From assembly GCA_046153945.1 (NCBI GenBank), contig JBJXFF010000201.1:4360-68359 (forward strand): a stretch of DNA of 64,000 bases, in the 5' to 3' direction. The translations under genes and the position numbers were made by a program. Under the pieces are notes generated by a model. That model was not told the DNA's origin, did no database searches, and saw only the letters and a program-made list of their open reading frames with translations. Position 1 is the first letter of the stretch. Each line of letters begins with the position of its first letter. This DNA is from Pirellulaceae bacterium (lineage in GTDB: Bacteria > Planctomycetota > Planctomycetia > Pirellulales > Pirellulaceae). Below are positions 1 through 64,000 of the stretch, in pieces.

Positions 1-65
1 GGAGACCCTGCAAGGACAGATTCGCCTGGCGGAACGGACGCGGCCGTAGGTGGTAGAATGAGCGC

Positions 66-701
66 ATGGCTTCCACTCCTCCCATGCGACTCGGCATCTA
101 CGGCGGCTCGTTTGACCCCGTCCACTACGGGCATTTACTGTTGGCCGAGTGTTGCCGCGAAGAGCGATCGCTCGACGAAGTTTGGTTCGTTCCCGCTGCC
201 GCTCCGCCTCACAAACTGGGGGCAGTGCTCGCTCCCGCCAAAGCTCGCATGGAGATGCTGGAGCTGGCGACATCGGGGAACGAGGCCTTTCGCGTCTCCT
301 CCTTGGAAATTGACCGGGGCGGAGTGAGCTTTACGGTGGAGACTCTTCGAGCCATTTCCGCGGAGCAGCCGCAGGCGGAGCTTTTCTTGCTGATGGGAGC
401 GGACTCGCTGCGGGACCTGCCGACGTGGCGAGAGCCGGCGGAGATTCTGTCGCTTGCGACGCCCGTCGTCGTGCGGCGAGCCGGTTCCGTGGAACCGGAC
501 TTCACTCCACTGACGAGCCTCGTCCCAGCCGCCAGATTGGAAGCCATCCGGGCGAGCCAGGTGATGATGCCGCTGATTGAACTGAGCAGTACAGACCTGC
601 GGCAGCGGGCGAGTGATGGCCGCAGCCTGCGCTATCGCACTCCTCGAGCCGTCGAGAAGTATATTGAATCGCAGGGGCTGTATTGCAGTTCCGAGGAATG
701 A
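66..701 (+). CDS. nadD: nicotinate-nucleotide adenylyltransferase
   Basis: MRLGIYGGSFDPVHYGHL is a NadD-type nucleotidyltransferase HxGH motif, and ELSSTDLR lies near the C-terminus. ATG at 66; the alternative ATG at 84 (MRLGIYGG) fits family N-termini better. Confidence 0.9.
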   Translation: MASTPPMRLGIYGGSFDPVHYGHLLLAECCREERSLDEVWFVPAAAPPHKLGAVLAPAKARMEMLELATSGNEAFRVSSLEIDRGGVSFTVETLRAISAEQPQAELFLLMGADSLRDLPTWREPAEILSLATPVVVRRAGSVEPDFTPLTSLVPAARLEAIRASQVMMPLIELSSTDLRQRASDGRSLRYRTPRAVEKYIESQGLYCSSEE

Positions 702-976
702 CCAAGATGATTCGCCATCAAGATTTTGTGCCCGAAATGACCTCGCAGGGTTCGCTCTTCATGCCGGCGGAATTTGAGTCGTTCGAGGAGGCGCTGGTGG
801 AAGCGAATCAGTGGATCAAGGAGAACGAAATCAACGTGGTCAACGTCGAAACAGTCGTGCTCCCTAACATTTGGAATCGGTGGGAAGAAGGGACGAAGGA
901 TCCCGCCTTGGGAACCGGCGAGTCGCCGGTCCACTGGCATCAGTTTATCCGCGTTTGGTATCGAGTCGGCGAGTGA
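698..976 (+). CDS. hypothetical small protein, translationally coupled to nadD
   Basis: ATG 698 overlaps the nadD stop (ATGA). 92 aa with GC3-rich codons. No family recognised. Confidence 0.5.
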   Translation: MTKMIRHQDFVPEMTSQGSLFMPAEFESFEEALVEANQWIKENEINVVNVETVVLPNIWNRWEEGTKDPALGTGESPVHWHQFIRVWYRVGE

Positions 977-1011
977 ACCACGGCTGAAGAGCGAGATTCT
1001 AGGCGAAAACA

Positions 1012-3516
1012 ATGACGGAACGGCAGGACAAACCCGACGGACCTGGCAGTGCCGACGAGTTCGGCACGCTCGCTCCGGCGGTCCAGCCGCGTCCAGGTCC
1101 GGTCAATCCCCAAGCTCAAGAGACCATCGTTCAAGCTTCCGGTACCGGTGCGGCTGCTGGGAACACTACGCCGGCTGATATGTACGCCACGATGGCCCGA
1201 GAGATTCCGGCCGGGGCATCGGATGCCAGTTTGCCACCGAGCGGAGCCGCGATTGCCGGTCTGCCGTTTGATCGAGTCGGAGAGTACGACATCCTCGACA
1301 AGATTGGCCACGGCGGGATGGGGCTGGTGCTCAAGGCCCGGCAGCGGCGGCTGAAACGGATTGTGGCCCTGAAGTTGATCAAGGTGGGGCAACTCGCGGA
1401 AGAGCAAGAGGTGGCCCGCTTCATGGTGGAGGCCCGGGCCGCCGCCCATCTCAAGCATCCCAACATCGTCGCCGTCTACGACGTGGGTGAGCATGCCGGC
1501 TCGCCGTTCTTCACGATGGAGTTCGTCGAGGGGCAAAGCCTGCACAAGCTCATCAGCGAGCGGCCGCTTCAACCGCAGCGGGCGGCCATCATCATTCGCA
1601 AACTGGCCCTCGCCGTCGCCTACGCCCACGAAGCGGGCATTCTCCATCGCGACCTCAAGCCGCAGAACATCCTTCTGGACAAGTACGAAGAGCCGAAAAT
1701 CACCGACTTTGGCCTGGCGACCAACGCTCAGGAAAACTCGCAGCTCACCGCGACGGGAACCGTGCTCGGCACGCCAAGCTACATGCCGCCCGAGCAGGCC
1801 CGCGGCAAGCACGAAGAAATGGGAAAATGGAGCGACGTCTATTCCCTCGGAGCCACGTTCTACGAAACGCTCGTCGGCCGACCTCCCTTCACAGCCGCCA
1901 CGCTGGGCGAGACGCTGCAACAGGTGATGACCGTCGAGCCAGTCTCGCCGCGGCGGCTTAACCCGGCGATCCCGCGCGACCTCGAAACCATCTGCCTCAA
2001 GTGCCTGGAAAAGAACCCCGCTCGCCGCTATCAAACCGGCCAGGAACTCGCCGACGAGCTGCAACGGTTCCTCGACGACAGACCCATCCTCGCCCGCCCC
2101 ACCTCGCGAACCGAAAAGTTTGTGCGTTGGTGCCGGAGAAATCCGGTCATTGCTGGAGCGATTGCGGCTGTGAGCGTGGCGGCAGTATTCGCAATTGTCA
2201 GCTTGTGGGTTGGGCTAAGCCAGGCTTTGGCCGCCAAGAAGGAATCGGATGAGACGACAACGGTTGCTATGGAAATGTTAGACAAGTTGCTACTGCGAAT
2301 TAGCGGCGAGACGTTATTCAACCAACCTGGGATGCTCGAAGTCCGAGCGGGAATTCAGAAGGATGCCATCGCGTCCTATGAGGTACTGTTGACCAAATTG
2401 GAACAGAGCCAGAGGATGCCGGAAAAAATTGCCGTCGTAAAATCATCGATGGGAGTCATGAAATTGCAATTGGGGGAACAGAAGGAGGGAATCGACCTGG
2501 TGAACGAAGCGACGAGCATCTTGGAGAAGATGCACCGGGAAAGTCCCCAGAACCCCAAACTCCTCACCTATCTGTCAAGCGTCAAGACCGAGCTCGGCAA
2601 GTTCTACTTTGACCAGCGCAACTACAAATTGGCTGCGGAGCCGCTCAAACAGGCGCTCGAACTGCGGAAAGAACGGGTGTTGCTTGAGCCCAACGACATC
2701 GAAGCCAGCCAGCTACTTGCCAACGCAGAAATGAACTTGGGTACGCTGCACGACACTTTGCACGAGATTCCAGCGGCTTTGGCACTGCTAGAATCTGCTG
2801 ACAAACGGCGGAGCAAACTTCTCGAAAAAAGCCCCCAGAACAGCGGGGTCCTTCGCGACCGCGCCAAAGGACTTTCGAACATCGGACTACTTCAGGCTCA
2901 GCAAGGAAAGCTGAATGAAGCGGAACAATACTACGAACAAGCGCGAAAAGCGTTTGAAACGCTGGATGCGAGCAAGGATCGACAACTGGATGATTTTTTG
3001 AACTTGGGCATTTGCTGGAAGTATCTCGGCGACTTTGCCGCCATCCGAAATGGCAAGGATGATTTGTCGCTTGCGATTAGGCGGTATATCGAGAGCATCA
3101 AGGTCCTGGAGCAACTGGTTAACTCCAACTCTTCGATGCGCATCTATCGTGGAACACTTGGCCGTACTCGTTTGAACCTGGCTCAACTGGAATTGCGCAA
3201 GATGAATTATCACGAGTCGTTCGCGATTCTGACGGTTGCATTTGACGAATTGCAGAAGTTGCGCATTGAAGATCCAGCTTACGAGAAATTCTCCGCCAAG
3301 GCCGTGTTTGAAATGCTTCGCTTGAAGAAGTGGAACAAGCTCAATAACGATGACCAGCAAGAACTCGCCAATTGGAGCGAATTTGCCGCCACGGAGAATG
3401 GAAAGCCGTGGATGCAGGAATTGGAACGGCAGGTGGAATCGGCTCCGGAGTATCCTCCCGCTTTACAGTTGGAAGAGAGCGAGCTGTTCTCTCCCTCGTC
3501 TGGCGCACCTCGTTAG
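1012..3516 (+). CDS. Ser/Thr protein kinase with TM segment and TPR-like helical repeat region
   Basis: ATG verified. Hanks motifs are present: GHGGMGLV, VALK, HRDLKPQNILL, DFGLA, GTPSYMPPE. A TM helix follows (VIAGAIAAVSVAAVFAIVSLWVGL), then a long helical repeat region. Confidence 0.9.
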   Translation: MTERQDKPDGPGSADEFGTLAPAVQPRPGPVNPQAQETIVQASGTGAAAGNTTPADMYATMAREIPAGASDASLPPSGAAIAGLPFDRVGEYDILDKIGHGGMGLVLKARQRRLKRIVALKLIKVGQLAEEQEVARFMVEARAAAHLKHPNIVAVYDVGEHAGSPFFTMEFVEGQSLHKLISERPLQPQRAAIIIRKLALAVAYAHEAGILHRDLKPQNILLDKYEEPKITDFGLATNAQENSQLTATGTVLGTPSYMPPEQARGKHEEMGKWSDVYSLGATFYETLVGRPPFTAATLGETLQQVMTVEPVSPRRLNPAIPRDLETICLKCLEKNPARRYQTGQELADELQRFLDDRPILARPTSRTEKFVRWCRRNPVIAGAIAAVSVAAVFAIVSLWVGLSQALAAKKESDETTTVAMEMLDKLLLRISGETLFNQPGMLEVRAGIQKDAIASYEVLLTKLEQSQRMPEKIAVVKSSMGVMKLQLGEQKEGIDLVNEATSILEKMHRESPQNPKLLTYLSSVKTELGKFYFDQRNYKLAAEPLKQALELRKERVLLEPNDIEASQLLANAEMNLGTLHDTLHEIPAALALLESADKRRSKLLEKSPQNSGVLRDRAKGLSNIGLLQAQQGKLNEAEQYYEQARKAFETLDASKDRQLDDFLNLGICWKYLGDFAAIRNGKDDLSLAIRRYIESIKVLEQLVNSNSSMRIYRGTLGRTRLNLAQLELRKMNYHESFAILTVAFDELQKLRIEDPAYEKFSAKAVFEMLRLKKWNKLNNDDQQELANWSEFAATENGKPWMQELERQVESAPEYPPALQLEESELFSPSSGAPR

Positions 3517-3631
3517 GGCGGCTTTCGATCATCCGCTAGCGGCGACAAGCGGAAAAACCGGTCCGCTAGCAAGATTCGGCTTAAATGCGAAACTCTGCCT
3601 GACCGATAGTCTGCGATAGGGGGATTTCTCT

Positions 3632-4939
3632 ATGCGCAAATTGTCTTTGCGGACGGCGTGGCTCGCGACCTTGTTTGCATTCTTTCTAGGGAACCTGCAG
3701 AGCAGCTTCGCGCAAGAAGAGAGCCTGGAGGTTGAAAACCAAAGCGACCTTGCTTCGGCTTATCTCTCGGACGAAATCGACAGCTATGTCGAGGACAACG
3801 ACGTCGACCTCGTCAATTTTCAACAACCGGGAACGGCACGTCCCCCCACGACAGTTCGCCGCCCAACTCGTCGCCCTGTTACAGGCCAGGAGATCGCCCC
3901 GCCATCATCAGCCGACACAGGCGATTACCTCGCCAGCGCCCCGCGCATGTTCGGGCATTACTACGGGGCGATTGGGCAGTTGCAACAGAGATCGCAAGTC
4001 AATAACGTGCCGCCGCAGACGAAGCTGGATTTGAGGACTGATTTGCCGATTGCCGGCGGGGCGAGTCCGCTGCAGATTACGGACAACAACACGCCGCTGC
4101 CCCAAAGCCGGTACTTTGTCAATTACAACCACTTTGAGAACGCCATCCGGACACAGAGCGGTGGTCGCCAGATCTTTGCACCGGTCGATCAAACCACGTT
4201 CGGCATGGAGCAGACCTTCCTGGAAGGCATCTCGTCGTGGCAGTTGCAATTGCCGATGACGGGCGGTTTTTCGGTGCCTGGAGATCCCGGCGTACAGACC
4301 GGTCAGTTTGGCAATCTGGGCTTCATCTCCAAGACGGCCATTTGGCGGAGCGACTATGCCATTCTCTCCGGCGGGCTGGGGTTGGATTTGCCAACCGGTT
4401 CCAGCGTGCAAGGACGCGGGTATCAGCTTCGAAACACGGCGACCGGGGTGCTGCCTTTTATCGGGCTCATGGCGCTGCCGACAGACACCACCTTCTTTTC
4501 AGGTTTCCTTACCGCCAGCGTGCCCGCGGGTGGCAATCAGTTTGTCGTCATTCCGCCGTTTGGAGCGCCGCCGCAAAACGTGGGCTTGTTCAATGCACAG
4601 ACCCGCCTGCACTTAGACCTTGCCGGGGGAATCTGGCTCAATCAAAATCCCGGCGGCGGCGGCCTGACCGGTTTGGCGGTGATTGGTGAGTTCCACTATG
4701 TGGCGGCAACGCAGCGCGGCGATGTGGTTAACTTTGCCTCTCCGGGCCCGACCTCGACTCGCTTCTACCAACTCGCCAACCTCTCCAACCAGCAAACGGT
4801 GACCAACCTCACTCTCGGCATCCATACGGTTTGGAACGACCGGTTTCAATTCCGCATCGGCGGCGCGTTCCCGGTCACTCAATTCCCCAACCGTGGATTT
4901 GATGGTGAAGTTATCGCCCAGATGAACTTCATCCCCTAG
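3632..4939 (+). CDS. secreted hypothetical protein
   Basis: ATG verified. Signal peptide MRKLSLRTAWLATLFAFFLGNLQSSFAQ. Gly/Thr/Gln-rich beta-type composition. No family recognised. Confidence 0.6.
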   Translation: MRKLSLRTAWLATLFAFFLGNLQSSFAQEESLEVENQSDLASAYLSDEIDSYVEDNDVDLVNFQQPGTARPPTTVRRPTRRPVTGQEIAPPSSADTGDYLASAPRMFGHYYGAIGQLQQRSQVNNVPPQTKLDLRTDLPIAGGASPLQITDNNTPLPQSRYFVNYNHFENAIRTQSGGRQIFAPVDQTTFGMEQTFLEGISSWQLQLPMTGGFSVPGDPGVQTGQFGNLGFISKTAIWRSDYAILSGGLGLDLPTGSSVQGRGYQLRNTATGVLPFIGLMALPTDTTFFSGFLTASVPAGGNQFVVIPPFGAPPQNVGLFNAQTRLHLDLAGGIWLNQNPGGGGLTGLAVIGEFHYVAATQRGDVVNFASPGPTSTRFYQLANLSNQQTVTNLTLGIHTVWNDRFQFRIGGAFPVTQFPNRGFDGEVIAQMNFIP

Positions 4940-5615
4940 TTGCCCGCTTCTTTGCGATGGCGATCTCCAAACGATCCAGCCAGCAATTGGTCGGCAGTGG
5001 GCTGGTGGCGAGGATGCCGACCAAAGCGCCGATTGACGCTCCGGCCAGGACATCGCTCAAGTAATGGTTGTGGGAGTGCATTCGCTGTAGTCCACCCAGT
5101 GCGGCGAGGATTGCAAAGAGCCACCATCCGCGGGGATAAAAGAACGCCAGTCCACTGGCAAGTCCCACAGCGGTCGCCGTATGTGCTGACGGAAATGACT
5201 GGGTCAGGTGAGTGTGCTGATGGTTGGCCCAGGTGGTGAACGACTCAATTGCCGTGGCAGCAACGTGGTCCATGTCTTTGGGGCGATGACGACCAACGAA
5301 GAGCTTTACTGCATCCGCCGCCAGTCCCGCGCCGTAGGTCGCAAGCGCCAAACGGGGGAGCACTCGCCAGCCGCGCGGATCCAGCGCGGCCGCCGCCAGC
5401 AAGATGAAAGCCGCTGTCAGTCCGTAACCAAAGGCTTCGCAGAGTCGAACCGTGGTGTTCAAGTCCCCTCGCCAGGGTTCTTTTGCAAAGTACCTCGCGA
5501 TGGGGAGATCAAGCCAGAGCGCTCCCACCGCCAAGATCGCCAGGGCAATCGGCAGGATCAGGCGCTTCCAAACGGAGCGCTGGGCGGGAAAGGAGGGATC
5601 AGCATGCTCGACCAT
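4929..5615 (-). CDS. PAP2-family phosphatase (membrane)
   Basis: Three PAP2 motifs: KLFVGRHRP, FPSAHT, RMHSHNHYLSDVLAG. The track start at 5684 is TTG; I prefer ATG 5615 (MVEHADP), just before the first TM helix. Confidence 0.85.
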   Translation of the reverse strand: MVEHADPSFPAQRSVWKRLILPIALAILAVGALWLDLPIARYFAKEPWRGDLNTTVRLCEAFGYGLTAAFILLAAAALDPRGWRVLPRLALATYGAGLAADAVKLFVGRHRPKDMDHVAATAIESFTTWANHQHTHLTQSFPSAHTATAVGLASGLAFFYPRGWWLFAILAALGGLQRMHSHNHYLSDVLAGASIGALVGILATSPLPTNCWLDRLEIAIAKKRATRG

Positions 5616-5716
5616 GCCAGCGATGCTATCGCGCCAGGGCGAACTGACATAGGCCGAAGGGATGCACCTAGATAATATCCGCAACGGAATCTGGGGAATG
5701 CTTCAGGAGGCCAGCG

Positions 5717-6415
5717 ATGGAAAACAAGAGCCGCTTTCTCGCCCGCATTGCCGGCTGGCTGGTGGCCCAGTTGGTCCGCCTTTGGCTGTGTACCCTGCGA
5801 GTTCATGTCGACGATGCCCATGGAATCGCAAACCCTCGTGCTAGCGGCAGCCGAAGGCTGATCTACTGCTTCTGGCACGAGGATCTGCTTTCTTGGGCTT
5901 CCTTGTTTCGAGGATCAGGCGTCCAACTGCTCATCAGCCACAGTCGTGGCGGTGCTGTCTTCGGCTCGATGATCGACGGGCTTGGGCTTCACGCGTCCCG
6001 CAACGTCGGCACGGAACGAAATGGCGCGAATGTGGGCGTTGCTCCCGATGGCCCGCGGGGACCCAGGCAGGAGTTTCAGGCCGGGGCGCTGCTTCTCGCC
6101 TCGCGGACGGGAATGCCGCTGGTCGCCATGGCTCTGGCCTATGACCGCCCGTGGCGCTTGGCGCGGTGGGACAGATTCGTGATTCCTCGCCCCTTCTCCC
6201 GAGTCGTCCTCTGCATGAACAAGCCGCTGCCAGTCTCCGCGGGAGCCGGATCCAAGTCCTTGGAAGACCAGCGGCTCAGGGTCGCGGGGATGATGCAAGA
6301 ATCGGCCAGTCGCGCCGAAGCGCTCCTCCGCCGCTGGCGCAAAGGAGAGCGGCTGCCGCTCGTGTCGCCGGAAGCGAAAGCACTGGATGCCCTTGCGTTT
6401 CGCAAGTCGGCATAG
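5717..6415 (+). CDS. DUF374-like (lysophospholipid acyltransferase-like) protein
   Basis: ATG with AGGAGG 7 nt upstream. CFWHEDLL and a GPRGPRQE-type segment resemble DUF374 proteins. Divergent from the PAP2 gene. Confidence 0.55.
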   Translation: MENKSRFLARIAGWLVAQLVRLWLCTLRVHVDDAHGIANPRASGSRRLIYCFWHEDLLSWASLFRGSGVQLLISHSRGGAVFGSMIDGLGLHASRNVGTERNGANVGVAPDGPRGPRQEFQAGALLLASRTGMPLVAMALAYDRPWRLARWDRFVIPRPFSRVVLCMNKPLPVSAGAGSKSLEDQRLRVAGMMQESASRAEALLRRWRKGERLPLVSPEAKALDALAFRKSA

Positions 6416-6426
6416 GCACCGGCGAA

Positions 6427-7371
6427 TTACATCGCTTGCAAGCCGCGGATTACCAGCTCCAAGAATTCCCGCGCCCGCCGGGCATTCGCATCGATCTCGT
6501 CGGCCGTCGTTGCCTTCACCGCAGGTACGGAAATATTCTCACTGCAGAGCGGCATGGTCAGGCCGGTGAAAGCAACATTGTGCAGCAGGCGGTAGTGGTC
6601 GATCTCCCCGAGGCCCGGCCCACAATCTTGATTGACCGGAAACATCCGGTGGTCCTTGATGCAGAAGCTGCGGATGTTGGCCACACAAGTTTTGACGTCT
6701 TGGAGCGGATTAACCGTCCCCTTGGTGTAGTCCATCACGTTGCCGGCGTCGTAGTTCACCTGCACGTTCTTGTCGTCGACTTCGCGGACAATTTGGCCGG
6801 TCACCTCTCCGGTTTCGCCATGCTGCTTCACCACGAGCATGACACCATGGTCGCGGGCAATCGGGCCGAGTTCCTTGAAACGCTCCACCCACAACTTGCG
6901 GTTGGTTCCGCTCGTATGGCCGAATGTCAGTACTTGAGGCATTCCCGCGGCTTCTGCTTGCAAGATGCGGCTGTTGAAAACTTCCATTGCCTTGGGATCC
7001 TCGGGGTAAATGCCGCTGAACATCATGAGCGGTTCCAACCCGAGGTCACGGCACTTTTGCCCGAGTTCCTTGGCCTTCGCCGGATGGGCGTCGACCGGCA
7101 TCACGGGGACCCCCTTCGAATCACCTTCCTCCTTGTGCGTCGTTCCCCAGGCCACAAACTTGTAACCCGCCCCTTGAATGCCGCTCAACGCACGCGCCAG
7201 CGGAAACTGGCTGTAGGGAAGCGTCATGCAGGCGATTTGGAAAGCCGTTGGTTTGCCAATCGCCTCTGCCTTCTCGTTGGCCGAGCATGAGTTCGGCGAA
7301 TGAATCGCCAAACTTCCCATTCCAATGGCGGCGGCTTGCAGAAGCGTTCGGCGTGACACTTGGGAAGTCAT
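6427..7371 (-). CDS. Tat-exported xylose-isomerase-like TIM-barrel protein (sugar phosphate isomerase/epimerase family)
   Basis: The true start is ATG 7371 (MTSQVSRRTLLQAAAIGMGSLA, a twin-arginine signal). The track's 120-aa extension overlaps the upstream gene. Confidence 0.75.
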   Translation of the reverse strand: MTSQVSRRTLLQAAAIGMGSLAIHSPNSCSANEKAEAIGKPTAFQIACMTLPYSQFPLARALSGIQGAGYKFVAWGTTHKEEGDSKGVPVMPVDAHPAKAKELGQKCRDLGLEPLMMFSGIYPEDPKAMEVFNSRILQAEAAGMPQVLTFGHTSGTNRKLWVERFKELGPIARDHGVMLVVKQHGETGEVTGQIVREVDDKNVQVNYDAGNVMDYTKGTVNPLQDVKTCVANIRSFCIKDHRMFPVNQDCGPGLGEIDHYRLLHNVAFTGLTMPLCSENISVPAVKATTADEIDANARRAREFLELVIRGLQAM

Positions 7372-7391
7372 GGTGCTGTATCCTCTGCGGG

Positions 7392-8498
7392 TTAAAGAGG
7401 GAGTAGTTCCGCTAAAGCAACGATGCCCAGCCCCGTGGCAATCAGCGGATCGTTCTCGCGCATCCGGTCGCTCTCGTTCAGATAGCTCCCATCGGCCCGT
7501 GGCAATTTGACGAGCATTTCCAGCAGCGCCGATTTGCGATGCACAATGTCCGATGTAGGAAGCACCTTCAGGACTTTGGCGAGCGAAGTGTAATAGTAAA
7601 ACCGCAGGCCGCGCTGCCAGCCAAGTTCCGGCGGCAGTCCCTCGAAACCGGGGACCAACTCCAGGCTGGGATGCTCCGCCAGCCAGGCGGCCGCTTTGAG
7701 GATTCGTTTGTCGTCGGCCTTGACGCCGCACGCGAGCAGCGCCCGGATGCCGTCACAAGTAGCTGTGCCGTAGGGGCGAGCTTCGCCGCGGGCTTGGTCC
7801 TTGAAGTCCGCCTTGTTATTGAGCGACATCGGCTCCGGAGTGAAGCAGAAGCCGCCGTCCTTTTGCTGGCAATGGCCGGTCCATGGGGCGGCGCGACCGA
7901 GGGCGGCTTGAATCTCGCGGGCCTGCTTGCCGTCGGGTACTCGGCGAAGCTCTTCGGCCAGCGCCTCCAACACCAGGCAGGTGACGGAGACATTCGTTCC
8001 CGTTGTCACGCCGTGTGCATCCCCTTGTCCCAGCAGATCCCAACCGCCGTAGCTGGGGCTTTCCTTCTCGAAACCCCGCTCCTCCGCGCACTGAGCTCCG
8101 AGCAAGTAAACCAGAAGATCGCGGCGAATTCGCTCCTCTCCTGCCAGTTCCAGCCGTCGCCGCGACAGCAGCCAGAGTGCCGCGCCATAGGTGGGATGGT
8201 CGAGCGAGCCGTCCGGACAGGCGATGGTCCCGCGCTTGGCAAATCCCGCCTTAAGGAACTCGTACCCGCGAGCGATGGCTTCCGTCTGTTTCTTTCGCCA
8301 CTCCGCCGGCGCGTGGCTGAGAGCATCGAGCACAAATGTCGTTAATGCCGCGCCCCCCTTAAGCTGGCCGTAAGTCTGCGAATGCCAGCCGCCGTCTTTG
8401 GCCTGCGCCTTGGCCAGATACGTCAGCCCCTTGTCCAAGGAAGCTGCGGCCTTGACGCCGAGCTCACGATTCTTGTCTTCATTGGGAGCCACGAGCAT
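7392..8498 (-). CDS. prenyltransferase/squalene-oxidase repeat (alpha-alpha toroid) protein
   Basis: Repeated DGGW/DGGF/ADGSY motifs at a regular helical-hairpin spacing. This type is common in planctomycetes. Confidence 0.65.
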   Translation of the reverse strand: MLVAPNEDKNRELGVKAAASLDKGLTYLAKAQAKDGGWHSQTYGQLKGGAALTTFVLDALSHAPAEWRKKQTEAIARGYEFLKAGFAKRGTIACPDGSLDHPTYGAALWLLSRRRLELAGEERIRRDLLVYLLGAQCAEERGFEKESPSYGGWDLLGQGDAHGVTTGTNVSVTCLVLEALAEELRRVPDGKQAREIQAALGRAAPWTGHCQQKDGGFCFTPEPMSLNNKADFKDQARGEARPYGTATCDGIRALLACGVKADDKRILKAAAWLAEHPSLELVPGFEGLPPELGWQRGLRFYYYTSLAKVLKVLPTSDIVHRKSALLEMLVKLPRADGSYLNESDRMRENDPLIATGLGIVALAELLPL

Positions 8499-8579
8499 GA
8501 GATGCCCTCCAGCGGTCTATCCTACCGAGCGAAAGCGGCGGACGGGAGAGATGGAGAGACGGCTGCCGGGTTGGAACAG

Positions 8580-9434
8580 CTATTTACTCTCGACCAAGCG
8601 GATGGCGTAGCCGCGCCAGAGCACTTTAAGCATGTCGTCGTCCCACTGCTCACGAGACAGTTCCTGCGTGGGATCGGCAATCGTGGCACTGCCATAGCTC
8701 GTGAAACCGGTCAGGACGACCGAGTGGTTCACGCCGGGAACCCAGCCGAATTCGCGAGTGAAATCGGTATCCCCCGAGGCGCTGGATTCCAGGCCGACGC
8801 TGATGATCATCGGACCCTTGAGTCTGGGGAGTTCTTGCCGAGAGCAGGCCACGACCTCCACGTCCCATTTCGTCCCCGCGGTTTTGAGCTTGAGCCCGCG
8901 ATAAAGTCCTTGCCAACTGGTGCCGTGGCGGGTGAGGCAGAGATCCGCCATTTCCTGCTCGCTGGCCGAAATGCCGTGGGACTTGAGGAGCGTGGCGGCA
9001 CTGGCGGCGGAGCAGGTGTAGTCCGTGGTTTGCAAGCAAGTTCCCATCCAGTCCCAGCGACTTTCGCATCGCGGCGCGGTGCCGAGGACCGGACTAAGCA
9101 GGGCATACACGGCCGTGCAAGCCAGCGCCCCGGCAGAGCCAATCCGTCGCCAGGAACAGTCGCGAGTCTTTTCCCAAGTGATCCCCGCCAGCACCGCGGC
9201 AAAGAGCGGCAGCCAGTTCGCCACGATAATCAGATTGGAAAACGGCAACCAGTTCGCCAGCCGAACGTCGTACCAGACGGAGCGGATGTAAAGAAGAAGC
9301 GCTCCAACCACAATGAAGGCGAGCGTACTAAGTGTTCCGGACGAGAGTCGCCGGGCAAAATTCGTGGTCACTAGAAACAACGCTACCGCCAGCGCCGAAA
9401 TCAGCACAAATCCCCAAACCAGATCGAGCGCCAT
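8580..9434 (-). CDS. membrane-anchored peptidase C39-like cysteine protease domain protein
   Basis: Four N-terminal TM helices. Then LQTTDYTCSAASAATLL (Gln/Cys), VNHSVVLTG (His) and IADP (Asp) in C39 order. GGGAGG lies upstream of the ATG, and the upstream region 9530-9600 is AT-rich. Confidence 0.6.
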   Translation of the reverse strand: MALDLVWGFVLISALAVALFLVTTNFARRLSSGTLSTLAFIVVGALLLYIRSVWYDVRLANWLPFSNLIIVANWLPLFAAVLAGITWEKTRDCSWRRIGSAGALACTAVYALLSPVLGTAPRCESRWDWMGTCLQTTDYTCSAASAATLLKSHGISASEQEMADLCLTRHGTSWQGLYRGLKLKTAGTKWDVEVVACSRQELPRLKGPMIISVGLESSASGDTDFTREFGWVPGVNHSVVLTGFTSYGSATIADPTQELSREQWDDDMLKVLWRGYAIRLVESK

Positions 9435-9612
9435 GCCGAGCCTCCCTTGCGTGTTGCAAGAGGACCGTTCCAGCCATAAAACCGCGCGATGTCAGTTTCT
9501 CGCTCTTTTCCTCGTTGGCCCTTAAGCCGATAGATATGAAGAAAATGTGAAGATAAAAAGAAAGTTTACTGACGCCAACAATAATACATCATCGGCCCAC
9601 ACACGTCCAATA

Positions 9613-9644
9613 GTAAACTCCGGAAAAAAAGAAAACGCCGGCAA
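9613..9644 (-). terminator. intrinsic terminator after the 9688..11754 gene
   Basis: Minus strand reads CCGGC-GACCTT-GCCGG followed by CGTTTTCTTTTTTTCC, about 45 nt past the stop codon. Confidence 0.5.
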
Positions 9645-9687
9645 GGTCGCCGGTCGTTCGAGAGATCGCGAGGGTTTCCACAGAACT

Positions 9688-11754
9688 CTACTGCGCGTGT
9701 GGCGGCTTGAGTTGCCATCGTTCGTCGAAGAAGTCAGCGTCGGCGATTTTGCCGGGCCAGACGGAGCCAGGGGGCGTGGTGAGGTCGACGACCGCCCAGT
9801 CGGGGAGCATCGGGACCTGGCGGGCGTTGTTGAGGTAGGCGAAGTCCCGGTAGGTGAAGCTGCTGTTGAGGACGACGTAGCGGTAAGGGAATAGCGGGTT
9901 GGGATAGATGGCAATCAGGGCATGCTTGTCCGCTGGGAATTTGCGGTCCTTCCCTACCGTGATGCTTTCTTTCGTCCACTGGATCGGCAGCTTGTCGGCG
10001 ATTTTTGCGAGGACGCTGTTCGAGCCGGGGTCCCCCCAAAGGACGATGTTCGAGCCTTCCATATCCTGCTGCGTGACATCAACATCATTCTTCACCCGCG
10101 CATTCCCGCGGAACTGCCGCCGCCAATGTTCGATAGCCCGCGTCAATTCGGCCTCGCTCCACTTGCCAGCCATCTCGTTCCAGGGCTTGCCGGTGGGGCG
10201 GACGAAGATGAAGGAGTCAAGAAAAGCGTCGTCGATGGGGCCTTGAAGGCCATGCTTTTTGCGTAGGCCGCCGTCGGAAGGGCGGGGGCCGAGCTTCCAT
10301 TTGCCGTCAGTCTTATGTACGGAGATTTTTAGTGAGCCATCGCTAGATTTTTTGACCTCGCCTATTGACCCTTTTTCCAAATCAGCTGTGCTCAGATTAC
10401 GATCTGGTTTAAATGCTCCAGAGACAAAGGAGACCATTCCTGATCGGAGAACCGAATTTATGTGATCTGCGGGCAGAAAGTCCAAAGTGAGTGCAGAAAC
10501 GCCGTCGGTGTCAAAAACAAGCCATTGGCCGATGGTGGTGAATTGAGTTCTGCCCACCAGCCAGTGCTCGTCGAGTTCGTCGATGACGAGCGACTGCGAG
10601 CGGTTGAATCGCAATGTGGGAGTGACGAATAGATTCGGGCGACCTGACACTCCTAGTTTCGAAAGGTCGCTCATCCGCCTCTCCACTTCTTCCTTACCCT
10701 CCGGATGAATCGAATGCCGCGTCCCTGGCCCAATGACATGCCTTAACTCAATCCCTTCCTTCCACATCGCCGGCTCCATGATGTAAGCGGCTTGCTTTTG
10801 GTTGTCGAGTTCGCCCGAGTAGGCGACGACGGGGCACTGCCGGAGATTGGCGGCCCAACCGGGGCAGTCGTACCATTGCCAAAGTTTCCGCTCCCACCAG
10901 GTCGGCTGGAGGTTCTCTTTCTGAAAGACCTTAAGAAAATCGGGGGTTTCGCTGAACCCCGCGCCGGGGTTGGCGGCGAACCAGCGGTCGGGATAGTGGA
11001 CGGCGAAATGCCAGGCGGACGCCCCACCCATCGAGAAGCCTCGGACGCTGATCCGGTCCTCGTCCACGCGGTAGCGGCGTTTGACGGAGTCGAGAGCCTC
11101 CAGGGCGTCAATCTCTCCCGCGAACTTGGCCGCGTTGCAGTAGCGGCCGTAGGGATGCAGCACGATGGTGTCGTCGGGATTGATCGAGCCAATGTTGTTC
11201 ATCCGGTCCTTGATAAAATTCAGCTCGCTGAGGACCTCTCCGCGGCCGTGAAACCAAAGATCCGTCCGATACCTTTGCGGCCCCTTGGGGTTGTAGCTTT
11301 CCGGAATGACCAGCCCATACGGTTGCACCGAGCCGTCGATTTTGGAGACATAGCCACGAACGACGAGGCCAGTGGCGGTGGTCCAGGGTGCTTCGCCTCT
11401 TTGCAGCAGCCGAGCCCGTTCGAGTCCGATCCCCAGTTGATAGCCGGCAACGCCAAGCTCTTGTGGGTCGAATATCTCTTGATAGACGAGCGCATCGTGG
11501 ACGCTCTTGTAGAAAATCTCTACGTCCGGCCAAAGCTCGCGGCTCTTGTGATCGCTGTTTTTCTTGATTTGATCGATCTGGGTGCGGAGCTTGGCCAGGA
11601 GATCCTCGAGCTCTTTGCGCTGCTCCGCCGGCACTTCGATTCCCAGTTTCGGAACGCGACGAACATTTGTAGGAATATTGTCGGAGGGGCCGTCGGCGAG
11701 GGAAATGGAGAAGGGGAAGAAGAAAACTAACACGGCAAAGAAGATGCGCGGCAT
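9688..11754 (-). CDS. secreted alpha/beta-hydrolase (prolyl oligopeptidase/esterase-like)
   Basis: Signal peptide MPRIFFAVLVFFFPFSISLADG. Nucleophile elbow GFSMGG within RISVRGFSMGGASAWHF. Confidence 0.7.
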   Translation of the reverse strand: MPRIFFAVLVFFFPFSISLADGPSDNIPTNVRRVPKLGIEVPAEQRKELEDLLAKLRTQIDQIKKNSDHKSRELWPDVEIFYKSVHDALVYQEIFDPQELGVAGYQLGIGLERARLLQRGEAPWTTATGLVVRGYVSKIDGSVQPYGLVIPESYNPKGPQRYRTDLWFHGRGEVLSELNFIKDRMNNIGSINPDDTIVLHPYGRYCNAAKFAGEIDALEALDSVKRRYRVDEDRISVRGFSMGGASAWHFAVHYPDRWFAANPGAGFSETPDFLKVFQKENLQPTWWERKLWQWYDCPGWAANLRQCPVVAYSGELDNQKQAAYIMEPAMWKEGIELRHVIGPGTRHSIHPEGKEEVERRMSDLSKLGVSGRPNLFVTPTLRFNRSQSLVIDELDEHWLVGRTQFTTIGQWLVFDTDGVSALTLDFLPADHINSVLRSGMVSFVSGAFKPDRNLSTADLEKGSIGEVKKSSDGSLKISVHKTDGKWKLGPRPSDGGLRKKHGLQGPIDDAFLDSFIFVRPTGKPWNEMAGKWSEAELTRAIEHWRRQFRGNARVKNDVDVTQQDMEGSNIVLWGDPGSNSVLAKIADKLPIQWTKESITVGKDRKFPADKHALIAIYPNPLFPYRYVVLNSSFTYRDFAYLNNARQVPMLPDWAVVDLTTPPGSVWPGKIADADFFDERWQLKPPHAQ

Positions 11755-11861
11755 GGGAGGACCACCAAACTCAAAGACACGAAGAGAGGCAAAGACGCTG
11801 GGGCGATTATACGCGTTTGTGCGAAGCGAGTAGTATCAGGGGGCTGACACCCCCCGCTCAC

Positions 11862-12629
11862 CTATTTGGCACCCATGCGGATGGCACCATCCAGCCGTAG
11901 GATCGCGCCGTTGAACATAACGTTCTCCACGATGTGCCGGGCGAAGGCAGCGAATTCAGCGGGTCGGCCGAGACGAGGTGGGAAGGGGCACTGTTCTTCC
12001 AGCGACTGCTTCACAGCGGGGGGAGCACCCTGCATCATCGCGGTTTCGAAGACACCAGGAGCAATGGCGACGACACGGATGCCAAACTTGGCCAGTTCGC
12101 GAGCGGCGGGGAGGGTCATCGAGGCGACGCCCCCTTTGGATGCGGAATAGGCAGCCTGGCCGATCTGTCCTTCGAAAACCGACACCGAAGCGGTGTTGAT
12201 GATGACACCCCGCTCCCCTTCTTCATTCGGCTCATTGGAGGTCATCGCAGCCGCGGCCAGGCGGAGCATGTTAAACGAGCCGATGAGGTTGATCTGAATG
12301 ACCTTGGTGAACAGTGCCAGATCATGCGGCCCTTCCCGCCCTACAATTCGGCTGCCGGCGAGGATGCCCGCGCAGTTGACGAGGCCATGCAAGCCGCCGA
12401 AATGACTCTTGGCGACATCCACTGCCGCCTGAGCGCTTTCTGGCGAAGTTACATCCGTCTTTTGATAGTAGGTCGTCGCTCCGAGTTCCGCCGCCAAGGC
12501 TTCTCCCCGAGCCTCACTTAAATCGGCAATGACGACGTTGCCACCTGCTGCCGCGAAATTTCGTACTGTGGCTTCGCCAAGGCCGGAAGCACCACCGGTG
12601 ACGAGAAATGTATTGCCGCTAAGTTTCAT
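11862..12629 (-). CDS. short-chain dehydrogenase/reductase (3-hydroxyacyl-CoA dehydrogenase type II-like)
   Basis: TGGASGLG cofactor motif and the YSASK catalytic motif. Confidence 0.9.
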
Positions 12630-12703
12630 GCCCGGATACTAACCCGAAGCGTCAGCGAGGGAAATAAGCCCTCTCATTCCGCAAGGGATGGTACACTCTT
12701 CGA

Positions 12704-12958
12704 ATGCGAGAGGCCGGAAATTCTTCTGCGCGGGCCTGGGCCATCACTCTTGTGCTGCTGGTCATGCTGGCAATTATCTACCCGCTGTCGATGGGGCCGA
12801 TGTTCTGGATCTGCAAAGACTCAGACGGATCGTTGGAAGACAATCTCAGGGCGAAGACATTTCGCGTGGTTTATCAACCCACAATCTGGATTTGGCGAGA
12901 AGGACCACCACCGATAAGAGATGCGTATCGGCGTTACATTTCAATTTGGATGGATTAA
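12704..12958 (+). CDS. hypothetical small membrane protein
   Basis: ATG verified. One TM helix (WAITLVLLVMLAIIYPL). No family recognised. Confidence 0.4.
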   Translation: MREAGNSSARAWAITLVLLVMLAIIYPLSMGPMFWICKDSDGSLEDNLRAKTFRVVYQPTIWIWREGPPPIRDAYRRYISIWMD

Positions 12959-12974
12959 GAGGCACTTCGATTGT

Positions 12975-13622
12975 TTAACCATCAAGCCTCTTAAACTCCG
13001 CCCGAAAGACCGGCAGTTCGTGCAGCCGCGTTCGCCGCTCAAAGTGTGTGCGATAGTCGAGATCATGCTCGGGAAGCCGTTCGGCAACGTCGAGAGGGCC
13101 AGTGAGAGTGGTTGCCTGAGGAATCAATTCCAGCGTGGATTGAAAATACTCCTCGACGTCGGTCCAAAAGTGAAGCGAACCTCCGGGCGCGAGTGTCCGC
13201 AGGACATCTTTCAAGAATGGCTCGTTCAGAACACGCCGCCGCCGGTGCCGCTTTTTCCACCAGGGATCGGGGAAATAAACATGGACAGCAGCAAGTGACG
13301 AATCGGGAATCCATTTGTTAAAGAGTGCCAGTCCATCGCCGCAAACTGCCTTGGCATTGGGCACAGCCAGCTTCGCCAGCCGTGCAGCAGCAAACCGAGC
13401 GTATTTGAAGGAGATTTCAATGCCGAGGTAGTCTCGCTCGGGATGTGCCTGTGAAGCAGCGGCAAGGAAGAGTCCCTTTCCGCTGCCGACTTCAACTTCC
13501 AGCGGCGCTACACGGCCAAAAAGGGCTGACTGATCGAAAGGAACCGGCAGCGCTTCCGCTTCACGAAAGTGCTGGGAAAGGTCAAGCGCAGGATCAATTT
13601 TCGGAAGAGCGCGGCGACCCAT
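12975..13622 (-). CDS. trmB: tRNA (guanine-N7)-methyltransferase
   Basis: VEVGSGKGLFL...YLGIEI SAM motif and YFPDPWWKKRHRRRR. Confidence 0.9.
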   Translation of the reverse strand: MGRRALPKIDPALDLSQHFREAEALPVPFDQSALFGRVAPLEVEVGSGKGLFLAAASQAHPERDYLGIEISFKYARFAAARLAKLAVPNAKAVCGDGLALFNKWIPDSSLAAVHVYFPDPWWKKRHRRRRVLNEPFLKDVLRTLAPGGSLHFWTDVEEYFQSTLELIPQATTLTGPLDVAERLPEHDLDYRTHFERRTRLHELPVFRAEFKRLDG

Positions 13623-13627
13623 AGCGC

Positions 13628-14155
13628 TTATGCCTGCTGCCGCTTGGCCGTGAATTCTCGCACAGCGTCGACGGGAATTGGAACTCCCTTAAGAATACCT
13701 TCGGCGACGATTTTGTCCTTCACCACGCCCTGAAAGTCGCAAACGATCATGCGTCCACGACGGACCTTGCTCATACGGCACATCACAATCAGCCGGTCGC
13801 CAGGGAGGACGCTATCGCGAAAGCGAACCCCCTCCAAACCCCCAAAGCCGACAATATCCGCTCCGAGCATGTCATACTTCTGGGTCACAAAGCTGCAAAG
13901 CTGGGCAATGGACTCCAGAATGACCACCCCTGGCATCAGGGGGAGGCCAGGCATATGCCCCCGGACCCAGAACTCCTTGTCCGTGACATCTTTATAACCG
14001 ACGCAAGAGACATCCTCCTGATTGGCATAAACCACGGCCGTCAGCTGCTCCATTTCGAAGCGCTGCGGATTGTATTTGCGGATTTCCTCCAGGTCAGCAA
14101 TGGGCCGGCTGAAGTCGATCTGCGAGAGGTCCACCAGGAACTCTTTGTCAGACAC
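13628..14155 (-). CDS. fabZ: 3-hydroxyacyl-ACP dehydratase FabZ family
   Basis: FWVRGHMPGLPLMPGVVILESIAQL hot-dog active-site motif. GTG start. 5-nt gap to trmB. Confidence 0.8.
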   Translation of the reverse strand: MSDKEFLVDLSQIDFSRPIADLEEIRKYNPQRFEMEQLTAVVYANQEDVSCVGYKDVTDKEFWVRGHMPGLPLMPGVVILESIAQLCSFVTQKYDMLGADIVGFGGLEGVRFRDSVLPGDRLIVMCRMSKVRRGRMIVCDFQGVVKDKIVAEGILKGVPIPVDAVREFTAKRQQA

Positions 14156-14182
14156 AACACAATTCCTCTGCGAGGGGCCACA

Positions 14183-14281
14183 TTAGGTGCGGACGAGCTT
14201 CCGTTTGGCCCGGCGGGCCTTGGCATTGGCGGGGCGTTTTCCGCGGTTGGCTTTCTTCAGGACACGATGCGGCTTGGCCAT
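14183..14281 (-). CDS. 32-aa highly basic microprotein
   Basis: MAKPHRVLKKANRGKRPANAKARRAKRKLVRT. ATG 14281 is preceded by GGAGAAAGTC. GC3-rich codons. 27 nt upstream of fabZ. The track shows it only inside a longer 65-aa ORF. Confidence 0.5.
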   Translation of the reverse strand: MAKPHRVLKKANRGKRPANAKARRAKRKLVRT

Positions 14282-14441
14282 GACTTTCTCCAGGATTGCG
14301 GGGAGCCTCGGCACCGCCGCGGGTTGGTGGGAATCTCCTAAGCTACCAATATTGCCCCGGTTTGAGAAGCCTGACCCCACCGAACGAAGTGCCTGCCGAG
14401 TCGGTCTGTCGTGAATTTCGCGGCGAAACTACAATAGAGGG

Positions 14442-15584
14442 ATGACTTTACGTTACTGGACCGCCGGCGAATCGCACGGCAAGACGCTTGTGGCCATGCT
14501 CGACGGCTTTCCAGCCGGTGTCGAGCTTGATATCGCGCCCATCAATGCCGAACTTCGCCGCCGCCAGGGGGGCTACGGCCGAGGGGGCCGCCAGCGGATT
14601 GAAACCGACTCGGTCGAACTTTTGACCGGCATCTGGCGAAACGTGACTTTGGGGAGTCCCATCGCCCTGCAGGTCGTTAACAAGGATTACAAGCTCGAGC
14701 GTCTGGAAGACCTCTCCAGGCCGCGACCGGGGCATGGCGATTTGACGGGGGCAATGAAATATCTCGGTCCGATCCGCGGCGTGCTGGAACGGGCCAGCGC
14801 CCGCGAAACGACGGTCCGGGTCGCTGTCGGCGCGGTGGCGAGACAGTTGCTTTCCAAGTTTGGCATCGATGTAATTGGCTATGTTGTGGAGTTAGGTGGT
14901 ATCAAACTCGAGCCGCAAGCCGGAACATTGGCGGAACGTTTGCAGGTTCGCGATTCCAGCGAAGTCTATTCCCTCGATCCGTCGAGAGACGGTGAGGTCA
15001 AGGCGCTCATTGATGAATGTGGCAAGGAAGGGGACACGCTGGGAGGGATTGTGGAAGTCCGCGTCGAGGGACTTCCGTTCGGGCTGGGAACGCACGCCCA
15101 GTGGGATCTCAAACTGGATGGACGCATTGCCCAGGCCGTGATGGCGGTGCAAGCCATCAAAGGCGTGGAAATCGGCCTTGGATTTGAAGCGGCTCGCCGA
15201 AGGGGTTCGCAGGTTCACGATCCGATTGTGTATGACGAATCCAAGAAACAAACCAACACGCTCGGTTTCGAACGGCCGACAAATAACGCCGGCGGGCTGG
15301 AAGCAGGCATGACCAACGGCCAGCCGCTGGTCGTGCGGGCGGCCAAGAAGCCGATCAGCACGCTGGCCAAGAAGCTTCAGTCGGTGAATCTCGATACAAA
15401 AGCAGCGGAGCCGGCGGATTACGAGCGGAGCGACGTTTGCGCTGTCCCCGCCGCCAGCGTGATTGTCGAAAACGTGGTCGCTTTTGAAGTCGCCCGGGCG
15501 CTGGTTGAGAAGTTTGGGAATGATAGCCTGGCGGAGATGTTGGCGCGGTTTGACTTGTTTCAGAAGATGGCGAGGGAACGGTAA
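14442..15584 (+). CDS. aroC: chorismate synthase
   Basis: MTLRYWTAGESHGKTLVAMLDGFPAG, with full-length family-typical sequence. Confidence 0.95.
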   Translation: MTLRYWTAGESHGKTLVAMLDGFPAGVELDIAPINAELRRRQGGYGRGGRQRIETDSVELLTGIWRNVTLGSPIALQVVNKDYKLERLEDLSRPRPGHGDLTGAMKYLGPIRGVLERASARETTVRVAVGAVARQLLSKFGIDVIGYVVELGGIKLEPQAGTLAERLQVRDSSEVYSLDPSRDGEVKALIDECGKEGDTLGGIVEVRVEGLPFGLGTHAQWDLKLDGRIAQAVMAVQAIKGVEIGLGFEAARRRGSQVHDPIVYDESKKQTNTLGFERPTNNAGGLEAGMTNGQPLVVRAAKKPISTLAKKLQSVNLDTKAAEPADYERSDVCAVPAASVIVENVVAFEVARALVEKFGNDSLAEMLARFDLFQKMARER

Positions 15585-15597
15585 ACCCTCACCCCGG

Positions 15598-15618
15598 CCC
15601 TCTCCCACGGGGAGAGGG
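15598..15618 (+). terminator. GC-rich hairpin after aroC
   Basis: CCCTCTCCC-ACG-GGGAGAGGG, a 9-bp stem 14 nt after the stop codon. No U-tract. Confidence 0.4.
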
Positions 15619-15641
15619 TGTGAATGACACGGATGTAGGCC

Positions 15642-16979
15642 ATGCGTCGATTATCACGGAAGAGCTGGTATCAGGGGGCGTTTCTAGCGTTCTGCGCTGC
15701 CCCTATGCTTCTCGTGGTGGTCTGGATCGCTTCGCGCGCGATAGTTGGAGATGCCAATCTGAGTAAGGAAGATTGGGAACGGGAACTCTCGTCGCGGCTG
15801 GGGGTGACATTCAAGATTGATCGTGTGACGTATCCCCAACTCGGACTCGCGGTACTCAATCAAGTTGAATTGATTGATGCCGAAACTGGCGAGCCGGTTG
15901 CCCGCGCTGCGGCCATCGAGGTGACAAAGACGGCTGACGGGTATGCGATTGAAGCGATCTCGCCGGAGATTGAAGCAGCACAGCTTGGCAGATTCTCGCA
16001 AGTGCTGCATGAACGGCTGCTCTGCCAAGGCATCGGCGGCATCAGCCGGTGCGAATTCGGGGCAAGCGAACTGACACTTCAAGATAAATCTTTTTCGCGG
16101 ACTATCGTCAATCTGAATGGGGCGATGGAACCGACTGATTCAGGTCCTTCGTTATCGGCGTCCTTTCAATGGCCAGATGGTGTCAACGCCGATCACGTCA
16201 TGGAATGGAAGTTGTCGCGGAATCTGGACCTTTCACCTCCGGTGACGAGCATCTCCGTGAATACGGGGAAAGCTCGTCTCCCCTGCCATCTCGCTGCCCG
16301 TATCTGGCCGCCGCTGGAGCGGCTCGGGGAGGAAGCGGAGTTTGCCGGCGAAGTTAACTGGCTGCTCTCGGCGAAGGGTTCCGCAGAGCTACGAGGAACA
16401 TTTTTCGGCGTGAACCTCGATACTCTGGTCAGCGAGCAGTTTCCTCAAGTTCTCAGCGGCAAAGCGGTGGTCCGAATCGAATCTATGAAGATTGACGACG
16501 GCCGGCTGCTGAATGCAATGGGAATCGTGGAAGTCCCAAATGGCGGCCGAGTCAGCCGCTCGCTGCTCATGGCGGCAGCGGAGTATTTGAAGCTGCAAAA
16601 TGAGGCCGGCAACAACGGCAGCGAAGTGCTGCCCTATCGGCGGCTGGCAGTTGGCTTTCGGATCGATGGCTCGCAGTTGCAGCTCAAGGGATCGGCAGAT
16701 GCCGTGACTCCCGGCGTGCTGATTGCCAATCCCACTGCTCCTGTCCTGAAGGCACTGCCCAATCACTCTGCATCCGCAGCAAACCTGGCCCGCGTGCTGC
16801 TCCCCGACAGCCGTGTTCAAGTTCCGCTAGCATCGCAAACGTCGGGGTTAGTACAACTCTTGCCGGTGCCGGATTCGCAGCCAGCTTCTGCTGGAAACGT
16901 GCAGACTGCTCGTGGCTCGCACATTCCCACCCGTCTCTCGCCAGGTGGATCCTCAAAAAGCGTCATTCGCGAGCGTTAG
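15642..16979 (+). CDS. membrane-anchored hypothetical protein
   Basis: ATG verified. N-terminal TM helix (GAFLAFCAAPMLLVVVWIA). No family recognised. Confidence 0.55.
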   Translation: MRRLSRKSWYQGAFLAFCAAPMLLVVVWIASRAIVGDANLSKEDWERELSSRLGVTFKIDRVTYPQLGLAVLNQVELIDAETGEPVARAAAIEVTKTADGYAIEAISPEIEAAQLGRFSQVLHERLLCQGIGGISRCEFGASELTLQDKSFSRTIVNLNGAMEPTDSGPSLSASFQWPDGVNADHVMEWKLSRNLDLSPPVTSISVNTGKARLPCHLAARIWPPLERLGEEAEFAGEVNWLLSAKGSAELRGTFFGVNLDTLVSEQFPQVLSGKAVVRIESMKIDDGRLLNAMGIVEVPNGGRVSRSLLMAAAEYLKLQNEAGNNGSEVLPYRRLAVGFRIDGSQLQLKGSADAVTPGVLIANPTAPVLKALPNHSASAANLARVLLPDSRVQVPLASQTSGLVQLLPVPDSQPASAGNVQTARGSHIPTRLSPGGSSKSVIRER

Positions 16980-16993
16980 CACTCGTTGGAGTT

Positions 16994-17060
16994 CCGGCTT
17001 CAGCCGGTCTGCTGCCTTTTTTAGGACTGGCTGAAGCCAGGACTCCAGCGATTTTTCGTC
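16994..17060 (+). terminator. terminator-like hairpin region
   Basis: CCGGC-TTCA-GCCGG followed by a T-run (17017-17022). GGCTTCAGCC (16996) is also complementary to GGCTGAAGCC (17029), which is followed by GATTTTTCG. Confidence 0.4.
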
Positions 17061-17235
17061 TTGACCCCTGCGCCCAAATACTGACAATTCTGGTTCGTTA
17101 ATCGCCCGGTAATAGGTTTGCAGGCGGCCTTGGTCGCCGGCAGACATGCGGCATCCAGCCCATCGCATGGATTGTGATGGGGCCGCCAGCCGGGCTATCC
17201 CGCCCGCATCACCCGAAGGCAAGGAGGCCTGTAGG

Positions 17236-18741
17236 ATGAAGCCGAATCTCGATCGCGCCGGTATTTCTCTCCGGGACGTGCTGACCAGTGCCCGTTTCGT
17301 GCAAACCCCGGACGTCCGGGTCACTGCTTGTTGCACCAGTCCCGAGGAATGCAGCCCCGGGGATTTGTTCGTCGCGGTCACCGCGGCGAATTCCGACGGC
17401 CATGATTGGGCCGATGAAGCAGTCCGCTGCGGAGCGTCCGCGGTATTGGCCGAAAGGCTGCTGCCGGTAAGTGGACCGCAGGTTGTCGTGGAGGACTCGC
17501 GCGAGGCCCTGGGGGAAATCTGTCAGGCCCTGGTTGGCCGGCCGAGCGATTCGCTCCGAACCATTGGCGTCACGGGGACCAGCGGCAAGACGGTCACGTC
17601 GATGCTCATCGCATCGGTGCTGGAAGCCGCGGGCCAGGCTGTGGGAGTCACCAGCAGCATTGGTTATAGCGACTCCGTAGATCAAGTTTCCGCCAAAGCG
17701 ACGACGCCGAATGCCCCGCTCCTCGCCAAATGGCTTTCCCGCATGACAGAAGCGGGTTGCAGCAGTGCGGTACTGGAACTCTCCAGCCGGGCTTTGGCCG
17801 AACGGCGGGCCGCAGGGGTTGATTTTGATGCAGCCGTGCTAACGAATCTGCGGGAGGCTCATCTCTCGCTCCACGGGTCCAAGGAGAATTACCGCCGGGC
17901 GAAAGAGCGGCTGCTGTCGATGCTCAAGCCGGGTGGCTTTGCCGTGCTCAATGCGGACGACGAAGGAAGCACGGAATTGCTGACGCGGCTCGATGCACCT
18001 GTCCTCACCTTCGGCCTGCAAAGCGATGCCGACGTTACCGGCGAAATCATCCAGCGGCAGCGGAGCGAACAGACTTTCCTGATGACGGCCGGCAACGAAA
18101 CCGTGCCGGTGCGGACCCAGATGATTGGGGACTATCACGTTGCCAATTGCCTGGCGGCGGCAGCGGTGGGACTGACTCTGGGAATCGACGCGCCGACAAT
18201 TGCCCGCGGGCTGGAAGCGGTGGAACGAGTTCCGGGCCGGCTGGAGCGACTGGAATGTGGCCAGAAGTTTGGCGTTTTCGTCGATTCGGCTCGCACACCG
18301 GAGCAACTCGCTTGCACACTGCGGACCCTGCGAAAGAACTCAGCGGGCCGGCTGATTTGCGTCTTTGGCGCTCCCGGCGGGCGGAACAAAAAAGATCGGG
18401 CCGAATTGGGCCGCGTCGCTGAGCGAAGCTGCGACCTCCCCATCATCACCAGCAACGACCCACGCCACGAAGAGCCGCTGCAAATCGCCCACGACATCCT
18501 GGACGGCTTTCAGCGACCAGCCAAGGGACATGTGCTGCCGGGGCGGACGGAGGCAATTCGATTCGCTCTCCTCACGGCCATGCCGGGAGATTGCGTCGTC
18601 ATCACCGGCAAAGGTGAACGCGAAGAGCAGATTGTCGGCAAGCGGCGGCTCATGCACGACGATCGGGCCATCGCTCGTGCCTGGCTCTATCGGCAGGGTG
18701 GGGAAGAACTCCGCAGGCCGATGTTTCGAGTGGTAGGATGA
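17236..18741 (+). CDS. murE: UDP-N-acetylmuramoyl-L-alanyl-D-glutamate--2,6-diaminopimelate ligase
   Basis: GVTGTSGKT P-loop and the SNDPRHEEP motif. ATG 17236 is preceded by AAGGAGG. The track's 30-aa extension is rejected. Confidence 0.9.
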   Translation: MKPNLDRAGISLRDVLTSARFVQTPDVRVTACCTSPEECSPGDLFVAVTAANSDGHDWADEAVRCGASAVLAERLLPVSGPQVVVEDSREALGEICQALVGRPSDSLRTIGVTGTSGKTVTSMLIASVLEAAGQAVGVTSSIGYSDSVDQVSAKATTPNAPLLAKWLSRMTEAGCSSAVLELSSRALAERRAAGVDFDAAVLTNLREAHLSLHGSKENYRRAKERLLSMLKPGGFAVLNADDEGSTELLTRLDAPVLTFGLQSDADVTGEIIQRQRSEQTFLMTAGNETVPVRTQMIGDYHVANCLAAAAVGLTLGIDAPTIARGLEAVERVPGRLERLECGQKFGVFVDSARTPEQLACTLRTLRKNSAGRLICVFGAPGGRNKKDRAELGRVAERSCDLPIITSNDPRHEEPLQIAHDILDGFQRPAKGHVLPGRTEAIRFALLTAMPGDCVVITGKGEREEQIVGKRRLMHDDRAIARAWLYRQGGEELRRPMFRVVG

Positions 18742-18860
18742 CGCAGAGACTCGGAAAACGGGTCAGGATTCGGAAAAAGTGACGCGCCCTCGCTGGCGCG
18801 CCCGGTCAGTATCGGTAAAATTGAAGGGTCAATCAACGCGACTCTTACTGCGACTTTGTT

Positions 18861-19739
18861 ATGGCCATCCCCATCGGTTTTGAGCACATCACGCGCGAGC
18901 AGGAGCTGTTGGCGCCATTCACCTGGTTCCGCCTTGGTGGGAAAGCCCAGTATTTCGCCGAGCCGACGTCGGTGGCGGAGCTGCAAGGGCTGGTGCGACA
19001 GGCGGCCAAGGATGGCCTGGCGGTTCGCATTCTCGGCGGCGGCTCGAATCTGTTGGTGCGAGATGAAGGGGTGAGCGGGCTCGTCATCCATCTCTCGGCA
19101 GCGGCGTTCGGGACTATTGCCATCCAAGGGAAAAAGGTCGTCGCTGGCGGCGGTGCCAAGCTGGGGCATGTGATTTCCACGGCCGTGAGGGAAGGGCTTG
19201 CGGGGCTGGAACAACTTGTCGGCATCCCAGGAACACTCGGCGGCGCGCTGCATACCAACGCCGGATCACATAGCGCTGACATCGGCCAGTGGACGCAGTC
19301 CGCCACGGTGATGACGCGCAAGGGAGACATCGTCACTCGCAAACGGGAAGAGTTGCGCTTTGGCTACCGCGACAGCAGCCTGGACGAATTGGTCGTGCTG
19401 GAAGCGACTCTCGAACTGGAAAAGGGAGACGCCGCGAAGTTGACCAAGCACATGCAACAGCTCTGGATTCTGAAGCGAGCGAGCCAGCCGCTGGGAGCGG
19501 AAGGAGCGGGCTGCATCTTCAAGAATTTCGGGGGCGTGAGTGCGGCCAGCCTGATCGAAGAAGCAGGACTAAAAGGTGCGCGTATCGGCGATGCCGAGAT
19601 TTGCGACCGGAGCCCGAATTTTGTTCTGGCTGGGCCCCGAGCCAAGAGCCGCGACGTGCTGGAATTGGTCGAGCATGTCCGCAAAGTCGTGGCCGAGAAG
19701 ACGGGTACGGAATTGGAAATTGCAATTGAGGTCTGGTAG
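18861..19739 (+). CDS. murB: UDP-N-acetylenolpyruvoylglucosamine reductase
   Basis: FRLGGKAQYF...LGGGSNLLV FAD-binding motifs, with family-typical length. Confidence 0.9.
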   Translation: MAIPIGFEHITREQELLAPFTWFRLGGKAQYFAEPTSVAELQGLVRQAAKDGLAVRILGGGSNLLVRDEGVSGLVIHLSAAAFGTIAIQGKKVVAGGGAKLGHVISTAVREGLAGLEQLVGIPGTLGGALHTNAGSHSADIGQWTQSATVMTRKGDIVTRKREELRFGYRDSSLDELVVLEATLELEKGDAAKLTKHMQQLWILKRASQPLGAEGAGCIFKNFGGVSAASLIEEAGLKGARIGDAEICDRSPNFVLAGPRAKSRDVLELVEHVRKVVAEKTGTELEIAIEVW

Positions 19740-19787
19740 TTCGCAAATACCCGCCTTGGCGGGCTAGCTGACAAGGAGGTCAGCACT

Positions 19788-20732
19788 ATGGGAAACCCGA
19801 AACCAGTTCGCAATTGGACCCCATCGTTGTTTCGCAAGTTCGCGGGAGGCGGCCTCTTTGGTGTACTCCTACGGCGGCTGATCGCGGCTGCCGTCGTCAG
19901 CGGACTCATCCTGGCCGGCTGGACTTATGCCTGGCGCACTTGGGGGGAGCCGGGGACGGCAGGCAAGCCCTTTGTTGTCACGGCCGAAAGCATCAGCGTC
20001 ACTCCCCCCCCGACTTGGATACACGCCGATGTGAAAGCCGAGGTGGTGAAGAACGGCAATCTCGCCTCGCTGCGTCTGCGAGACCCACAACTGGTGGACC
20101 GAGTTTCGCGGGCCTTTGCCGCCCATAGCTGGGTGGCCAGCGTGAAGAAAGTCAGCAAGCATTATCCGGCCAGCGTGGAAGTGGAACTAGAATACCGCCG
20201 CCCTGTGGCGATGGTGGAAGTCACCTGGCAAGGCCAGCCGAAGCTTTATTTCATTGACGCCGCCAGCGTCCTGCTGCCGTCGGAGGATTTTGAAAAGGAA
20301 GTCGAGCAGAAGGCTCCGCATTACCTCCGGATCTATGCCGGCGATGTCTCCCCAGCCGGCCGCGCCTTTGGCACGCCTTGGGGAAGCGAGAGAATTGCCG
20401 GCGCGGCTCTACTTGCCCAGGCGTGGAAGGATCGCTGGCAAAAGTTGGGGCTGTACCGACTGCTGCTCGCCAAGGACGACCCCAACGGCAAGCAGATGTA
20501 CTTCTTGGAAACAAAGGCGGGGACCCGCGTCCTGTGGGGACACGCGCCCGGCAGCGAAATCAAAGGGGAGCAGACGCCACGCGAGAAAATCGCCTGGCTG
20601 GAACAGTACGTCATCAAGCACGGCCCGCTCGACAAATCCGCTGCCGACCCCAATGAGGGATTGGACTTGCAAACACCCACGGGCAAAGCACCAAAGCAAA
20701 CGGCCAGGAAGGGGAACGGGACCAAGCGGTAA
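19788..20732 (+). CDS. FtsQ/DivIB-like POTRA protein
   Basis: AAGGAGG RBS. One TM helix, then a POTRA-like segment ending KHYPASVEVELEYRRPVAMVE. Its position after murB matches dcw clusters. Confidence 0.55.
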   Translation: MGNPKPVRNWTPSLFRKFAGGGLFGVLLRRLIAAAVVSGLILAGWTYAWRTWGEPGTAGKPFVVTAESISVTPPPTWIHADVKAEVVKNGNLASLRLRDPQLVDRVSRAFAAHSWVASVKKVSKHYPASVEVELEYRRPVAMVEVTWQGQPKLYFIDAASVLLPSEDFEKEVEQKAPHYLRIYAGDVSPAGRAFGTPWGSERIAGAALLAQAWKDRWQKLGLYRLLLAKDDPNGKQMYFLETKAGTRVLWGHAPGSEIKGEQTPREKIAWLEQYVIKHGPLDKSAADPNEGLDLQTPTGKAPKQTARKGNGTKR

Positions 20733-20801
20733 ATCACTGCCGTTCCGGCCGCAATCCGCGTGCTACACTTGCGAAGCTGCCCACTCTCTTGGAGCCTTCG
20801 C

Positions 20802-21686
20802 ATGATCCTTCGCTTACTCCTCGCGTTTTGCCTGGTCCTCGCGACCGTCACCACCGCCCTCGGGCGGGACATCTTTGTCGACAACCTGGGGGGAGACGAC
20901 CGCAATAACGGCGAAACTCTCACCCCGCAAGGTAAATCGAATGGGCCGTGCAAATCGATCACGAAAGCTTTGCGGCTAGTGAAGTCGGGAGACCGGATCA
21001 TTATCATCGCTCATCCGGGCGAACCCTACCGCGAGAGCATTGCCGTGCAAAGCGGCTTCAGCAGCGGTCGGGCTGGGGCCCCTGCGGAGATTGTCGGCAA
21101 CGGGGCTGTGCTGGACGGGACCATGTCCCTCATTGCTTCGGAGTGGGACTACGAAGGAAGCGATCTTTTCTCCATCCGCCCACGGCTGATGGCCCATCAA
21201 CAGTTATTTCTCGGAGACAAGCCTGCCAAACGAGTGCAGGTGAAGGACGGAATTCGGCCGAAACTCGAGCCGTGGGAATGGTGTCTGTTTGAAGGAAAAA
21301 TCTATCTCCGCTGCGAGCCGGGGCGCATCCCTGCTTCCTACAATCCCGCCTGCTGCGGGCTGCAAACGGGGATCACGCTCTATGAAGTCCACGATTTGGT
21401 TATATCCAATCTGACCGTCCGCGGCTTTCAACTGGATGGCGTGAATGCCCATGACACGGCCCGTCGGATCGACATTGTGAATGTCACCTCGGTGGACAAC
21501 GGCCGCAGCGGCTTCTCCATCGGTGGGGCTTCTCGTGTGCGTCTTGACGATTGCCAAGCTGCCGGCAATGGCAAGTCCCAGGTCCGGACCGAAGGCTATT
21601 CGATCACGCAGATTCTCGGCGGCAAGCTTGATGAGACCACGGCCCCAGCAGTAGTCAGCGACGGGGGAAAGGTCATTCGCGAATAG
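20802..21686 (+). CDS. secreted right-handed beta-helix repeat protein (DUF1565/NosD-like)
   Basis: Start ATG 20802 (MILRLLLAFCLVLATV signal peptide). N-terminal ...GPCKSITKALRLVKSGDRIII... and repeated beta-helix turns. Confidence 0.65.
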   Translation: MILRLLLAFCLVLATVTTALGRDIFVDNLGGDDRNNGETLTPQGKSNGPCKSITKALRLVKSGDRIIIIAHPGEPYRESIAVQSGFSSGRAGAPAEIVGNGAVLDGTMSLIASEWDYEGSDLFSIRPRLMAHQQLFLGDKPAKRVQVKDGIRPKLEPWEWCLFEGKIYLRCEPGRIPASYNPACCGLQTGITLYEVHDLVISNLTVRGFQLDGVNAHDTARRIDIVNVTSVDNGRSGFSIGGASRVRLDDCQAAGNGKSQVRTEGYSITQILGGKLDETTAPAVVSDGGKVIRE

Positions 21687-21698
21687 CGCAAAAAAGAA

Positions 21699-21730
21699 CG
21701 GCCCAGTTACAGGAGACTGCAACTGGGCCG
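21699..21730. terminator. bidirectional terminator hairpin between convergent genes
   Basis: CGGCCCAGTT-12 nt-AACTGGGCCG, a 10-bp stem. An A-run precedes it on the plus strand, which is a U-tract for the minus-strand transcript. Confidence 0.6.
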
Positions 21731-21923
21731 CAAATGAGCCCGGCGACGAGACTTAACGAGCCTTGGGGCACTTACTTCCAAGACCGCCAAAGTTCCGTCG
21801 GGACAATTCGTTCTGGTCACAGTTTGATTACTCGGGTTTTGCCGGTCAAGTCTTTTCCACGGCCACTCTCGTAATTGACATTTTCGCGCACAACTCGTTG
21901 CGCCAAGTTGCGGAGGGCGGTTT

Positions 21924-23330
21924 CTATTCCCGAACCTGTTGCACAAGTTTTTTAACAGTCGCGGCAATTCTGTCCTCGACATCACCCCCCCAGCGGAACG
22001 CTGGCCGGCCGTATTCGTACAAGTTGGATCCCCCTTCATAGCCTCCTTCCTCCCAAACACGTCGGGAAGGAATATACGAGATCATGTCATCCGTATACCC
22101 GCAAACCCAGGTCCCCGGCCCAAACTCCTTCTTGAACCGCAGGGCATAGTCCACCACAGTCTCCGCCCCTTGGCCAATGACTAGCATTTCCTTTCCGAGT
22201 TGCCAGGCGTGGATTGGATATGGATAGGCGGCCGGGAATTTCTCCCCTCCATCGAGCTTTTGCAACATTCGCGCGGCCCAGCGGGCGCGGATGGCATTGG
22301 TATCTTGAAGCAACGGACTGAGATCGTCGCGGGTCACCGCTTTGAGATACGGCAAGTCGATCAGTTCGAACGCGGTGCGAATTCCTGGCGAGACGGGTTT
22401 GAGGGGTTGCTTCAGAGCCTCTTCGACTCCCACCGCCAGCATGTGCCCGTATTTCTGGCATAGTTCGACGCTGCGTCGCGGCAATGGGTTCTGGTCCCCG
22501 CCGCAAGTATTCACGAACATGGCCGTTGTGCCCAGATGGCTTTTTTCCAATTCCAATTGGGCAAAGCCGGGATAGTCGCCGCACCAGGTGAGGAAACTAA
22601 GTGTCGTCGGATGGCAGGCATAGCCAAAGAGAATCGCTTCGAGCTGTCCGCCGGGCCTGGTCACCGTCATAATGGGGACGGAATGATCGACCGGGCCGAC
22701 GAGGGGCGTCCCTTTCGCCAGGAGCATGGGAATTTCCGCCTCCTTATTGTTGCGGCGGTTGACGGCAAAGGTCGCCTTTCCTTCGCCGATTTGCAGGCTG
22801 GCCGGGGCAAGTTTGGAAAGGGCCTCCCCCACCATCGCCACAACCTTCGTCACCATCAGCGCCGTGTATTCCTTGACCAACTCCACCTGCTCGACTTCGA
22901 CCGGATAGTAATCCACCAGGTCGTCCCCGAGCCGCGGACCGCAGTGGTTGTGCGAAAAGGTCAGCATGACGTGCTGCCGCTCGAGTCTGAACTGCTTTTG
23001 AAGCTGTTCGAATACCAGATCGCTCATCCCTTTGGGGACCCCTTGAAAATCACTGGTAATCAGCACCACCTGTTTCCCAACGGTGTCCTCAAGAGCCAGC
23101 GCTTTCATCCAAAGATCATGCAGCTTTCCATCGGGAACTCGTTTTGAGCCGTAGCCAGCGAGCCAAACCGCCTTTTCCGGCGTAATGACAGCCTTCGCAA
23201 CTCCGGCTTTCCAAACGTGTTTCTCTTCGGCGAAACCACAATTGGCAAGCAGGGACGGTACTCCCGCCGCAGCCGTCATGATTCCGGCCGACTGTTTCAA
23301 GAATTCTCTTCTCGCTGGTTGCAGGATCAT
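21924..23330 (-). CDS. Tat-exported neutral/alkaline ceramidase-like hydrolase
   Basis: Preferred start ATG 23330 (MILQPARREFLKQSAGIMTAAAG, a Tat signal). AGVAKAVITPEKAVWLAGYG is a typical ceramidase N-terminal domain opening. Confidence 0.6.
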   Translation of the reverse strand: MILQPARREFLKQSAGIMTAAAGVPSLLANCGFAEEKHVWKAGVAKAVITPEKAVWLAGYGSKRVPDGKLHDLWMKALALEDTVGKQVVLITSDFQGVPKGMSDLVFEQLQKQFRLERQHVMLTFSHNHCGPRLGDDLVDYYPVEVEQVELVKEYTALMVTKVVAMVGEALSKLAPASLQIGEGKATFAVNRRNNKEAEIPMLLAKGTPLVGPVDHSVPIMTVTRPGGQLEAILFGYACHPTTLSFLTWCGDYPGFAQLELEKSHLGTTAMFVNTCGGDQNPLPRRSVELCQKYGHMLAVGVEEALKQPLKPVSPGIRTAFELIDLPYLKAVTRDDLSPLLQDTNAIRARWAARMLQKLDGGEKFPAAYPYPIHAWQLGKEMLVIGQGAETVVDYALRFKKEFGPGTWVCGYTDDMISYIPSRRVWEEGGYEGGSNLYEYGRPAFRWGGDVEDRIAATVKKLVQQVRE

Positions 23331-23472
23331 GGACGGTCTCCCTCTGGTGCTCGGCGACAATGCACGCGGCTCTTCGCTGCGTTGCATCAACAAACTTTAA
23401 TGAATAGACTGCCGAAGTGATAGCGAGCCACTGCTCTTTGCCGTGCGTTTTTGGGGCGCACCAAGTTATCTC

Positions 23473-26430
23473 ATGAAAAATCGCCGTTCTCCGCTGGTTT
23501 TTTCGGTCCCTGCGATGCAGGCCTGCCTTCTCATTTTGGCCGCGCAGCAAGCCGTCGCTGCCGAGCCAAGCAAGGCTAAGTTGCCCCAACGTGCGCCGTG
23601 GGCCATTTCGCGCATCACCGGCTCGCCCGAAAAACCGCTGCCCTATGTCACGGAGCGGGCGTTTCCGGAACTCAAGTTCAAGGATTGCCTCGATATCACC
23701 AGCGCCCCAGGGAGCGACCGGCTCTTCATCGTTGAGCAATCGGGCAAGATCTTCTCGTTCAAGAACCAGCCCGACGTCAAATCAGCCGATCTGGTCATCG
23801 ATATCGCCAAGCACATTCCCAAGGCGGGACAAACCTATGCCCTGGCCTTTCATCCCAAATTCCAGCAGAACCGCTACTGTTACGTCTGCTATATCCTCAA
23901 TGGGGAACTGCCGGATGGCTCGCACATCGCCCGGTTCAAGGTTTCGGAGACCGACCCGCCGACGATTGACCCGGCCAGCGAGACGACGATCATCACCTGG
24001 CTCGCCGGCGGCCATAACGGCTGCTCGCTGAAGTTCGGGCTGGATGGGTGCCTCTATATCTCCACGGGGGACGGCTCGGGGCCGAACCCGCCGGACTCGC
24101 GGAAGGCTGGCCAGGACTTGAGCAACCTGCTTTCGTCCATCCTGCGGATTGATGTCGATCACGCCGAGGGCGGCAAGAACTATCGCATTCCCGCCGACAA
24201 TCCGTTTGTCGATTTGAAAGGGGCCCGCGGCGAAATCTGGGCCTATGGATTTCGCAATCCCTGGCGGATCAGCATCGACCGCAAGACGGGGGATCTCTGG
24301 GCCGGCGATGTCGGCTGGGAACTCTGGGAACTACTCGACCGGGTTGAGCGCGGCGGTAACTACGGCTGGAGCGTCATGGAAGGGCGGCAGCCAACGAATC
24401 CGGAATGGCCGCGCGGCCCGACGCCCATTTTGCCACCCACCATCGATCATCCCCACTCGGAATCCTCCTCCATCACCGATGGCCTGACCTATTACGGGCC
24501 GCGGCTCAAAGAGTTGCAGGCTCATCATATCTACGGCGATTACGACACTGGCAAGATTTGGGGCTTCCGGTACGAGAACGGCAAAGTCGTCAAACATCGG
24601 GAACTCGCCGACACCACGCACCGGATCGTCGGCTTTGGCGAAGACAACGAAGGCGAGTGTTACCTGCTCGATCACACGGCCGGCACCATTCACCGCCTGA
24701 TTCCCAACCCGCAGCATGACAATTCCGCAACTTTCCCGCGAAAACTGAGCGAGAGCGGCTTATTCTCTGCTGTCAAGGAACAGAAGCCGGCAGCGGGTGT
24801 CATCCCTTATTCCATTAACGCAGAGCCCTGGGCCGACCATGCCGTCGCTCAGCGGCTTGTCGCCGTCCCCGGTGAATTGTCCATCAAGGCCGAGGGGGCG
24901 GCTTGGACGTTTCCCAAAGACTCGGTCCTCGTCAAAACTCTCTCGCTCGACACAGAGGCCGGCAATCCCGCCAGCCGTCGCCGGATCGAAACGCAAATCC
25001 TGCACTTCGACGGCATTGAATGGATGCCTTACACCTATCAGTGGAACGAAGAGCAAACCGACGCAGTCTTGCTCAGTGCCGCGGGTGCCGACGCGACTTT
25101 CGACATTGCCGACCCCAAAGCGCCGGGTGGAAAACGGAAGCAGACTTGGCGTTTCTCCGGCAGGGCCGAGTGCCAGCGCTGCCACAACAAATGGTCCGGA
25201 CCGGCAATTGGCTTCAATGCGCCGCAGCTCAATAAATCGCACGACTATGGCAGTTCGGCGGTCTCCCAGCTTGACGCCTTGGCCCAAATGAAGCTGCTGG
25301 AAAAACCGGTCGTGCTTGACCCGAAGCAGCCGAAACTTGCCAATCTCCATGATTCTTCGTCCAGCGAAAGCGACCGGGCTCGAGCTTATCTGCACACCAA
25401 CTGCGCCCATTGCCACCGTCTGCATGCCGGCAGCGCGGTCCTCTCGAAAATGCCGTTTGATGTGCCGCTGGATAAGACGGATATGGTCGGCGTCCGCCCC
25501 ACACAAGGAACCTTCGGTATCCATGCCGCCCAGGTCATCTCCCCCGGCGATCCCTTTCGCTCGGTCCTCCTCTATCGCATGACGAAACTCGGCGGCGGAC
25601 GCATGCCCCACATCGGCTCGACGGAGGTCGACCGCGAAGGTATCGAACTGATTCACAATTGGATTCGCCAACTTCCCCCGGACTCCGCGACGGACAAAAC
25701 AGGCAATGCAGCCGCTACCAGGCTCCGCGCCGCGGAAACTGCCGACGTCGAACTGCTACGGAAAGCCGATGCCGGAAAGCAGGGCGAAATCGTGGACCGC
25801 CTCCTCGCCTCCACCAGCGGTGCCTTGATGCTCCAGCGGGCCGTGGACCATCGCGACGTCCCACCCGATGTGGCGGGCATCGTGACCGAAAAAGCAGCTC
25901 TGCACACCGAGGTCAGCATCCGCGATCTCTTCGAACGTTACTTGCCACCGGAACGACGAATCAAACGCCTGGGGAGCGTTGTCCGGGCTGAGCAAATCCT
26001 ATCTCTCCCTGGCGACGCAGACCGCGGCAAGCGGATTTTCTTTGAAACATCGGGGGTCTCCTGCAAGAACTGTCACCGCATCCAGAAAGTAGGGAAAGAA
26101 CTCGGCCCGGAACTGACCACCATCGGCAAGAAGTACAGCCGATCTCAATTACTGGAGAGCATCCTCGAACCTTCAAAGCTCATCGATCCCAAATATGTCA
26201 CCTACTTGGCCGAGATGGACGACGGCCGCCTGGTGACCGGTCTGCTCCTCAAAAAGGACGACAGTGAAGTCGTGCTTAAGGACGCCCAGGACAAGGAATT
26301 CCGCCTCCCCGCCAAAGAAATCGAACGCCTCGTCCCCGCCCAGCAGTCGCTGATGCCCGATTTGCTCCTGCGGGACATGACCGCCGAGCAGGTGGCCGAT
26401 TTGCTGGCGTATTTGAGTTCGCTGAGATGA
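23473..26430 (+). CDS. PQQ-dependent sugar dehydrogenase fused to c-type haem-binding domains
   Basis: Signal peptide from ATG 23473. GSDH-type beta-propeller motifs (GGHNGCSLKFGLDGCLYISTGDG, YGFRNPWR). Three CxxCH motifs (CQRCH, CAHCH, CKNCH). Confidence 0.85.
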   Translation: MKNRRSPLVFSVPAMQACLLILAAQQAVAAEPSKAKLPQRAPWAISRITGSPEKPLPYVTERAFPELKFKDCLDITSAPGSDRLFIVEQSGKIFSFKNQPDVKSADLVIDIAKHIPKAGQTYALAFHPKFQQNRYCYVCYILNGELPDGSHIARFKVSETDPPTIDPASETTIITWLAGGHNGCSLKFGLDGCLYISTGDGSGPNPPDSRKAGQDLSNLLSSILRIDVDHAEGGKNYRIPADNPFVDLKGARGEIWAYGFRNPWRISIDRKTGDLWAGDVGWELWELLDRVERGGNYGWSVMEGRQPTNPEWPRGPTPILPPTIDHPHSESSSITDGLTYYGPRLKELQAHHIYGDYDTGKIWGFRYENGKVVKHRELADTTHRIVGFGEDNEGECYLLDHTAGTIHRLIPNPQHDNSATFPRKLSESGLFSAVKEQKPAAGVIPYSINAEPWADHAVAQRLVAVPGELSIKAEGAAWTFPKDSVLVKTLSLDTEAGNPASRRRIETQILHFDGIEWMPYTYQWNEEQTDAVLLSAAGADATFDIADPKAPGGKRKQTWRFSGRAECQRCHNKWSGPAIGFNAPQLNKSHDYGSSAVSQLDALAQMKLLEKPVVLDPKQPKLANLHDSSSSESDRARAYLHTNCAHCHRLHAGSAVLSKMPFDVPLDKTDMVGVRPTQGTFGIHAAQVISPGDPFRSVLLYRMTKLGGGRMPHIGSTEVDREGIELIHNWIRQLPPDSATDKTGNAAATRLRAAETADVELLRKADAGKQGEIVDRLLASTSGALMLQRAVDHRDVPPDVAGIVTEKAALHTEVSIRDLFERYLPPERRIKRLGSVVRAEQILSLPGDADRGKRIFFETSGVSCKNCHRIQKVGKELGPELTTIGKKYSRSQLLESILEPSKLIDPKYVTYLAEMDDGRLVTGLLLKKDDSEVVLKDAQDKEFRLPAKEIERLVPAQQSLMPDLLLRDMTAEQVADLLAYLSSLR

Positions 26431-26453
26431 GGCCGGGTTTCCGCCAGCGGGAT

Positions 26454-27506
26454 TCAGATCGAAACGGTGTATCGATTCGACTCGCGGCTGGCCTCGGCGT
26501 TGGCAGTTTTTGAAGAAGCGACCGAGACGTGCCGGTCGATGGACTTACTACTTCCGCGGAGATACTTGACCACTTGCTCCACGACCTCAGGCTGAATGAA
26601 CGCCAGGTTGCCCATGATCATCGCCAGGCCAAAAGTTGGCATGCCGAGGAAGATGGCAATGCCGCCGTGGACTGCGACGGCCATGGCCAGGAAGATCGGG
26701 CGGGTGAGGCGGGGCCAAATGAGGACCGGGTAGAAGGTTTCCCAAAACACAGTGACGTGCGTGAGCAGGGCGATGAGCCAGGGCTGATGCACGAGCCAGG
26801 TGAGACTAAGCGATTGATATTCCAAATTCGCCGAAGCAAACCAGACGGCGCTGCCGTCCCACCAGAGTTCGCCGCGCATTTTGCCGATGCCGCCGAACAG
26901 ATAGATGACGCACATCTGAATCTGAATCAGGCGGATGGCGATGGTGGTCATGACGTGACTATTGGCCGGCAAAGGCGCGCCGCGACGTTTCGCTAAATAC
27001 CGGTCGAGCGAGAAAATGGCGCCGCAGGGGGCGATGGCCAGATAAGAGGCGATCATGACATTGACTTGATCGAGGCCGAACAGGGCTCCCGTCAAGCGAT
27101 GGCAGTACGACAGCGTGATGACGCAGGCCAGCGGGGCGACGATGCGGGTGAACAGGCCGACCGTGAGGAAAGCAAAGACGACGAGAGCGCCCAGATGGAG
27201 CATCCAGAGCAAAGCCGGCGATTCCACGTAGCTGAGGTAGCTGAACGTGAAGTTGCGGCCGTCGATGCCCTGGCCGAGTTTGTCGGCAGCGGCTGGAATG
27301 ACCCAGCTTTTGGCTCCCAGGAAGTCGTTCAGGCCGACTGTCCAAACCGCATGGGTATAGAACAGCATGCCGCCGCCGAGAATGCGGAGCAGGGCCAGCG
27401 TGTGAGGCTTGCTGGGAGTAAACCAGAACCGGTCCCAGGCCTGGGCGGCGGGGCGGAGCCAGGAGTTGTAAGTCAGGGTTCCAACGGCAGACAGGAGATT
27501 GCTCAT
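26454..27506 (-). CDS. HTTM-domain polytopic membrane protein (vitamin-K gamma-carboxylase/SdpB-like fold)
   Basis: N-terminal WDRFWFTPSKPHTLALLRILGGGMLFY is the typical HTTM opening. About 8 TM helices follow. Confidence 0.7.
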   Translation of the reverse strand: MSNLLSAVGTLTYNSWLRPAAQAWDRFWFTPSKPHTLALLRILGGGMLFYTHAVWTVGLNDFLGAKSWVIPAAADKLGQGIDGRNFTFSYLSYVESPALLWMLHLGALVVFAFLTVGLFTRIVAPLACVITLSYCHRLTGALFGLDQVNVMIASYLAIAPCGAIFSLDRYLAKRRGAPLPANSHVMTTIAIRLIQIQMCVIYLFGGIGKMRGELWWDGSAVWFASANLEYQSLSLTWLVHQPWLIALLTHVTVFWETFYPVLIWPRLTRPIFLAMAVAVHGGIAIFLGMPTFGLAMIMGNLAFIQPEVVEQVVKYLRGSSKSIDRHVSVASSKTANAEASRESNRYTVSI

Positions 27507-28282
27507 GGCCGAATGACCTCCGACACATTGCTTTCGGGCAGATCGATGTACGTTTCCGGCAAATCGAGTCGCTGTCCTTTGCGGAAGAACTCATCGGGGC
27601 TAAGCAGCAAATGCTCGCGGCGGGTAATCGTCACTTGGCTGCCGCCATGCTTGGCCAGCAGATGGTTCTCAAAGGATTTGCGGAGGAGTTCGTATTGCTG
27701 GCGGCGGTGCTGCCAGGCGGCGGTTTGCAGGTCCAGGATTTTTTTCTGGTCGGCTTCCAGAGAGCGACGCTCGGACTGGGAAAGGTTGGTTGGCAATGGG
27801 GGAGCCCCCGGCGCTTCAGGTGGAACAAACGCGTTTTGCAGGGCTTCCGCAAGCATGAAATGCCGGTGATAGAGGAGCCGAGGCTGTTCTTCCCGCAGGT
27901 TCGGAAAGACTCCCTCGACGGGCTTGCGGCCGTCGGAAAAATCCACCTTGTAATGCACGAGGTGGCTGGGGCCCGGGTTGGGAGCAAAGAAAAAGTATCC
28001 GTGGTCCAAAAACATGATCGACACATACGGCCGGAACCAGCTCATCACGCCGTCCGCGAAGGGGCTTGATGACCCGTTCCCCGCACTGCTGGCGAAAGTG
28101 AAAGGAGGCCAGAAGATGGCCATCACCTGGAATGAGATGAGGGCACTGGCAGTCAAGCGCAGGGGGAGCGACCAGCGCTTTCCAGCGCCAGGCATCTCCC
28201 TGGAATTCTCAGAAGAGCAATCCTCGGCTTCATCCTCCGTGACAAGAGCCGCCTGGCGAGAGGGGGGGTGGCTTTTTGTCAT
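27503..28282 (-). CDS. single-pass membrane partner protein of the HTTM gene
   Basis: Its stop overlaps the HTTM ATG (ATGA at 27503-27506). One TM helix (LTASALISFQVMAIFWPPFTF), then a domain with the LDHGYFFFAPNPGPSH motif. The track start at 28336 is TTG; I prefer ATG 28282. Confidence 0.55.
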   Translation of the reverse strand: MTKSHPPSRQAALVTEDEAEDCSSENSREMPGAGKRWSLPLRLTASALISFQVMAIFWPPFTFASSAGNGSSSPFADGVMSWFRPYVSIMFLDHGYFFFAPNPGPSHLVHYKVDFSDGRKPVEGVFPNLREEQPRLLYHRHFMLAEALQNAFVPPEAPGAPPLPTNLSQSERRSLEADQKKILDLQTAAWQHRRQQYELLRKSFENHLLAKHGGSQVTITRREHLLLSPDEFFRKGQRLDLPETYIDLPESNVSEVIRP

Positions 28283-28350
28283 GCAATTGGCATCGGCTCC
28301 TCGCGGGTACCGGGGCAAGGTATTCCGCCCAGGCAAGGTTTACCGGCAAG

Positions 28351-28392
28351 AAACGCAAAACCCCGCGATGCTGCATAAGCGGCACCGCGGGG
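28351..28392 (-). terminator. intrinsic terminator after the TIGR03000 gene
   Basis: Minus strand reads CCCCGCG-18 nt-CGCGGGG followed by TTTTGCGTTT. Confidence 0.6.
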
Positions 28393-28437
28393 CTGGATTG
28401 TTTAGATTCCCTCTCTTTTGAAGCGGGAGTGGACTAT

Positions 28438-29475
28438 TTACCGAGCGTCGGCAACCTTCTCCGAATCGAAGTCGAAGCTCAGTTCCTTGCTCTCACCGGC
28501 TCCGAGAGAAATCTTCTCTTCGCGAGTGACGGTCTTGCCATCTTTTTCGATTTCCACCTTGATGGTGTAGTCGCTCCAGCTCTTTCCGTTGGTCAGGCTG
28601 GTGGTGCGGAAGACGCGGGTTTCGCCGGTGGCCTTGGTCGGGTTGCCGGCCAGGTAGACCTTGGCATTGGCGGGAACGCGGACCGTCAGCGAGGTTTCGA
28701 CCTTGGCAGCGGGGGCCAGGTTAAAGGCAACCTTGGCGACTTCGCCAGCCTTGAGGTCGATCGTCTTGACTTCTTCCACGGTCTTGCCGTCCACAACCAT
28801 TTCGGCCCGGACTTCATAGGTGTAGTTGTAGCCGGGCTGAAGATTCCGCGAGATGTACTGGCGGACTTCGCCGGTGCTCGAGGTTTCCTGGCCGTTCACA
28901 AAGATCTTGGCGTCCGCGGGGACTTCCACGGCGAGCATGCCGTCGATGTTGCGGAGCGAGGTTTCTTTGGCGGGGGCCTCGCCAGGAGCTGGCGGGGCGG
29001 GAGCCGGAGTGGAAGGATCAGCCGGTGCGTTAACGGCCGGCTTGGCGCTTTCTACCGGAGCGTAATACATGGTTCCGCCCGAAGAGCCTCCGCTCGATCC
29101 GCCGTGATAGTGACCGCTGGATCCGCCGCTGCTACCCCAGCTACCGGAAGAACCGCCGCTGGAACCATTGTTGCGGCGATGGTGGTGGAACAAGCCACCG
29201 CCACTCGAGCCGCCGCTGCTCCCCCAGCTACCCGAAGAGCCGCCGCTGGAACCATAGCTGCGGGAATATCCGCTGGATCCGCCGCTGCTTCCCCAGCTTC
29301 CCGAGGATCCGCCACTGCTCCCCCAGCTACCGGAAGAACCACCCGATGACCCGCCCGAGGATCCCCCGGAAGAACCATGGTGCCACCAGCCCGCGTTGGC
29401 GCTGGCGGTCATGCCCACAACCACGAGTCCGGCGACCGCGTGAAGGAACAACCTAGAAACCTTGAATCGAGCCAT
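28438..29475 (-). CDS. secreted Gly/Ser-rich protein with two TIGR03000-type (planctomycete) domains
   Basis: Start ATG 29475 (MARFKVSRLFLHAVAGLVVVGMTASANA). Two C-terminal ~70-aa repeats: LAVEVPADAKIFVNGQETSSTGEVR... and LTVRVPANAKVYLAGNPTKATGETR... Confidence 0.75.
   Translation of the reverse strand: MARFKVSRLFLHAVAGLVVVGMTASANAGWWHHGSSGGSSGGSSGGSSGSWGSSGGSSGSWGSSGGSSGYSRSYGSSGGSSGSWGSSGGSSGGGLFHHHRRNNGSSGGSSGSWGSSGGSSGHYHGGSSGGSSGGTMYYAPVESAKPAVNAPADPSTPAPAPPAPGEAPAKETSLRNIDGMLAVEVPADAKIFVNGQETSSTGEVRQYISRNLQPGYNYTYEVRAEMVVDGKTVEEVKTIDLKAGEVAKVAFNLAPAAKVETSLTVRVPANAKVYLAGNPTKATGETRVFRTTSLTNGKSWSDYTIKVEIEKDGKTVTREEKISLGAGESKELSFDFDSEKVADAR
29062..29391 (-). repeat. coding low-complexity repeat (GSSGGSSGSW)n with His/aromatic punctuation
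   Basis: About 110 aa: GWWHHGSSGGSSGG...SWGSSGG...LFHHHRRNN...HYHGGSSGG. Confidence 0.9.
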
Positions 29476-29859
29476 TTGCCGCTTCCCCTTGTACGAGTTC
29501 GAGTTATCCTTGATCCGCCAATGCGGAACTTTGCACGGTAATCCCTCAAAACATACCAATGTTAGCATGTAATTCAAGCAGTTTGGGAAGAATTTGCCGC
29601 TAGGATAAACTGAGCATGTTGCGGTGAATCGGAAAGTTTTGTACCGCAATGTCGATAGTCATTACCTAGCAGTTACAGCCCGACTTTCCGTCATAAAGCG
29701 TTGTCAATTCTCAACTTTCTGCCCCAACACCCTCCTTTCGGGTCGGTTCAATCGTCGATTTGTTTTGCCAATTTGGTTACATTCAGCACAGAGTTGCCTT
29801 TGCTCTTGCCGCCGCTGGAGTCCAAAAGAACAGTCCCCCCTCCGACCCATTTATCCCCA

Positions 29860-30723
29860 ATGTCCCAACTCCTTCGCAATTTGGCCATTCTTGGGCTCGC
29901 CACACTGGCGACCAGTATCGCCGCAGCGCAGGAGGGGGGGGTGTCGGCTGAGCATCATCCCTGGGGACGTTTTCCCAAGGGTTCGTGGAAACTCACACGG
30001 GTGATCACTGAGATTCTGGACCCGCTGGGAAATGTCACTGCCACCACAATCACGGAAACCAGAACCACTTTGATTGACGCGAATGCCACGACCTATACCC
30101 TGCGTTATGAAGTGACGACGGAGTCGTTGGGCAAACGATTTGTCGGCGCGCCTCAGACCAAAGTTCTGGGCTACAGCGGCAATGCCGCGGGTGAGCCGGT
30201 GACGGCTAAGAAGATTGGCAATGCGGAGGTCGAGGTCAATGGCCGCAAAATCCCCTGTGAGGTGCGTCAGATTCAAATTGAGAGGATGGGAACGAAGCCC
30301 GAGGTAATCATGGTCAGCTTCAATCCCACGGTTTCCCCCTATGTCCTCCGCAAGGAAGGGACCGCCACTGCCGCGGCGGAAGGACCCAAGATTTCCACCA
30401 CTGTGGAAGTCATGGCTCTCGCCCCTTGCAAGGTGCTCGCGGATCGTCGCAATGCAGCGTTCATCCGCACCATCGAAAAACGCGAGGACTTGACCATCAC
30501 GACCATGGAGACGACCTGCGATGACATTCCCGGTGGCGAGGTCGCCCGTTCTTCCCAGGAACAGAATGCCGAGAACAAGCCGCTGCGCCGCACAACCCTG
30601 GAGTTACTGGACTTTCACGTCGGCAACGAGCGGCCCGACGAAGCTTGGGGAGGTCGCCGCCGGGTGCTGCACCGCTCCCGCCCTCGGCGCGGAGAGGAAA
30701 TGCAGCCCTCCCCCCGCCGGTAG
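29860..30723 (+). CDS. secreted hypothetical protein
   Basis: Start ATG 29860 (MSQLLRNLAILGLATLATSIAAAQ signal peptide). No family recognised. Confidence 0.55.
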   Translation: MSQLLRNLAILGLATLATSIAAAQEGGVSAEHHPWGRFPKGSWKLTRVITEILDPLGNVTATTITETRTTLIDANATTYTLRYEVTTESLGKRFVGAPQTKVLGYSGNAAGEPVTAKKIGNAEVEVNGRKIPCEVRQIQIERMGTKPEVIMVSFNPTVSPYVLRKEGTATAAAEGPKISTTVEVMALAPCKVLADRRNAAFIRTIEKREDLTITTMETTCDDIPGGEVARSSQEQNAENKPLRRTTLELLDFHVGNERPDEAWGGRRRVLHRSRPRRGEEMQPSPRR

Positions 30724-30760
30724 ATGACGCACTCAAACGAGGCCCCAGGACGAAGCGGAC

Positions 30761-30988
30761 ATGAGATTCATCGAGATGACCGGCAAGACCTTGCAGGAGA
30801 TCGTCAACGACGACGAGTTGCATGTGGACGACCTGGCTAGCGCGGGAGTTCACAGCGATACGTTCGTCCGAATCAATGAGCAAGGTGACATTGAAGCACG
30901 ACGGGCCGACCGCTGGGATGTCATCGGCGGCTTGCTGGGGAACTATGTCCCGCGCATCCGCAAGAAAACGGGGCTGGATTACGCTTGA
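30761..30988 (+). CDS. hypothetical small protein
   Basis: ATG verified. 75 aa, acidic. No family recognised. Confidence 0.4.
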   Translation: MRFIEMTGKTLQEIVNDDELHVDDLASAGVHSDTFVRINEQGDIEARRADRWDVIGGLLGNYVPRIRKKTGLDYA

Positions 30989-31011
30989 TGCTGGGTTTTG
31001 TTGGAGTCGCT

Positions 31012-31575
31012 TCAGGGGTGGCGATTCTTGGCGGACGCCCACATTCCGCGTCCTGCTCTCTTCGCTTCCTTCTCGGCTTTGACGAAGTTCTTGTGCATCG
31101 TTTGGTTATCGCCCGGATAGAGATCGGCCTTAGCGAAGCCAGCGCGGATGACTTCCTCATTGAGCAGGCGACCATCGACGTAAACATACCCCAGAAAATG
31201 ACCGTCGCTATCGAGCCGCCGTCGATCCAAGTCGAGTGACGGAGACCCCGAACTCAGAAACTCGCTGGTGAACTCCCCTCCCTCGTTAGATGGTGCCAGC
31301 GACTTGACCCCGATCAGTTGCAGGGGCGCTTCGAGCGGCCTAAGTGAATCCGTACCGAGCACTGGAACCTGTTGGCGAACAATCAGCAAATCGGTCCGCT
31401 CGACGCGCACGACTTCGAGTTCTCCGGCCACAGGTTGACCCGAAAGGGAACTTCCTTCGGCGGCATGACGAAAGGCGCTCTCGTCCCAGCCCCACCAATA
31501 CCGGGCGGCGATACCTGCGCAAGCAATCGCGCATAGCCATACCGACCAGGATGGATAGCGACGAAACTGGCGCAT
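31012..31575 (-). CDS. membrane-anchored staphylococcal-nuclease (SNase/OB-fold)-like protein
   Basis: N-terminal TM helix. The C-terminal part DGHFLGYVYVDGRLLNEEVIRAGFAKA...KEAKRAGRGMW aligns with the thermonuclease core. Confidence 0.65.
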   Translation of the reverse strand: MRQFRRYPSWSVWLCAIACAGIAARYWWGWDESAFRHAAEGSSLSGQPVAGELEVVRVERTDLLIVRQQVPVLGTDSLRPLEAPLQLIGVKSLAPSNEGGEFTSEFLSSGSPSLDLDRRRLDSDGHFLGYVYVDGRLLNEEVIRAGFAKADLYPGDNQTMHKNFVKAEKEAKRAGRGMWASAKNRHP

Positions 31576-31620
31576 AAGACAGTCCCAGCAATGACGGCCA
31601 CTCAGCGACCTGTTGAGAGC

Positions 31621-31926
31621 CTAGTTCTTGCTAAAGCCGAGTGCCGGCTTGGCTTCGCGTCCCAGCGGGTTCCCCACGAACTTGCGATAGCACTGCGGGC
31701 AGAGGTCGAAGCGGCGGCGCTGATAGATGTCCTCGCCGATCTCGTCCTCGCACTCATCCGGCGTGCTGTCCAGAATATCCTCAATTTCTACAAGGTGGTC
31801 CCGATCTTCATCGGGCTCCTGCTCGCAGGCGGGATCCATCGCGGCCTGAATTTCGATTTTCACCACGTACCGCAGATCATCGGCGGCGAGTTTGCATCTA
31901 CAGCGGTCGCAACTGTAATGAATCAT
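31621..31926 (-). CDS. acidic zinc-ribbon protein
   Basis: Start ATG 31926 (MIHYSCDRCRCKL). A second CxxC (CPQCYRKF) lies about 70 aa downstream, with an acidic linker between them. Confidence 0.5.
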   Translation of the reverse strand: MIHYSCDRCRCKLAADDLRYVVKIEIQAAMDPACEQEPDEDRDHLVEIEDILDSTPDECEDEIGEDIYQRRRFDLCPQCYRKFVGNPLGREAKPALGFSKN

Positions 31927-32200
31927 AAAGAACCGGTGGTAGCGAGGAATGACGAGCGGAAGTTGGAACGCTTCCGCCAGAATGAGGCAACCCTTGCATC
32001 CTAATGCGCCGGCGCAAAAACTGGCAAGTCGAGCGCGAAAGAAAGATGAGGCGAGTTTCAAGATTTTTTGCGGACGCTATTGACTTGGGACGGCTAGCGA
32101 GACTTTGCGGCAGGGGTCTCGGCAGGAACTGCGGCAGGCGGATTCGATGGCAATTGTCTTTGCGGCTTGTGTCCTGCGGACGGCGAGCGGATAATGAGCA

Positions 32201-33274
32201 GTGGAGATTTCACTCATGTCGTTCGCTGCTGCCTCCCTTTCGGAGGCCGTTCCCCACGATCAAATGCTCAGGCGGCGAATTCCGGCCTGGCTGTTGTCGC
32301 TCACGCTGCACCTGACAGCAGTGCTGGTGGGAACTCTGCTGGTTCGCGGTACGCAGTTGCCCGCCACGGGGGAGGAATCCGCTCGGCCGGCGGCAATCGT
32401 GTTGGCCCAACGAACAGAGAGCACGACAACCAACTACTTTACGCCGGAAGATCTGCACAAGGGAGAAAGCGAAGCGGCTGCTGCGGCGACTTCACCGTTG
32501 AGTTCCTCCGAATTCTCAGACTCTTTGCCGACAGCGGCGGAATCTCCGCCGCCTTCAACGGTCGTCCGCTTGCCGGAATTGCCCGGTCGCCTGGCACCCA
32601 GCGGAGAGACGATTGTCCTCAAGCCACAATCATCTGGCACTAAGGGACGGTCGATTTCGCATCTGACGGAAGCAGACAAAGCAGCCATCCTGGCGGAAGA
32701 TGCGGCCAGGCCGCGCGTCAAAGGTCCAACTGGACCGGCGGCAAAGGTTTCCTTGTTCGGCTCCCACGAGGCGGTGGGCCACTCGTTTGTGTTTCTCATC
32801 GACCGCTCCCAAAGCATGGGGGGTGACGGTCTGGGAGCCATCGAAGCTGCTGCCAAAGAACTTGCAACCTCAGTTGCGGCATTGGAAGAGACGCACAAGT
32901 TTCAAGTCATCGCCTACAATCAGAAGCCGCTCTACCTCACCGCGCGGGAAATGCTGCCGGCGACTACGGGAAACAAGCAGCAACTGATTGATTTCGTAAA
33001 GAATCTTCCGGCATTTGGTGCGACCGAGCACGAAGTCGGAATCTATGCCGCCCTCAAGCTCAAGCCGGATGCTATTTTTCTGCTGACCGATGGTGGCGAC
33101 CCTATGTTAAATGCGGGACAAATTAAGAACATTCGCGCGGCGGCGAAAGGGACTGCCATTCACTCCCTCCATTTCGGCTCCGGAGCGAAAGGGGATGAGC
33201 GGAGCTTTTTGGAGACTCTCGCGGAATATACCGGCGGCAGCTACCTCTATATCGACATGGCGGACCGGCGATGA
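32201..33274 (+). CDS. membrane-anchored von Willebrand factor A domain protein
   Basis: TM helix (WLLSLTLHLTAVLVGTLLV). MIDAS motif FVFLIDRSQSMGG and LLTDGGD. The start is GTG 32201 or ATG 32216. Confidence 0.75.
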   Translation: MEISLMSFAAASLSEAVPHDQMLRRRIPAWLLSLTLHLTAVLVGTLLVRGTQLPATGEESARPAAIVLAQRTESTTTNYFTPEDLHKGESEAAAAATSPLSSSEFSDSLPTAAESPPPSTVVRLPELPGRLAPSGETIVLKPQSSGTKGRSISHLTEADKAAILAEDAARPRVKGPTGPAAKVSLFGSHEAVGHSFVFLIDRSQSMGGDGLGAIEAAAKELATSVAALEETHKFQVIAYNQKPLYLTAREMLPATTGNKQQLIDFVKNLPAFGATEHEVGIYAALKLKPDAIFLLTDGGDPMLNAGQIKNIRAAAKGTAIHSLHFGSGAKGDERSFLETLAEYTGGSYLYIDMADRR

Positions 33275-34311
33275 ATCCGTTTCTCACCGTCCCTCCCCGG
33301 CCGCAGGAAGAGTTGCTGCTGGAACTGGCTCCGTCCACCGCCGGCAAACGGGTTCTCTGTAACACTGCCGGCCGCGGACAGTTCGCGCTGGCGGCAACCG
33401 CGCACGCTGCCCATGTCAGTTGCCATTTTCTCGACCTTTATCACTTGCACCAATGCCGCACGACTGCCGGTGAAGTTCCCGCTAACTTGAGTCTCGTCTG
33501 CGAAGCGGATTTTGCGACTGGGCCGTTCGATCTCGCAGCTCTCTCTTTCAGTAAGCAAGGGGACGGCGAGCTCGTCCGCGACTTATTGCAGCAAGGCCAT
33601 GAGCGGCTCGAAATCGGCGGACGACTAGCCGTTACTACCGACAACCCCGAAGACTCGTTCCTGCACGACGAACTGCGAAAGCTATTCGCCAAGGTCACTC
33701 GCCGCCCGAGTTCCACGGGCGTACTGTACCTGGCGACAAAAACCGAGCCCCTCCGCAAGGTCAAAAACTTTGCCTGCGAGTTCCCATTCCGCGACGGCGA
33801 GCGGCTCATCGAGCTTCGCACCCGTCCCGGCGTTTTCAGCCATCGGCGGCTGGATGGAGGTGCGCGGGCGATTGTCAACGAAATGCAAATTAAGCCGGGG
33901 ATGAGGATGCTGGACCTTGGTTGCGGCAGCGGGGCCGTCGCGGCAGCCGCGGCACTGCGGGCCGAAAACGTGCAGGTCAGTGCCGTCGATTCCAATCCGC
34001 GGGCGGTGGAAGCGACAGCCTGGTCGGCGACTAGGAACAATGTTGCCAATTTGCAAGTCGCCCTCGACTGCGATGGTTCCAGTGTGACGGACGAAGCGTT
34101 CGACCTAGTGCTGGCCAACGCCCCGTACTTTTCCAACTTCCGAATCGCGGAACATTTTGCCAGAACTGCCGCCCGCGCGCTTAAAACCGGAGGCCTCGCC
34201 CTCTTCGTCACTAAAACTCCCGGCTGGTATGTGGAGCGGCTTCCTAAATGGTTTTCGAGCGTGGAACCGAGGCCAGGGAAGAATTACACGATTGTGGCGG
34301 CCACAAAGTGA
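33271..34311 (+). CDS. two-domain class I SAM-dependent methyltransferase (RsmC/RlmG-like)
   Basis: Its ATG overlaps the VWA stop (ATGA). MLDLGCGSGAVA SAM motif and VLANAPYF (an NPPY-type motif) in the C-terminal half. The N-terminal half is a degenerate methyltransferase domain. Confidence 0.75.
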   Translation: MNPFLTVPPRPQEELLLELAPSTAGKRVLCNTAGRGQFALAATAHAAHVSCHFLDLYHLHQCRTTAGEVPANLSLVCEADFATGPFDLAALSFSKQGDGELVRDLLQQGHERLEIGGRLAVTTDNPEDSFLHDELRKLFAKVTRRPSSTGVLYLATKTEPLRKVKNFACEFPFRDGERLIELRTRPGVFSHRRLDGGARAIVNEMQIKPGMRMLDLGCGSGAVAAAAALRAENVQVSAVDSNPRAVEATAWSATRNNVANLQVALDCDGSSVTDEAFDLVLANAPYFSNFRIAEHFARTAARALKTGGLALFVTKTPGWYVERLPKWFSSVEPRPGKNYTIVAATK

Positions 34312-34341
34312 TGCCATGTGGTGCGGATTGCTAATGCCGAC

Positions 34342-35907
34342 TCAGCGCCGAAAGTTGCTGAGCCCAAAGTGAGTCTCTAATCGGTGAATGCACACTTCGA
34401 CGGCGGGGCCAATATCGTTCGCGGCCAGCTTCCCTTCGTCGCAGAGAATTTGGGCCAGACCCTCCAGCATCAGTCGATCAAGCTGCGGGTCATACAGCAG
34501 CATCAGCCGCCGTTCCACAAGATCACCGAGCGTCGTCACCCATTCCTCCCGAATGATCCGGCGAACCGCCTCCTCCCATCTCCCCAACTCTCCGTCTCTC
34601 TGTCTCTCCTTCTCTAGCACGCCCCCCGCGATAACCCTCGCCCGCGAGTTCCGCACGTCACCCGCACTTTCCCCCAGCCGCCCCAACACTGCTGCGGCGG
34701 TCTCTTCCGCGAGCGAGCGGCAGGTGGTGAGCTTGCCGCCGACCAGGGAGAGGAGCGGAATGGGGGACTCCTCGTTCCAAACAAGCTGATGCCGCCGCGT
34801 GATGGCGGCCGTGGTTTTGGCATCGACGTGTGGCAGCGGGCGAACGCCGCTGTAATGCCAGGCGATGTCGCTGCGATCTAGGCTTGCGGCAGGAAAGATG
34901 TTGGCGACAACGTTCACGAGGTAGTCGAGCTCTTCGTCCGTGGCCACCGCCGTTGCCGGATCGCCGTTGAAAGGCAAATCGGTCGTGCCGACGAGCGTCC
35001 CTTCCGCCAGCGGCAGCAGAAAAACCGGTCGGCCATCGGCCGCTTCGGTGTAAATGCCGTTGCCGCCGAGCATCTCTTTGAGTTGTGGATGCCAGGTGAA
35101 GAAATGGCTCCCCTTGGTTCCCCCCATCAAACGGCGGGACGGCAGCGGCAGCTTTTGCAGCGTCTCATCCACCCAGGCCCCGGTGGCGTTGATGATGGCG
35201 GATGGCTGGAAGGAGAGGATCGGCTTGTCATCGGACTCGTGGTTCGCTTTCGTGATGTGGACGATGTCTTTCTCAAGTCGCGCGCGATGGTACGTCAACA
35301 CTTGCAGCGTGCAGCCATTCTCGTCGGCGGCTTTCTGGGCATCGCGCAGCAAGGCGACAACGAATCGTTCGGGGAAAGCAATTTGAGCGTCCGAATAGGC
35401 GGCCAACCATGCTCCCGCGGAAGGTGAAACCGGCGGCACTCCGGGCTCTTTCAAACTGTGGATGCTCCGCAGCGGCAAAGTCTTGTCCTGGGCGTAAGTG
35501 TCGTACATCCAGAGGCCCGTCCGGACCAGCGCCAGGCCGCGAGGTTCGGGCTTGCCTCCGCCTCCCAGCCCCAAGAACTTCGTCGCCGATTGCCATAGCC
35601 CGCCCAACTGGCTCTGCACGGGAATGAACAGCCGCAGCGGGCGGACGAAGTCCGGCGCGAGTTGCAGCAGGCGAGTCCGCTCCGCCAGCGACTCCTTCAC
35701 CAGACTGAACTCGCCGTATTCCAGATACCGGAGGCCGCCGTGAATGAGCCGCGAGGAATAGGCCGTCGCTCCAGACGCCAGGTCCGCCTGGTCTACCAGC
35801 AGCACGCTGTGGCCGTTAAGCGTCAATTCCCTCGCCGCCGCCGCCCCGTTGATACCGCCGCCGAGAATGAGAATGGGGCGGTCGAGGGAGAAGGGGGCCT
35901 CAGGCAT
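34342..35907 (-). CDS. glpD: FAD-dependent glycerol-3-phosphate dehydrogenase
   Basis: ILILGGGINGAAAARE dinucleotide fold and SSRLIHGGLRYLEYGEF. Confidence 0.9.
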   Translation of the reverse strand: MPEAPFSLDRPILILGGGINGAAAARELTLNGHSVLLVDQADLASGATAYSSRLIHGGLRYLEYGEFSLVKESLAERTRLLQLAPDFVRPLRLFIPVQSQLGGLWQSATKFLGLGGGGKPEPRGLALVRTGLWMYDTYAQDKTLPLRSIHSLKEPGVPPVSPSAGAWLAAYSDAQIAFPERFVVALLRDAQKAADENGCTLQVLTYHRARLEKDIVHITKANHESDDKPILSFQPSAIINATGAWVDETLQKLPLPSRRLMGGTKGSHFFTWHPQLKEMLGGNGIYTEAADGRPVFLLPLAEGTLVGTTDLPFNGDPATAVATDEELDYLVNVVANIFPAASLDRSDIAWHYSGVRPLPHVDAKTTAAITRRHQLVWNEESPIPLLSLVGGKLTTCRSLAEETAAAVLGRLGESAGDVRNSRARVIAGGVLEKERQRDGELGRWEEAVRRIIREEWVTTLGDLVERRLMLLYDPQLDRLMLEGLAQILCDEGKLAANDIGPAVEVCIHRLETHFGLSNFRR

Positions 35908-37258
35908 GATTAGGGGCCTTATCGTCCGAGGGTGAACTCCCCCAGAAAAGCAAAGCTACACAGCCAACGAGAGGGACCATGCCCGCAAAGAAAAGGGCCG
36001 AACCATAACTGCCGGTCGCTTTGACGGTGTTCCCAACCCATTCTTGCATATAGGACGACGCAATCCAGGTAATGCAGCCAAGCGTTCCAGTCACTAGCCC
36101 TTGATGCTTTTTGGAAATCTCCTGCGTGAGGGAATAAAACGGCGGAAAGAGCCCCAGCGACCCGAAGCCAATCACGAGAAAGCTGGCGAGGAGCAGCCAG
36201 CCTTTCGGAAGTGAGCCGGCGAACATGCTCGCCATCGTGAGCACTGCGCAGACCACGAACGCCAGACTACGTGCGGCGTGGGGTGACCAGCCTCGCTTTT
36301 GTGCCAGGTGTTTGGAAAGCATTCCAGCCGCGATGCAGCCGACGTCCGCCACCAGAAAATATCCCGCTCGAAACCAAGGAATAAAGTCTTCCTCATAGCC
36401 GCGGCGATCGAGAATGAGCGGCATCCAGGCGCGGAAGAACTGCCAGGTCAGGTTGATCGGAATGACAATTGCCAGCAGCACCAGGAAGCGGCGAATCGTC
36501 GCCACTCCTACCGCGGAAGTCCAGTTGATGCGGGAATTCTGATCTGCCGTACCGGTCTCAAGCTGCAAAGACTCCGGCTCGCGCTGCAAGTCCGCTTTGC
36601 GGATGAGCAGTAGCCACGGAATAATCCAAAGCATCCCGATGAACCCAATGGCCTGAAAGGCGGATCGCCAACTGCCGGTTTGCGAAGACACGACAAAGTA
36701 GATGACGATGGGCGTGAGCACGGCTCCAACGGAAGCGCCACTTTGCAGCAGGCCGTTGCCAAAGGTCCGGTCACGGGCCGAGAGAATCCGCTGGGTAGTG
36801 ATCAGTGCGCAGGGCCAATGCCCCGCTTCGAAGAAGCCGAGCACGATGCGGCAGGTGTACAGTCCCAGGAAAGCCGTGCGCGAGTTTACGTATTTCGTCT
36901 GCGTGGCCAGTTCCGGATCGAGCAGCCACGGAAAGTATCTGACCAGAATTTCGCCGATGGAGTCTCCATAGGCAGTCGCAATACCGGCGGCGGACCAACC
37001 AATGAGCACCGCCGGATAGAGCCAGCGAATGCTGACGCGGTCGGCAACCATCCCGAGGACGATCGCCCCGAGCGCGAAGGCGAGGCCGAAACCCTTTTCC
37101 ATCTGGCCGTAGTGCGTCTCATCCAGGTCCAACTCGGTCAGGATGGGTTTAATGGACTCGGCCAGCGTTTGCCGGTCCATGTACATCAGCATGGTAGCCA
37201 GGAAGAGGAGGCCGCAGATGGTCCATTTCCAGGCGGGGGGACGAGTCGTGGTTTCCAT
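35900..37258 (-). CDS. MFS transporter
   Basis: About 12 TM helices. Start ATG 37258 (METTTRPPAWKW) overlaps the upstream stop by 1 nt (TAATG). Its stop overlaps the glpD start by 8 nt. Confidence 0.85.
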   Translation of the reverse strand: METTTRPPAWKWTICGLLFLATMLMYMDRQTLAESIKPILTELDLDETHYGQMEKGFGLAFALGAIVLGMVADRVSIRWLYPAVLIGWSAAGIATAYGDSIGEILVRYFPWLLDPELATQTKYVNSRTAFLGLYTCRIVLGFFEAGHWPCALITTQRILSARDRTFGNGLLQSGASVGAVLTPIVIYFVVSSQTGSWRSAFQAIGFIGMLWIIPWLLLIRKADLQREPESLQLETGTADQNSRINWTSAVGVATIRRFLVLLAIVIPINLTWQFFRAWMPLILDRRGYEEDFIPWFRAGYFLVADVGCIAAGMLSKHLAQKRGWSPHAARSLAFVVCAVLTMASMFAGSLPKGWLLLASFLVIGFGSLGLFPPFYSLTQEISKKHQGLVTGTLGCITWIASSYMQEWVGNTVKATGSYGSALFFAGMVPLVGCVALLFWGSSPSDDKAPNHA

Positions 37259-38016
37259 TACCCGTGCCACGACTTCCCGTCCCAGGCCAGGACTTTTTCC
37301 AGCAGGTTGATGACGTCGGCGGAGAGGGTGCGGAAGATCACTTCTCCCTTTTCGGCGGTGGCGTGCCGCGGGTTTCCAATGTGGCCGGGTTCGGTCCGGT
37401 CCTTGGTAATCCAACCGCGATGAGCGGGCTCAAAGACCCCGCCGAATTCAATCGGCTGCAATTTGCTGAGGTCGCCGACGAGGTGCGGGTTGAGGCGGAG
37501 CATCATCGAAGTTTCCCATTCACAGGCGTGCCCCATTTGCTGCTGCTTGATGTTTTTGTCCTGCTCGTGCGGCTTGCCGCCGAGGGTCCAGTAGGTGGTG
37601 GTGATGAGACAGAGGTCGCTCCGATGACGGTACTTCTGCCGCAGCTCAAAGATGGCTTGCTGGGAGGGGACGATGTTGCCGCCGTGGCCGTTCACTAGCA
37701 CAATTCGGGTGAAATTGTGGAACAAGAAGTTCTCCACCATGTCCCGCAGCACATCGAGGTAGACCCGCGGAGCGGCTGACATGCTGCCGGGAAAGTCGAG
37801 ATGGTGCTCGGAATTCCCCAGCCACATCAGCGGCGTGAAGAGGACGCGGTCACCGATTATCTCGCTTACTCGGCGGATGATTTCGCCGCAGAGCATGCTA
37901 TCCGTAAACAGCGGCATGTGCCGGCCATGCTGCTCCAGGGCGGCGATGGGAATAACGATGGGAGTAGTGCGCGGCAAGGCGGCCACATCGGGCCATTTAA
38001 GGTCGGTGAGGTTCAT
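37258..38016 (-). CDS. creatininase-family amidohydrolase
   Basis: LEQHGRHMPLFTD, VNGHGGN and HACEWETSMM metal-binding motifs. Confidence 0.8.
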   Translation of the reverse strand: MNLTDLKWPDVAALPRTTPIVIPIAALEQHGRHMPLFTDSMLCGEIIRRVSEIIGDRVLFTPLMWLGNSEHHLDFPGSMSAAPRVYLDVLRDMVENFLFHNFTRIVLVNGHGGNIVPSQQAIFELRQKYRHRSDLCLITTTYWTLGGKPHEQDKNIKQQQMGHACEWETSMMLRLNPHLVGDLSKLQPIEFGGVFEPAHRGWITKDRTEPGHIGNPRHATAEKGEVIFRTLSADVINLLEKVLAWDGKSWHG

Positions 38017-38099
38017 AATTCAGGAGTCAGGGGACAGGAGACTGGGGTCAGAGTTTAAAGACGTGTCACCAGCTTACGCGATAGAGCGCGCCCAGAAAA

Positions 38100-38552
38100 C
38101 TAACCCACAGAAGCGACTTGTTTCACAACCGTTGGGCCACCCCCGGGTGCCATCGCCAGCCAAGTGCCAAGAAAGATTCCCAGCGGCATCAGCACGAGAT
38201 TGGCTAGCTCAAACCACAAGGGATAGGGGAGCATCAGCAGGTTGGCAATTACGGCAAGAAGCAAGAGCAAGCCGATAGCCGCGCCGTGAGCATAATGGCG
38301 ATAGGCTCCTAGACGTGTCGCCAACCAGGTGCTGATGAACGCCGTCAGTCCCCAAGAGACGGCAGCAATTGCGAGCAACCACTGCGGGTAGCTGGCAAAA
38401 AAATCCGTGCAGGCTTCCTTGTCGTGGAGATCCATGCCGGGTGGCATAGGATGAATAACGGCGCTGACCACTTCAATGGCAACGACAAACACAAACGCGG
38501 CGGCCATACTGACCGCCACTGCAAGTACGCTCCAAAAAATGGACTTTACCAT
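38100..38552 (-). CDS. hypothetical membrane protein
   Basis: ATG verified. Four predicted TM helices. No family recognised. Confidence 0.5.
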   Translation of the reverse strand: MVKSIFWSVLAVAVSMAAAFVFVVAIEVVSAVIHPMPPGMDLHDKEACTDFFASYPQWLLAIAAVSWGLTAFISTWLATRLGAYRHYAHGAAIGLLLLLAVIANLLMLPYPLWFELANLVLMPLGIFLGTWLAMAPGGGPTVVKQVASVG

Positions 38553-38572
38553 GATCTCATCCCACTAAAGGT

Positions 38573-40063
38573 CTATCCCATCGCGACCGTCACCGTCTTC
38601 GTCTCGGTGTAAGCCCGCAGCCCTTCCTCGCCGAGCTCCCGTCCCATGCCGCTCATTTTGAAGCCGCCGAAGGGAGCGGCGGCGTCGAAGACGTCGTAGC
38701 AGTTGATCCAGACGGTGCCGGCTTTGATTTTCTTGGCCAGGTAGTGGGCTTTGCCGACGTCCTTGGTCCAGACAGCGGCAGCGAGGCCGAAGGAGGTGTT
38801 ATTGGCGCGGGCCACGATGTCGTCGGTGTCCTTGAAGGTCAGGACCGACATCACCGGGCCAAAGATTTCTTCGCGGGCGATGGCCATGTCGTCCTTTACG
38901 CCGCTAAACAGCGTCGGCTGGACGAAAAAGCCCTTGTCGCCGTGCCGCGAACCGCCGGAGACCATGGTGGCCCCCTGCTCCTGGCCGATGCCGATGTACT
39001 TCATGACCTTGTCGTATTGGGCCTTGTCCACTTGCGGGCCTTGCTCGGTCGAGGGGTCGAGCTGATTGCCGAGCTTTCTGGTCTTATTCATCGCGGCAAC
39101 TTTCTCGATGAACTTGTCGTGAACCTTCTCTTCCACATAAACACGGCTGCCGGCGCAGCAGCATTGGCCTTGATTGAAGTAGAGCCCAAAGTGAGCGCCC
39201 GCGGCAGCAGCGTCGAGGTCGCTGTCGGCATAGATGATGTTCGGGCTCTTGCCGCCCAGTTCGAAGGTGATTCGCTTGAGCGTCGGGGCCGCCTCCCGCA
39301 TGATGATCTGGGCGGTCAACCCTTCACCGGTGAAGGCAATCTTATCGATGCCAGGATGCTTGACGACGGCCGCGCCCGCGGTCGGGCCGTAGCCGGGGAC
39401 GATGTTAATGACGCCATCGGGAATGCCCGCCTTCTGAGCCAGCCGAGCCATCCGCAGGCAAGTCAGCGGCGTTTGCTCCGCCGGCTTCATGACGATCGTG
39501 TAGCCGGCGGCCAGGGCGGGTCCCCACTTCCAGGCGACCATTAGCATTGGGAAGTTCCAGGGGATGATTTGCCCGACGACCCCGACCGGCTCCTTGCGGG
39601 TGTAGCAGAAGTAGTTTCCGCGAACCGGAATCGTCTGGCCGTGGATCTTGTCCGCATAGCCGGCGTAGTAGCGAAGGGCGTCGATGGTGAGGGGCAAGTC
39701 GGCGGCCTTCGCGTCGCGGATTGGCTTGCCGTTGTCGAGCGATTCGAGCGCGGCGAGTTCGTCGGCCTCTTCCTCAATCAGGTCCGCCAGCTTGTTCATC
39801 AGCCGCCCTCGGTCGCGGGCATCCATCGTGCTCCAGGGACCGCTCTCAAACGCCTTGCGAGCCGCCTTCGCCGCCAAATCCACGTCTGCCGCGTCCCCTT
39901 CGGCCACGCTGGCGATGACTTCTTCCGTGGCCGGGTTCACTGTTTCAAAGGTCTTGCCGCTCTGGGAGGGGACCCATTGCCCTCCGATGAAGACCTGCGT
40001 CTGGCGAATCTCGGGTTGCTTGGGGGAAGCAGCAGCCGGGCGAGGAAGAGTGGCGGTGGCCAT
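38573..40063 (-). CDS. NAD(P)-dependent aldehyde dehydrogenase
   Basis: [10 protein letters not shown] (catalytic Glu) and [11 protein letters not shown] (catalytic Cys). Length 496 aa. Confidence 0.95.
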
Positions 40064-40384
40064 GAAAGATCTCCGTAGGGGGCCAAGAGAGGTGTGTAGC
40101 GACTGTATGAATTGTACCGGCCGGCGGAAGAGGGGGGCAAGTTCCTCTGTGTCACATTACGGTCCATCCAAGGAGAGTTGGCTATCCCCAGTCAGTGGCA
40201 TGCCGACGTCACAATCCATACATCCGTCCTCCCTAAGGACAACCGAATGTCAAAAGCAAGCAAAGGCGAATCTTGCACCCCCCCGAGCGATGGTTTCAAG
40301 ACAAACCAAGACCGATATCAACATTGACGGAAGTTGATGCGAGACTCACCTTCGCAAGCCAAGTCCGTCTTGAATTCGACCCAC

Positions 40385-40459
40385 AAGCGGTTCTCTTTAG
40401 GCACCAAAGGACTACCTGCCCCCAGTCCTGTCTTAGAGAGAACCGCTTTATTATTTCTT
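40385..40459 (+). other. 64-nt extended hairpin plus T-tract (orphan plus-strand terminator-like element or structured RNA)
   Basis: AAGCGGTTCTCT (40385-96) is perfectly complementary to AGAGAACCGCTT (40437-48). An inner stem pairs AGGACT with AGTCCT. TTTATTATTTCTT follows. Confidence 0.45.
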
Positions 40460-40484
40460 GGCCGGCAAGCCCAAGGTTGGGTGG

Positions 40485-40510
40485 CACGCCCACGGCTTTG
40501 CGTGGGCGTG
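40485..40510 (-). terminator. GC-rich hairpin directly after the acyl-CoA ligase gene
   Basis: CACGCCCACG-GCTTTG-CGTGGGCGTG, a 10-bp stem 7 nt past the stop codon. No U-tract. Confidence 0.45.
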
Positions 40511-40516
40511 AAACAG

Positions 40517-42226
40517 CTATTTCCGGTACATCATCTCGATTTCCACGGCGAAATTCGCTTCGATCACTTTGCGGCGGAGACTGAGCTTGGCAGTCATCTC
40601 GCCTGCTTCGATGGTAAAACCTCGCGGAAGCAATGTGATCTTGCGAACCTGTTCAAAGGAAGAAACGCCGCTCAGCCGCTGATTGACGTGCTCCTGGACG
40701 AAAGCCAGAACCTGCGCGTGGGAATGGAAGCTTTCGTCTTGCACAACCGCGATTCCGTGGGAAGCAACCTCTGTTCTCAAGGCGTCAAGATTTGGCACCA
40801 GCAGGGCAGTGAGATAGTTGCGGTCGTCGCCGATGACCAGGGCTTGCACGATGAGCGGATCCTGGGTGAGGAGCGATTCCAGAAAGACCGGGGCGACGTT
40901 CTTGCCCCCGGAAGTGACGATGATCTCCTTTTTCCGGCCAGTGATATAAAGATAGCCGTCGTCGTCGATTCGGCCGTAGTCGCCAGTGTAGAGCCAGCCA
41001 TCCTTAATAATCTCTGCGGTAGCTTTCTCATTCTTATAGTAGCCGGGCATCACATGCGGCCCGCGCGTGAGGATTTCGCCATCTTCGGCGATCTTCACTT
41101 CCACACCCGGAATCGGCTTCCCCGCTGAGCCACGACGAACGGTTTTCTGCGTGGAAATGGAGATGACGGGGGAGGACTCGGAGAGGCCGTAGCCCTGCAG
41201 CAATGGAACCCCTTGCGAGTAGTAATAGTCGAACAGATGCTCCGGCAATGCTGCTCCGCCGCTGCAACACTGCTCGATTCGCCCGCCGAGAAGTTGCCGG
41301 AGAATGCCGGGAGAATTGAGCAATCCTTTCTCTTCCAAACCTCGCCGCACGCGGTCATAGAAGTACGGCACACCGTTCATGAACATCGGCTTCACCGCGG
41401 CGGCATCGGCAATCACCGTTTCCCGCGATTCCGCAATGGCAAGCTGCGAACCTTCCACCAGCCAGATATAGAGGTCGCAGGTCCGGGCAAAAATATGCGA
41501 CAGCGGCAAGAAATTCAGCCGCACTTTGTCGCTGTAGTCTGTTCTGGGAGGCTCTTCGTCGGCGCGGAACATTTCCACGGTGCTGACCGTGTTGCTGATG
41601 AGGTTCGCCTGCGTCAGCATGACTCCTTTGGGCTCGCCCGTAGTGCCGGAGGTGTAGAGAATGGTGGCGACGCTGGAAGGATCGAGGCCAGGATCGGCAA
41701 CGGCCGGCAGCGAATTTCCCAGTGCATTGAGCCGCGAAAGGAAATTCTGAATGCCCTCCAGCAGCGACGGAAACACCCCTGGTGGCAGCGGCTGGGAAGG
41801 GTCCGTGTCGAATTCGACGAACATCAGGTCTTTGTTCGCCTGTTTCAGCGCCGTCAGCTTCGCGGATTGAGCAGGACCGGAAAGTAGAACCACTTTCGCC
41901 CCGCTATCCACGATCTGCCAGCTAATCTGCTCTCCGGTCAGTGGCGCGTGAATGGGAACACTAATCGCTCCCAGCGACTGGATGGCCAAATCCGCCAGCA
42001 CCCACTCCAGTCGATTCTCGGAGAGTAGGGCCACTCGATCGCCAAGCTGTACGCCAAATTGCGACAGCATCACGGCGAGGCAGCTCACCCGCTGATCTAC
42101 TTCTCGCCAGGTTAGAGTCACGAATTTGCCGTCACGTTTGAACCAGAGCGCGGTACGATCGGCGTCGCATTGCACTCGGGCGGCGAAGAGTTGTGGAATC
42201 GTTTTGCAGCCGGTAAGAATTGCCAT
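40517..42226 (-). CDS. fadD: long-chain fatty acid--CoA ligase (AMP-forming)
   Basis: YTSGTTGEPKGV AMP-binding motif, GWLYTGDYGRIDDDGYLYITGRKKEII and GGKNVAP. Confidence 0.9.
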   Translation of the reverse strand: MAILTGCKTIPQLFAARVQCDADRTALWFKRDGKFVTLTWREVDQRVSCLAVMLSQFGVQLGDRVALLSENRLEWVLADLAIQSLGAISVPIHAPLTGEQISWQIVDSGAKVVLLSGPAQSAKLTALKQANKDLMFVEFDTDPSQPLPPGVFPSLLEGIQNFLSRLNALGNSLPAVADPGLDPSSVATILYTSGTTGEPKGVMLTQANLISNTVSTVEMFRADEEPPRTDYSDKVRLNFLPLSHIFARTCDLYIWLVEGSQLAIAESRETVIADAAAVKPMFMNGVPYFYDRVRRGLEEKGLLNSPGILRQLLGGRIEQCCSGGAALPEHLFDYYYSQGVPLLQGYGLSESSPVISISTQKTVRRGSAGKPIPGVEVKIAEDGEILTRGPHVMPGYYKNEKATAEIIKDGWLYTGDYGRIDDDGYLYITGRKKEIIVTSGGKNVAPVFLESLLTQDPLIVQALVIGDDRNYLTALLVPNLDALRTEVASHGIAVVQDESFHSHAQVLAFVQEHVNQRLSGVSSFEQVRKITLLPRGFTIEAGEMTAKLSLRRKVIEANFAVEIEMMYRK

Positions 42227-42400
42227 GGCCTACCCAGTTGTGTTTTCTTTGGAGATGGGCATTATTCCACGGGTAGTGGGCCCGGGAATAGTAGGGCGTG
42301 GTTCCGGCGGATGTGCCCGTTGTGCCGGCGTTTGCCCACGCCGATGACTAAGCCTAGAATCCAGTAGACACCGGTCGACCTGAATTTCTCCGCACTATTG

Positions 42401-42432
42401 TACTTAGTACTAAGTACTCAGTACTGAGTACC
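42401..42432. promoter_or_regulatory. operator-like tandem palindromes, (AGTACTN)4
   Basis: TACTTAGTACTAAGTA and TACTCAGTACTGAGTA are overlapping perfect 16-bp palindromes. AGTACT recurs at 42406, 42413 and 42420, and AGTACC at 42427. The element lies in the divergent fadD/acyl-CoA dehydrogenase promoter region. A TTGACT hexamer follows at 42436. Confidence 0.6.
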
Positions 42433-42488
42433 GAGTTGACTCGCTTCTTCAATTTGCAATCTGACTTCTCCAATCCGCAATTCCCCCC

Positions 42489-44408
42489 ATGTCCACCACC
42501 TCCCCTCCGCCCCGCGCCGGCGATCCCTCCTCCGACCCCTCTTTCGCCGAAACCGCCATGCGCCTCGGCGGCAAGAGCGACGAGGAAGCCACGCGAACCG
42601 GGGCCATCGACAAGGCCGATGACGAAGTTGAGCGGCTGTTTGAGAAGCGGCGGCAGACGACGGCGAGCCCAGTGCATCGGGCGGTTTGGGACCGGGGCTT
42701 TCCCGTGGAGCTGTTTGATTCGGCGAATAAGAAGACGCCAGCCGACGTGCAGCAGGTGATGGATGCTTCGATTGCCGTCGTCGAGCGACATCGCAAGGCT
42801 GCAACGCTGCTGGATGAAAACGGCAAGACGCGTGAGTCTGTTTTGAAAGAGCTCGCCGCGGCGGGATATTGGAGCCTGCTCGTCGACCGCGAGTATGGCG
42901 GCAAGGGAGTTCCCTTCCGTTGCTTCGCGCCGTTCCTCACGCGAATGGCCCTCATCGACCCCACCATCGCCGGCCTGGCCAGCGTTCACGGCTGCATCGG
43001 CGCGGTGGATCCTGTCCGGACGTTCGGCAATGAAGAGCAGAAACGCCGCTACCTCCCCAAGCTGGCCAGTGGCGAGCGGCTGTCGGCCTTCGCGTTGACA
43101 GAGCCAGGGGCGGGAAGCGATTTGACCGCGCTCAAAACGAAAGCCGTCCTTCGCGGCGACACTTACTATGTCACCGGCGAAAAGCTGTTCATCACCAACG
43201 TCGTCCCCGGCCGCACGATTGGCCTGGTCTGCCTCATCGACGACAAGCCGGCGGTCCTGATCGCCGATTTGCCCGACCAGGAGAACGAACAGTTCGAGCT
43301 GGTGAAATACGGCCTGTACGCCCTCAAGCACACGCACAACCGGGGCATAAAGTTCAAGGACTTTCCTGTTCCCGCCGCGAATCTACTCAAAGTAGAAAAG
43401 GGGAACGGCCTGACCATCGCCTACCACGGCCTCAATCTCGGCCGCATCGCCCTCTGTGCCAACGCCGCCGGCACGATGCGGCTGATGATGGGGAGCATGA
43501 TTCCCTGGGGCAAGTTCCGCAAAACGTACGGCGAGGCGATTGAGAAGCGGGAACTGGTCCGCCGCCGCCTGGCCCGGCTGGCCGGCCTGATCGTCGGGTG
43601 CGACGCCCTGGTTGCCTGGTGCAGCACGCTCATCGACGAAGGCTACCGCGGCGAGATGGAGTGCGTCGTCGCCAAAATTTTCGGCAGCGAATCGCAAAAA
43701 GAAGCCGCCGTCGAGCTCTGCATGAAAACGCACGGCGGCCGCTCGTTCCTGCACGGCCACATCTTCGGCGACCACGTCCACGAGTACCTCGCCCCCTGCA
43801 TCTACGAAGGGGAAGGGGAGATGCTCGGCATGGCCTTTTTCAAATCGCTCGTCAAGCAGCACGGCGTGCAATACTTCGAGCCGGTCGGCAAAGCACTGCA
43901 AGCCGCCGGCATCAAGCATCCGAGCTTCGTGAACCCGGCCCACCTCTGGGCCCTCCGCAAAGCCGCCCCGCCGTATGCCATGTGGCTCATGCGGGAGAAG
44001 TTCACCTTCAAGCCGAGCGTGCAACTCCCTTCCATGCCGCCGCGCCTCCACGACCACGCCCAGTTCGCCAGCCGCGGCCTGCAGCGCCTGCCGCGGGAAA
44101 TCAGCGGCATGATGATGAAGCATCAACTCAAGCTCGCCGACCGCCAATGCCGCATGAGCGAGCTTTCATTGCGGGCCCAAAAACTCGTCGTCATGCTTTG
44201 CACTGCCCTCTACGCCGCCAAGCAAGACAACGAAGTGATCCGCTCAGCCGCCGATCTTCTCTGCCAGGATCTCACCCGCGAACTTACGGGTAGTCGTCCG
44301 AGTGATGGTTATTTCAAAGCGGCCAGCAAACTGGGGGAAACGATTGCGGATGGGGGTTTTCCGGGGATGGAGGGGGTGGAGGTGCCGGAGATTTTGATGA
44401 GGTATTAG
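42489..44408 (+). CDS. acyl-CoA dehydrogenase (long form with C-terminal extension)
   Basis: [21 protein letters not shown] and [10 protein letters not shown] motifs. 639 aa. Confidence 0.9.
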
Positions 44409-44440
44409 CCTTATTTCAGTTCAGAATTCCGCCCGCGAAC

Positions 44441-44752
44441 CTACCAGGAAAATCCAGATTCCATCCAACGGATTACCGTAGAATATAGAATCAGCGCTTC
44501 GAGCAACGCCGCTGCTCCCCACAACAAGAATCCCCACCGGCGACAATAGATCAGGGTCGCTGCGCCAATTGGCACAGGAAAGAGAGAGGCGAAAACAATT
44601 GCCCGCCAATTATCCGCTATCACTACAATGAAGAAGGCACCCAATACGATCGCGAGAAAGATCACTCCCGGAAAGTACTTCGAACTACGGCCAGCGGTAT
44701 CCGTCTCCTCGGAGCCCACCTGCCTCGGTGATTCATAGGGGTTTGATTCCAC
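44441..44752 (-). CDS. hypothetical small membrane protein
   Basis: GTG start. N-terminal MESNPYESP, then 3 TM helices. Confidence 0.45.
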   Translation of the reverse strand: MESNPYESPRQVGSEETDTAGRSSKYFPGVIFLAIVLGAFFIVVIADNWRAIVFASLFPVPIGAATLIYCRRWGFLLWGAAALLEALILYSTVIRWMESGFSW

Positions 44753-44774
44753 ATTGCTATTCTAGCGGTCTTCG

Positions 44775-44995
44775 AACCCCAACGGGGTTGCCGAGCGCAG
44801 CCCAGGGTCGCACGCTTCGTGCGCACCCTGGGTAGAATCAATGATCGCAAGCCGAACCCCGAAGGGGTTACCGAATCGGCGGCGTTGGGATTGGTAACCC
44901 CTTTGGGGTTCAGGATCAAACTGGTTGCCATGTTCCCAGGTTGCGCTCGCAAAGCCTCGCGAACCTGGGCTGTACTGGGCAACCCCGTTGGGGTT
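44775..44995. repeat. ~220-bp composite imperfect palindrome built from six REP-like hairpins
   Basis: Four AACCCC-NNN-GGGGTT hairpins (44775, 44855, 44896, 44981). Two CCCAGG(G/T)T...ACC(C/T)TGGG hairpins (44801-32, 44935-69). The outer modules are inverted copies. Symmetry centre is near 44885. Confidence 0.8.
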
Positions 44996-45316
44996 CAAAA
45001 CGGCCTCCATACCATTGTCATCCAGGATTTCATCCGAATGTCCATCACTCACCGTTATCTTATTGGACGCGCTCGCAAAGGGTATCGCCGCATCGCGACT
45101 CCACCATGACACTTCCACTTTTATTGAACTGGACACTTAGTATTTACATGGCCTTTTGTATAATATCGGAAAGGGGCGGAACTCCGTAGGTCTGCTAGGG
45201 AGGGTGTGATCCTTGACAATCGGGTCGAAGTTTATGCGTCAAGGAACCGTTGCACAATTCGTGCGCCGGGAACGCCTGCAGGTGGGACTCCAGCGGCAGC
45301 TTATTGAAACTGAAAT

Positions 45317-45426
45317 GGCCCCACCTAAAAGTGGGCCGTGTTGAAAAACCGGGGAGGTTTATCAACAGATGTTACGGGGACGTGCCGGGGGGGTGTGTTG
45401 CTAAACCCAGGGGGGATTTTCAACAC
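45317..45426 (-). terminator. three tandem hairpins downstream of the giant sensor gene
   Basis: GGCCCCAC/GTGGGCC (45317-37). Two homologous ~31-nt hairpins: GTGTTGAAAAACC..GGTTTATCAACA (45338-68) and GTGTTG..CAACAC (45395-426). On the minus strand the last hairpin is followed by ATTTCAGTTTC. Confidence 0.4.
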
Positions 45427-45489
45427 AAAGGCAAAGGGTGGAGATTCTTGTTGAGACTGACGGGGAGATGTGTCGGCAGCGTAATTGCT

Positions 45490-48400
45490 TCAACGAATAC
45501 CAACTATGCCCGCAGAAAACTGTTGGAGTCGATCGATTTCGCGCTGGAGGATTGAGTAGGCTTCGTCGGCGCCAGAAAGGTCGCCGGCTTTGCCCATGGC
45601 TTCCAGTCGTGATGCCGCCGCTACGGTCGAAGGAGCGGCAAAATAAGCTGCCGCGCCCTTGATCGTATGTGCCATTCGCCGCACCTCGAACATGTTTTGC
45701 TGCTGAAGGGCACTGCGCAGTGACAGCAGGTGCGCTCCAGATTCTTGGAAGAAGATTGCCAACAACTCTCGCAGCATCTCTTCGCTTCCTCCGACCAGAT
45801 TCACGGCAGCCTTCCAGTCCATGGCCGGTTGGCTTGGCGGGGTCTCGAAGGAATCTTGGGGAGAATGTTTCCGACCTTCGATGACTTCGAATAGCAAGGC
45901 TGGTTGGATTGGTTTGGTCAAATAGTCATCCATACCAGCATTCAGACACCGCTCGCGATCTCCTTTGAGCGCGTGAGCCGTCATCGCGACAATCGGAATA
46001 TGGCGGCCGGTCGATAATTCGTGCTGACGAATTGCCTGAGTCGCCTCAAAGCCGTCCATGTCCGGCATCTGGACGTCCATCAGCACGAGATCAAACGCAT
46101 CTCGCAGTGCCGCCTCCACGGCGTCACGTCCGTTGCTGACAACCACAACTTCGTGCCCGCGCTTTTCCAGAAACTCCCGGGCAACCCGTTGGTTGACGAG
46201 CCCGTCTTCGGCCAGCAAGATTCGCAGTGATCGACGGGATTCCGCAACCGGCGGCGACGCCGCCACGGCTGGATCGATCGACTGTTCCCTTGTGCTGAGG
46301 ACCCGGACGATCGCATTGCGCAAATCGGATTGCTTGACCGGTTTGATGAGGTATCGGGCAATTCCCAACTCCTGGCAGCGGGCCGAATTCTCCGTCATCC
46401 CGGCCGAAGAAAGCATGATCAACATGCAGTCTTGCAAATGTGGACGCTGACGAATCCGCTCCGCGAGCATAAAGCCGTCCATGTCCGGCATCATCACGTC
46501 TAAAAGCGCCAGGCGGAAAGGTTCTCCGCGAAGTGCCGCGTCGTCAAGCGCCGCGAGTGCTGCCGGCCCGCTCGCCGCCATGCTCGGCTGCATCCCCCAA
46601 TTCGTGAGCAAATCCTCGAGGATCCGCCGATTGGTCCGATTGTCATCCACCACCAGCACCGGCATGCCCGCCAGGCTCTCGGGGCTAATCCACGAATGCG
46701 TGGGCGAGCCCTGGGCGATTTCAAAGCGGACGGTAAAGTGGAATGCGCTCCCTTTGCCGGGCTCGCTCTCGACCCAGATGTTTCCCCCCATGAGCCGGAC
46801 TAGTTGTTTGGAAATCGTCAGACCCAGACCAGTGCCGCCGAAGCGGCGCGTCGTCGACGAGTCGGCCTGATTAAAGGCTTCAAAAATCTGCTGCTGCTTG
46901 TCTAGGGGAATGCCGATTCCGGTGTCGCTAACGACAAAGTGCAAATCGACGTGCGAATCTTCAAGCTCTTCGACCATGACGACGACGACGATTTCCCCCT
47001 GCTCGGTGAATTTAAGCGCGTTCCCCACCAGGTTGATGACGATTTGACGCAGTCGCCCCGGATCACCGATGAGAGTATCCGGCACATCGGGAGGCACGAG
47101 ATAAGTCAATTCCACACCCTTTTCTGCAGCCCGCAACCCAAAGGTTTGCATGGCATCTCCCAAGCTGTCGCGGAGCGGGAAATCAATGGTTTCCAGTTCC
47201 AGCTTGCCGGCCTCGACCTTGGAGAAGTCGAGAATGTCGTTAAGCAGCCGCAAGAGCGAATCAGCCGACTGCATGACTATGTTCAGATAGTCGCGCTGCT
47301 GATTGGTGAGAGTCGTCTGTAGGGCCAACTCCGCCATTCCCATAACACCATTCATGGGAGTACGGATCTCGTGGCTCATGTTGGCCAGGAAATCGCTCTT
47401 GGCCCGATTGGCATTCTCAGCCACTTCTTTCGCCAGACGCAGTTCGTCCTCGCTGCGGCGCAGCTCGGCTGCTGTCCGTTCCAATTCGGCGTTGGAAACC
47501 GCCAGTTCCCGCGCGCGGGCTTCGGCGGCGGCGGTCCGTTCGGCAACTCGCTGTTCGAGTGTTTCATTCAATCGCTGAAGTTCGGCGAATCCTTCGGCAT
47601 TTTCCAGGGCAGCGCCGGCAATTGTGGCAATGAACTCCGCCAGGCGCACGTCGTCGGCTTTGAATAGACCGCTGACATTGCGATGGTCGACGTAGAAGCA
47701 TCCCGCTGGTTTGCCGCGAACGAACACCGGCGCACAAAGAGCCGAGCGAACGCCGGCGAGCAAGGCTCCGTCTTCGTCGAATTGACCTTCCGAATAAACA
47801 ACGACTTTGCCCGTGGCTAGTGCGCGATCGGCCATGGCCCGACTGTATTCCGCCCGGTGGTCGCCGGCGACCATCGTTAGCTCTTCGGCGGCAGCGTCCC
47901 CCTGCAATTGAAGCAACAAGCAGCGTTCCCCTCGCAACAACCGGAGCGCCGCTTCTCGCACTTCTTTGAAGATGGTATCCCGCGACAATGCCGAGGCAAT
48001 GCGGCGACCCGCATCGAGGACCGTATCAAAACGGTCGACTAAAGAGAGCGTGGCTGTCTTCGCTTGCGCAGCCGGCTCCGGTTCGGCGGCCTCTCCGAGC
48101 GCAAAGTCCGCACCCAGCGCGCGCAGTGCCTGGCGGGCCTTCGTCAAGTCCTTCTGAGCCTCCGGCCAGCCCACCTCCTTGCCGACGCGACCCCGAGCGA
48201 GCAACGTCTGAGCATGCTCGAATCGGGCACCCTGACGTTCCGCCACTGCCAGGCTTTCGTCCAGGTATTGTCTCGCCTTTCGAGTTGAACCCTGCATTGC
48301 CGCGACGAGGCCGGCCTCCCGCAGCGCATGTGGCAAGTCGTTTTGAAACGTCCGAGCGACCTTCAGGGCTTTTCCCACCACCTTGCTGGCTTGTTTCAAC

Positions 48401-51400
48401 AGCGTCTTTCGACGCTCCGGCGCCCAGCCGGAGATCATCTCCGTCTGACGACGCAGGGCAGTAGCGATCCACGAGCGAATGGGCTGGACATAGGCGTTAT
48501 TAACCCCCGCCTTTTCCACAAGCTGTTGCGCGCGCTGAAATGCATCAACCGCGTCTTCAACCTTGTCTCGCAGGAAAAGACACACGCCATCCGCCAACAA
48601 CACTTGAGCGCTTACTTGAACATCCTTGCGAATACGTTGCAGCTCGATTTCGAGAATATCAGCCGGAATCTTGCCCCCCGTCGCCTGTGCCCATACATCC
48701 AAGCTGAACCCGGATGCTTGGGCGTCTCCCAGTTCGACGCCAGAGAAGTGAATCTGCCTGGCCAGATCCTGGCTGGCCTTCAAATCGCCCAGCCGAAACA
48801 GGCTGAGTTCCATATGGACACGCGCAACATTGACCTCCCATAGGTCACCCGCTCGCTCCAGAACTCTTACAGCTTCGCGGCATTTTTCGATGCACTCTTC
48901 AAAGTGGGAGGCTCCGTAAAGAACGACGCCATAGAAATTGAGAGCCTGACCCTGTCCCCACAAATCACCAAGCGACTTGTAGATTGCCAACGACTTCTGT
49001 GCATACACAATTCCCCGGCTGAAATAGGCGACCAAACCCATCACGGGGGCATGAATAGAATAGGCTTGAGCCAGTTCCAAAGTGGGAGGATAGCGCTCGG
49101 CCAGATTCATGCCGCGCAAGTGAGTCCAGAGACAAGGAATTTGACCTCGGCCGAACCAATAGGCATAGGCCAATCGATTGTGCAGACGAATGACGAGGAG
49201 TTGTCTGTCGGCGTCCACAAGTTTCTTGCGGCCCACGAAGAGACCTGGCAGCGCCGAGTGAAGTACCTGGACAAGTGCTTCCCAAAGGAGTAGAACCCAG
49301 AACACGACCGGCCATTTCGGCACCCGCTGGCCGAGCAATTCCAAGGCCCGCTCAATGGCCTCGATGGCCGTTTGCATGTCGCCTTGTTTGAAGGCTAGCT
49401 CCCCGCGCTTGCCCTCGATTTTCCCCTTGGCGACGTCTCCAACGGCTAGTTCTCTGGCCGTCTGGGCAATCTCCGCGGCTTCGTCATAACGGCCGCGAAG
49501 CATTAGCACGTCGCCGAGTCCTTCGGCAATCCGAAAACGGATAGTCTGGTCAGCGGAAGCGCTGCGCTCCGCGATGCGGTACTGCTCTTCAGCAAACTCA
49601 AGGGCATGATGAATTCGGGCATCCTCCGCGGCCGCCAGCGCATACGGCAACGCCCGTTGGCTTTCTCCGGCTGCGTCGAAGTGATAGGCCAGATCATAGA
49701 CCCGATTGGGATCCTCGGCTTCGAGATCAACGGCGGCGCGCAGATGCAATTCTCGACGCTCGGCTTCCGGCAGCCGGGCGAGCAAGGTTTGGCGAAGCTT
49801 GTCGTGAATGAAGGCGCAGCGGTCTCCCGCTGATTTGGACCAGACAATGTGCCGTTGCTGCGCCTCGCGCAGAGCCGCCATCGCCTGCGCCGAAGTCTGC
49901 GCTGCCAGCTTCGACGCTGTGAACAGGTCAAACTCTTTGCCCAAAACCGCTCCGACCGAAAGCAGTTTGATGGTGGTTTCCGGTAACAGTTCAATTCGGC
50001 GGGCGAGGAACGCGGCGGCGTGACGCGAAGACTGCACATCGGCCAGGGCCATAGGCTCTACTTGCCAGCCCCTCTGTATTGGCACCAAAGCGCCGGACTC
50101 CACAAGTCCGCGCAAAGCAGCCGCCGCCATGAACGGGCTTCCCTCCGCCAGTCGCTCGATGACTCCGACCGCCTCATCCGGCAATGGCCCGGCCATCGAC
50201 TCCACAAGTTTGCGGACACTGGAAGGGTGAAACGCGGGAAGCTTCAAATGCTCAGAGGAGGTCAGCTCTCGCAAGGGATGGCTGGAATGGACCTCTTCCG
50301 AACGAAAGGCAGCGATTAAGAGAATGGGACACTCCCCGGATCTGGAACGGCGCTGCCAATTACTGAGAACCTTGAGCGTTAATTGGTCCGCCCATTGGCA
50401 GTCATCCAGCAGCACGAGCGCGGGACGACCGGTGGAACCGAGCGCATCCAGCAGCGAGGTCAACGCTTGAACGCTTCGTGCTTCGGCAAAGGATTCGGGA
50501 CCGAGCGGCGCATTCGCGCACGAGCCAAAAAGCGCTGCCAATTCCGGCAGCGCGGAACATGCTGCTTCCAGTTGATCAGCCAGTCCAATTCTAAGTTTCT
50601 CTTCCACGCCCGGCTCGAGTCGTGCCGTTGTGACCACTGCTTCTGCCACGCCGGTCAAAAGTTGAAACGGAAGTTGAGTGGCCTTGTCGAGGCCATGCCC
50701 GCGCAAGATCCAAGCCCCCTGCTGGGCCCCGCGCTGCGCAAATTCCGCGAGCAGCCGGCTCTTGCCGCCGCCAGACTCGGCTTCCAACAGGACCAGACCG
50801 GGCTGGCCGGATTGTGCGAGTTCTAACTGGGAGTGGAGCGCCTTCAATTCCTGCCCGCGACCGACGAACGCTGGTTCGGTCAGCGTGCGCCTGCGATCAT
50901 TCAAGCCGACAACCAGGGCCGGCTCGGACTCACCTCGCTGCAAGGCCTCGGCGATCACCGCCAGATCGGTGATCACCGCCTCCGCGGATTGATAGCGGTC
51001 GCGCGGATCCTTGCGCAACAGTCGCTGAATGACTTCGTCCAGAACTCGCGGCACAGGCAAACCCAAGCCGCGCAATTCGGGCGGTGGCAACGTCATGTGC
51101 TGCCGCAGAATTTCTCCGACACTATTTCCTTGAAACGGAGGCCGGCCGGCGAGAGACTCAAAGAGCACAATGCCGACCGCATACAGATCGGAACATGCCG
51201 TGACCTCCTGGTCGAGCAGGCCTGCTCCTTCGGGAGACAGATATTGCGCGGCATCTGCCCAATTCTCTCGAATGTTCGCCTCCAGGTCCGCCGTGCGAGT
51301 CAGGCCAAAGTCAACAAGCGTGACTTCACGCACCGGGCCTTCGGCATTGACAATTACATTGGCTGGCTTGACGTTGCGGTGCAGCACGTCTTTGGCATGG

Positions 51401-51792
51401 GCTGCCCGCAGGGCGGTCAGCAGGGAGCGGCCAACCAGCAGCGAGTCCAATACGGAGAGAGGTTTTTGCCGCAATCGCTCCCGCAATGAGATACCGGGAG
51501 TGAAGCGCATGACTCGGTAGAATTGATCTGCTTCCGAGGCGAAGTCAAGCAACGGAGCCGATTCCCCAATCTTGATTTGCGAGAGAATCTGGGCTTCATG
51601 CTCCACCCGCATGCGCACCGAGGCGGAGAAAGAAGACATCGCCACCGACTTGATCACGACCGTTGCATCTCGGGTAAGATCCGACGCCAGCACCGTTTCC
51701 GCACCATCGGCCTCCTTCAGTTGGCGCAGAACCCGGTAGCGGCCGCCGATTAGTCGCCCGTCCGCGGACAAACTCGTGTGGGCATCGGTCAT
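45490..51792 (-). CDS. multidomain sensor: degenerate Ser/Thr kinase - P-loop NTPase (AAA_16/STAND-like) - TPR-like - GAF - hybrid histidine kinase - REC - REC - HPt
   Basis: Start ATG 51792 with GAGGTG upstream. Walker [11 protein letters not shown] and Walker [11 protein letters not shown]-box [17 protein letters not shown] and [10 protein letters not shown]. Two receivers ([22 protein letters not shown]). HPt motif [11 protein letters not shown]. Confidence 0.9.
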
Positions 51793-51878
51793 GCCCACCT
51801 CTTGGCGGTTTGCGTCTGTGTTTCCTGGAACATTGCAATACCTCGAACAACGAACTGTTGGTCCGACTCCGTGGACAT

Positions 51879-54800
51879 CTACACAACAACCTGGCCCTCG
51901 GCAAATTGCTGGAAATGGATCGCGATACCCTGCAGAATAGCGGTGATCCGTTCGCGGTTGCGATTCAGGAACCAATGATCTCCGTCAAATTCAATGAGTT
52001 CGAAGCCGCCGTCCGTGTGCTGGGCCCACTCCTGGATTTCATCGCGGTAGACCATATCATCCTGCCTGGCGGCAAAGGCTGTAATGGGGCAATTCAATGG
52101 CGTGTTGGGGTGATACCGGTAGCCCCTCAGCAGCGGATAGTCTCGTCGCATCAGCGGCAAGATGGACTTGATGAATTCCGGATCGTCCACATAGCGCGAA
52201 AGCGAAATCAGATACTCTGGGCTATTATCGGCAATCATCGCCTTAAGCAGCGTGTCTCGCTTCTGTAGAAGGTGAACTAAATGAGGCGGCAGTGTCCCCG
52301 AGACTACATAGTGAGCAGGCTCTTTGTGGTGGCTCTCGCGCAAGCGGCGAATGACTTCACTCGCCACGATACCCCCGTAACTATGGCCCCAAATCACCAC
52401 GGGGCGATCGAACAGCGGCAACAGTTGCGGAACGATGAGTTCGACCAATTGTTCCAGGCTTTCCACCACCGGCTCGCCCATTCGATTTTCGCGCCCGGGT
52501 GTTTGGATGGCGAGAATGTCGCAGTCCTCCGGCGGATTGAGCAGGAAACCCGTGAACAGGGAAGCACCGACTCCCATGGAATGAAAACAAATTAACCGAT
52601 ACGAGGAGTTCTCGGCTCCGCGCCCGCGAATCAGCCAAGGGTTCAGGATTTGAACTCCCTCCAAATCCGCGAGTGTAAATGTAGGTGAACCAACTGAAGT
52701 ACGCTGGCGGGTAGCGATGTCGGAAGTTCCGCTGCTCTCTAGTTGCGAGAGAAGGTCCGCCGCCAAAGTGGAGATGCTTGGCCCCTTGAGCAGCTTGATA
52801 AGCGGCACGTTAATGTCCAGCAATCGTGTAATCCACACCTGCAGATCCGTAAGCATCAAAGAATCCAGACCGAGGTTGTCAATCGATGCGTCCGCGTCGA
52901 GCTTTTCCGGAAGTGTATCCAGAATTCTGGCCAGTTTTTCCGACAATTCCTGTTGCAATCGCTCTTGCTGTTGTCCAGGCTCCAATTCCAGGAGGGCACT
53001 GCGCAGGCTGGAATTTCGGGGACGGTTGCTTCGAGAAAGAGCCGCATCGCTCAAATGGTCAACAAACCGCGCATCTCGAAGCAGGTGAGGATACGCGGTG
53101 CGGAAGCGACCCCAGTCGAATCGCGACGTCATCCGCTGGGTGGCTTGCTGAATCAGGGCGGCTTCGATTTTTCCCAGCACGTCGGCCAGCGGCATGACGA
53201 GCATGCCCTGACTTGCGAGCAATCCGATAATGTCTTGAACGTCGTTCTCGGCTTTGGACATCCCCGCGTAGGACCCCAAAACGCCAAGATTGACGGAGGT
53301 TGCGGGGAGCCCTTGTTGGCGGCGAAATTCGGCCAGGGAATCTTGAAAGTAGTTGGCGGCGGCATAGTTCAACTGTCCAACCAGGCCAAGCACCGACGAA
53401 ATGGAAGAGAGCATGAGGAAGAAGTCGAGGTCTACTCCAGCCGCAAGGGCCGCCGCGTGCAAATTCCAGGCACCTTGCGCCTTGGGGCCGAATACCCGCT
53501 GGAAACGGGCCATGTCCATCTTCGGTAGGGAAGCGTCGTCGAGTAGGGCTGCGCCATGGACGACGCCGGCCAAGGGGGGCAACTCGACCCGGATGCGCTC
53601 GATGAGTCGGTCAATCGCGCTGCGATCGGCAACGTCCCCATGCGCCAATAGAATTTGAACTCCTTGAGACTGCATGCTCTCCACGGCCACCCGATCTGCA
53701 TCACTCTTCGGGCCGCTGCGGCTGAGCAACACCAAGTGGCGCGCTCCGCGGTCGGCCATCCACTTCGCGACCTCCAGACCAAAACCGCTCGCACCTCCGG
53801 AAATCAAATAGCAACGATCAGAACGAAAGGCGGCGCTCTGCGGTGGCAACGTCCGAACTCGCTCCTCTTCCATGTTCATCACGATCTTGCCGTGATAAGC
53901 CGCCCGGGTCATGAATTTCATGGCCTCGGGAAGTTTGGAAATCGGAAACTCGGTGATTTCATGCGGAGCAAGTTCGCCCCTTTCGAATAGGGCAACCACC
54001 TCCGTCATTACGCGCCGATGCAACTCCGGCCTTTGCATCGCTAGCCGGTCGACATCGACAACAAAGTAAGAAACGTTGTCCCCAAGCCGTTCCAGACTCA
54101 GTTTGCTATTGCGATAGATATCCGACTTGCCTAGCTCGACAAAACGGCCGAACGGTGCGAGGCACTTCAGGCTTTGGGTGATGAAGCGGCCCGTCAGGGA
54201 ATTCAGAACAACGTCCACGCCGCATCCGCCCGTAACTTCCCTGACATGATTGTAAAAGTCGAGGGAACGTGAGTCGAACACATGCTCGACTCCACTTTGA
54301 CGCAGGAAAGCCCGCTTTTCCTTGGTCCCCGCCGTGACAATCACCTTCGCGCCGGCCCGCTGCGCCAATTGAATCGCCGCGCCCCCAACCCCGCCAGCGG
54401 CAGAATGAATCAGAACCGTTTCCCCGCACTGCAGGCGCGCCAGATGGCATAGCGAATACCAGGCCGTGATGTAAACGACGGGAATTGCCGCCGCCTGTGA
54501 CGGCGTTAACTGCTTTGGTTTGTGCGCCACACAATGGCCCGGAGTAGTAACCCGCCCGCTAAAGCCGTCGGCAACGCGGGCGATCACTTCATCGCCCACC
54601 TGAACATGCCGAACCAGTTGGCCCGTATTCAGGACACGGCCCGCGACTTCCAATCCCAGGCGGTCGCATGCCAGCCCGCCAGAGACGGCACTTGCCGGCA
54701 GCAGGCCCATCGCATTCATGACATCTTTGAAGTTCAAGGCGGCTGCCTGAACGGCTATTTCCACGTCGTTCACCCCCAGTTGTGCCAGTGGAGTCCGACG

Positions 54801-57800
54801 GAAGACGATTTGATCGAGGGCACCCGGCACACTCACATCGGCTCGATAAGCGCCGCCAACTCCCGCTTCCTCGGAGGTTGCCATCTCCTCGGCACTTTCC
54901 CGATCCACGGCAATCAACTGCCTGACAAACCGCTTTGCACCGCGAATCGCGATTTCCGATTCGTCTTGATCACGGCGGATGTAGAGCAACTCTCCCACCA
55001 GCGCGTCCAGCTCTTCCAGGGAGCTTGATGCGTTCAGGTCAATCACCGTGAGCGGAATATTAGGACATTCGTTGTTGATGACGCGTGCCATGCCGTGCAG
55101 AATCGCTTGTCCTAAGTCGAGTTGCCAGTCGCCCGAGACGCCGGCCGCACTGCTGGTGACGACACACAGGCGAGATACTCCTTCGCGCTTGTGCAATGTT
55201 TGAGCCAGATGCATGAGCGACGGGACATAGGGACAGTGGTCAAGTCCATTCCAGGCAGGATCGACCATGGTCAGCCCTGATGCGAAAACAATCAGCGTGC
55301 GCCGGTCGAGCGCCACGTCGGCAAGCAATTCGTCGAACGATCTTTGTGGACTGATCCGAAAAACTCGCGGTCGAATCCCTTCTGCAGTCAGCCTCATCAC
55401 AAGTTCGTCCACCTGAGCCGACGGGTCGGCGATCAGCACAGCATTGGTATAGTCATTGATTCGGAGGTGCAACTCAGCATCGCGAGGTGCCGGCAACCAG
55501 CGGTATTCGTAACAACCTTCGTACAATGCGTCCGACTGATGCGAACCTGCTCCCATCAGCCGTTTACAGGTCAAACCGAGTACCTCGGCCACCAGTTCGC
55601 CGGCCTCATCAAAGAGTAAAGTATCCGAACAGAGATACTCTTTGTCGTTGCGGGTGGCACGAACGTAGCACCAGACACTTTGCGTGGGCCGGCGGTGGAA
55701 CCTGACCCGCTCAATGCGGTACGGCAAGTAGATTCGATCCGGTTCGCCGTTGCGATGGACATCGGCGAACACAACATGCAAGCAGGCGTCGAGAAGCGCC
55801 GGGTGAACGGCCAAGGGCTGCGATTCAGGGACCAAATCATCTGATAGCCGCACTCGGGCGAGCATTTCATGCTCCTGGTGCCACAGTTCCTGAATGCAAC
55901 GAAACTTCTCTCCATACCCCAGCCCCGCGGCTGCAATCGTCGCGTAAAACGGCTCGACGGGGAGCACATCAGCAGCCCGAAATTGCTGTCGAATCTCGTC
56001 GAGCGAAGCGGCTGATTTTTCAAAGCGGTCATGCACCGTGTTGATGCGGCCCGTGGAGTGCTTCGACCATGGCGATTCCGGCAGTGCGTCGGCAGGCCGG
56101 GTGCAGATGGCATAGTCCCCTTCCCCGGAAACAATTTCGAGCCTCACTTCGAGCGGGTGACGGCTGTTTGCGGGAAGAATCAACGGGGAATCGAAATGGA
56201 GGTTCTCCAGGAACACCGACTCATGGCGAAATTGCTCGCTGGCCACGGCCCAGGCCAATTCCAGGTGTCCGGTCGCTGGGAAGACAATCTCGCCGTCGAC
56301 TTGATGATCGCGGAGATACGGGAACTTTTGCGGGTCGAGCGTCGCTTCCCAGACGGCCAAGCCATTTTCGGTGACCATTTGCGTTTGACGCTTCAGGAAC
56401 GGATGCTCGAAGCGCCCCCGGCGCAGTTCCGCCGCCGCGGGGGCTTCAAACCAATGCCGGCTGTGCTGCCAGGCATAGGTGGGCAACCGGACATAGCGCC
56501 TGCCGGAACCAAACATCAACTCGGTGTTTGGCTGCAGCCCGCGCGCCGCAAGTTGCGCCAGGCTTTGGAGGAACACGGTCACTTCCTCTTCCCGCCGGGT
56601 CATGGAGGGAGCAATCATCGCATCGGCATCGAGTTTCTTGAACAGAGCCTCGGAGCCGCTGACCAGCACGGGATGAGGGCCGATTTCGACAAACGTATCA
56701 AAGTTGTGCTGCAACATCGTTCCCAGTGCGCTGGTAAACAGCACCGGCAGCCGTGCATTCCGATACCAATAATCAGGTCCCAGGTGCCTGCCGCTTTCGC
56801 ATTGGCCGGTGACGGTCGAATACAGCGGCGTGAATGTCTCGACCCCCTGAATATCGTCGAGCGCCTCGCGCATCATCTCCTTGATCGGCTCCATGTGATG
56901 GCTGTGATACGCCACCTGAACCCGAACCGGTCGGTTGAAGACACCGCGACCTTCCAGCATCCTGGCAATCTGCTCCAGCGGCTCCGGGTCGCCGGACAAG
57001 GTGAGCATTTCTGGACCATTGACCGCGCCGATCGAAACCCGGCCTTCATAGCCCTTGATGAGTGCGCGAGCTTCTTCCAGTTCCAGGCCAACCGCCAGCA
57101 TGGCCCCTTTGCCGGAAGCGAGATTCTGGGCCTGGGAACGATGGAAAATTACCTGGACCGCCTGCTCGAGCGTTAATGCTCCGGCAGCGTAGCCGGCGGC
57201 GACCTCGCCAATCGAGTGACCCACGAATCCATCGGGCCGGATTCCGTAATGCTCGTAGAGCTTTACGAGTGCGATTTGGATGGCCATGACCGCGGGCTGG
57301 ACCACGACCGTGTCGTGAATCCTGGAGTCTTGCTCATCCTTCTGAAGTTCCACAAGCAGCGACCAGCCGGCGAGCCTTTGAAATGCCGCATCGATCTCTT
57401 CCATCCAGTGGCGGAAGACGGGTTCTTGCTGCATCAATTGCCGCCCCATTCCCGCCCACTGTCCTCCCTGGCCCGAAAAGACGAACGCCAGCTTCGGCCT
57501 TTTCTTCTTGGTGATCGTCCTCGTCAGGGTTGCGGAATCGACTTGCCCGTCGGAATACTTCCGCAGCCTTTCCTCGATGTCCTTAGAGGACTCACCAACA
57601 ATCGCGAGCAGATGCGGATAGTGGCTGCGCCGAGTGAAGGCTGAAAAGGCGATGTCCTCAAGCCGCTGCTCAGTGCTGCTCAAGAAGTCCGCATGCCGCA
57701 GCGCAAGTGTCCTTAAGGAATCGCGATGAGCCGCACTGAGGACATAGAGCTTCTCGCTTTTGGAAACTTCCCCCTTGGTCGCTGCATGTCCACTTTCTCC

Positions 57801-59219
57801 AGAACTCGCCGAAGACAACGATTGCAACACCACATGGGCGTTTGTCCCTCCCGCTCCGAATGAATTCACACCTACGTTCCAAGGGCGGCCGGTCGAGGGA
57901 AGTGGCGTGGGGCTGGTGGGAACCTCCAGATGGCTGTTGTCCCAATCGATTTCTGGATTCGGTTCATGGAAGTGCAGGTTCGGCGGGACAATGCCGTGCT
58001 GAGCGGTCAAAGCGGCCTTAATGAAACTGGCAATCCCCGAGGCACCTTCCAAGTGCCCCAAGTTCGTCTTCACCGAGCCCATCAAGCACCGCTCACCCTC
58101 CGCGCGATTGCGGCCGAGGACGGCACCCAAAGAGAGGCTTTCGACGGGGTCCCCTACGCGGGTCCCCGTGCCGTGGGCTTCGACGAAATTCACAGTAAGT
58201 GGATCGATTTCCGCGTCGGCATAGACCGCTTCCAAAAGCTCAATCTGCGAAACGACGTTGGGGACTGTGAATCCCTCGGGCAGATAGCCATCCTGATTCA
58301 CGGCCGAGCCGCGCACCACGGCGTAGATCGCGTCTCCATCGGCCAGCGCTTTGCTGAGCGGCTTGAGAATGACCACTCCCGCTCCTTCGCCGCGAACATA
58401 ACCATTGGCGGAGGCGTCAAAAGCTTTGCAATACTGATCCGGATTCAAAAAGCCGGCCTTGGACAACATCATGGACGATTCCGGCCTGAGCATCACGCTG
58501 ACGCCGCCGGCAATCGCCAGGTCCGCTTCCCCCCCCCACAGGCTGCGACAAGCCAGGTGGACCGCCACCAGCGAGCTGGAGCAAGCCGTATCGACCGTAA
58601 TGCTGGGACCTTTCAGATTGAAGTCGTAGGAGATGCGGTTCGCCAGCGGCGAAACGGCGGTTCCCATGGCCACATACGGATTGATCTCGTCGCGCTGCTC
58701 GCTGGCGGTCTGCATGCAGAGATAGTCGTACATGAATGACCCGACGAAGACGGACGTCCGCGTGCCGTCGAGCTGGTCACGCCGCAAGCCGGCATCTTCC
58801 ATCGCTTCATGAGTCACTTCCAGAAGCAAGCGCTGCTGCGGGTCGATCCGCTGGGCTTCGGTCGGAAAGTACCCAAAGAACTCGGCATCGAACATGTCGA
58901 CGCCGTCGATGAAGCCGCCCTTGGCGTTCCGAATGTAGCCTGATTTTTCCGGGTTGGTGTCGTGAAATCGCGAGTGTTTCCAGCGATTCTCCGGCACGCT
59001 CCGGATGGCATTGATCCCGCGGAGCAAAGCGTCCCAGAAAACCGGGGGCGAATTGAGCCCGCCAGGAAGTCGGCAGCCGATGCCGATGACAGCCAGGGGT
59101 TCGCGCTGCGGGGAATTCAAGGGAGGATCTAAATTCCGCGGAGCAAGACTTGATGGCAAGGGAGACTCCTCGCGGATTTTTGGGACAACGAGTGAACCTC
59201 GTTCAATCGCCTTGGGCAC
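51879..59219 (-). CDS. single-module fully reducing type I polyketide/fatty-acid synthase, KS-AT-DH-(psiKR)-ER-KR-ACP-TE
   Basis: GTG start with GGGGAGG 4 nt upstream. DTACSSS, EAHGTGT and NLGH (KS). GHSIGE (AT). [10 protein letters not shown] (DH). [13 protein letters not shown] (ER). ISGGASGFG and NYAAAN (KR). LGLDSL (ACP). GHSYGG and GDH (TE). Confidence 0.95.
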
Positions 59220-59307
59220 GCAACCTCCCCACCGTCCGTGGCTCTACAAAATTATCAAGAATCAGCCGAAAGGAGGGGAGATAATCGGACTTCCCTGGGA
59301 GAAGTCT

Positions 59308-59338
59308 ATCGTATCATCCCAAGTGCCGATTGCAATCG
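59308..59338 (-). promoter_or_regulatory. sigma70-like promoter candidate with overlapping 12-bp palindrome upstream of the PKS
   Basis: Minus strand reads TTGCAA (59330-35), 16 nt, TACGAT (59308-13). The perfect palindrome CGATTGCAATCG (59327-38) overlaps the -35 hexamer. Confidence 0.3.
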
Positions 59339-59441
59339 CAACTTGTTTTGCCATCTCGGTGCAAGGATGACACAGGCTACTGATGAAGTAGAAACAGGTT
59401 TGGAGGCCCAAAGAACCGAGTCGGAATAGACCGCCATACAC

Positions 59442-59582
59442 CTATTTCTCGCAGCAGGTCGCATAGGAGCAGCAGACCATCTCGCAGCAGCCGTGGTCCT
59501 TGCCGAATGGCGAAGAGATGCAGCAGGGGCTGCTGTTAGGCGCGATGATGCCAATAACCGGGATCGCGGCTGGAATGCGCAA
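59442..59582 (-). CDS. candidate Cys-rich micro-ORF (46 aa from TTG, or 12 aa from ATG 59480)
   Basis: The frame reads ...IIAPNSSPCCISSPFGKDHGCCEMVCCSYATCCEK*. Four TGCTGC hexamers are all in one frame, and GC3 is very high. There is no ATG for the long form, and it overlaps the parE 3' end. Confidence 0.3.
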   Translation of the reverse strand: MRIPAAIPVIGIIAPNSSPCCISSPFGKDHGCCEMVCCSYATCCEK

Positions 59583-59829
59583 GTGCGGCGATCATAATCT
59601 TGTCGGGCAAGATACGGTATAAGATGCTATCGGGATATCGGCGCAAATTGTAGTAGCGGTGGCGTTTATCCCCGATGGGAAACGATTCGGGTGCTGCTTC
59701 GATCCTTTGCAATGCGACTTCCACGGCGGCTTCAAATCCGGCAGCCGCCTGCGGACTCCGCTGGAGATACCAATTCAAGGCATCCGTATAGTCTTCTTCG
59801 GCACCACCAAGAAACAATGCTTCAGCCAC
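59536..59829 (-). CDS. parE: type II toxin, RelE/ParE family
   Basis: 97 aa. AEEDYTDALNWY...PESFPIG...YRILPDKIMIAALAHSSRDP matches the ParE pattern. GTG start overlaps the antitoxin gene by 8 nt. Confidence 0.8.
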   Translation of the reverse strand: MAEALFLGGAEEDYTDALNWYLQRSPQAAAGFEAAVEVALQRIEAAPESFPIGDKRHRYYNLRRYPDSILYRILPDKIMIAALAHSSRDPGYWHHRA

Positions 59830-60061
59830 GGAGTTTGGCTCCCTGGCGCGCTCGCTCCTTCACTTCTTGCCAAGGTCGAGCCGAAGCGGCACCGGCATCG
59901 TATTCCATGCTGCGGCGCTCCGCCTCAGCCAGCCAGGCGTCGTCAAACGGACGCACACGCCGTTCGTCGAGCACCGAAACAAGCGCGGCCGCGAATGCCA
60001 ATTGTTCGTCTTCGGGAAGGGCAAGAGCAGTCTTCAAGAGTTCATCGGCAGCTTGTGACAT
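59822..60061 (-). CDS. addiction-module antitoxin (TIGR02574-like)
   Basis: 79 aa. LLKTALALPEDEQLAFAAALVSVLD...DDAWLAEAERRSMEYDAG is the typical pattern of this antitoxin family. Confidence 0.8.
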   Translation of the reverse strand: MSQAADELLKTALALPEDEQLAFAAALVSVLDERRVRPFDDAWLAEAERRSMEYDAGAASARPWQEVKERARQGAKLRG

Positions 60062-60134
60062 GACGTTACTCCGTACTTCAAGTATAGCATTCGCCCTCGG
60101 TACGGCGATTCGGCTGGGTCCGATGGGAGTTTAC

Positions 60135-61589
60135 TCAAGCCTTGTAATTCCACTCCCGAATATCGACAAAGTGCCCGGCGACCGCGGCTGCCGCGGCCAT
60201 GGCGGGGGAGACGAGGTGGGTGCGGCCGTTTTTGCCTTGGCGGCCTTCGAAGTTGCGGTTGCTGGTGCTGGCGCAGCGCTCGCCGGGCTCCAGTTTGTCA
60301 GGATTCATTGCCAGGCACATGCTGCAGCCCGCCTCGCGCCATTCGAAGCCGGCTTCCTTGAAGATTTTATCGAGCCCCTCGGCTTCGGCTTCCTTCTTCA
60401 CCTGTCCACTGCCGGGGACGACCATCGCGCTGACGTGACCGGAAACCTTGTGCCCCTTCACGACGGCGGCGGCGGCCCGCAGATCGGCAATTCGTCCATT
60501 CGTGCAAGAGCCGATGAAGACGCGGTTGACGTCCACGCTCGTCAGCGGAACTCCCGGAGTGAGCCCCATATATTCGAGCGCCCGCTCCGCCGTTTTGCGG
60601 TCGCTTTCGTCGGTGATTTCGCTCGGATTGGGGACCTTGGCGGTCACCGGCGCGACCTGGCCGGGATTGGTTCCCCAGGTGACCTGCGGCGAAATATCGG
60701 CAGCTTTGAAGACGAGGGACTTGTCGTACTTCGCGCCGGCGTCCGTCGGCAGTTCCTTCCAGCGAGCGACGGCTTTGTCGAAGTCGGCCCCCTTGGGGGC
60801 GAATTCTCGTCCCTTCACGTAGTCGTAAGTTGTTTGGTCGGGGGCAATCATGCCGGCCCGCGCGCCCGCTTCGATGGTCATGTTGCAGACGGTCATTCGC
60901 TCTTCCATCGTCAGGCCGCGAACCGCCTCACCCGTGTATTCAATGACATAGCCGGTGCCGCCGTCGGTGGTGATCTGGCCGATGAGGTACAGAATCAAGT
61001 CCTTGGCCGTGACGCCGCGGGGGAGCTTGCCTTCCACCCGCAGTTCCATCGTCTTGGGCAAATGCTGGAGCAAAGTTTGAGTGGCCAGCACATGTTCGAC
61101 TTCGCTGGTGCCGATGCCGAAGGCGAGCGCGCCGAAGGCTCCGTGCGTGGCGGTGTGGCTGTCGCCGCAGACGATGGTCATCCCCGGCTGCGTAAGGCCG
61201 AGTTCCGGGCCGATGACGTGGACAATCCCCTGCTGGATGCTGTCCATGTCGTAGAGCTTGATGCCGAACTCCTTGCAGTTGTTCCGGAGCGTCTGCACCT
61301 GTTGCAGCGAGATCGGGTCGGTGATCGGCAGGCTCCGGTCGGTCGTCGGAATGTTGTGGTCCGGCGTCGCCACCGTCAGCCCCGGCCGCCGCACCTTTCG
61401 CCCCGCCAGCCGCAGCCCCTCAAAGGCCTGGGCACTCGTCACTTCGTGGACGAGCTGCAAATCGATATACAGCACCGTCGGCTTGCCGGCGGGAGCGTCA
61501 ACAACATGGGCGTCCCAGATCTTCTGGAACATCGTGCGGGGGGAAGCAGGCATGAGAATAGCGTCGGTCAGAGGCGGGGAACGGCTCAT
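60135..61589 (-). CDS. leuC: 3-isopropylmalate dehydratase large subunit
   Basis: [32 protein letters not shown] and [10 protein letters not shown] Fe-S cluster ligand motifs. The likely true start is ATG 61532 ([11 protein letters not shown]). Confidence 0.95.
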
Positions 61590-61678
61590 TCGCCGAGATC
61601 AACTCGGCAGCCGCAATGGCTCCATTTTAACGCAAAGTCGCTAAGGCGCTAAGGCACAAAGAATGGGAGAAGTAAGCA

Positions 61679-61695
61679 GACAAGCTGGCAGCTTG
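61679..61695 (-). terminator. hairpin after the kinase gene
   Basis: ACAAGCT-GGC-AGCTTGT, 4 nt past the stop codon. The following sequence is pyrimidine-rich. Confidence 0.35.
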
Positions 61696-61698
61696 TTG

Positions 61699-63441
61699 TT
61701 ACGAGATGGCCATCTCGTTGTCTTTCGCCGTCGTGCTATCCTTTTTCAACCACCAACTCCGGGCGTGGTCGCGGCTCCAGGTGCCGTGGTGTTCGCAGTC
61801 TTCGAGGGCGTTGGCCAATTCGGCGGCGGATTGATAGCGGTCGTCGGGATTTTTGGCCAGGCACCGCATCACGATGGCTTCCAAGTCAAGCGGCACATCC
61901 TCCCGATATTGCGAGAGCGGTGGCACTGGGTCGTGGGCGTGGCTGATGAGGACCTTGATTGGCTTTTCATCTTCAAAGGGGGCATGGCCGGAGAGCAGGT
62001 AGTACAGGACTCCCCCGAGCGAATAAATGTCGCTTCGTGGGTCCGGCTCCTTGTCGCCGGCAGCTTGTTCCGGAGACATGTAGAGCGGCGAGCCGGTGAT
62101 CGTGCCGTCAGCAGTTAGCTGAGCCGTGTCTAAATCCGAAAGCGGCTTGGCAAGGCCGAAGTCGAGAAGCTTGGCCACGTCGTAGAACCCGCCCCGCACC
62201 GCGGCGAACAGGTTCGCCGGCTTGAGGTCGCGGTGGAGCAGTCCCAGCTCGTGGGCTTCCTGCAAGGCATCGCAGGCCTGCCGCACCAGGTGGATAGCCC
62301 TGGCGGCTGGCATCGGGCCGAACCGTTTCACGATTTCGGCGAGGTTCATGCCGGGGAGATATTCCATCACGTAATAGAACGTCCCGTCCTCGGCCCGGCC
62401 GTAGTCGAAAATATCGATGCTGTTCCAGTGCGAAAGCTTGGCGGTGGCCTGCACCTCGCGCTCGAAGCGAGCGAGTACCTTGGGGTCCCCCGCCTTCTCC
62501 GGCCGGATCACCTTGATCGCGCAGGGCCGCTTCATCAATTGATGCTCGGCGAGATACACCTCCCCCATGCCGCCGGAGCCGATCAGCTTCTTGAGCCGAT
62601 ATTGGCCGAGCTGCTTGGCTTGATACGCCTGCGTCTGCAAACTGTTGATAGTGTAAACGCCAAAGACCGCGCCTACGGAGGCGACCCCCATCACCAGGAT
62701 CATTTCCACCAGCGTTCCTGGGTTGATGCTCATGAACTCCAGCAGCCGGCCATTCACAATCATTCCCAGCAAGGTGACGAGAATCGGCAGCGAGCCAATC
62801 GTGCCAATGACAACCGCCGCTCGCTTCCAAGTATTCGGAATAAAGATGGCGTAGGTATAGATGCAGAGCAGCCAGGCGGGAGCGACGCCGGGGTGAAAGC
62901 CGAAGCTGTTCACAAAGACGTTGGCCTTGGCAAACTGCATCAGCATGAAAAACGCCGCCGGCACTCCGCAGGCAACGAGCTCCATCAGCCGCAACTGCCA
63001 GGTGGCGAAAGCCTGCTTGGAGCAGAGTGCAAAGCCGATGCAGCCAAGGACGAGCGTGGCGATGATATGCCAAATGAACGTCGGGAGCGCCAGCGGATTG
63101 TCCGTCAAATTCAACGAAAAAATGTGCCAGACCAAAAACACGGCGAACGCGACAAACGTCAGCAGCGAAGCGGACCGAACGCGGGAGCGCAGCAGATTCT
63201 GTACTTCACCAGATAGTTCTGAGTCGGTCCCTTCCACCAGATGCACTCGGCAGGGCGCATGGCACGAATCTGTCCGGTCCGAAGATGAGTCGGACGGGGC
63301 TTCCAGCGTGATGTCCGCGGGACCGAGACTGGCTGGCACATGTCTCGCCGTTTTGGACCCGGCTGAACTGTCGTCCAAGGAATCGCTCTCGGCGAAAAGG
63401 TGGGCAGGGGGAAACCGGCGAATGTTACGTTCCTTCATCAT
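61699..63441 (-). CDS. polytopic membrane Ser/Thr protein kinase
   Basis: About 6 N-terminal TM helices, then GSGGMGEVY, AIKVIR, HRDLKPANLF, DFGLAK and GSPLYMSPE. Confidence 0.9.
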   Translation of the reverse strand: MMKERNIRRFPPAHLFAESDSLDDSSAGSKTARHVPASLGPADITLEAPSDSSSDRTDSCHAPCRVHLVEGTDSELSGEVQNLLRSRVRSASLLTFVAFAVFLVWHIFSLNLTDNPLALPTFIWHIIATLVLGCIGFALCSKQAFATWQLRLMELVACGVPAAFFMLMQFAKANVFVNSFGFHPGVAPAWLLCIYTYAIFIPNTWKRAAVVIGTIGSLPILVTLLGMIVNGRLLEFMSINPGTLVEMILVMGVASVGAVFGVYTINSLQTQAYQAKQLGQYRLKKLIGSGGMGEVYLAEHQLMKRPCAIKVIRPEKAGDPKVLARFEREVQATAKLSHWNSIDIFDYGRAEDGTFYYVMEYLPGMNLAEIVKRFGPMPAARAIHLVRQACDALQEAHELGLLHRDLKPANLFAAVRGGFYDVAKLLDFGLAKPLSDLDTAQLTADGTITGSPLYMSPEQAAGDKEPDPRSDIYSLGGVLYYLLSGHAPFEDEKPIKVLISHAHDPVPPLSQYREDVPLDLEAIVMRCLAKNPDDRYQSAAELANALEDCEHHGTWSRDHARSWWLKKDSTTAKDNEMAIS

Positions 63442-63780
63442 ACCCGGTTCGCTTTCCCGCGCCTATTCTTGGCATTTCAACCCGTAAAACAGCCGTCATT
63501 TGGCTCGCCGCACGCCAACTGGACACTTAACAGTCGCCCCAGTCAGGAAAAAATCTCGCGCTCTAAGGGGTGCATCAGCCGGACAGCCCATGGAGGCCGA
63601 CAACGCACCTTCGGTTCGCGAAGTCGTAATCCCATAATCTGGACGGTCGAGCCGCAAGAAAGGTTCTGTAACGCGGATGTATTTAGGAAAGGTTTCGCCA
63701 CCGGTGTAAATTGCCCCATTTGAAGAATCGCCCGAAGATGTTGGGGTCCTAGAGATTACGTCCCCTTCGTTGCGGTTAGA

Positions 63781-64000
63781 ATGAGCGTTGTAGTGGCCTC
63801 CTCTCCTCCGCCAATCCCCATGTCTATTCTTACCCCCCGTTACCTGGTTCCGTTTCATCCCCGCTTTCTGCCGCACTATTTCGCGGATGTGTTGATCATC
63901 GGCGGCGGGCTGGCGGGGCTGCGGGCGGCCAATGCGCTCGATCCGCGGCTGTCGGCACTGGTGGTGACGAAGGACGCGATTCAACAGTCCAACAGCAACT
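63781..64000 (+). CDS. nadB: FAD-dependent oxidoreductase, probably L-aspartate oxidase (5' fragment; runs off the window)
   Basis: ATG 63781 (alternative 63820). DVLIIGGGLAGLRAANAL Rossmann motif, then VVTKDAIQQSNSN, as in NadB N-termini. Only 73 codons are visible. Confidence 0.5.
   Translation, partial: MSVVVASSPPPIPMSILTPRYLVPFHPRFLPHYFADVLIIGGGLAGLRAANALDPRLSALVVTKDAIQQSNSN

What the first reader, a model, noticed from the sequence alone, without database searches (positions are those of the whole stretch)
45490..60061. Candidate coupled system: TA module - (Cys-rich micro-ORF) - FAS-like PKS - giant pseudokinase/NTPase/GAF phosphorelay sensor
All genes are on the minus strand. The PKS stop and the sensor ATG are 86 nt apart. 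That gap has a GAGGTG ribosome-binding site and no terminator-like hairpin. A stack of hairpins appears only after the sensor (45317-45426). The block is bounded by a ParE/antitoxin pair on one side and a large REP palindrome on the other. A megasynthase co-transcribed with one self-contained sensory phosphorelay carrying a small-molecule-binding GAF domain suggests a feedback or signalling circuit. In that circuit a lipid or polyketide product is sensed by, or made under control of, the adjacent protein. I know of no described system with this composition.
Basis: inference. Interest (0 to 1): 0.7.

Follow-up and report, generated by a model that had tools for sequence, protein, structure and literature searches.

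The report
Conserved megasynthase–sensor gene pair in planctomycetes
A fatty-acid-synthase-like polyketide synthase and a 2100-residue cytoplasmic signalling protein sit side by side here and in more than twenty other planctomycete assemblies whose surrounding genes all differ, which points to an undescribed lipid-linked signalling unit, while the neighbouring toxin-antitoxin pair and tiny Cys-rich ORF are not part of it.

Summary
The sequence facts hold. A 2446-aa KS-AT-DH-ER-KR-ACP-TE synthase (59219-51879, minus strand) is followed after 86 nt by a 2100-aa protein (51792-45490). That protein reads degenerate kinase, STAND NTPase, TPR, GAF, HisKA/HATPase, REC, REC, Hpt. The gap has a GAGGTG site and no terminator-like hairpin.

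The coupling idea is supported for these two genes only. In 32 loci found with the synthase, the sensor family is the only conserved neighbour. Of 18 loci with enough downstream sequence, 13 have a recognisable sensor orthologue on the same strand. Five of five sensor homologues at 59% identity or more have the synthase just upstream, and three of three at 57% or less do not. Roseimaritima ulvae carries two tandem pairs. Some genomes insert a third gene, a catalytically canonical kinase-STAND-TPR paralogue.

The ParE/antitoxin pair has no counterpart in the related loci, and no other flanking gene is shared. The Cys-rich micro-ORF has no support as a gene.

Both proteins are of known kinds (MAS/FAS-like iterative PKS; HstK-like kinase/His-kinase fusion with a MalT-type STAND core). 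I found no description of the pairing. The most likely mechanism, which is inferred, is that the STAND/TPR/GAF input reads the synthase's acyl product or state and drives a His-Asp-His phosphorelay to an unlinked regulator. Interest is moderate to high.

The parts
51879..59219 (-). Iterative, fully reducing type I PKS (FAS/MAS-like), 2446 aa from GTG 59219. NCBI's call for the identical protein is 2413 aa, which corresponds to TTG 59120.
   Evidence: Pfam gives KS, AT, DH, ER, KR, ACP and TE. The best PDB match is mycocerosic acid synthase 9d2z, E=1e-293, over residues 40-1984. All catalytic motifs are conserved in 110 family members. P0121 is the 100% identical protein.
57966..59102 (-). KS domain (aa 40-418; DTACSSS, EAHGTGT, NLGHLE)
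56538..57485 (-). AT domain (aa 579-894; GHSIGE; specificity motif VAYHSHHM, with an aromatic residue where methylmalonyl-specific ATs have Ser)
   Evidence: The reading of the specificity motif rests on established knowledge of the HAFH/YASH motifs.
55554..56405 (-). DH domain (aa 939-1222; [10 protein letters not shown])
53880..54770 (-). ER domain (aa 1484-1780)
53277..53810 (-). KR domain (aa 1804-1981; YAAANYF)
52758..52949 (-). ACP (aa 2091-2154; LGLDSLM)
51939..52598 (-). C-terminal thioesterase (aa 2208-2427; GHSYGG, GDHWF)
51793..51878 (-). 86-nt PKS-sensor junction with GAGGTG (51801-51796). No terminator-like or promoter-like site.
   Evidence: Seven of the eight directly adjacent pairs (this window and seven related loci) also have no terminator-like site in the gap.
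45490..51792 (-). Cytoplasmic multidomain sensor, 2100 aa, ATG 51792
   Evidence: It is identical to P0001, named 'MAG: response regulator [Pirellulaceae bacterium]'.
50923..51759 (-). Degenerate Ser/Thr kinase domain (aa 12-290): HRNVKPAN in place of HRD. The Gly-rich loop is replaced by [12 protein letters not shown]. The beta3 Lys and DFG are kept.
49723..50868 (-). STAND NTPase core (AAA_16; aa about 309-690). Walker A ESGGGKS and Walker [12 protein letters not shown] are near-invariant in the family.
   Evidence: The AF2 model has pLDDT 86.9. The Foldseek top hit is the STAND-TPR protein 6mfv, E=1e-12, with Apaf-1 also matched.
48088..49722 (-). All-helical TPR-like sensor arm (aa about 690-1235)
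47599..47988 (-). GAF domain (aa 1269-1398)
   Evidence: It is strongly conserved in the family.
46720..47403 (-). HisKA + HATPase_c transmitter (aa 1464-1691; [11 protein letters not shown]-box, DTGIGI, GGTGLGL)
45880..46659 (-). Two receiver domains (aa about 1712-1826 and 1858-1971), both with the phospho-acceptor Asp (DVMMPDMDG / DVQMPDMDG)
45520..45768 (-). Hpt domain (aa 2009-2091; HTIKG)
45300..45430 (-). Three consecutive hairpins 60-190 nt after the sensor stop. They are a candidate transcript end.
   Evidence: I5. The support is weak: z=-1.96 and no canonical U-tract.

Best explanation
The real unit is two genes.

**The synthase.** The first gene encodes an iterative, fully reducing, FAS/MAS-like type I PKS. 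It has its own acyltransferase, ACP and thioesterase. No tailoring, loading or PPTase gene is conserved next to it. On its own it should therefore build and release a saturated, probably malonyl-derived, fatty acyl product.

**The sensor.** The second gene encodes a soluble 2100-aa signalling protein. It has a MalT-type STAND NTPase core with a TPR arm and a GAF domain as input. A degenerate kinase domain sits at the N-terminus. The output is a complete HisKA/HATPase, REC, REC, Hpt phosphorelay.

**Proposed mechanism.**
1. In this genome the two genes are transcribed together from upstream of the PKS.
2. The acyl product, an intermediate or the loaded synthase itself is recognised by the TPR/GAF input.
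3. As in other STAND proteins, ligand binding permits nucleotide exchange and oligomerisation. This brings the His-kinase dimerisation domains together and starts autophosphorylation.
4. The phosphoryl group passes through REC and Hpt to a response regulator encoded elsewhere.
5. The degenerate kinase domain acts as a docking or allosteric module. In genomes with the third gene it would pair with the catalytically canonical kinase-STAND-TPR paralogue.

**Shown:** gene content, intact catalytic and phosphorelay motifs, the STAND fold, and the exclusive, deep conservation of the pair as a unit.

**Inferred:** co-transcription, the ligand, the direction of information flow and the activation mechanism.
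For: **Synteny from the PKS side.**
- The scan found 32 loci, of which 28 are 66-77% identical to the window PKS.
- Of the 18 loci with at least about 2.5 kb downstream, 13 have a recognisable sensor orthologue on the same strand (L001, L003, L004, L008, L009, L012, L014, L016, L017, L020, L021, L029, L030). Twelve align at 58-77% identity over the full length or up to the contig end. In L020 only the first about 116 residues are on the contig.
- Two more loci (L006, L018) have the paralogue and then the contig ends. L019 has only a fragmented paralogue.
- Clustering of all ORFs shows the sensor family as the only neighbour shared by more than four loci.

**Synteny from the sensor side.** P0077, P0080, P0045, P0067 and P0064 (59-71% identity) all have the PKS immediately upstream. 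P0078, P0091 and P0115 (52-57%) do not.

**Contig-length matches.** 24 sensor clusters and PKS clusters have identical longest-contig lengths.

**The pair moves as a unit.**
- R. ulvae has PKS-sensor-PKS-sensor in tandem.
- Pair 1 is orthologous to the Roseimaritima sp. pair (82% PKS, 78% sensor) but only 66% and 54% identical to pair 2.
- PKS and sensor distance matrices correlate (r=0.83, Mantel p=2e-4).

**Clade specificity.** More distant PKS homologues (46-52% identity, outside the planctomycete clade) lack the sensor.

**Junction.** The gap is 86 nt with an RBS and no terminator. Gaps of 0-317 nt occur in the eight directly adjacent pairs, seven without a terminator-like site.

**Catalytic competence.** PKS motifs are conserved. 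Walker A/B are near-invariant while the kinase G-loop is degenerate in the whole clade and the catalytic Asp is variably lost. H-box, receiver Asp and Hpt His are present.

**STAND fold.** AF2 model pLDDT 86.9; top PDB hit 6mfv STAND+TPR; Apaf-1 also matched.
Against: - There are no expression, ligand or interaction data.
- Three PKS orthologues (L002, L011, L015) have no sensor within 3.5-8 kb downstream.
- In six loci the sensor cannot be co-transcribed with the PKS, because a reverse-strand paralogue lies between them.
- No response regulator, Hpt or His kinase partner is encoded elsewhere in the window, so the output is unknown.
- No conserved DNA motif was found upstream of the PKS in 26 loci.
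- The mirror-tree correlation is partly expected from shared species phylogeny.
- Regulators next to biosynthetic genes more often control the genes than sense their products.
Confidence: 0.5

Rival explanations
1. The sensor is a cluster-situated regulator. Its STAND/TPR/GAF input reads an unrelated physiological cue such as nutrient state, a nucleotide or a redox signal. The phosphorelay then switches PKS transcription on or off through an unlinked response regulator. In function this is a LAL/SARP-type pathway regulator with a two-component output in place of a DNA-binding domain.
For: AAA_16 plus TPR is the same module as in LAL regulators, which are pathway-specific regulators in actinomycete PKS clusters (PMC3282765, PMC5015266). 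The adjacency is tight and exclusive. GAF domains bind many small metabolites (established knowledge).
Against: The protein has no DNA-binding domain and no response regulator is nearby. The sensor lies downstream of its presumed target and probably in the same transcript, which fits an autoregulatory loop better than an upstream master switch. No conserved operator-like motif lies upstream of the PKS.
Confidence: 0.27
2. The control is post-translational or by scaffolding. The degenerate kinase/TPR part binds the megasynthase directly, through its ACP, TE or dimer interface. It either gates synthase activity or reports synthase load. Where present, the active kinase-STAND paralogue phosphorylates the PKS or the sensor, as mycobacterial Ser/Thr kinases do with FAS-II and PKS enzymes.
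For: TPR arrays are protein-binding modules, and the structural hits include LGN/Pins and APC TPR subunits. A paralogue with a canonical GxGxxG/VALK/HRD/DFG kinase is inserted between the two genes in 8 loci. Degenerate kinase domains commonly act as partners of active kinases (established knowledge). Mycobacterium PknK has the same kinase + AAA_16 + MalT-like layout and controls the lipid-modifying mymA operon (PMC4601284; the details are from my own knowledge).
Against: No fused PKS-sensor protein was seen among the top 120 hits of either search. This window has no active-kinase paralogue next to the pair, yet it keeps the pair. A full HK-REC-REC-Hpt output implies signalling beyond the synthase.
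Confidence: 0.15
3. The adjacency has no functional meaning. The two large genes are simply inherited together.
For: Three PKS orthologues lack the sensor downstream. Kinase-STAND-HK proteins are numerous in planctomycetes, and many homologues are not PKS-linked.
Against: All other synteny has decayed at 58-77% protein identity, yet the pair persists across at least three families. It is duplicated as a unit in R. ulvae and tolerates insertions between the genes without separating. There is a sharp identity threshold between PKS-linked and unlinked sensor homologues.
Confidence: 0.05
4. One reading: the ParE/antitoxin pair and the Cys-rich micro-ORF belong to the same system as the PKS and sensor.
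For: They share a strand and lie within 320 nt upstream of the PKS.
Against: tblastn with ParE and the antitoxin found no counterpart in any of the 32 PKS loci, and no upstream gene family is shared by more than four loci. The TA pair has its own 8-nt overlapping two-gene layout, typical of mobile addiction modules. The micro-ORF has no Pfam hit for the overlapping ORFs and no other support as a gene. PADLOC gave only generic kinase-domain matches for the sensor and nothing for the TA pair or the PKS.
Confidence: 0.03

Closest known systems
Mycocerosic acid synthase (MAS) / Pks2-type iterative fully reducing PKSs of mycobacteria
   Same: One polypeptide with KS-AT-DH-(psiKR)-ER-KR-ACP that acts iteratively to make a saturated acyl chain. 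It is the best solved-structure match (9d2z, E=1e-293, one continuous alignment over aa 40-1984). The best full-length NCBIfam alignment is Pks2.
   Different: This PKS scores below the NCBIfam cut-offs (1191 against 2400 bits). It carries a C-terminal thioesterase that MAS lacks. Its AT motif is VAYH, not the methylmalonyl-type YASH. No FadD-type loader or acyltransferase partner is conserved nearby.
Animal type I fatty acid synthase and Dictyostelium PKS16
   Same: KS-(M)AT-DH-ER-KR-ACP-TE order with an integrated TE and an xA[F/Y]HS AT motif. There are strong PDB matches (2vz8, 8vf7, 9nju).
   Different: The segment between DH and ER is short (about 260 aa), so there is no room for a pseudo-methyltransferase. 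The protein is bacterial and clade-specific, and presumably exists alongside a type II FAS, which I did not check.
HstK-type dual kinases ('multi-sensor signal transduction multi-kinase') of cyanobacteria, and fungal group X hybrid His kinases
   Same: An N-terminal Ser/Thr-kinase-like domain, a P-loop NTPase, GAF and a C-terminal His kinase in one cytoplasmic protein. The HstK family is reviewed in PMC1262709 and PMC2176072. The fungal comparison is from my own knowledge.
   Different: Here the kinase domain is degenerate (no G-loop across the clade; HRN in this protein). The output is extended to REC-REC-Hpt. The gene is locked to a PKS gene. To my knowledge and by my searches, no HstK-type protein has been tied to a biosynthetic enzyme.
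LAL (large ATP-binding LuxR-family) regulators of PKS clusters, and MalT
   Same: An AAA_16/STAND NTPase with a TPR-like sensor arm, encoded next to PKS genes. The expected activation is ligand- and ATP-dependent oligomerisation.
   Different: There is no LuxR helix-turn-helix. The output is a phosphorelay and the N-terminus carries a kinase-like domain.
RpfF/RpfC (DSF) fatty-acid signalling of Xanthomonas
   Same: A fatty-acid-signal synthase gene lies next to a hybrid HK-REC-Hpt sensor. UniRef even labels the R. ulvae orthologue 'Sensory/regulatory protein RpfC'. An unlinked homologue sits near Hpt and a REC-HD-GYP regulator, which is an RpfG-like output.
   Different: The synthase is a 2446-aa PKS, not a crotonase. 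The sensor has no membrane domain and uses STAND/TPR/GAF input. The 'RpfC' name reflects only the transmitter part.
Mycobacterium tuberculosis PknK
   Same: A kinase + AAA_16 + MalT-like helical region, linked to regulation of lipid-modifying genes (details from my own knowledge). It is the closest analogue of the 1.3-kaa paralogue found between PKS and sensor in 8 loci.
   Different: PknK has an active kinase and no GAF or His kinase part, and it is not adjacent to a PKS.

Membership tests
Iterative fully reducing type I PKS (MAS-like) | Single module KS-AT-DH-ER-KR-ACP in this order | tested here: met
   Pfam domain order. Continuous alignment to MAS 9d2z over aa 40-1984.
Iterative fully reducing type I PKS (MAS-like) | Catalytic residues of every domain intact | tested here: met
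   [26 protein letters not shown], HxxxGxxxxP, GGVG, YAAAN, DSL and GHSYGG/GDH are conserved in 110 homologues.
Iterative fully reducing type I PKS (MAS-like) | Methylmalonyl-specific AT (YASH motif), as in MAS and Pks2 | tested here: not met
   The motif is VAYHSHHM, with an aromatic residue at the Ser position, closer to HAFH and the FAS MAFHS motif. It also scores below the NCBIfam Pks2 cut-off.
Iterative fully reducing type I PKS (MAS-like) | Iterative chain extension giving a saturated acyl product | not testable with these tools
   Needs heterologous expression or lipidomics.
STAND NTPase, MalT clade | P-loop NTPase with Walker A and hhhhDD Walker B | tested here: met
   ESGGGK[ST] and LLDDCQWAD are near-invariant in 120 homologues.
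STAND NTPase, MalT clade | NBD-helical-winged-helix core followed by a repeat sensor arm | tested here: met
   AF2 model pLDDT 86.9. Foldseek top hit is the 6mfv STAND+TPR protein at E=1e-12, and the Apaf-1 NOD is also matched.
STAND NTPase, MalT clade | Ligand-induced nucleotide exchange and oligomerisation | not testable with these tools
   Biochemistry is required.
Hybrid histidine kinase phosphorelay (BarA/TorS/ArcB type) | H-box His, N/G1/G2 boxes, receiver Asp and Hpt His all present | tested here: met
   [32 protein letters not shown] / DVQMPDMDG and HTIKG. The best NCBIfam matches are BarA and TorS, both below cut-off.
Hybrid histidine kinase phosphorelay (BarA/TorS/ArcB type) | Membrane-anchored periplasmic or TM input | tested here: not met
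   No membrane or periplasmic sensor domain was found. About 1450 aa of cytoplasmic kinase-like/STAND/TPR/GAF precede the transmitter.
Hybrid histidine kinase phosphorelay (BarA/TorS/ArcB type) | Cognate response regulator identified | tested here: not met
   No other REC, Hpt or HK coding sequence lies in the 64-kb window, and none is conserved in the related loci.
HstK-type Ser/Thr kinase-His kinase fusions | N-terminal Pkinase domain and C-terminal HisKA/HATPase in one protein | tested here: met
   Pfam.
HstK-type Ser/Thr kinase-His kinase fusions | Catalytically competent Ser/Thr kinase (GxGxxG, VAIK Lys, HRD, DFG) | tested here: not met
   The G-loop is [12 protein letters not shown] and the catalytic loop is HRN. 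The G-loop is degenerate in the whole PKS-linked clade, and the catalytic Asp is replaced in a minority of homologues.
LAL regulators | AAA_16 + TPR-like region | tested here: met
LAL regulators | C-terminal LuxR-type HTH | tested here: not met
   No HTH domain was found in Pfam or NCBIfam scans.
Type II toxin-antitoxin (ParE family); neighbour, not part of the unit | Small antitoxin gene overlapping a ParE-fold toxin gene | tested here: met
   Unstab_antitox at E=5e-10 and ParE_toxin at E=2e-7, with an 8-nt overlap.
Type II toxin-antitoxin (ParE family); neighbour, not part of the unit | Conserved association with the PKS-sensor pair | tested here: not met
   No tblastn hit for either TA protein in the 32 PKS loci.
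Anti-phage STAND (Avs-like) defence | Match to a defence-system model beyond a generic domain | tested here: not met
   PADLOC hits are limited to the kinase domain (PD-T4-6, mad6, MkoA; aa 8-307). There were none for the STAND/TPR part or for the PKS.

The most novel reading that the evidence does not exclude
The pair is a dedicated intracellular, or membrane-permeant, lipid-signal circuit of a kind not yet described. A whole FAS-like megasynthase would serve only to make a signalling acyl molecule. A cognate STAND/GAF His kinase would read that molecule by ligand-induced oligomerisation. Cognate synthase-receptor pairs would diversify and duplicate together, as in R. ulvae, much like quorum-sensing synthase/receptor pairs.
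Probability: 0.25. Interest if true: 0.8.

Novelty: new variant of a known kind. Interest (0 to 1): 0.58.

Why it matters
- **An orphan synthase gets a functional handle.** Monomodular type I PKSs are among the commonest biosynthetic genes counted in planctomycete genomes, and none has a known product or role (PMC12673574). A sensor locked to this PKS gives a route into its function.
- **STAND proteins and two-component signalling.** If the sensor reads the PKS product, this would show that STAND NTPases can drive two-component phosphorelays. It would also show that bacteria use FAS-like megasynthases as signal generators.
- **It is experimentally accessible.** The pair occurs, twice, in the cultured and fully sequenced Roseimaritima ulvae, so knockouts, lipidomics and phosphotransfer assays are feasible.
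- **A system for pseudokinase-kinase pairing.** The optional third gene, an active kinase-STAND paralogue, offers a natural case of pseudokinase-kinase pairing in bacteria.

Tried and rejected
1. **Source contig.** An exact-sequence look-up of the window's sensor found nothing on record. The homology search later found the identical protein, P0001.
2. **Metagenome scan with the sensor.** This was wasted. The pattern DVMMPDMD matches receiver domains in general, so all 80 loci were unrelated hybrid kinases that matched only aa 1400-2100.
3. **Shared regulatory DNA upstream of the PKS.** In 26 loci no k-mer of 8-12 nt occurred in more than 6 sequences, so there is no operator candidate.
4. **Rfam on 44000-61000.** No RNA family matched.
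5. **Sigma-70 promoter scan.** Nothing appeared near either start. This says little, because planctomycete promoters are poorly defined.
6. **Defence-system reading (STAND next to TA).** PADLOC gave only generic kinase-domain hits. Rejected.
7. **Sequence search of the STAND/TPR region against the PDB.** Only designed or generic TPR proteins matched. The fold comparison was needed to see the STAND relationship.
8. **Extension beyond Planctomycetota.** Three PKS homologues at 46-52% identity lack the sensor. A 51% homologue from an uncultured low-GC bacterium (L022) has a convergent TPR-GAF-HK gene cut by the contig end, which is suggestive only.
9. **Literature.** None returned a paper describing a PKS paired with a kinase/STAND/His-kinase gene.


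Full report
**1. What is in the sequence**

The region holds two very large minus-strand ORFs.
- The first runs 59219-51879. It is 2446 aa from a GTG. NCBI's call for the identical protein, P0121, is 2413 aa, which corresponds to a TTG at 59120.
- The second runs 51792-45490 and is 2100 aa from an ATG. It is identical to P0001, named 'MAG: response regulator [Pirellulaceae bacterium]'.

The PKS stop (TAG, 51881-51879) and the sensor ATG (51792) are 86 nt apart. GAGGTG lies 4 nt before the ATG. The consensus scan found no terminator-like or promoter-like site in the gap. The gap folds no better than shuffled sequence (z = +0.9).

Three hairpins follow the sensor stop at about 45300-45430. They lack U-tracts and the region's z-score is only -1.96. 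Further downstream, at 44771-44999, lies a cluster of REP-like palindromes.

Upstream of the PKS is an Unstab_antitox/ParE pair (60061-59822 and 59829-59536) with an 8-nt overlap. The sequence is there (MVCCSYATCCEK, or 46 aa from a TTG inside ParE). It comes from CTGCTGC-rich DNA and nothing marks it as a gene. GC content of the block matches its flanks.

**2. What the two proteins are**

*The synthase.* Its domains are KS-AT-DH-ER-KR-ACP-TE.
- The best solved relative is mycocerosic acid synthase: 9d2z, E = 1e-293, one continuous alignment over aa 40-1984.
- Dictyostelium PKS16 and animal FAS follow.
- The best full-length NCBIfam alignment is mycobacterial Pks2, well below its cut-off.
- All catalytic motifs are present and conserved in 110 homologues.
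- The AT specificity motif is VAYHSHHM. It has an aromatic residue where methylmalonyl-specific ATs have Ser. It resembles the HAFH and FAS-type motifs, so a malonyl extender is likely. This last step is an inference from established knowledge.

It is therefore a self-sufficient, iterative, fully reducing FAS-like PKS with a releasing thioesterase.

*The sensor.* Its domains are Pkinase, AAA_16, TPR, GAF, HisKA, HATPase_c, REC, REC, Hpt.
- The kinase domain has HRN instead of HRD and no Gly-rich loop.
- Across 120 homologues the Gly-rich loop is degenerate throughout. The catalytic Asp is kept in a majority but replaced by N, A, H or S in others.
- Walker A (GGGK[ST]) and Walker B (LLDDCQWAD) are near-invariant.
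- An AlphaFold2 model of aa 290-1260, built on a 59-sequence alignment, has mean pLDDT 86.9.
- Its best PDB match is the STAND-plus-TPR protein 6mfv (E = 1e-12). Apaf-1 also matches over the nucleotide-binding core.
- The H-box, G-boxes, both receiver Asp residues and the Hpt His are present.
- No membrane or DNA-binding domain was found.

**3. Is the pair more than neighbours?**

*From the PKS side.* A genome-collection scan gave 32 loci, 28 of them planctomycete loci at 66-77% identity.
- tblastn with the sensor found a recognisable orthologue downstream on the same strand in 13 loci. Twelve align at 58-77% identity over the full length or up to the contig end. In L020 only the first about 116 residues are on the contig.
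- These 13 are among the 18 loci that have at least about 2.5 kb of downstream sequence.
- Gaps are 0-317 nt in the eight directly adjacent pairs, which include this window. Seven of those eight have no terminator-like site in the gap.
- In eight loci a 1.3-kaa paralogue lies between the PKS and the sensor position, on either strand. It has a zinc ribbon, a canonical GxGxxG/VALK/HRD/DFG kinase, STAND and TPR, but no GAF or His kinase.
- L019 has only fragments of that paralogue and no full sensor.
- Three loci (L002, L011, L015) have no sensor within 3.5-8 kb.
- When all ORFs of all loci are clustered, the sensor family is the only neighbour shared by more than four loci.
- The TA pair has no tblastn counterpart in any locus, and none of the window's other flanking ORFs shares a cluster with another locus.

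*From the sensor side.*

| Sensor homologue | Identity to window sensor | PKS immediately upstream? |
|---|---|---|
| P0045 | 71% | yes |
| P0064 | 65% | yes |
| P0067 | 62% | yes |
| P0080 | 60% | yes |
| P0077 | 59% | yes |
| P0078 | 57% | no |
| P0091 | 52% | no |
| P0115 | 52% | no |

As indirect support, 24 sensor clusters and PKS clusters have the same longest-contig length to the base.

*The pair as a unit.*
- The cultured Roseimaritima ulvae carries PKS-sensor-PKS-sensor in tandem.
- Its first pair is orthologous to the pair of a Roseimaritima MAG (82% and 78% identity). It is only 66% and 54% identical to its own second pair.
- PKS and sensor distance matrices correlate (r = 0.83, Mantel p = 2e-4). 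Shared species phylogeny contributes to that figure.
- PKS homologues at 46-52% identity outside the clade lack the sensor.

It is clearly not met. The two genes behave as a selected unit within class Planctomycetia.

**4. How it most likely works**

*Shown:*
- a catalytically intact, stand-alone fatty-acyl synthase;
- an intact STAND NTPase, GAF domain and His-Asp-His relay;
- a degenerate kinase domain;
- exclusive, deep conservation of adjacency;
- a junction compatible with one transcript.

*Inferred:*
- The acyl product, an intermediate or the loaded synthase is the ligand of the TPR/GAF input.
- STAND-type oligomerisation brings the His-kinase dimerisation domains together.
- The signal then leaves through Hpt to an unlinked response regulator.

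No other REC, Hpt or HK coding sequence exists in the 64-kb window. Two contextual hints came from related loci. A stand-alone Hpt lies beside one PKS-linked sensor. An Hpt plus a REC-HD-GYP regulator lies near an unlinked homologue.

I prefer product sensing to plain regulation for two reasons. The sensor lies downstream in the probable operon, which is the usual layout of synthase-receptor autoregulatory pairs. The protein also has no DNA-binding output. The alternative remains serious: a LAL-like pathway regulator responding to another cue, with a phosphorelay replacing the LuxR domain. So does direct protein-level control of the synthase through the TPR or degenerate kinase domain, helped by the active-kinase paralogue. 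Chance adjacency and the five-part system with TA and micro-ORF are disfavoured.

**5. Comparison with what is known**

- The synthase works like MAS, Pks2 and animal FAS. It is not a member of the MAS/Pks2 equivalogs: it scores below cut-off, has a non-YASH AT and carries an added TE.
- The sensor belongs to the broad HstK-like class of Ser/Thr-kinase/His-kinase fusions (PMC1262709, PMC2176072). It has a MalT-clade STAND core like LAL regulators of PKS clusters (PMC3282765, PMC5015266).
- It fails the defining features of each narrower family: it has no active kinase, no LuxR HTH and no membrane input.
- The functional analogy to RpfF/RpfC is only an analogy.
- Reviews of planctomycete secondary metabolism list monomodular type I PKSs without products or regulators (PMC12673574, PMC4982196). 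No search returned the pairing.

**6. Verdict**

The finding is real and narrower than proposed. It is a conserved two-gene, sometimes three-gene, module. The parts are of known kinds, and the combination has not been described in anything I could find. I rate it a new variant of a known kind, with moderately high interest (0.58). Confidence is about 0.85 that the two genes are functionally coupled, and 0.5 for the full product- or state-sensing statement given as the best explanation.

Noticed in passing
window 44771-44999: Four AACCCCNNNGGGGTT hairpins (0 expected by chance) sit inside larger 41-nt inverted repeats. They occur only here in the 64-kb window. The site is the 1.08-kb non-coding stretch between the sensor and a convergent acyl-CoA dehydrogenase gene. 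They look like a REP/MITE-like element.
   Followed up: partly
L017:12051-16037 (also L006, L008, L014, L018, L019, L020, L021): A 1.3-kaa paralogue of the sensor's N-terminal 1240 aa has a zinc ribbon and a fully canonical Ser/Thr kinase, but no GAF or His kinase. It is inserted between PKS and sensor on either strand in 8 of the related loci. It is absent from this window.
   Followed up: partly
L115 and L113 (Roseimaritima ulvae CP042914 / LWSJ01000044): There is a tandem PKS-sensor-PKS-sensor array. The first sensor lacks Hpt and the second has it. The two pairs are old paralogues, or were acquired separately, rather than recent duplicates.
   Followed up: partly
L123:17366-19688 (Catalinimonas alkaloidigena): A 46%-identical PKS of the same architecture in a Bacteroidota genome is followed by a PPTase and a 468-aa GAF-only protein. 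This may be an independent PKS-GAF association.
   Followed up: no
L022:11482-13638: A 51%-identical PKS from an uncultured low-GC bacterium has a convergent gene ending in TPR-GAF-His kinase, cut by the contig end. The association may extend beyond Planctomycetota.
   Followed up: no
L120:4541-6073 and L118:16402-16857: Stand-alone Hpt genes lie near sensor homologues. In L120 the Hpt is followed by a REC-HD-GYP regulator and a GGDEF protein, which hints at a c-di-GMP output for this sensor family.
   Followed up: no
window 38573-44408: Genes just beyond the sensor encode an aldehyde dehydrogenase, an AMP-binding acyl-activating enzyme (40517-42226, minus strand) and an acyl-CoA dehydrogenase (42489-44408, plus strand). 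These are lipid-metabolism genes that could act on a PKS product. They are not conserved next to the pair elsewhere.
   Followed up: partly
window 61699-63441 and 1012-3516: Two further Ser/Thr kinase genes lie in the window. Each is about 30% identical to the sensor's kinase-like domain, and the former has no AAA_16 domain. They are not related to the pair.
   Followed up: no
L124:1-2331: In one MAG the PKS-sensor pair is preceded by a His kinase, a REC-HTH_8 regulator, a sigma-70 factor and a STAS protein. This is a possible local regulatory context that was not seen in other loci.
   Followed up: no

Follow-up and report, generated by a model that had tools for sequence, protein, structure and literature searches.

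A MAS-like type I polyketide synthase with a fused type II-like thioesterase is paired with a giant sensor kinase gene in planctomycetes

The minus strand of the window (the whole 64,000-nucleotide stretch analysed) encodes a single-module type I polyketide synthase (PKS) built like mycocerosic acid synthase (MAS), with intact catalytic residues, malonyl-type AT motifs and a type II-type thioesterase (TE) fused behind its ACP, and the synthase gene is paired with that of a large sensor kinase (Table 1). We consider it probable that this enzyme is a stand-alone, iterative, fully reducing cis-AT type I PKS that serves as a dedicated 'secondary' fatty acid synthase (FAS) and forms one unit with the phosphorelay sensor. 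The fused type II TE and the kinase pairing appear to be new, and the PKS itself is of a known kind. Type I PKS genes are tallied in almost every planctomycete genome description; the 2025 reviews list only five compound classes for planctomycetes, none of which is tied to a type I PKS gene. The present results define a widespread orphan family by its MAS-like build, malonyl-type AT, fused type II TE and fixed signalling partner, and turn a nameless genome-mining match into a two-gene unit that is testable in cultured Roseimaritima ulvae.

Table 1. Features of the synthase–sensor locus, in window coordinates; synthase residues in brackets
Feature	Position	Strand	Basis or remark
Type I PKS/FAS-like synthase gene, KS-AT-DH-psiKR-ER-KR-ACP-TEII	51879..59159	-	Frame open back to GTG 59219
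Synthase 5′ leader	59160..59225	-	Nucleotide-level conservation, ~10 orthologous loci
KS	57966..59102 (40-418)	-	Pfam ketoacyl-synt N+C; C213/H349/H389; DPQQR, HGTGT intact
AT	56538..57485 (579-894)	-	Pfam Acyl_transf_1; S669/R694/H772; GHSIGE, VAYH 769-772
DH	55554..56405 (939-1222)	-	Pfam PKS_DH_N/PS-DH; H972 in HxxxGxxxxP; D1144xxxH1147
DH-to-ER linker, pseudo-KR without pseudo-methyltransferase	54831..55547 (1225-1463)	-	Alignments, linker size, AlphaFold/Foldseek
ER	53871..54830 (1464-1783)	-	Pfam ADH_N/ADH_zinc_N 1484-1780; NADPH motif HSAAGGVG
KR	53277..53810 (1804-1981)	-	Pfam KR; GGxSGFG, LDD (D1895, B-type), Y1952
ACP	52731..52973 (2083-2163)	-	Pfam PP-binding 2091-2154; phosphopantetheine site S2120 in LGLDS
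Type II-family thioesterase	51939..52598	-	Pfam Thioesterase 2208-2427; triad S2280/D2387/H2415
Spacer, PKS stop to kinase start, 86 bp	51793..51878	-	GAGGTGG before ATG
Partner sensor gene, 2100 aa	45490..51792	-	Kinase-like, AAA16 (STAND) ATPase, TPR, GAF, HisKA-HATPase, REC, REC, Hpt
Ser/Thr-kinase-like domain of partner	50974..51702	-	Pfam; HRN instead of HRD; no Gly-rich loop
GAF domain of partner	47602..47988	-	Pfam; candidate small-molecule-binding module
Hybrid histidine-kinase phosphorelay of partner	45520..47403	-	H1474 in HEIRTP; N, G1, G2 boxes

Pfam searches combined with linker analysis gave the domain order KS-AT-DH-psiKR-ER-KR-ACP-TE within a single ORF, each Pfam match being well over its cut-off, and within the synthase a second module, a loading domain and a methyltransferase were all absent from the Pfam matches. 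The initial annotation had described one uninterrupted ORF carrying all domains, which translation and Pfam confirmed, and every residue that it listed (C213, H349, H389, S669, R694, the VAYH motif, Y1952, S2120, S2280 and H2415, counted from the GTG at 59219) lay where it had been placed. All of the Pfam models that it had proposed as a check matched, and these residues proved invariant or nearly so when 109 full-length relatives (44–80% identity) were aligned. Both analyses upheld the reading of one fully reducing module, intact throughout and closed by a C-terminal thioesterase. To this list were added the second DH motif, D1895 in the LDD motif of the KR, the GGVG motif of the ER and D2387 of the TE; the first DH motif, HxxxGxxxxP, spans residues 972–981, and the median KS-to-ACP span of the family is 2129 residues. 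At the specificity site of the AT, VAYH aligned with the YASH/HAFH position of the DEBS ATs, its third residue being aromatic, and Ile directly follows the active-site Ser (GHSIGE). The methylmalonyl-type motifs GHSQGE and YASH were absent from the synthase, and the family consensus at this site is V-[A/P]-[Y/F]-H; the AT motifs are thus predicted to select malonyl-CoA as the extender, in agreement with the earlier reading.

In its build the synthase resembles mycobacterial MAS more closely than animal FAS, as judged from sequence and from a structural model. The KS was closest to those of cis-AT modular PKSs (CurL, 441 bits; PikA1, 405; MAS, 385; animal FAS, ~300), and the best full-length match was MAS, at 981 bits and continuous over residues 40–1984. 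Among solved proteins, only MAS and the MAS-like PKS aligned through the entire modifying region by phmmer (for MAS and 5bp4, over 5–1049 of 1066 residues), and the alignment of animal FAS to this region began only at the ER. With the AlphaFold model (pLDDT 86.7), the top Foldseek match was 5bp4, a MAS-like modifying region of 1089 residues over which 1077 columns aligned (E = 2.5e-88), M. tuberculosis MAS was also among the best matches, human FAS followed at ~1e-64, and fold alignments with FAS required ~100–200 additional columns. The DH-to-ER linker of the family (233–285 residues, median 248) is too short to hold a pseudo-methyltransferase together with a psiKR, and hence a pseudo-methyltransferase is lacking. 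At 1190.7 bits, the synthase stayed far short of the NCBIfam equivalog Pks2_ls1_myc, whose cut-off is 2400. Of the 'animal-FAS-like' label given by the initial annotation, the order from KS to ACP-TE therefore stood, but the KS affinity, the MAS-type modifying region and the type II-family TE did not fit it; the KS scores, modifying-region alignment, fold, linker size and TE family all speak against an animal-FAS-type synthase.

Metazoan type I FAS (PDB 2vz8, 8vf7) shares with the synthase a like order ending in ACP-TE and, as predicted here, a malonyl extender, full reduction and free-acid release, but it possesses a pseudo-methyltransferase and a TE of the TE-I family, and the KS described here keeps the PKS-type DPQQR and HGTGT motifs, whereas the FAS KS motif is DPQ[I/V]R (motif rule, PMC3908369). 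Mas, Pks2 and Pks5 (PDB 5bp4, 9d2y/9d2z/9d30) are single modules of the same length and of the order KS-AT-DH-psiKR-ER-KR-ACP, as here; however, the AT of MAS is methylmalonyl-type and MAS has no cis thioesterase, its product being handed off by a partner acyltransferase, the two modifying regions are only ~30% identical, and MAS belongs to another phylum, with PapA/FadD/Mmpl neighbours that are not present here (no PapA-like gene was found in the window). Swf and Sup are further single-module synthases, and Sup contains a methyltransferase. KS-AT-DH-ER-KR-ACP systems of this kind are thought to act iteratively to build an acyl chain and have orphan or lipid-linked functions (PMC3908369). Compared by description, Swf differs in its HATGT and DPQ[I/V]R motifs, its GHSSGE/IAFH AT and a separate reductase-sulfotransferase partner, and the same source describes neither a fused type II TE nor a kinase partner for Swf/Sup-type synthases (PMC3908369).

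By its sequence affinities, the C-terminal domain is an editing-type TE of the RifR/TesA/OLAH-like type II family fused in cis, and neither a FAS nor a PKS terminal TE. Its best matches were type II thioesterases (6vap, 115 bits; RifR, 114; OLAH, 94; TesA, 93; RedJ, 92), and no FAS TE domain was found among the matches at E ≤ 0.001. D2387 aligned with the catalytic Asp of RifR and so completes the Ser/Asp/His triad, of which S2280 and H2415 were invariant in the 109 relatives; in all of these the TE sits fused behind the ACP, after a linker of ~45 residues. The type II TEs compared (RifR, TesA, RedJ, SrfD, YbtT and human OLAH/TE2; 93–115 bits) share the GHSxG Ser/Asp/His triad, but these enzymes are free-standing, whereas the TE here is fused to the ACP and is the sole release function. 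OLAH, TesA and RedJ act in the release of fatty acyl products.

In the mechanism that we propose, the AT would put malonyl units on the sole ACP, and the KS would condense these with a starter, for which acetyl and a fatty acyl chain drawn from primary metabolism are the two candidates. The B-type KR, the DH and the ER would convert each beta-keto group into a methylene, and the fused type II-like TE would cleave the completed chain from the ACP by hydrolysis, giving a free acid that is unbranched and largely saturated. The presence of only a single module and a TE suggests that the synthase probably works iteratively, and its most likely product is predicted to be a straight-chain, largely saturated fatty acid freed as the acid, plausibly a specialised long-chain lipid. 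The sensor would either govern production or use of this lipid, or sense it. We infer the starter, the chain length, hydrolytic release, co-transcription of the two genes and the nature and direction of their coupling. No PPTase was found among the window ORFs scanned, so activation of the synthase would have to come from a gene at another genomic site; the absence of a second PKS module and of a PPTase, claimed earlier, held among these ORFs.

MAS and the MAS-like PKS, the nearest solved relatives, elongate long acyl primers, and the lack of a loading domain would also suit a MAS-style elongase. Such an enzyme, rather than building chains de novo, would take fatty acyl primers made by type II FAS and add several C2 units to reach very long chains, a reading that we consider possible but on balance rather doubtful. 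A FabA-like-domain protein is encoded at 13628..14155(-), 38 kb away from the PKS, which bears out the fabZ reported elsewhere in the window and would provide a type II FAS gene for such priming. Candidate products would be, for example, C26–C32 (omega-1)-hydroxy acids, which were found in Telmatocola and Zavarzinella (PMC3327967), or the acyl part of chlorinated fatty acids, a chlorinated fatty acid of R. baltica, and likewise alichondrichlorin, having no assigned biosynthetic genes (PMC12078418, PMC11848864); the family may be tied to planctomycete lipids that still lack genes. However, no fatty acyl-AMP ligase was found as a conserved neighbour of the PKS, synteny of the AMP-binding gene at 40517–42226 did not extend to other PKS loci, and neither a hydroxylase nor a halogenase was found conserved beside the planctomycete PKS genes. 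Moreover, the PKS family is broad in Pirellulaceae/Planctomycetaceae MAGs, whereas the hydroxy acids are reported for Gemmataceae strains only (PMC3327967).

The list of absent partners in the initial annotation had overlooked the conserved sensor gene that starts 86 bp past the PKS stop in the same orientation. Of the 21 informative planctomycete loci, 15 have an orthologous kinase gene downstream of the PKS and on its strand, counts that are not independent because the sampled loci are related; in three further PKS-first loci a short paralogue comes next, followed by the contig end, and three (L004, L013 and L017) have no kinase beside the PKS, showing that adjacency is not obligatory. Reciprocally, a PKS lay immediately upstream of all three orthologous kinases looked up, but not directly upstream of a PAS-containing paralogue. 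No other window neighbour was found conserved beside the PKS across the loci compared, and none of 80 control loci had a type I PKS near unrelated hybrid histidine kinases. When the comparison was limited to contigs of at least 40 kb, 17 of 24 PKS clusters had a matching kinase cluster whose longest contig equals theirs in size. Since Ser/Thr kinases abound in planctomycete genomes (the window alone has three), the pairing argument rests on the orthology of this specific kinase.

Roseimaritima ulvae has the gene order K1-PKS2-K2, and a sister MAG joins PKS1 with K1, which indicates two diverged cognate pairs in tandem (PKSs 65% and kinases 53% identical). The divergences of PKS and kinase correlated at r = 0.79 (mirror-tree), as simple vertical co-inheritance would also produce. 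It could be argued that the PKS is just one more orphan synthase of secondary metabolism and the kinase a neighbour kept by descent, with no functional link: the relatedness of the loci and the three lacking the kinase would agree with this, as would homologues of 45–52% identity in other phyla, where the kinase neighbour is mostly missing and other neighbours are found instead. We regard this as quite unlikely, since the pairing spans MAGs with Planctomycetaceae, Pirellulaceae and Gemmataceae labels at just 66–75% PKS identity while the genes beyond the kinase and on the other side of the PKS vary from locus to locus, the pair survives a paralogue inserted between its two genes, duplication took both genes as a pair, and a verrucomicrobial PKS homologue adjoins a kinase that shares this architecture but is oriented differently. 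Because the two genes are inherited, duplicated and retained together, we favour the reading that synthase and sensor act in one pathway, and the kinase pairing offers a lead toward the function of the synthase family.

The partner sensor is predicted to be cytoplasmic and soluble, and no convincing membrane segment was found in it. In ORF numbering, Pfam placed Pkinase at 92–334, GAF at 1330–1458, HisKA at 1525–1590 and HATPase at 1637–1752; the phosphorelay, with two REC domains carrying DxxMPxMDG and an Hpt carrying HTIKG, is the intact and strongly conserved portion. No terminator-like site was found within the spacer between the two genes. Mycobacterial Ser/Thr kinases regulate FAS-II enzymes by phosphorylation, a precedent in lipid synthesis for post-translational control in which the kinase-like N-terminus of the partner would phosphorylate Ser/Thr residues of the synthase and toggle its activity. 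HRD is kept in 11 of 15 orthologues, most of which also retain the DFG motif and the VAIK-type Lys; nevertheless, the window copy and two orthologues read HRN, with Asn for the catalytic Asp, another reads HRG, and the Gly-rich loop was absent from every orthologue examined. The window copy is thus probably catalytically dead, the domain appears degenerate and could serve as a scaffold, and with the phosphorelay as the intact conserved part, control by phosphorylation of the synthase seems very improbable.

The partner scored under every NCBIfam cut-off. HstK/cbSTKIII dual kinases of cyanobacteria carry an N-terminal Ser/Thr kinase, a GAF domain and a C-terminal histidine kinase within a single polypeptide (PMC2176072), a likeness to the partner in domain architecture. 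The HstK kinases Pkn30 and Pkn44 are required for a PKS-derived heterocyst glycolipid, according to the passage of PMC4365693 that cites Shi et al. 2007. The partner goes beyond HstK in its AAA16 STAND ATPase, TPR region, Hpt and pair of REC domains, and differs further in a kinase-like domain that appears degenerate and in its fixed adjacency to the PKS; its C-terminal half is like that of BarA/TorS/ArcB-type tripartite HK-REC-Hpt sensors. Coupling of a fatty-acid-type enzyme to a 2,100-residue sensor is an unusual regulatory setup.

Synthase/sensor pairs of like logic are RpfF/RpfC for DSF and CqsA/CqsS for CAI-1, and the PKS might likewise make a fatty-acid-type signal that the adjacent sensor receives through its GAF or TPR. 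Neighbouring, co-oriented genes, the tandem arrangement of diverged cognate pairs in R. ulvae, as expected of sensor–synthase matching, a sensor with a small-molecule-type GAF and no convincing membrane segment, and a TE that predicts a diffusible free acid are all consistent with this role. It is nonetheless unlikely in our view, because ligand binding by the sensor is only putative, a fully reducing synthase of 2,400 residues is costly for making a signal, and a cytoplasmic sensor suits intracellular sensing no less than cell-to-cell signalling; the 'RpfC' label that UniRef gives P0237 automatically mirrors its generic hybrid-kinase architecture alone. Still somewhat less likely is that the PKS and the giant sensor constitute a self-contained lipid-signal cassette across Planctomycetia, in which the sensor would bind the product and relay the signal. 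Were this so, paralogous cassettes, as in R. ulvae, would be separate channels, and the cassette would be the first defined chemical signalling system of the phylum and the first case of a fused-type II TE megasynthase serving as a signal synthase.

The minus-strand frame 51879..59219 is unbroken and encodes 2446 residues when counted from the GTG, from which the residue numbers of the initial annotation run. A TTG at 59159, 20 codons 3′ of this GTG and with GAGGAG 6 nt 5′ of it, gives a synthase of 2426 residues and is probably the real start, because orthologue N-termini read MPPxLDPPN... and the leader is kept at the nucleotide level. The consensus of this leader across its orthologous loci is C[A/G]CTCGTTGTCCC..AAATC..GAGGAG.

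Translation of the minus strand indicated that the PKS is encoded by one uninterrupted ORF, which runs to 2446 aa when counted from the GTG at 59219, and Pfam searches placed along it, all far over the respective cut-offs, KS (N and C halves), the KS-AT linker, AT, DH (PKS_DH_N and PS-DH), an ADH-type ER, KR, a phosphopantetheine-binding ACP and Thioesterase, in this order. An intact single-ORF synthase with a set of named catalytic residues had been proposed in the initial annotation, and this was borne out: C213, H349, H389, S669 in GHSIGE, R694, VAYH (769-772), the DH motif (972-981), Y1952, S2120, S2280 and H2415 were each verified in the translation. When 109 full-length relatives (44-80% identity) were aligned with MAFFT, these residues, as well as ER GGVG, the KR LDD aspartate D1895 (B-type) and ACP LGLDS, were invariant or nearly so, and this conservation argues that all eight parts of the PKS are under selection. 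The start codon is most likely the TTG at 59159, giving a predicted product of 2426 aa, because the N-termini of the orthologues begin with MPPxLDPPN, which aligns with PKS residue 21, and because the DNA directly upstream of this residue is conserved among loci and holds an indel that disrupts any upstream reading frame; a GAGGAG sits 6 nt ahead of this TTG. In five loci, L121 (2112-9324), L032 (10001-17389), L018, L020 and L022, frameshifts break the PKS orthologue into two or three ORFs; they could be sequencing errors or marks of decaying genes.

The best solved whole-protein relative of the PKS was M. tuberculosis MAS, with 981 bits in a single alignment over residues 40-1984, whereas pig FAS scored 698 bits in two pieces. 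KS-only comparisons gave 441 bits for CurL, 405 for PikA1, 385 for MAS, 377 for Pks13, 343 for Dictyostelium Pks16, 329 for LovB and about 300 for animal FAS, and the KS retains the DPQQR and HGTGT motifs, which are PKS-type by the rule of PMC3908369. For the 1066-aa DH-to-KR region, end-to-end alignment was obtained only with MAS (393 bits) and the MAS-like PKS 5bp4 (388 bits), whereas animal FAS aligned solely from ER onward. This region was also modelled with AlphaFold2 from an alignment of 41 family sequences; the model was confident (mean pLDDT 86.7, pTM 0.70), and its top Foldseek matches were 5bp4 (E 2.5e-88, 1077 columns against a 1089-residue target, 30% identity) and MAS, followed by human FAS at about 1e-64. 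The DH-ER linker alone retrieved nothing from the PDB by sequence, a gap that was closed with the DH-to-KR fragment and by searching with the predicted fold. Within the family this linker is 233-285 aa and the median KS-to-ACP span is 2129 aa; both are MAS-sized and so leave no room for the pseudo-methyltransferase that animal FAS carries between DH and ER. The NCBIfam model of mycobacterial Pks2 aligned over its full length but reached 1190 bits, below its cut-off of 2400. Therefore, the PKS is built like MAS yet is the orthologue of no mycobacterial synthase.

Aligned to the DEBS acyltransferases, the AT reads VAYH at the YASH position and has Ile, not Gln, after the active Ser, the family consensus being V-[A/P]-[Y/F]-H and GHSIGE. 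A VAYH-type motif and an Ile after the active Ser are features of malonyl-specific ATs, from which an unbranched chain is predicted. The C-terminal TE matched type II thioesterases, namely 6vap (115 bits), RifR (114), human OLAH/TE2 (94), M. tuberculosis TesA (93), RedJ (92), SrfD (67) and YbtT (50), while pikromycin TE-I scored just 26 bits and no FAS TE domain was among the matches to this domain. D2387 aligns with the catalytic Asp of RifR, which completes a Ser/Asp/His triad. Type II thioesterases are normally free-standing, whereas this one is joined to the ACP by a linker of about 45 residues; the scores thus point to the built-in thioesterase as an editing/release enzyme of the usually free-standing type, here fused to the ACP. 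The observation of the initial annotation stands, and its 'animal-FAS-like' label gives way to 'MAS-like, malonyl-type, TEII-fused mono-modular PKS'.

A second PKS module as the ORF directly downstream was ruled out by the kinase-type Pfam content of that ORF, which comprises Pkinase, AAA_16, TPR, GAF, HisKA, HATPase_c, two receiver domains and Hpt. Co-oriented with the PKS, it probably starts at the ATG at 51792, which is preceded by GAGGTGG and separated from the PKS stop by 86 bp, and a terminator scan found no terminator-like site in this spacer. No convincing transmembrane segment was seen in the kinase, whose histidine-kinase, receiver and Hpt motifs are all intact, and its C-terminal half resembles phosphorelay sensors of the BarA/TorS/ArcB type, though under their cut-offs. 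In the Ser/Thr-kinase-like domain, the Gly-rich loop is absent from all orthologues, and the catalytic HRD, kept in 11 orthologues, is replaced by HRN in the window, L014 and L019 and by HRG in L011. Because of these losses, this domain looks degenerate by sequence, a pseudokinase in the making. The synthase had been read as standing alone, which was wrong in one respect, a conserved signalling partner gene being its immediate downstream neighbour.

Planctomycetota commonly encode PKSs of the same architecture (about 2400-2480 aa, 62-80% identity), and less similar ones (44-54% identity) are present in Verrucomicrobiota, Bacteroidota and other groups. The comparison took in 21 loci where the PKS is at least 62% identical and the sequence continues for at least 3 kb past it; 15 of them carried an orthologous giant kinase (58-76% identity) downstream on the same strand, either within a few hundred bp or past one inserted shorter paralogue. 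Another three showed the PKS, the short paralogue and then the contig end, and the remaining three had unrelated downstream genes (RTX/cadherin-like, subtilase, SNF2 helicase). No other neighbour of the window PKS recurs in related loci. A metagenome scan with the whole kinase, rejected as a reciprocal test since generic hybrid histidine kinases, matching only residues ~1400-2100, dominated its results, was reused as a negative control, and a type I PKS was found in none of its 80 loci (1.03 Mb) centred on such unrelated kinases. Reciprocally, look-ups begun from kinases on contigs without a size-matched PKS found a PKS directly upstream in 3/3 cases, and, as a database-wide proxy, 17 of 24 PKS clusters with contigs of at least 40 kb had a kinase cluster whose longest contig is identically sized. 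A PAS-containing kinase paralogue (58% identity) had no PKS nearby, and the link is therefore specific to one orthologous kinase group. Furthermore, PKS and kinase pairwise identities co-vary (r=0.79; 16 loci, 120 non-independent pairs), and the N-terminal half of the kinase is nearly as conserved as the PKS (66% vs 70% mean identity).

The complete Roseimaritima ulvae genome shows kinase P0203 (K1), then, after 101 bp, PKS P0073 (PKS2) and, after a further 87 bp, kinase P0237 (K2). Because a PKS like P0071 (PKS1; 84%) precedes a P0203-type kinase (73%) in a related MAG, R. ulvae most likely carries PKS1-K1-PKS2-K2, with P0071 placed by prediction; these would be two predicted cognate pairs, whose PKSs share 65% and whose kinases share 53% identity.

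The short paralogue corresponds to the N-terminal half of the kinase (kinase-AAA16-TPR, about 1240 aa, 39-53% identity), occurs in either orientation, and is a frequent third member of these loci that is absent from the window. It was found in L001 (17523-21251) and L123 (16623-20369), between PKS and kinase in L010, L016, L019 and L023, and just past the PKS in L008, L020, L021 and L022. A typical Planctomycetia PKS-kinase pair was also present in L016, L018 and L031, from MAGs labelled 'Candidatus Kuenenia'; since their PKSs are 69-74% identical to that of the window, these labels may be unreliable.

The PKS has one ACP, a complete and conserved catalytic set for full beta-carbon reduction, a malonyl-type AT and a hydrolase-type release domain, and no loading domain, methyltransferase or second module was found in it. 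With such a composition, the module would go through many cycles, or several at the least, from an acetyl or fatty-acyl starter to give an unbranched, mostly saturated acyl chain, which the TE would be expected to free by hydrolysis as an acid; the chemistry is probably plain. The PKS and sensor genes are probably co-transcribed and serve one pathway, in which the sensor may control the synthase or may sense its product. Simple Ser/Thr phosphorylation of the PKS is less likely to be what chiefly connects them, since the phosphorelay is intact whereas the kinase-like domain is degenerate. The predicted duplication of cognate pairs is in keeping with each sensor being matched to its synthase.

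Among loci, the PKS 5′ leader shows nucleotide conservation with the pattern C[A/G]CTCGTTGTCCC..AAATC..GAGGAG, with a matching stretch in L001, L002, L006, L009, L014, L016, L022, L023 and L031, and a second leader type, GAAAAAGGCTnTCCACTGGTCGCCGTAGGAG, was found in about eight other loci. No riboswitch or known RNA was matched in the leader or spacer (Rfam, E<=1), RNAalifold on the conserved leader gave just a weak 4-bp anti-Shine-Dalgarno pairing with no covariation, and sigma-70 promoter and terminator scans were uninformative. Upstream of the PKS, a plus-strand ORF (59691-61652) had no Pfam match, and the true gene there is a minus-strand aconitase-family (LeuC-like) gene. Downstream, the AMP-binding enzyme, acyl-CoA dehydrogenase, aldehyde dehydrogenase, MFS transporter and FAD oxidoreductase were rejected as conserved PKS partners, being absent beside the PKS in 34 related loci. 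Because Ser/Thr kinases are dense in these 64 kb, the proximity of just any kinase means little.

Features of the window around the PKS and its partner kinase
Feature	Coordinates	Strand	Remarks
PKS ORF	51879-59219	-	counted from GTG
PKS 5′ leader	59160-59225	-	
Partner kinase ORF	45490-51975	-	directly downstream of PKS
Kinase-like domain of partner	50974-51702	-	
Type II toxin-antitoxin pair	59536-60061	-	between LeuC-like gene and PKS
Antitoxin, 79 aa, PF09720 'addiction module component'	59823-60061	-	overlaps toxin
ParE-family toxin, 97 aa	59536-59829	-	overlaps antitoxin
Fatty-acid/aldehyde-metabolism-type gene group	34342-44408		1-11 kb past kinase; FAD oxidoreductase, MFS transporter, creatininase-family protein, aldehyde dehydrogenase, AMP-binding enzyme, acyl-CoA dehydrogenase; group not conserved beside PKS in other loci
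AMP-binding enzyme	40517-42226		
Acyl-CoA dehydrogenase	42489-44408		
Kinase-TPR protein, 834 aa	1012-3516	+	Ser/Thr-kinase domain
580-aa protein	61699-63441	-	C-terminal Ser/Thr-kinase domain; 2.5 kb upstream of PKS
PAP2 phosphatase	4929-5684	-	lipid-related or unusual gene
Neutral/alkaline ceramidase-like protein	21924-23393	-	lipid-related or unusual gene; N-terminal domain match only
HTTM-domain protein	26454-27506	-	lipid-related or unusual gene

Mono-modular bacterial PKS/FAS enzymes are already known (MAS-like, SupA, SwfA, WcbR/RkpA; PMC3908369), PKSs of this mono-modular sort were described for Rhodopirellula baltica in 2007, and most planctomycete genome papers tally type I PKS clusters, to which reviews and species descriptions of 2024-2026 link no product. 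No description of a fused TEII or of a PKS-kinase pairing was found in the searchable literature. The PKS itself belongs to a known kind, and the novelty is the TEII fusion together with the obligate-looking kinase partnership, a pairing that offers a concrete handle on an orphan PKS family present across a whole bacterial class. Cyanobacteria possess dual Ser/Thr-His kinases with GAF domains (PMC2176072), two of which are required for a PKS-derived heterocyst glycolipid according to Shi et al. 2007 as cited in PMC4365693; these are a functional precedent, not evidence of homology. Candidate product classes that lack assigned genes include the C26-C32 (omega-1)-hydroxy fatty acids known from Telmatocola and Zavarzinella (PMC3327967) and chlorinated fatty acids from R. 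baltica and Alienimonas chondri, and nothing here ties the PKS to either.

Among the distant homologues, a verrucomicrobial PKS (49% identity, L038) lies directly next to a convergent gene for a 1691-aa protein that has the architecture of the window kinase and 24% identity to it (E 5e-33), which is suggestive only. Elsewhere the neighbours differ. In the Catalinimonas locus L037, the PKS homologue is followed by a PPTase and then a GAF protein, which was rejected as a kinase relative, not being specifically related to the GAF region of the kinase. FAD-dependent monooxygenase-like enzymes lie directly beside the PKS in L038 (8680-10029, plus strand) and L039 (an FAD oxidoreductase fused to DUF2855, 17418-19889, plus strand); checked as possible halogenases, they showed faint similarity only, far under the family cut-offs. 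Finally, in L035/L036, from a 7.3-Mb genome, a PKS homologue of 52% identity is followed downstream by one 2223-aa TamB-POTRA-Omp85 protein (19380-26051, plus strand).
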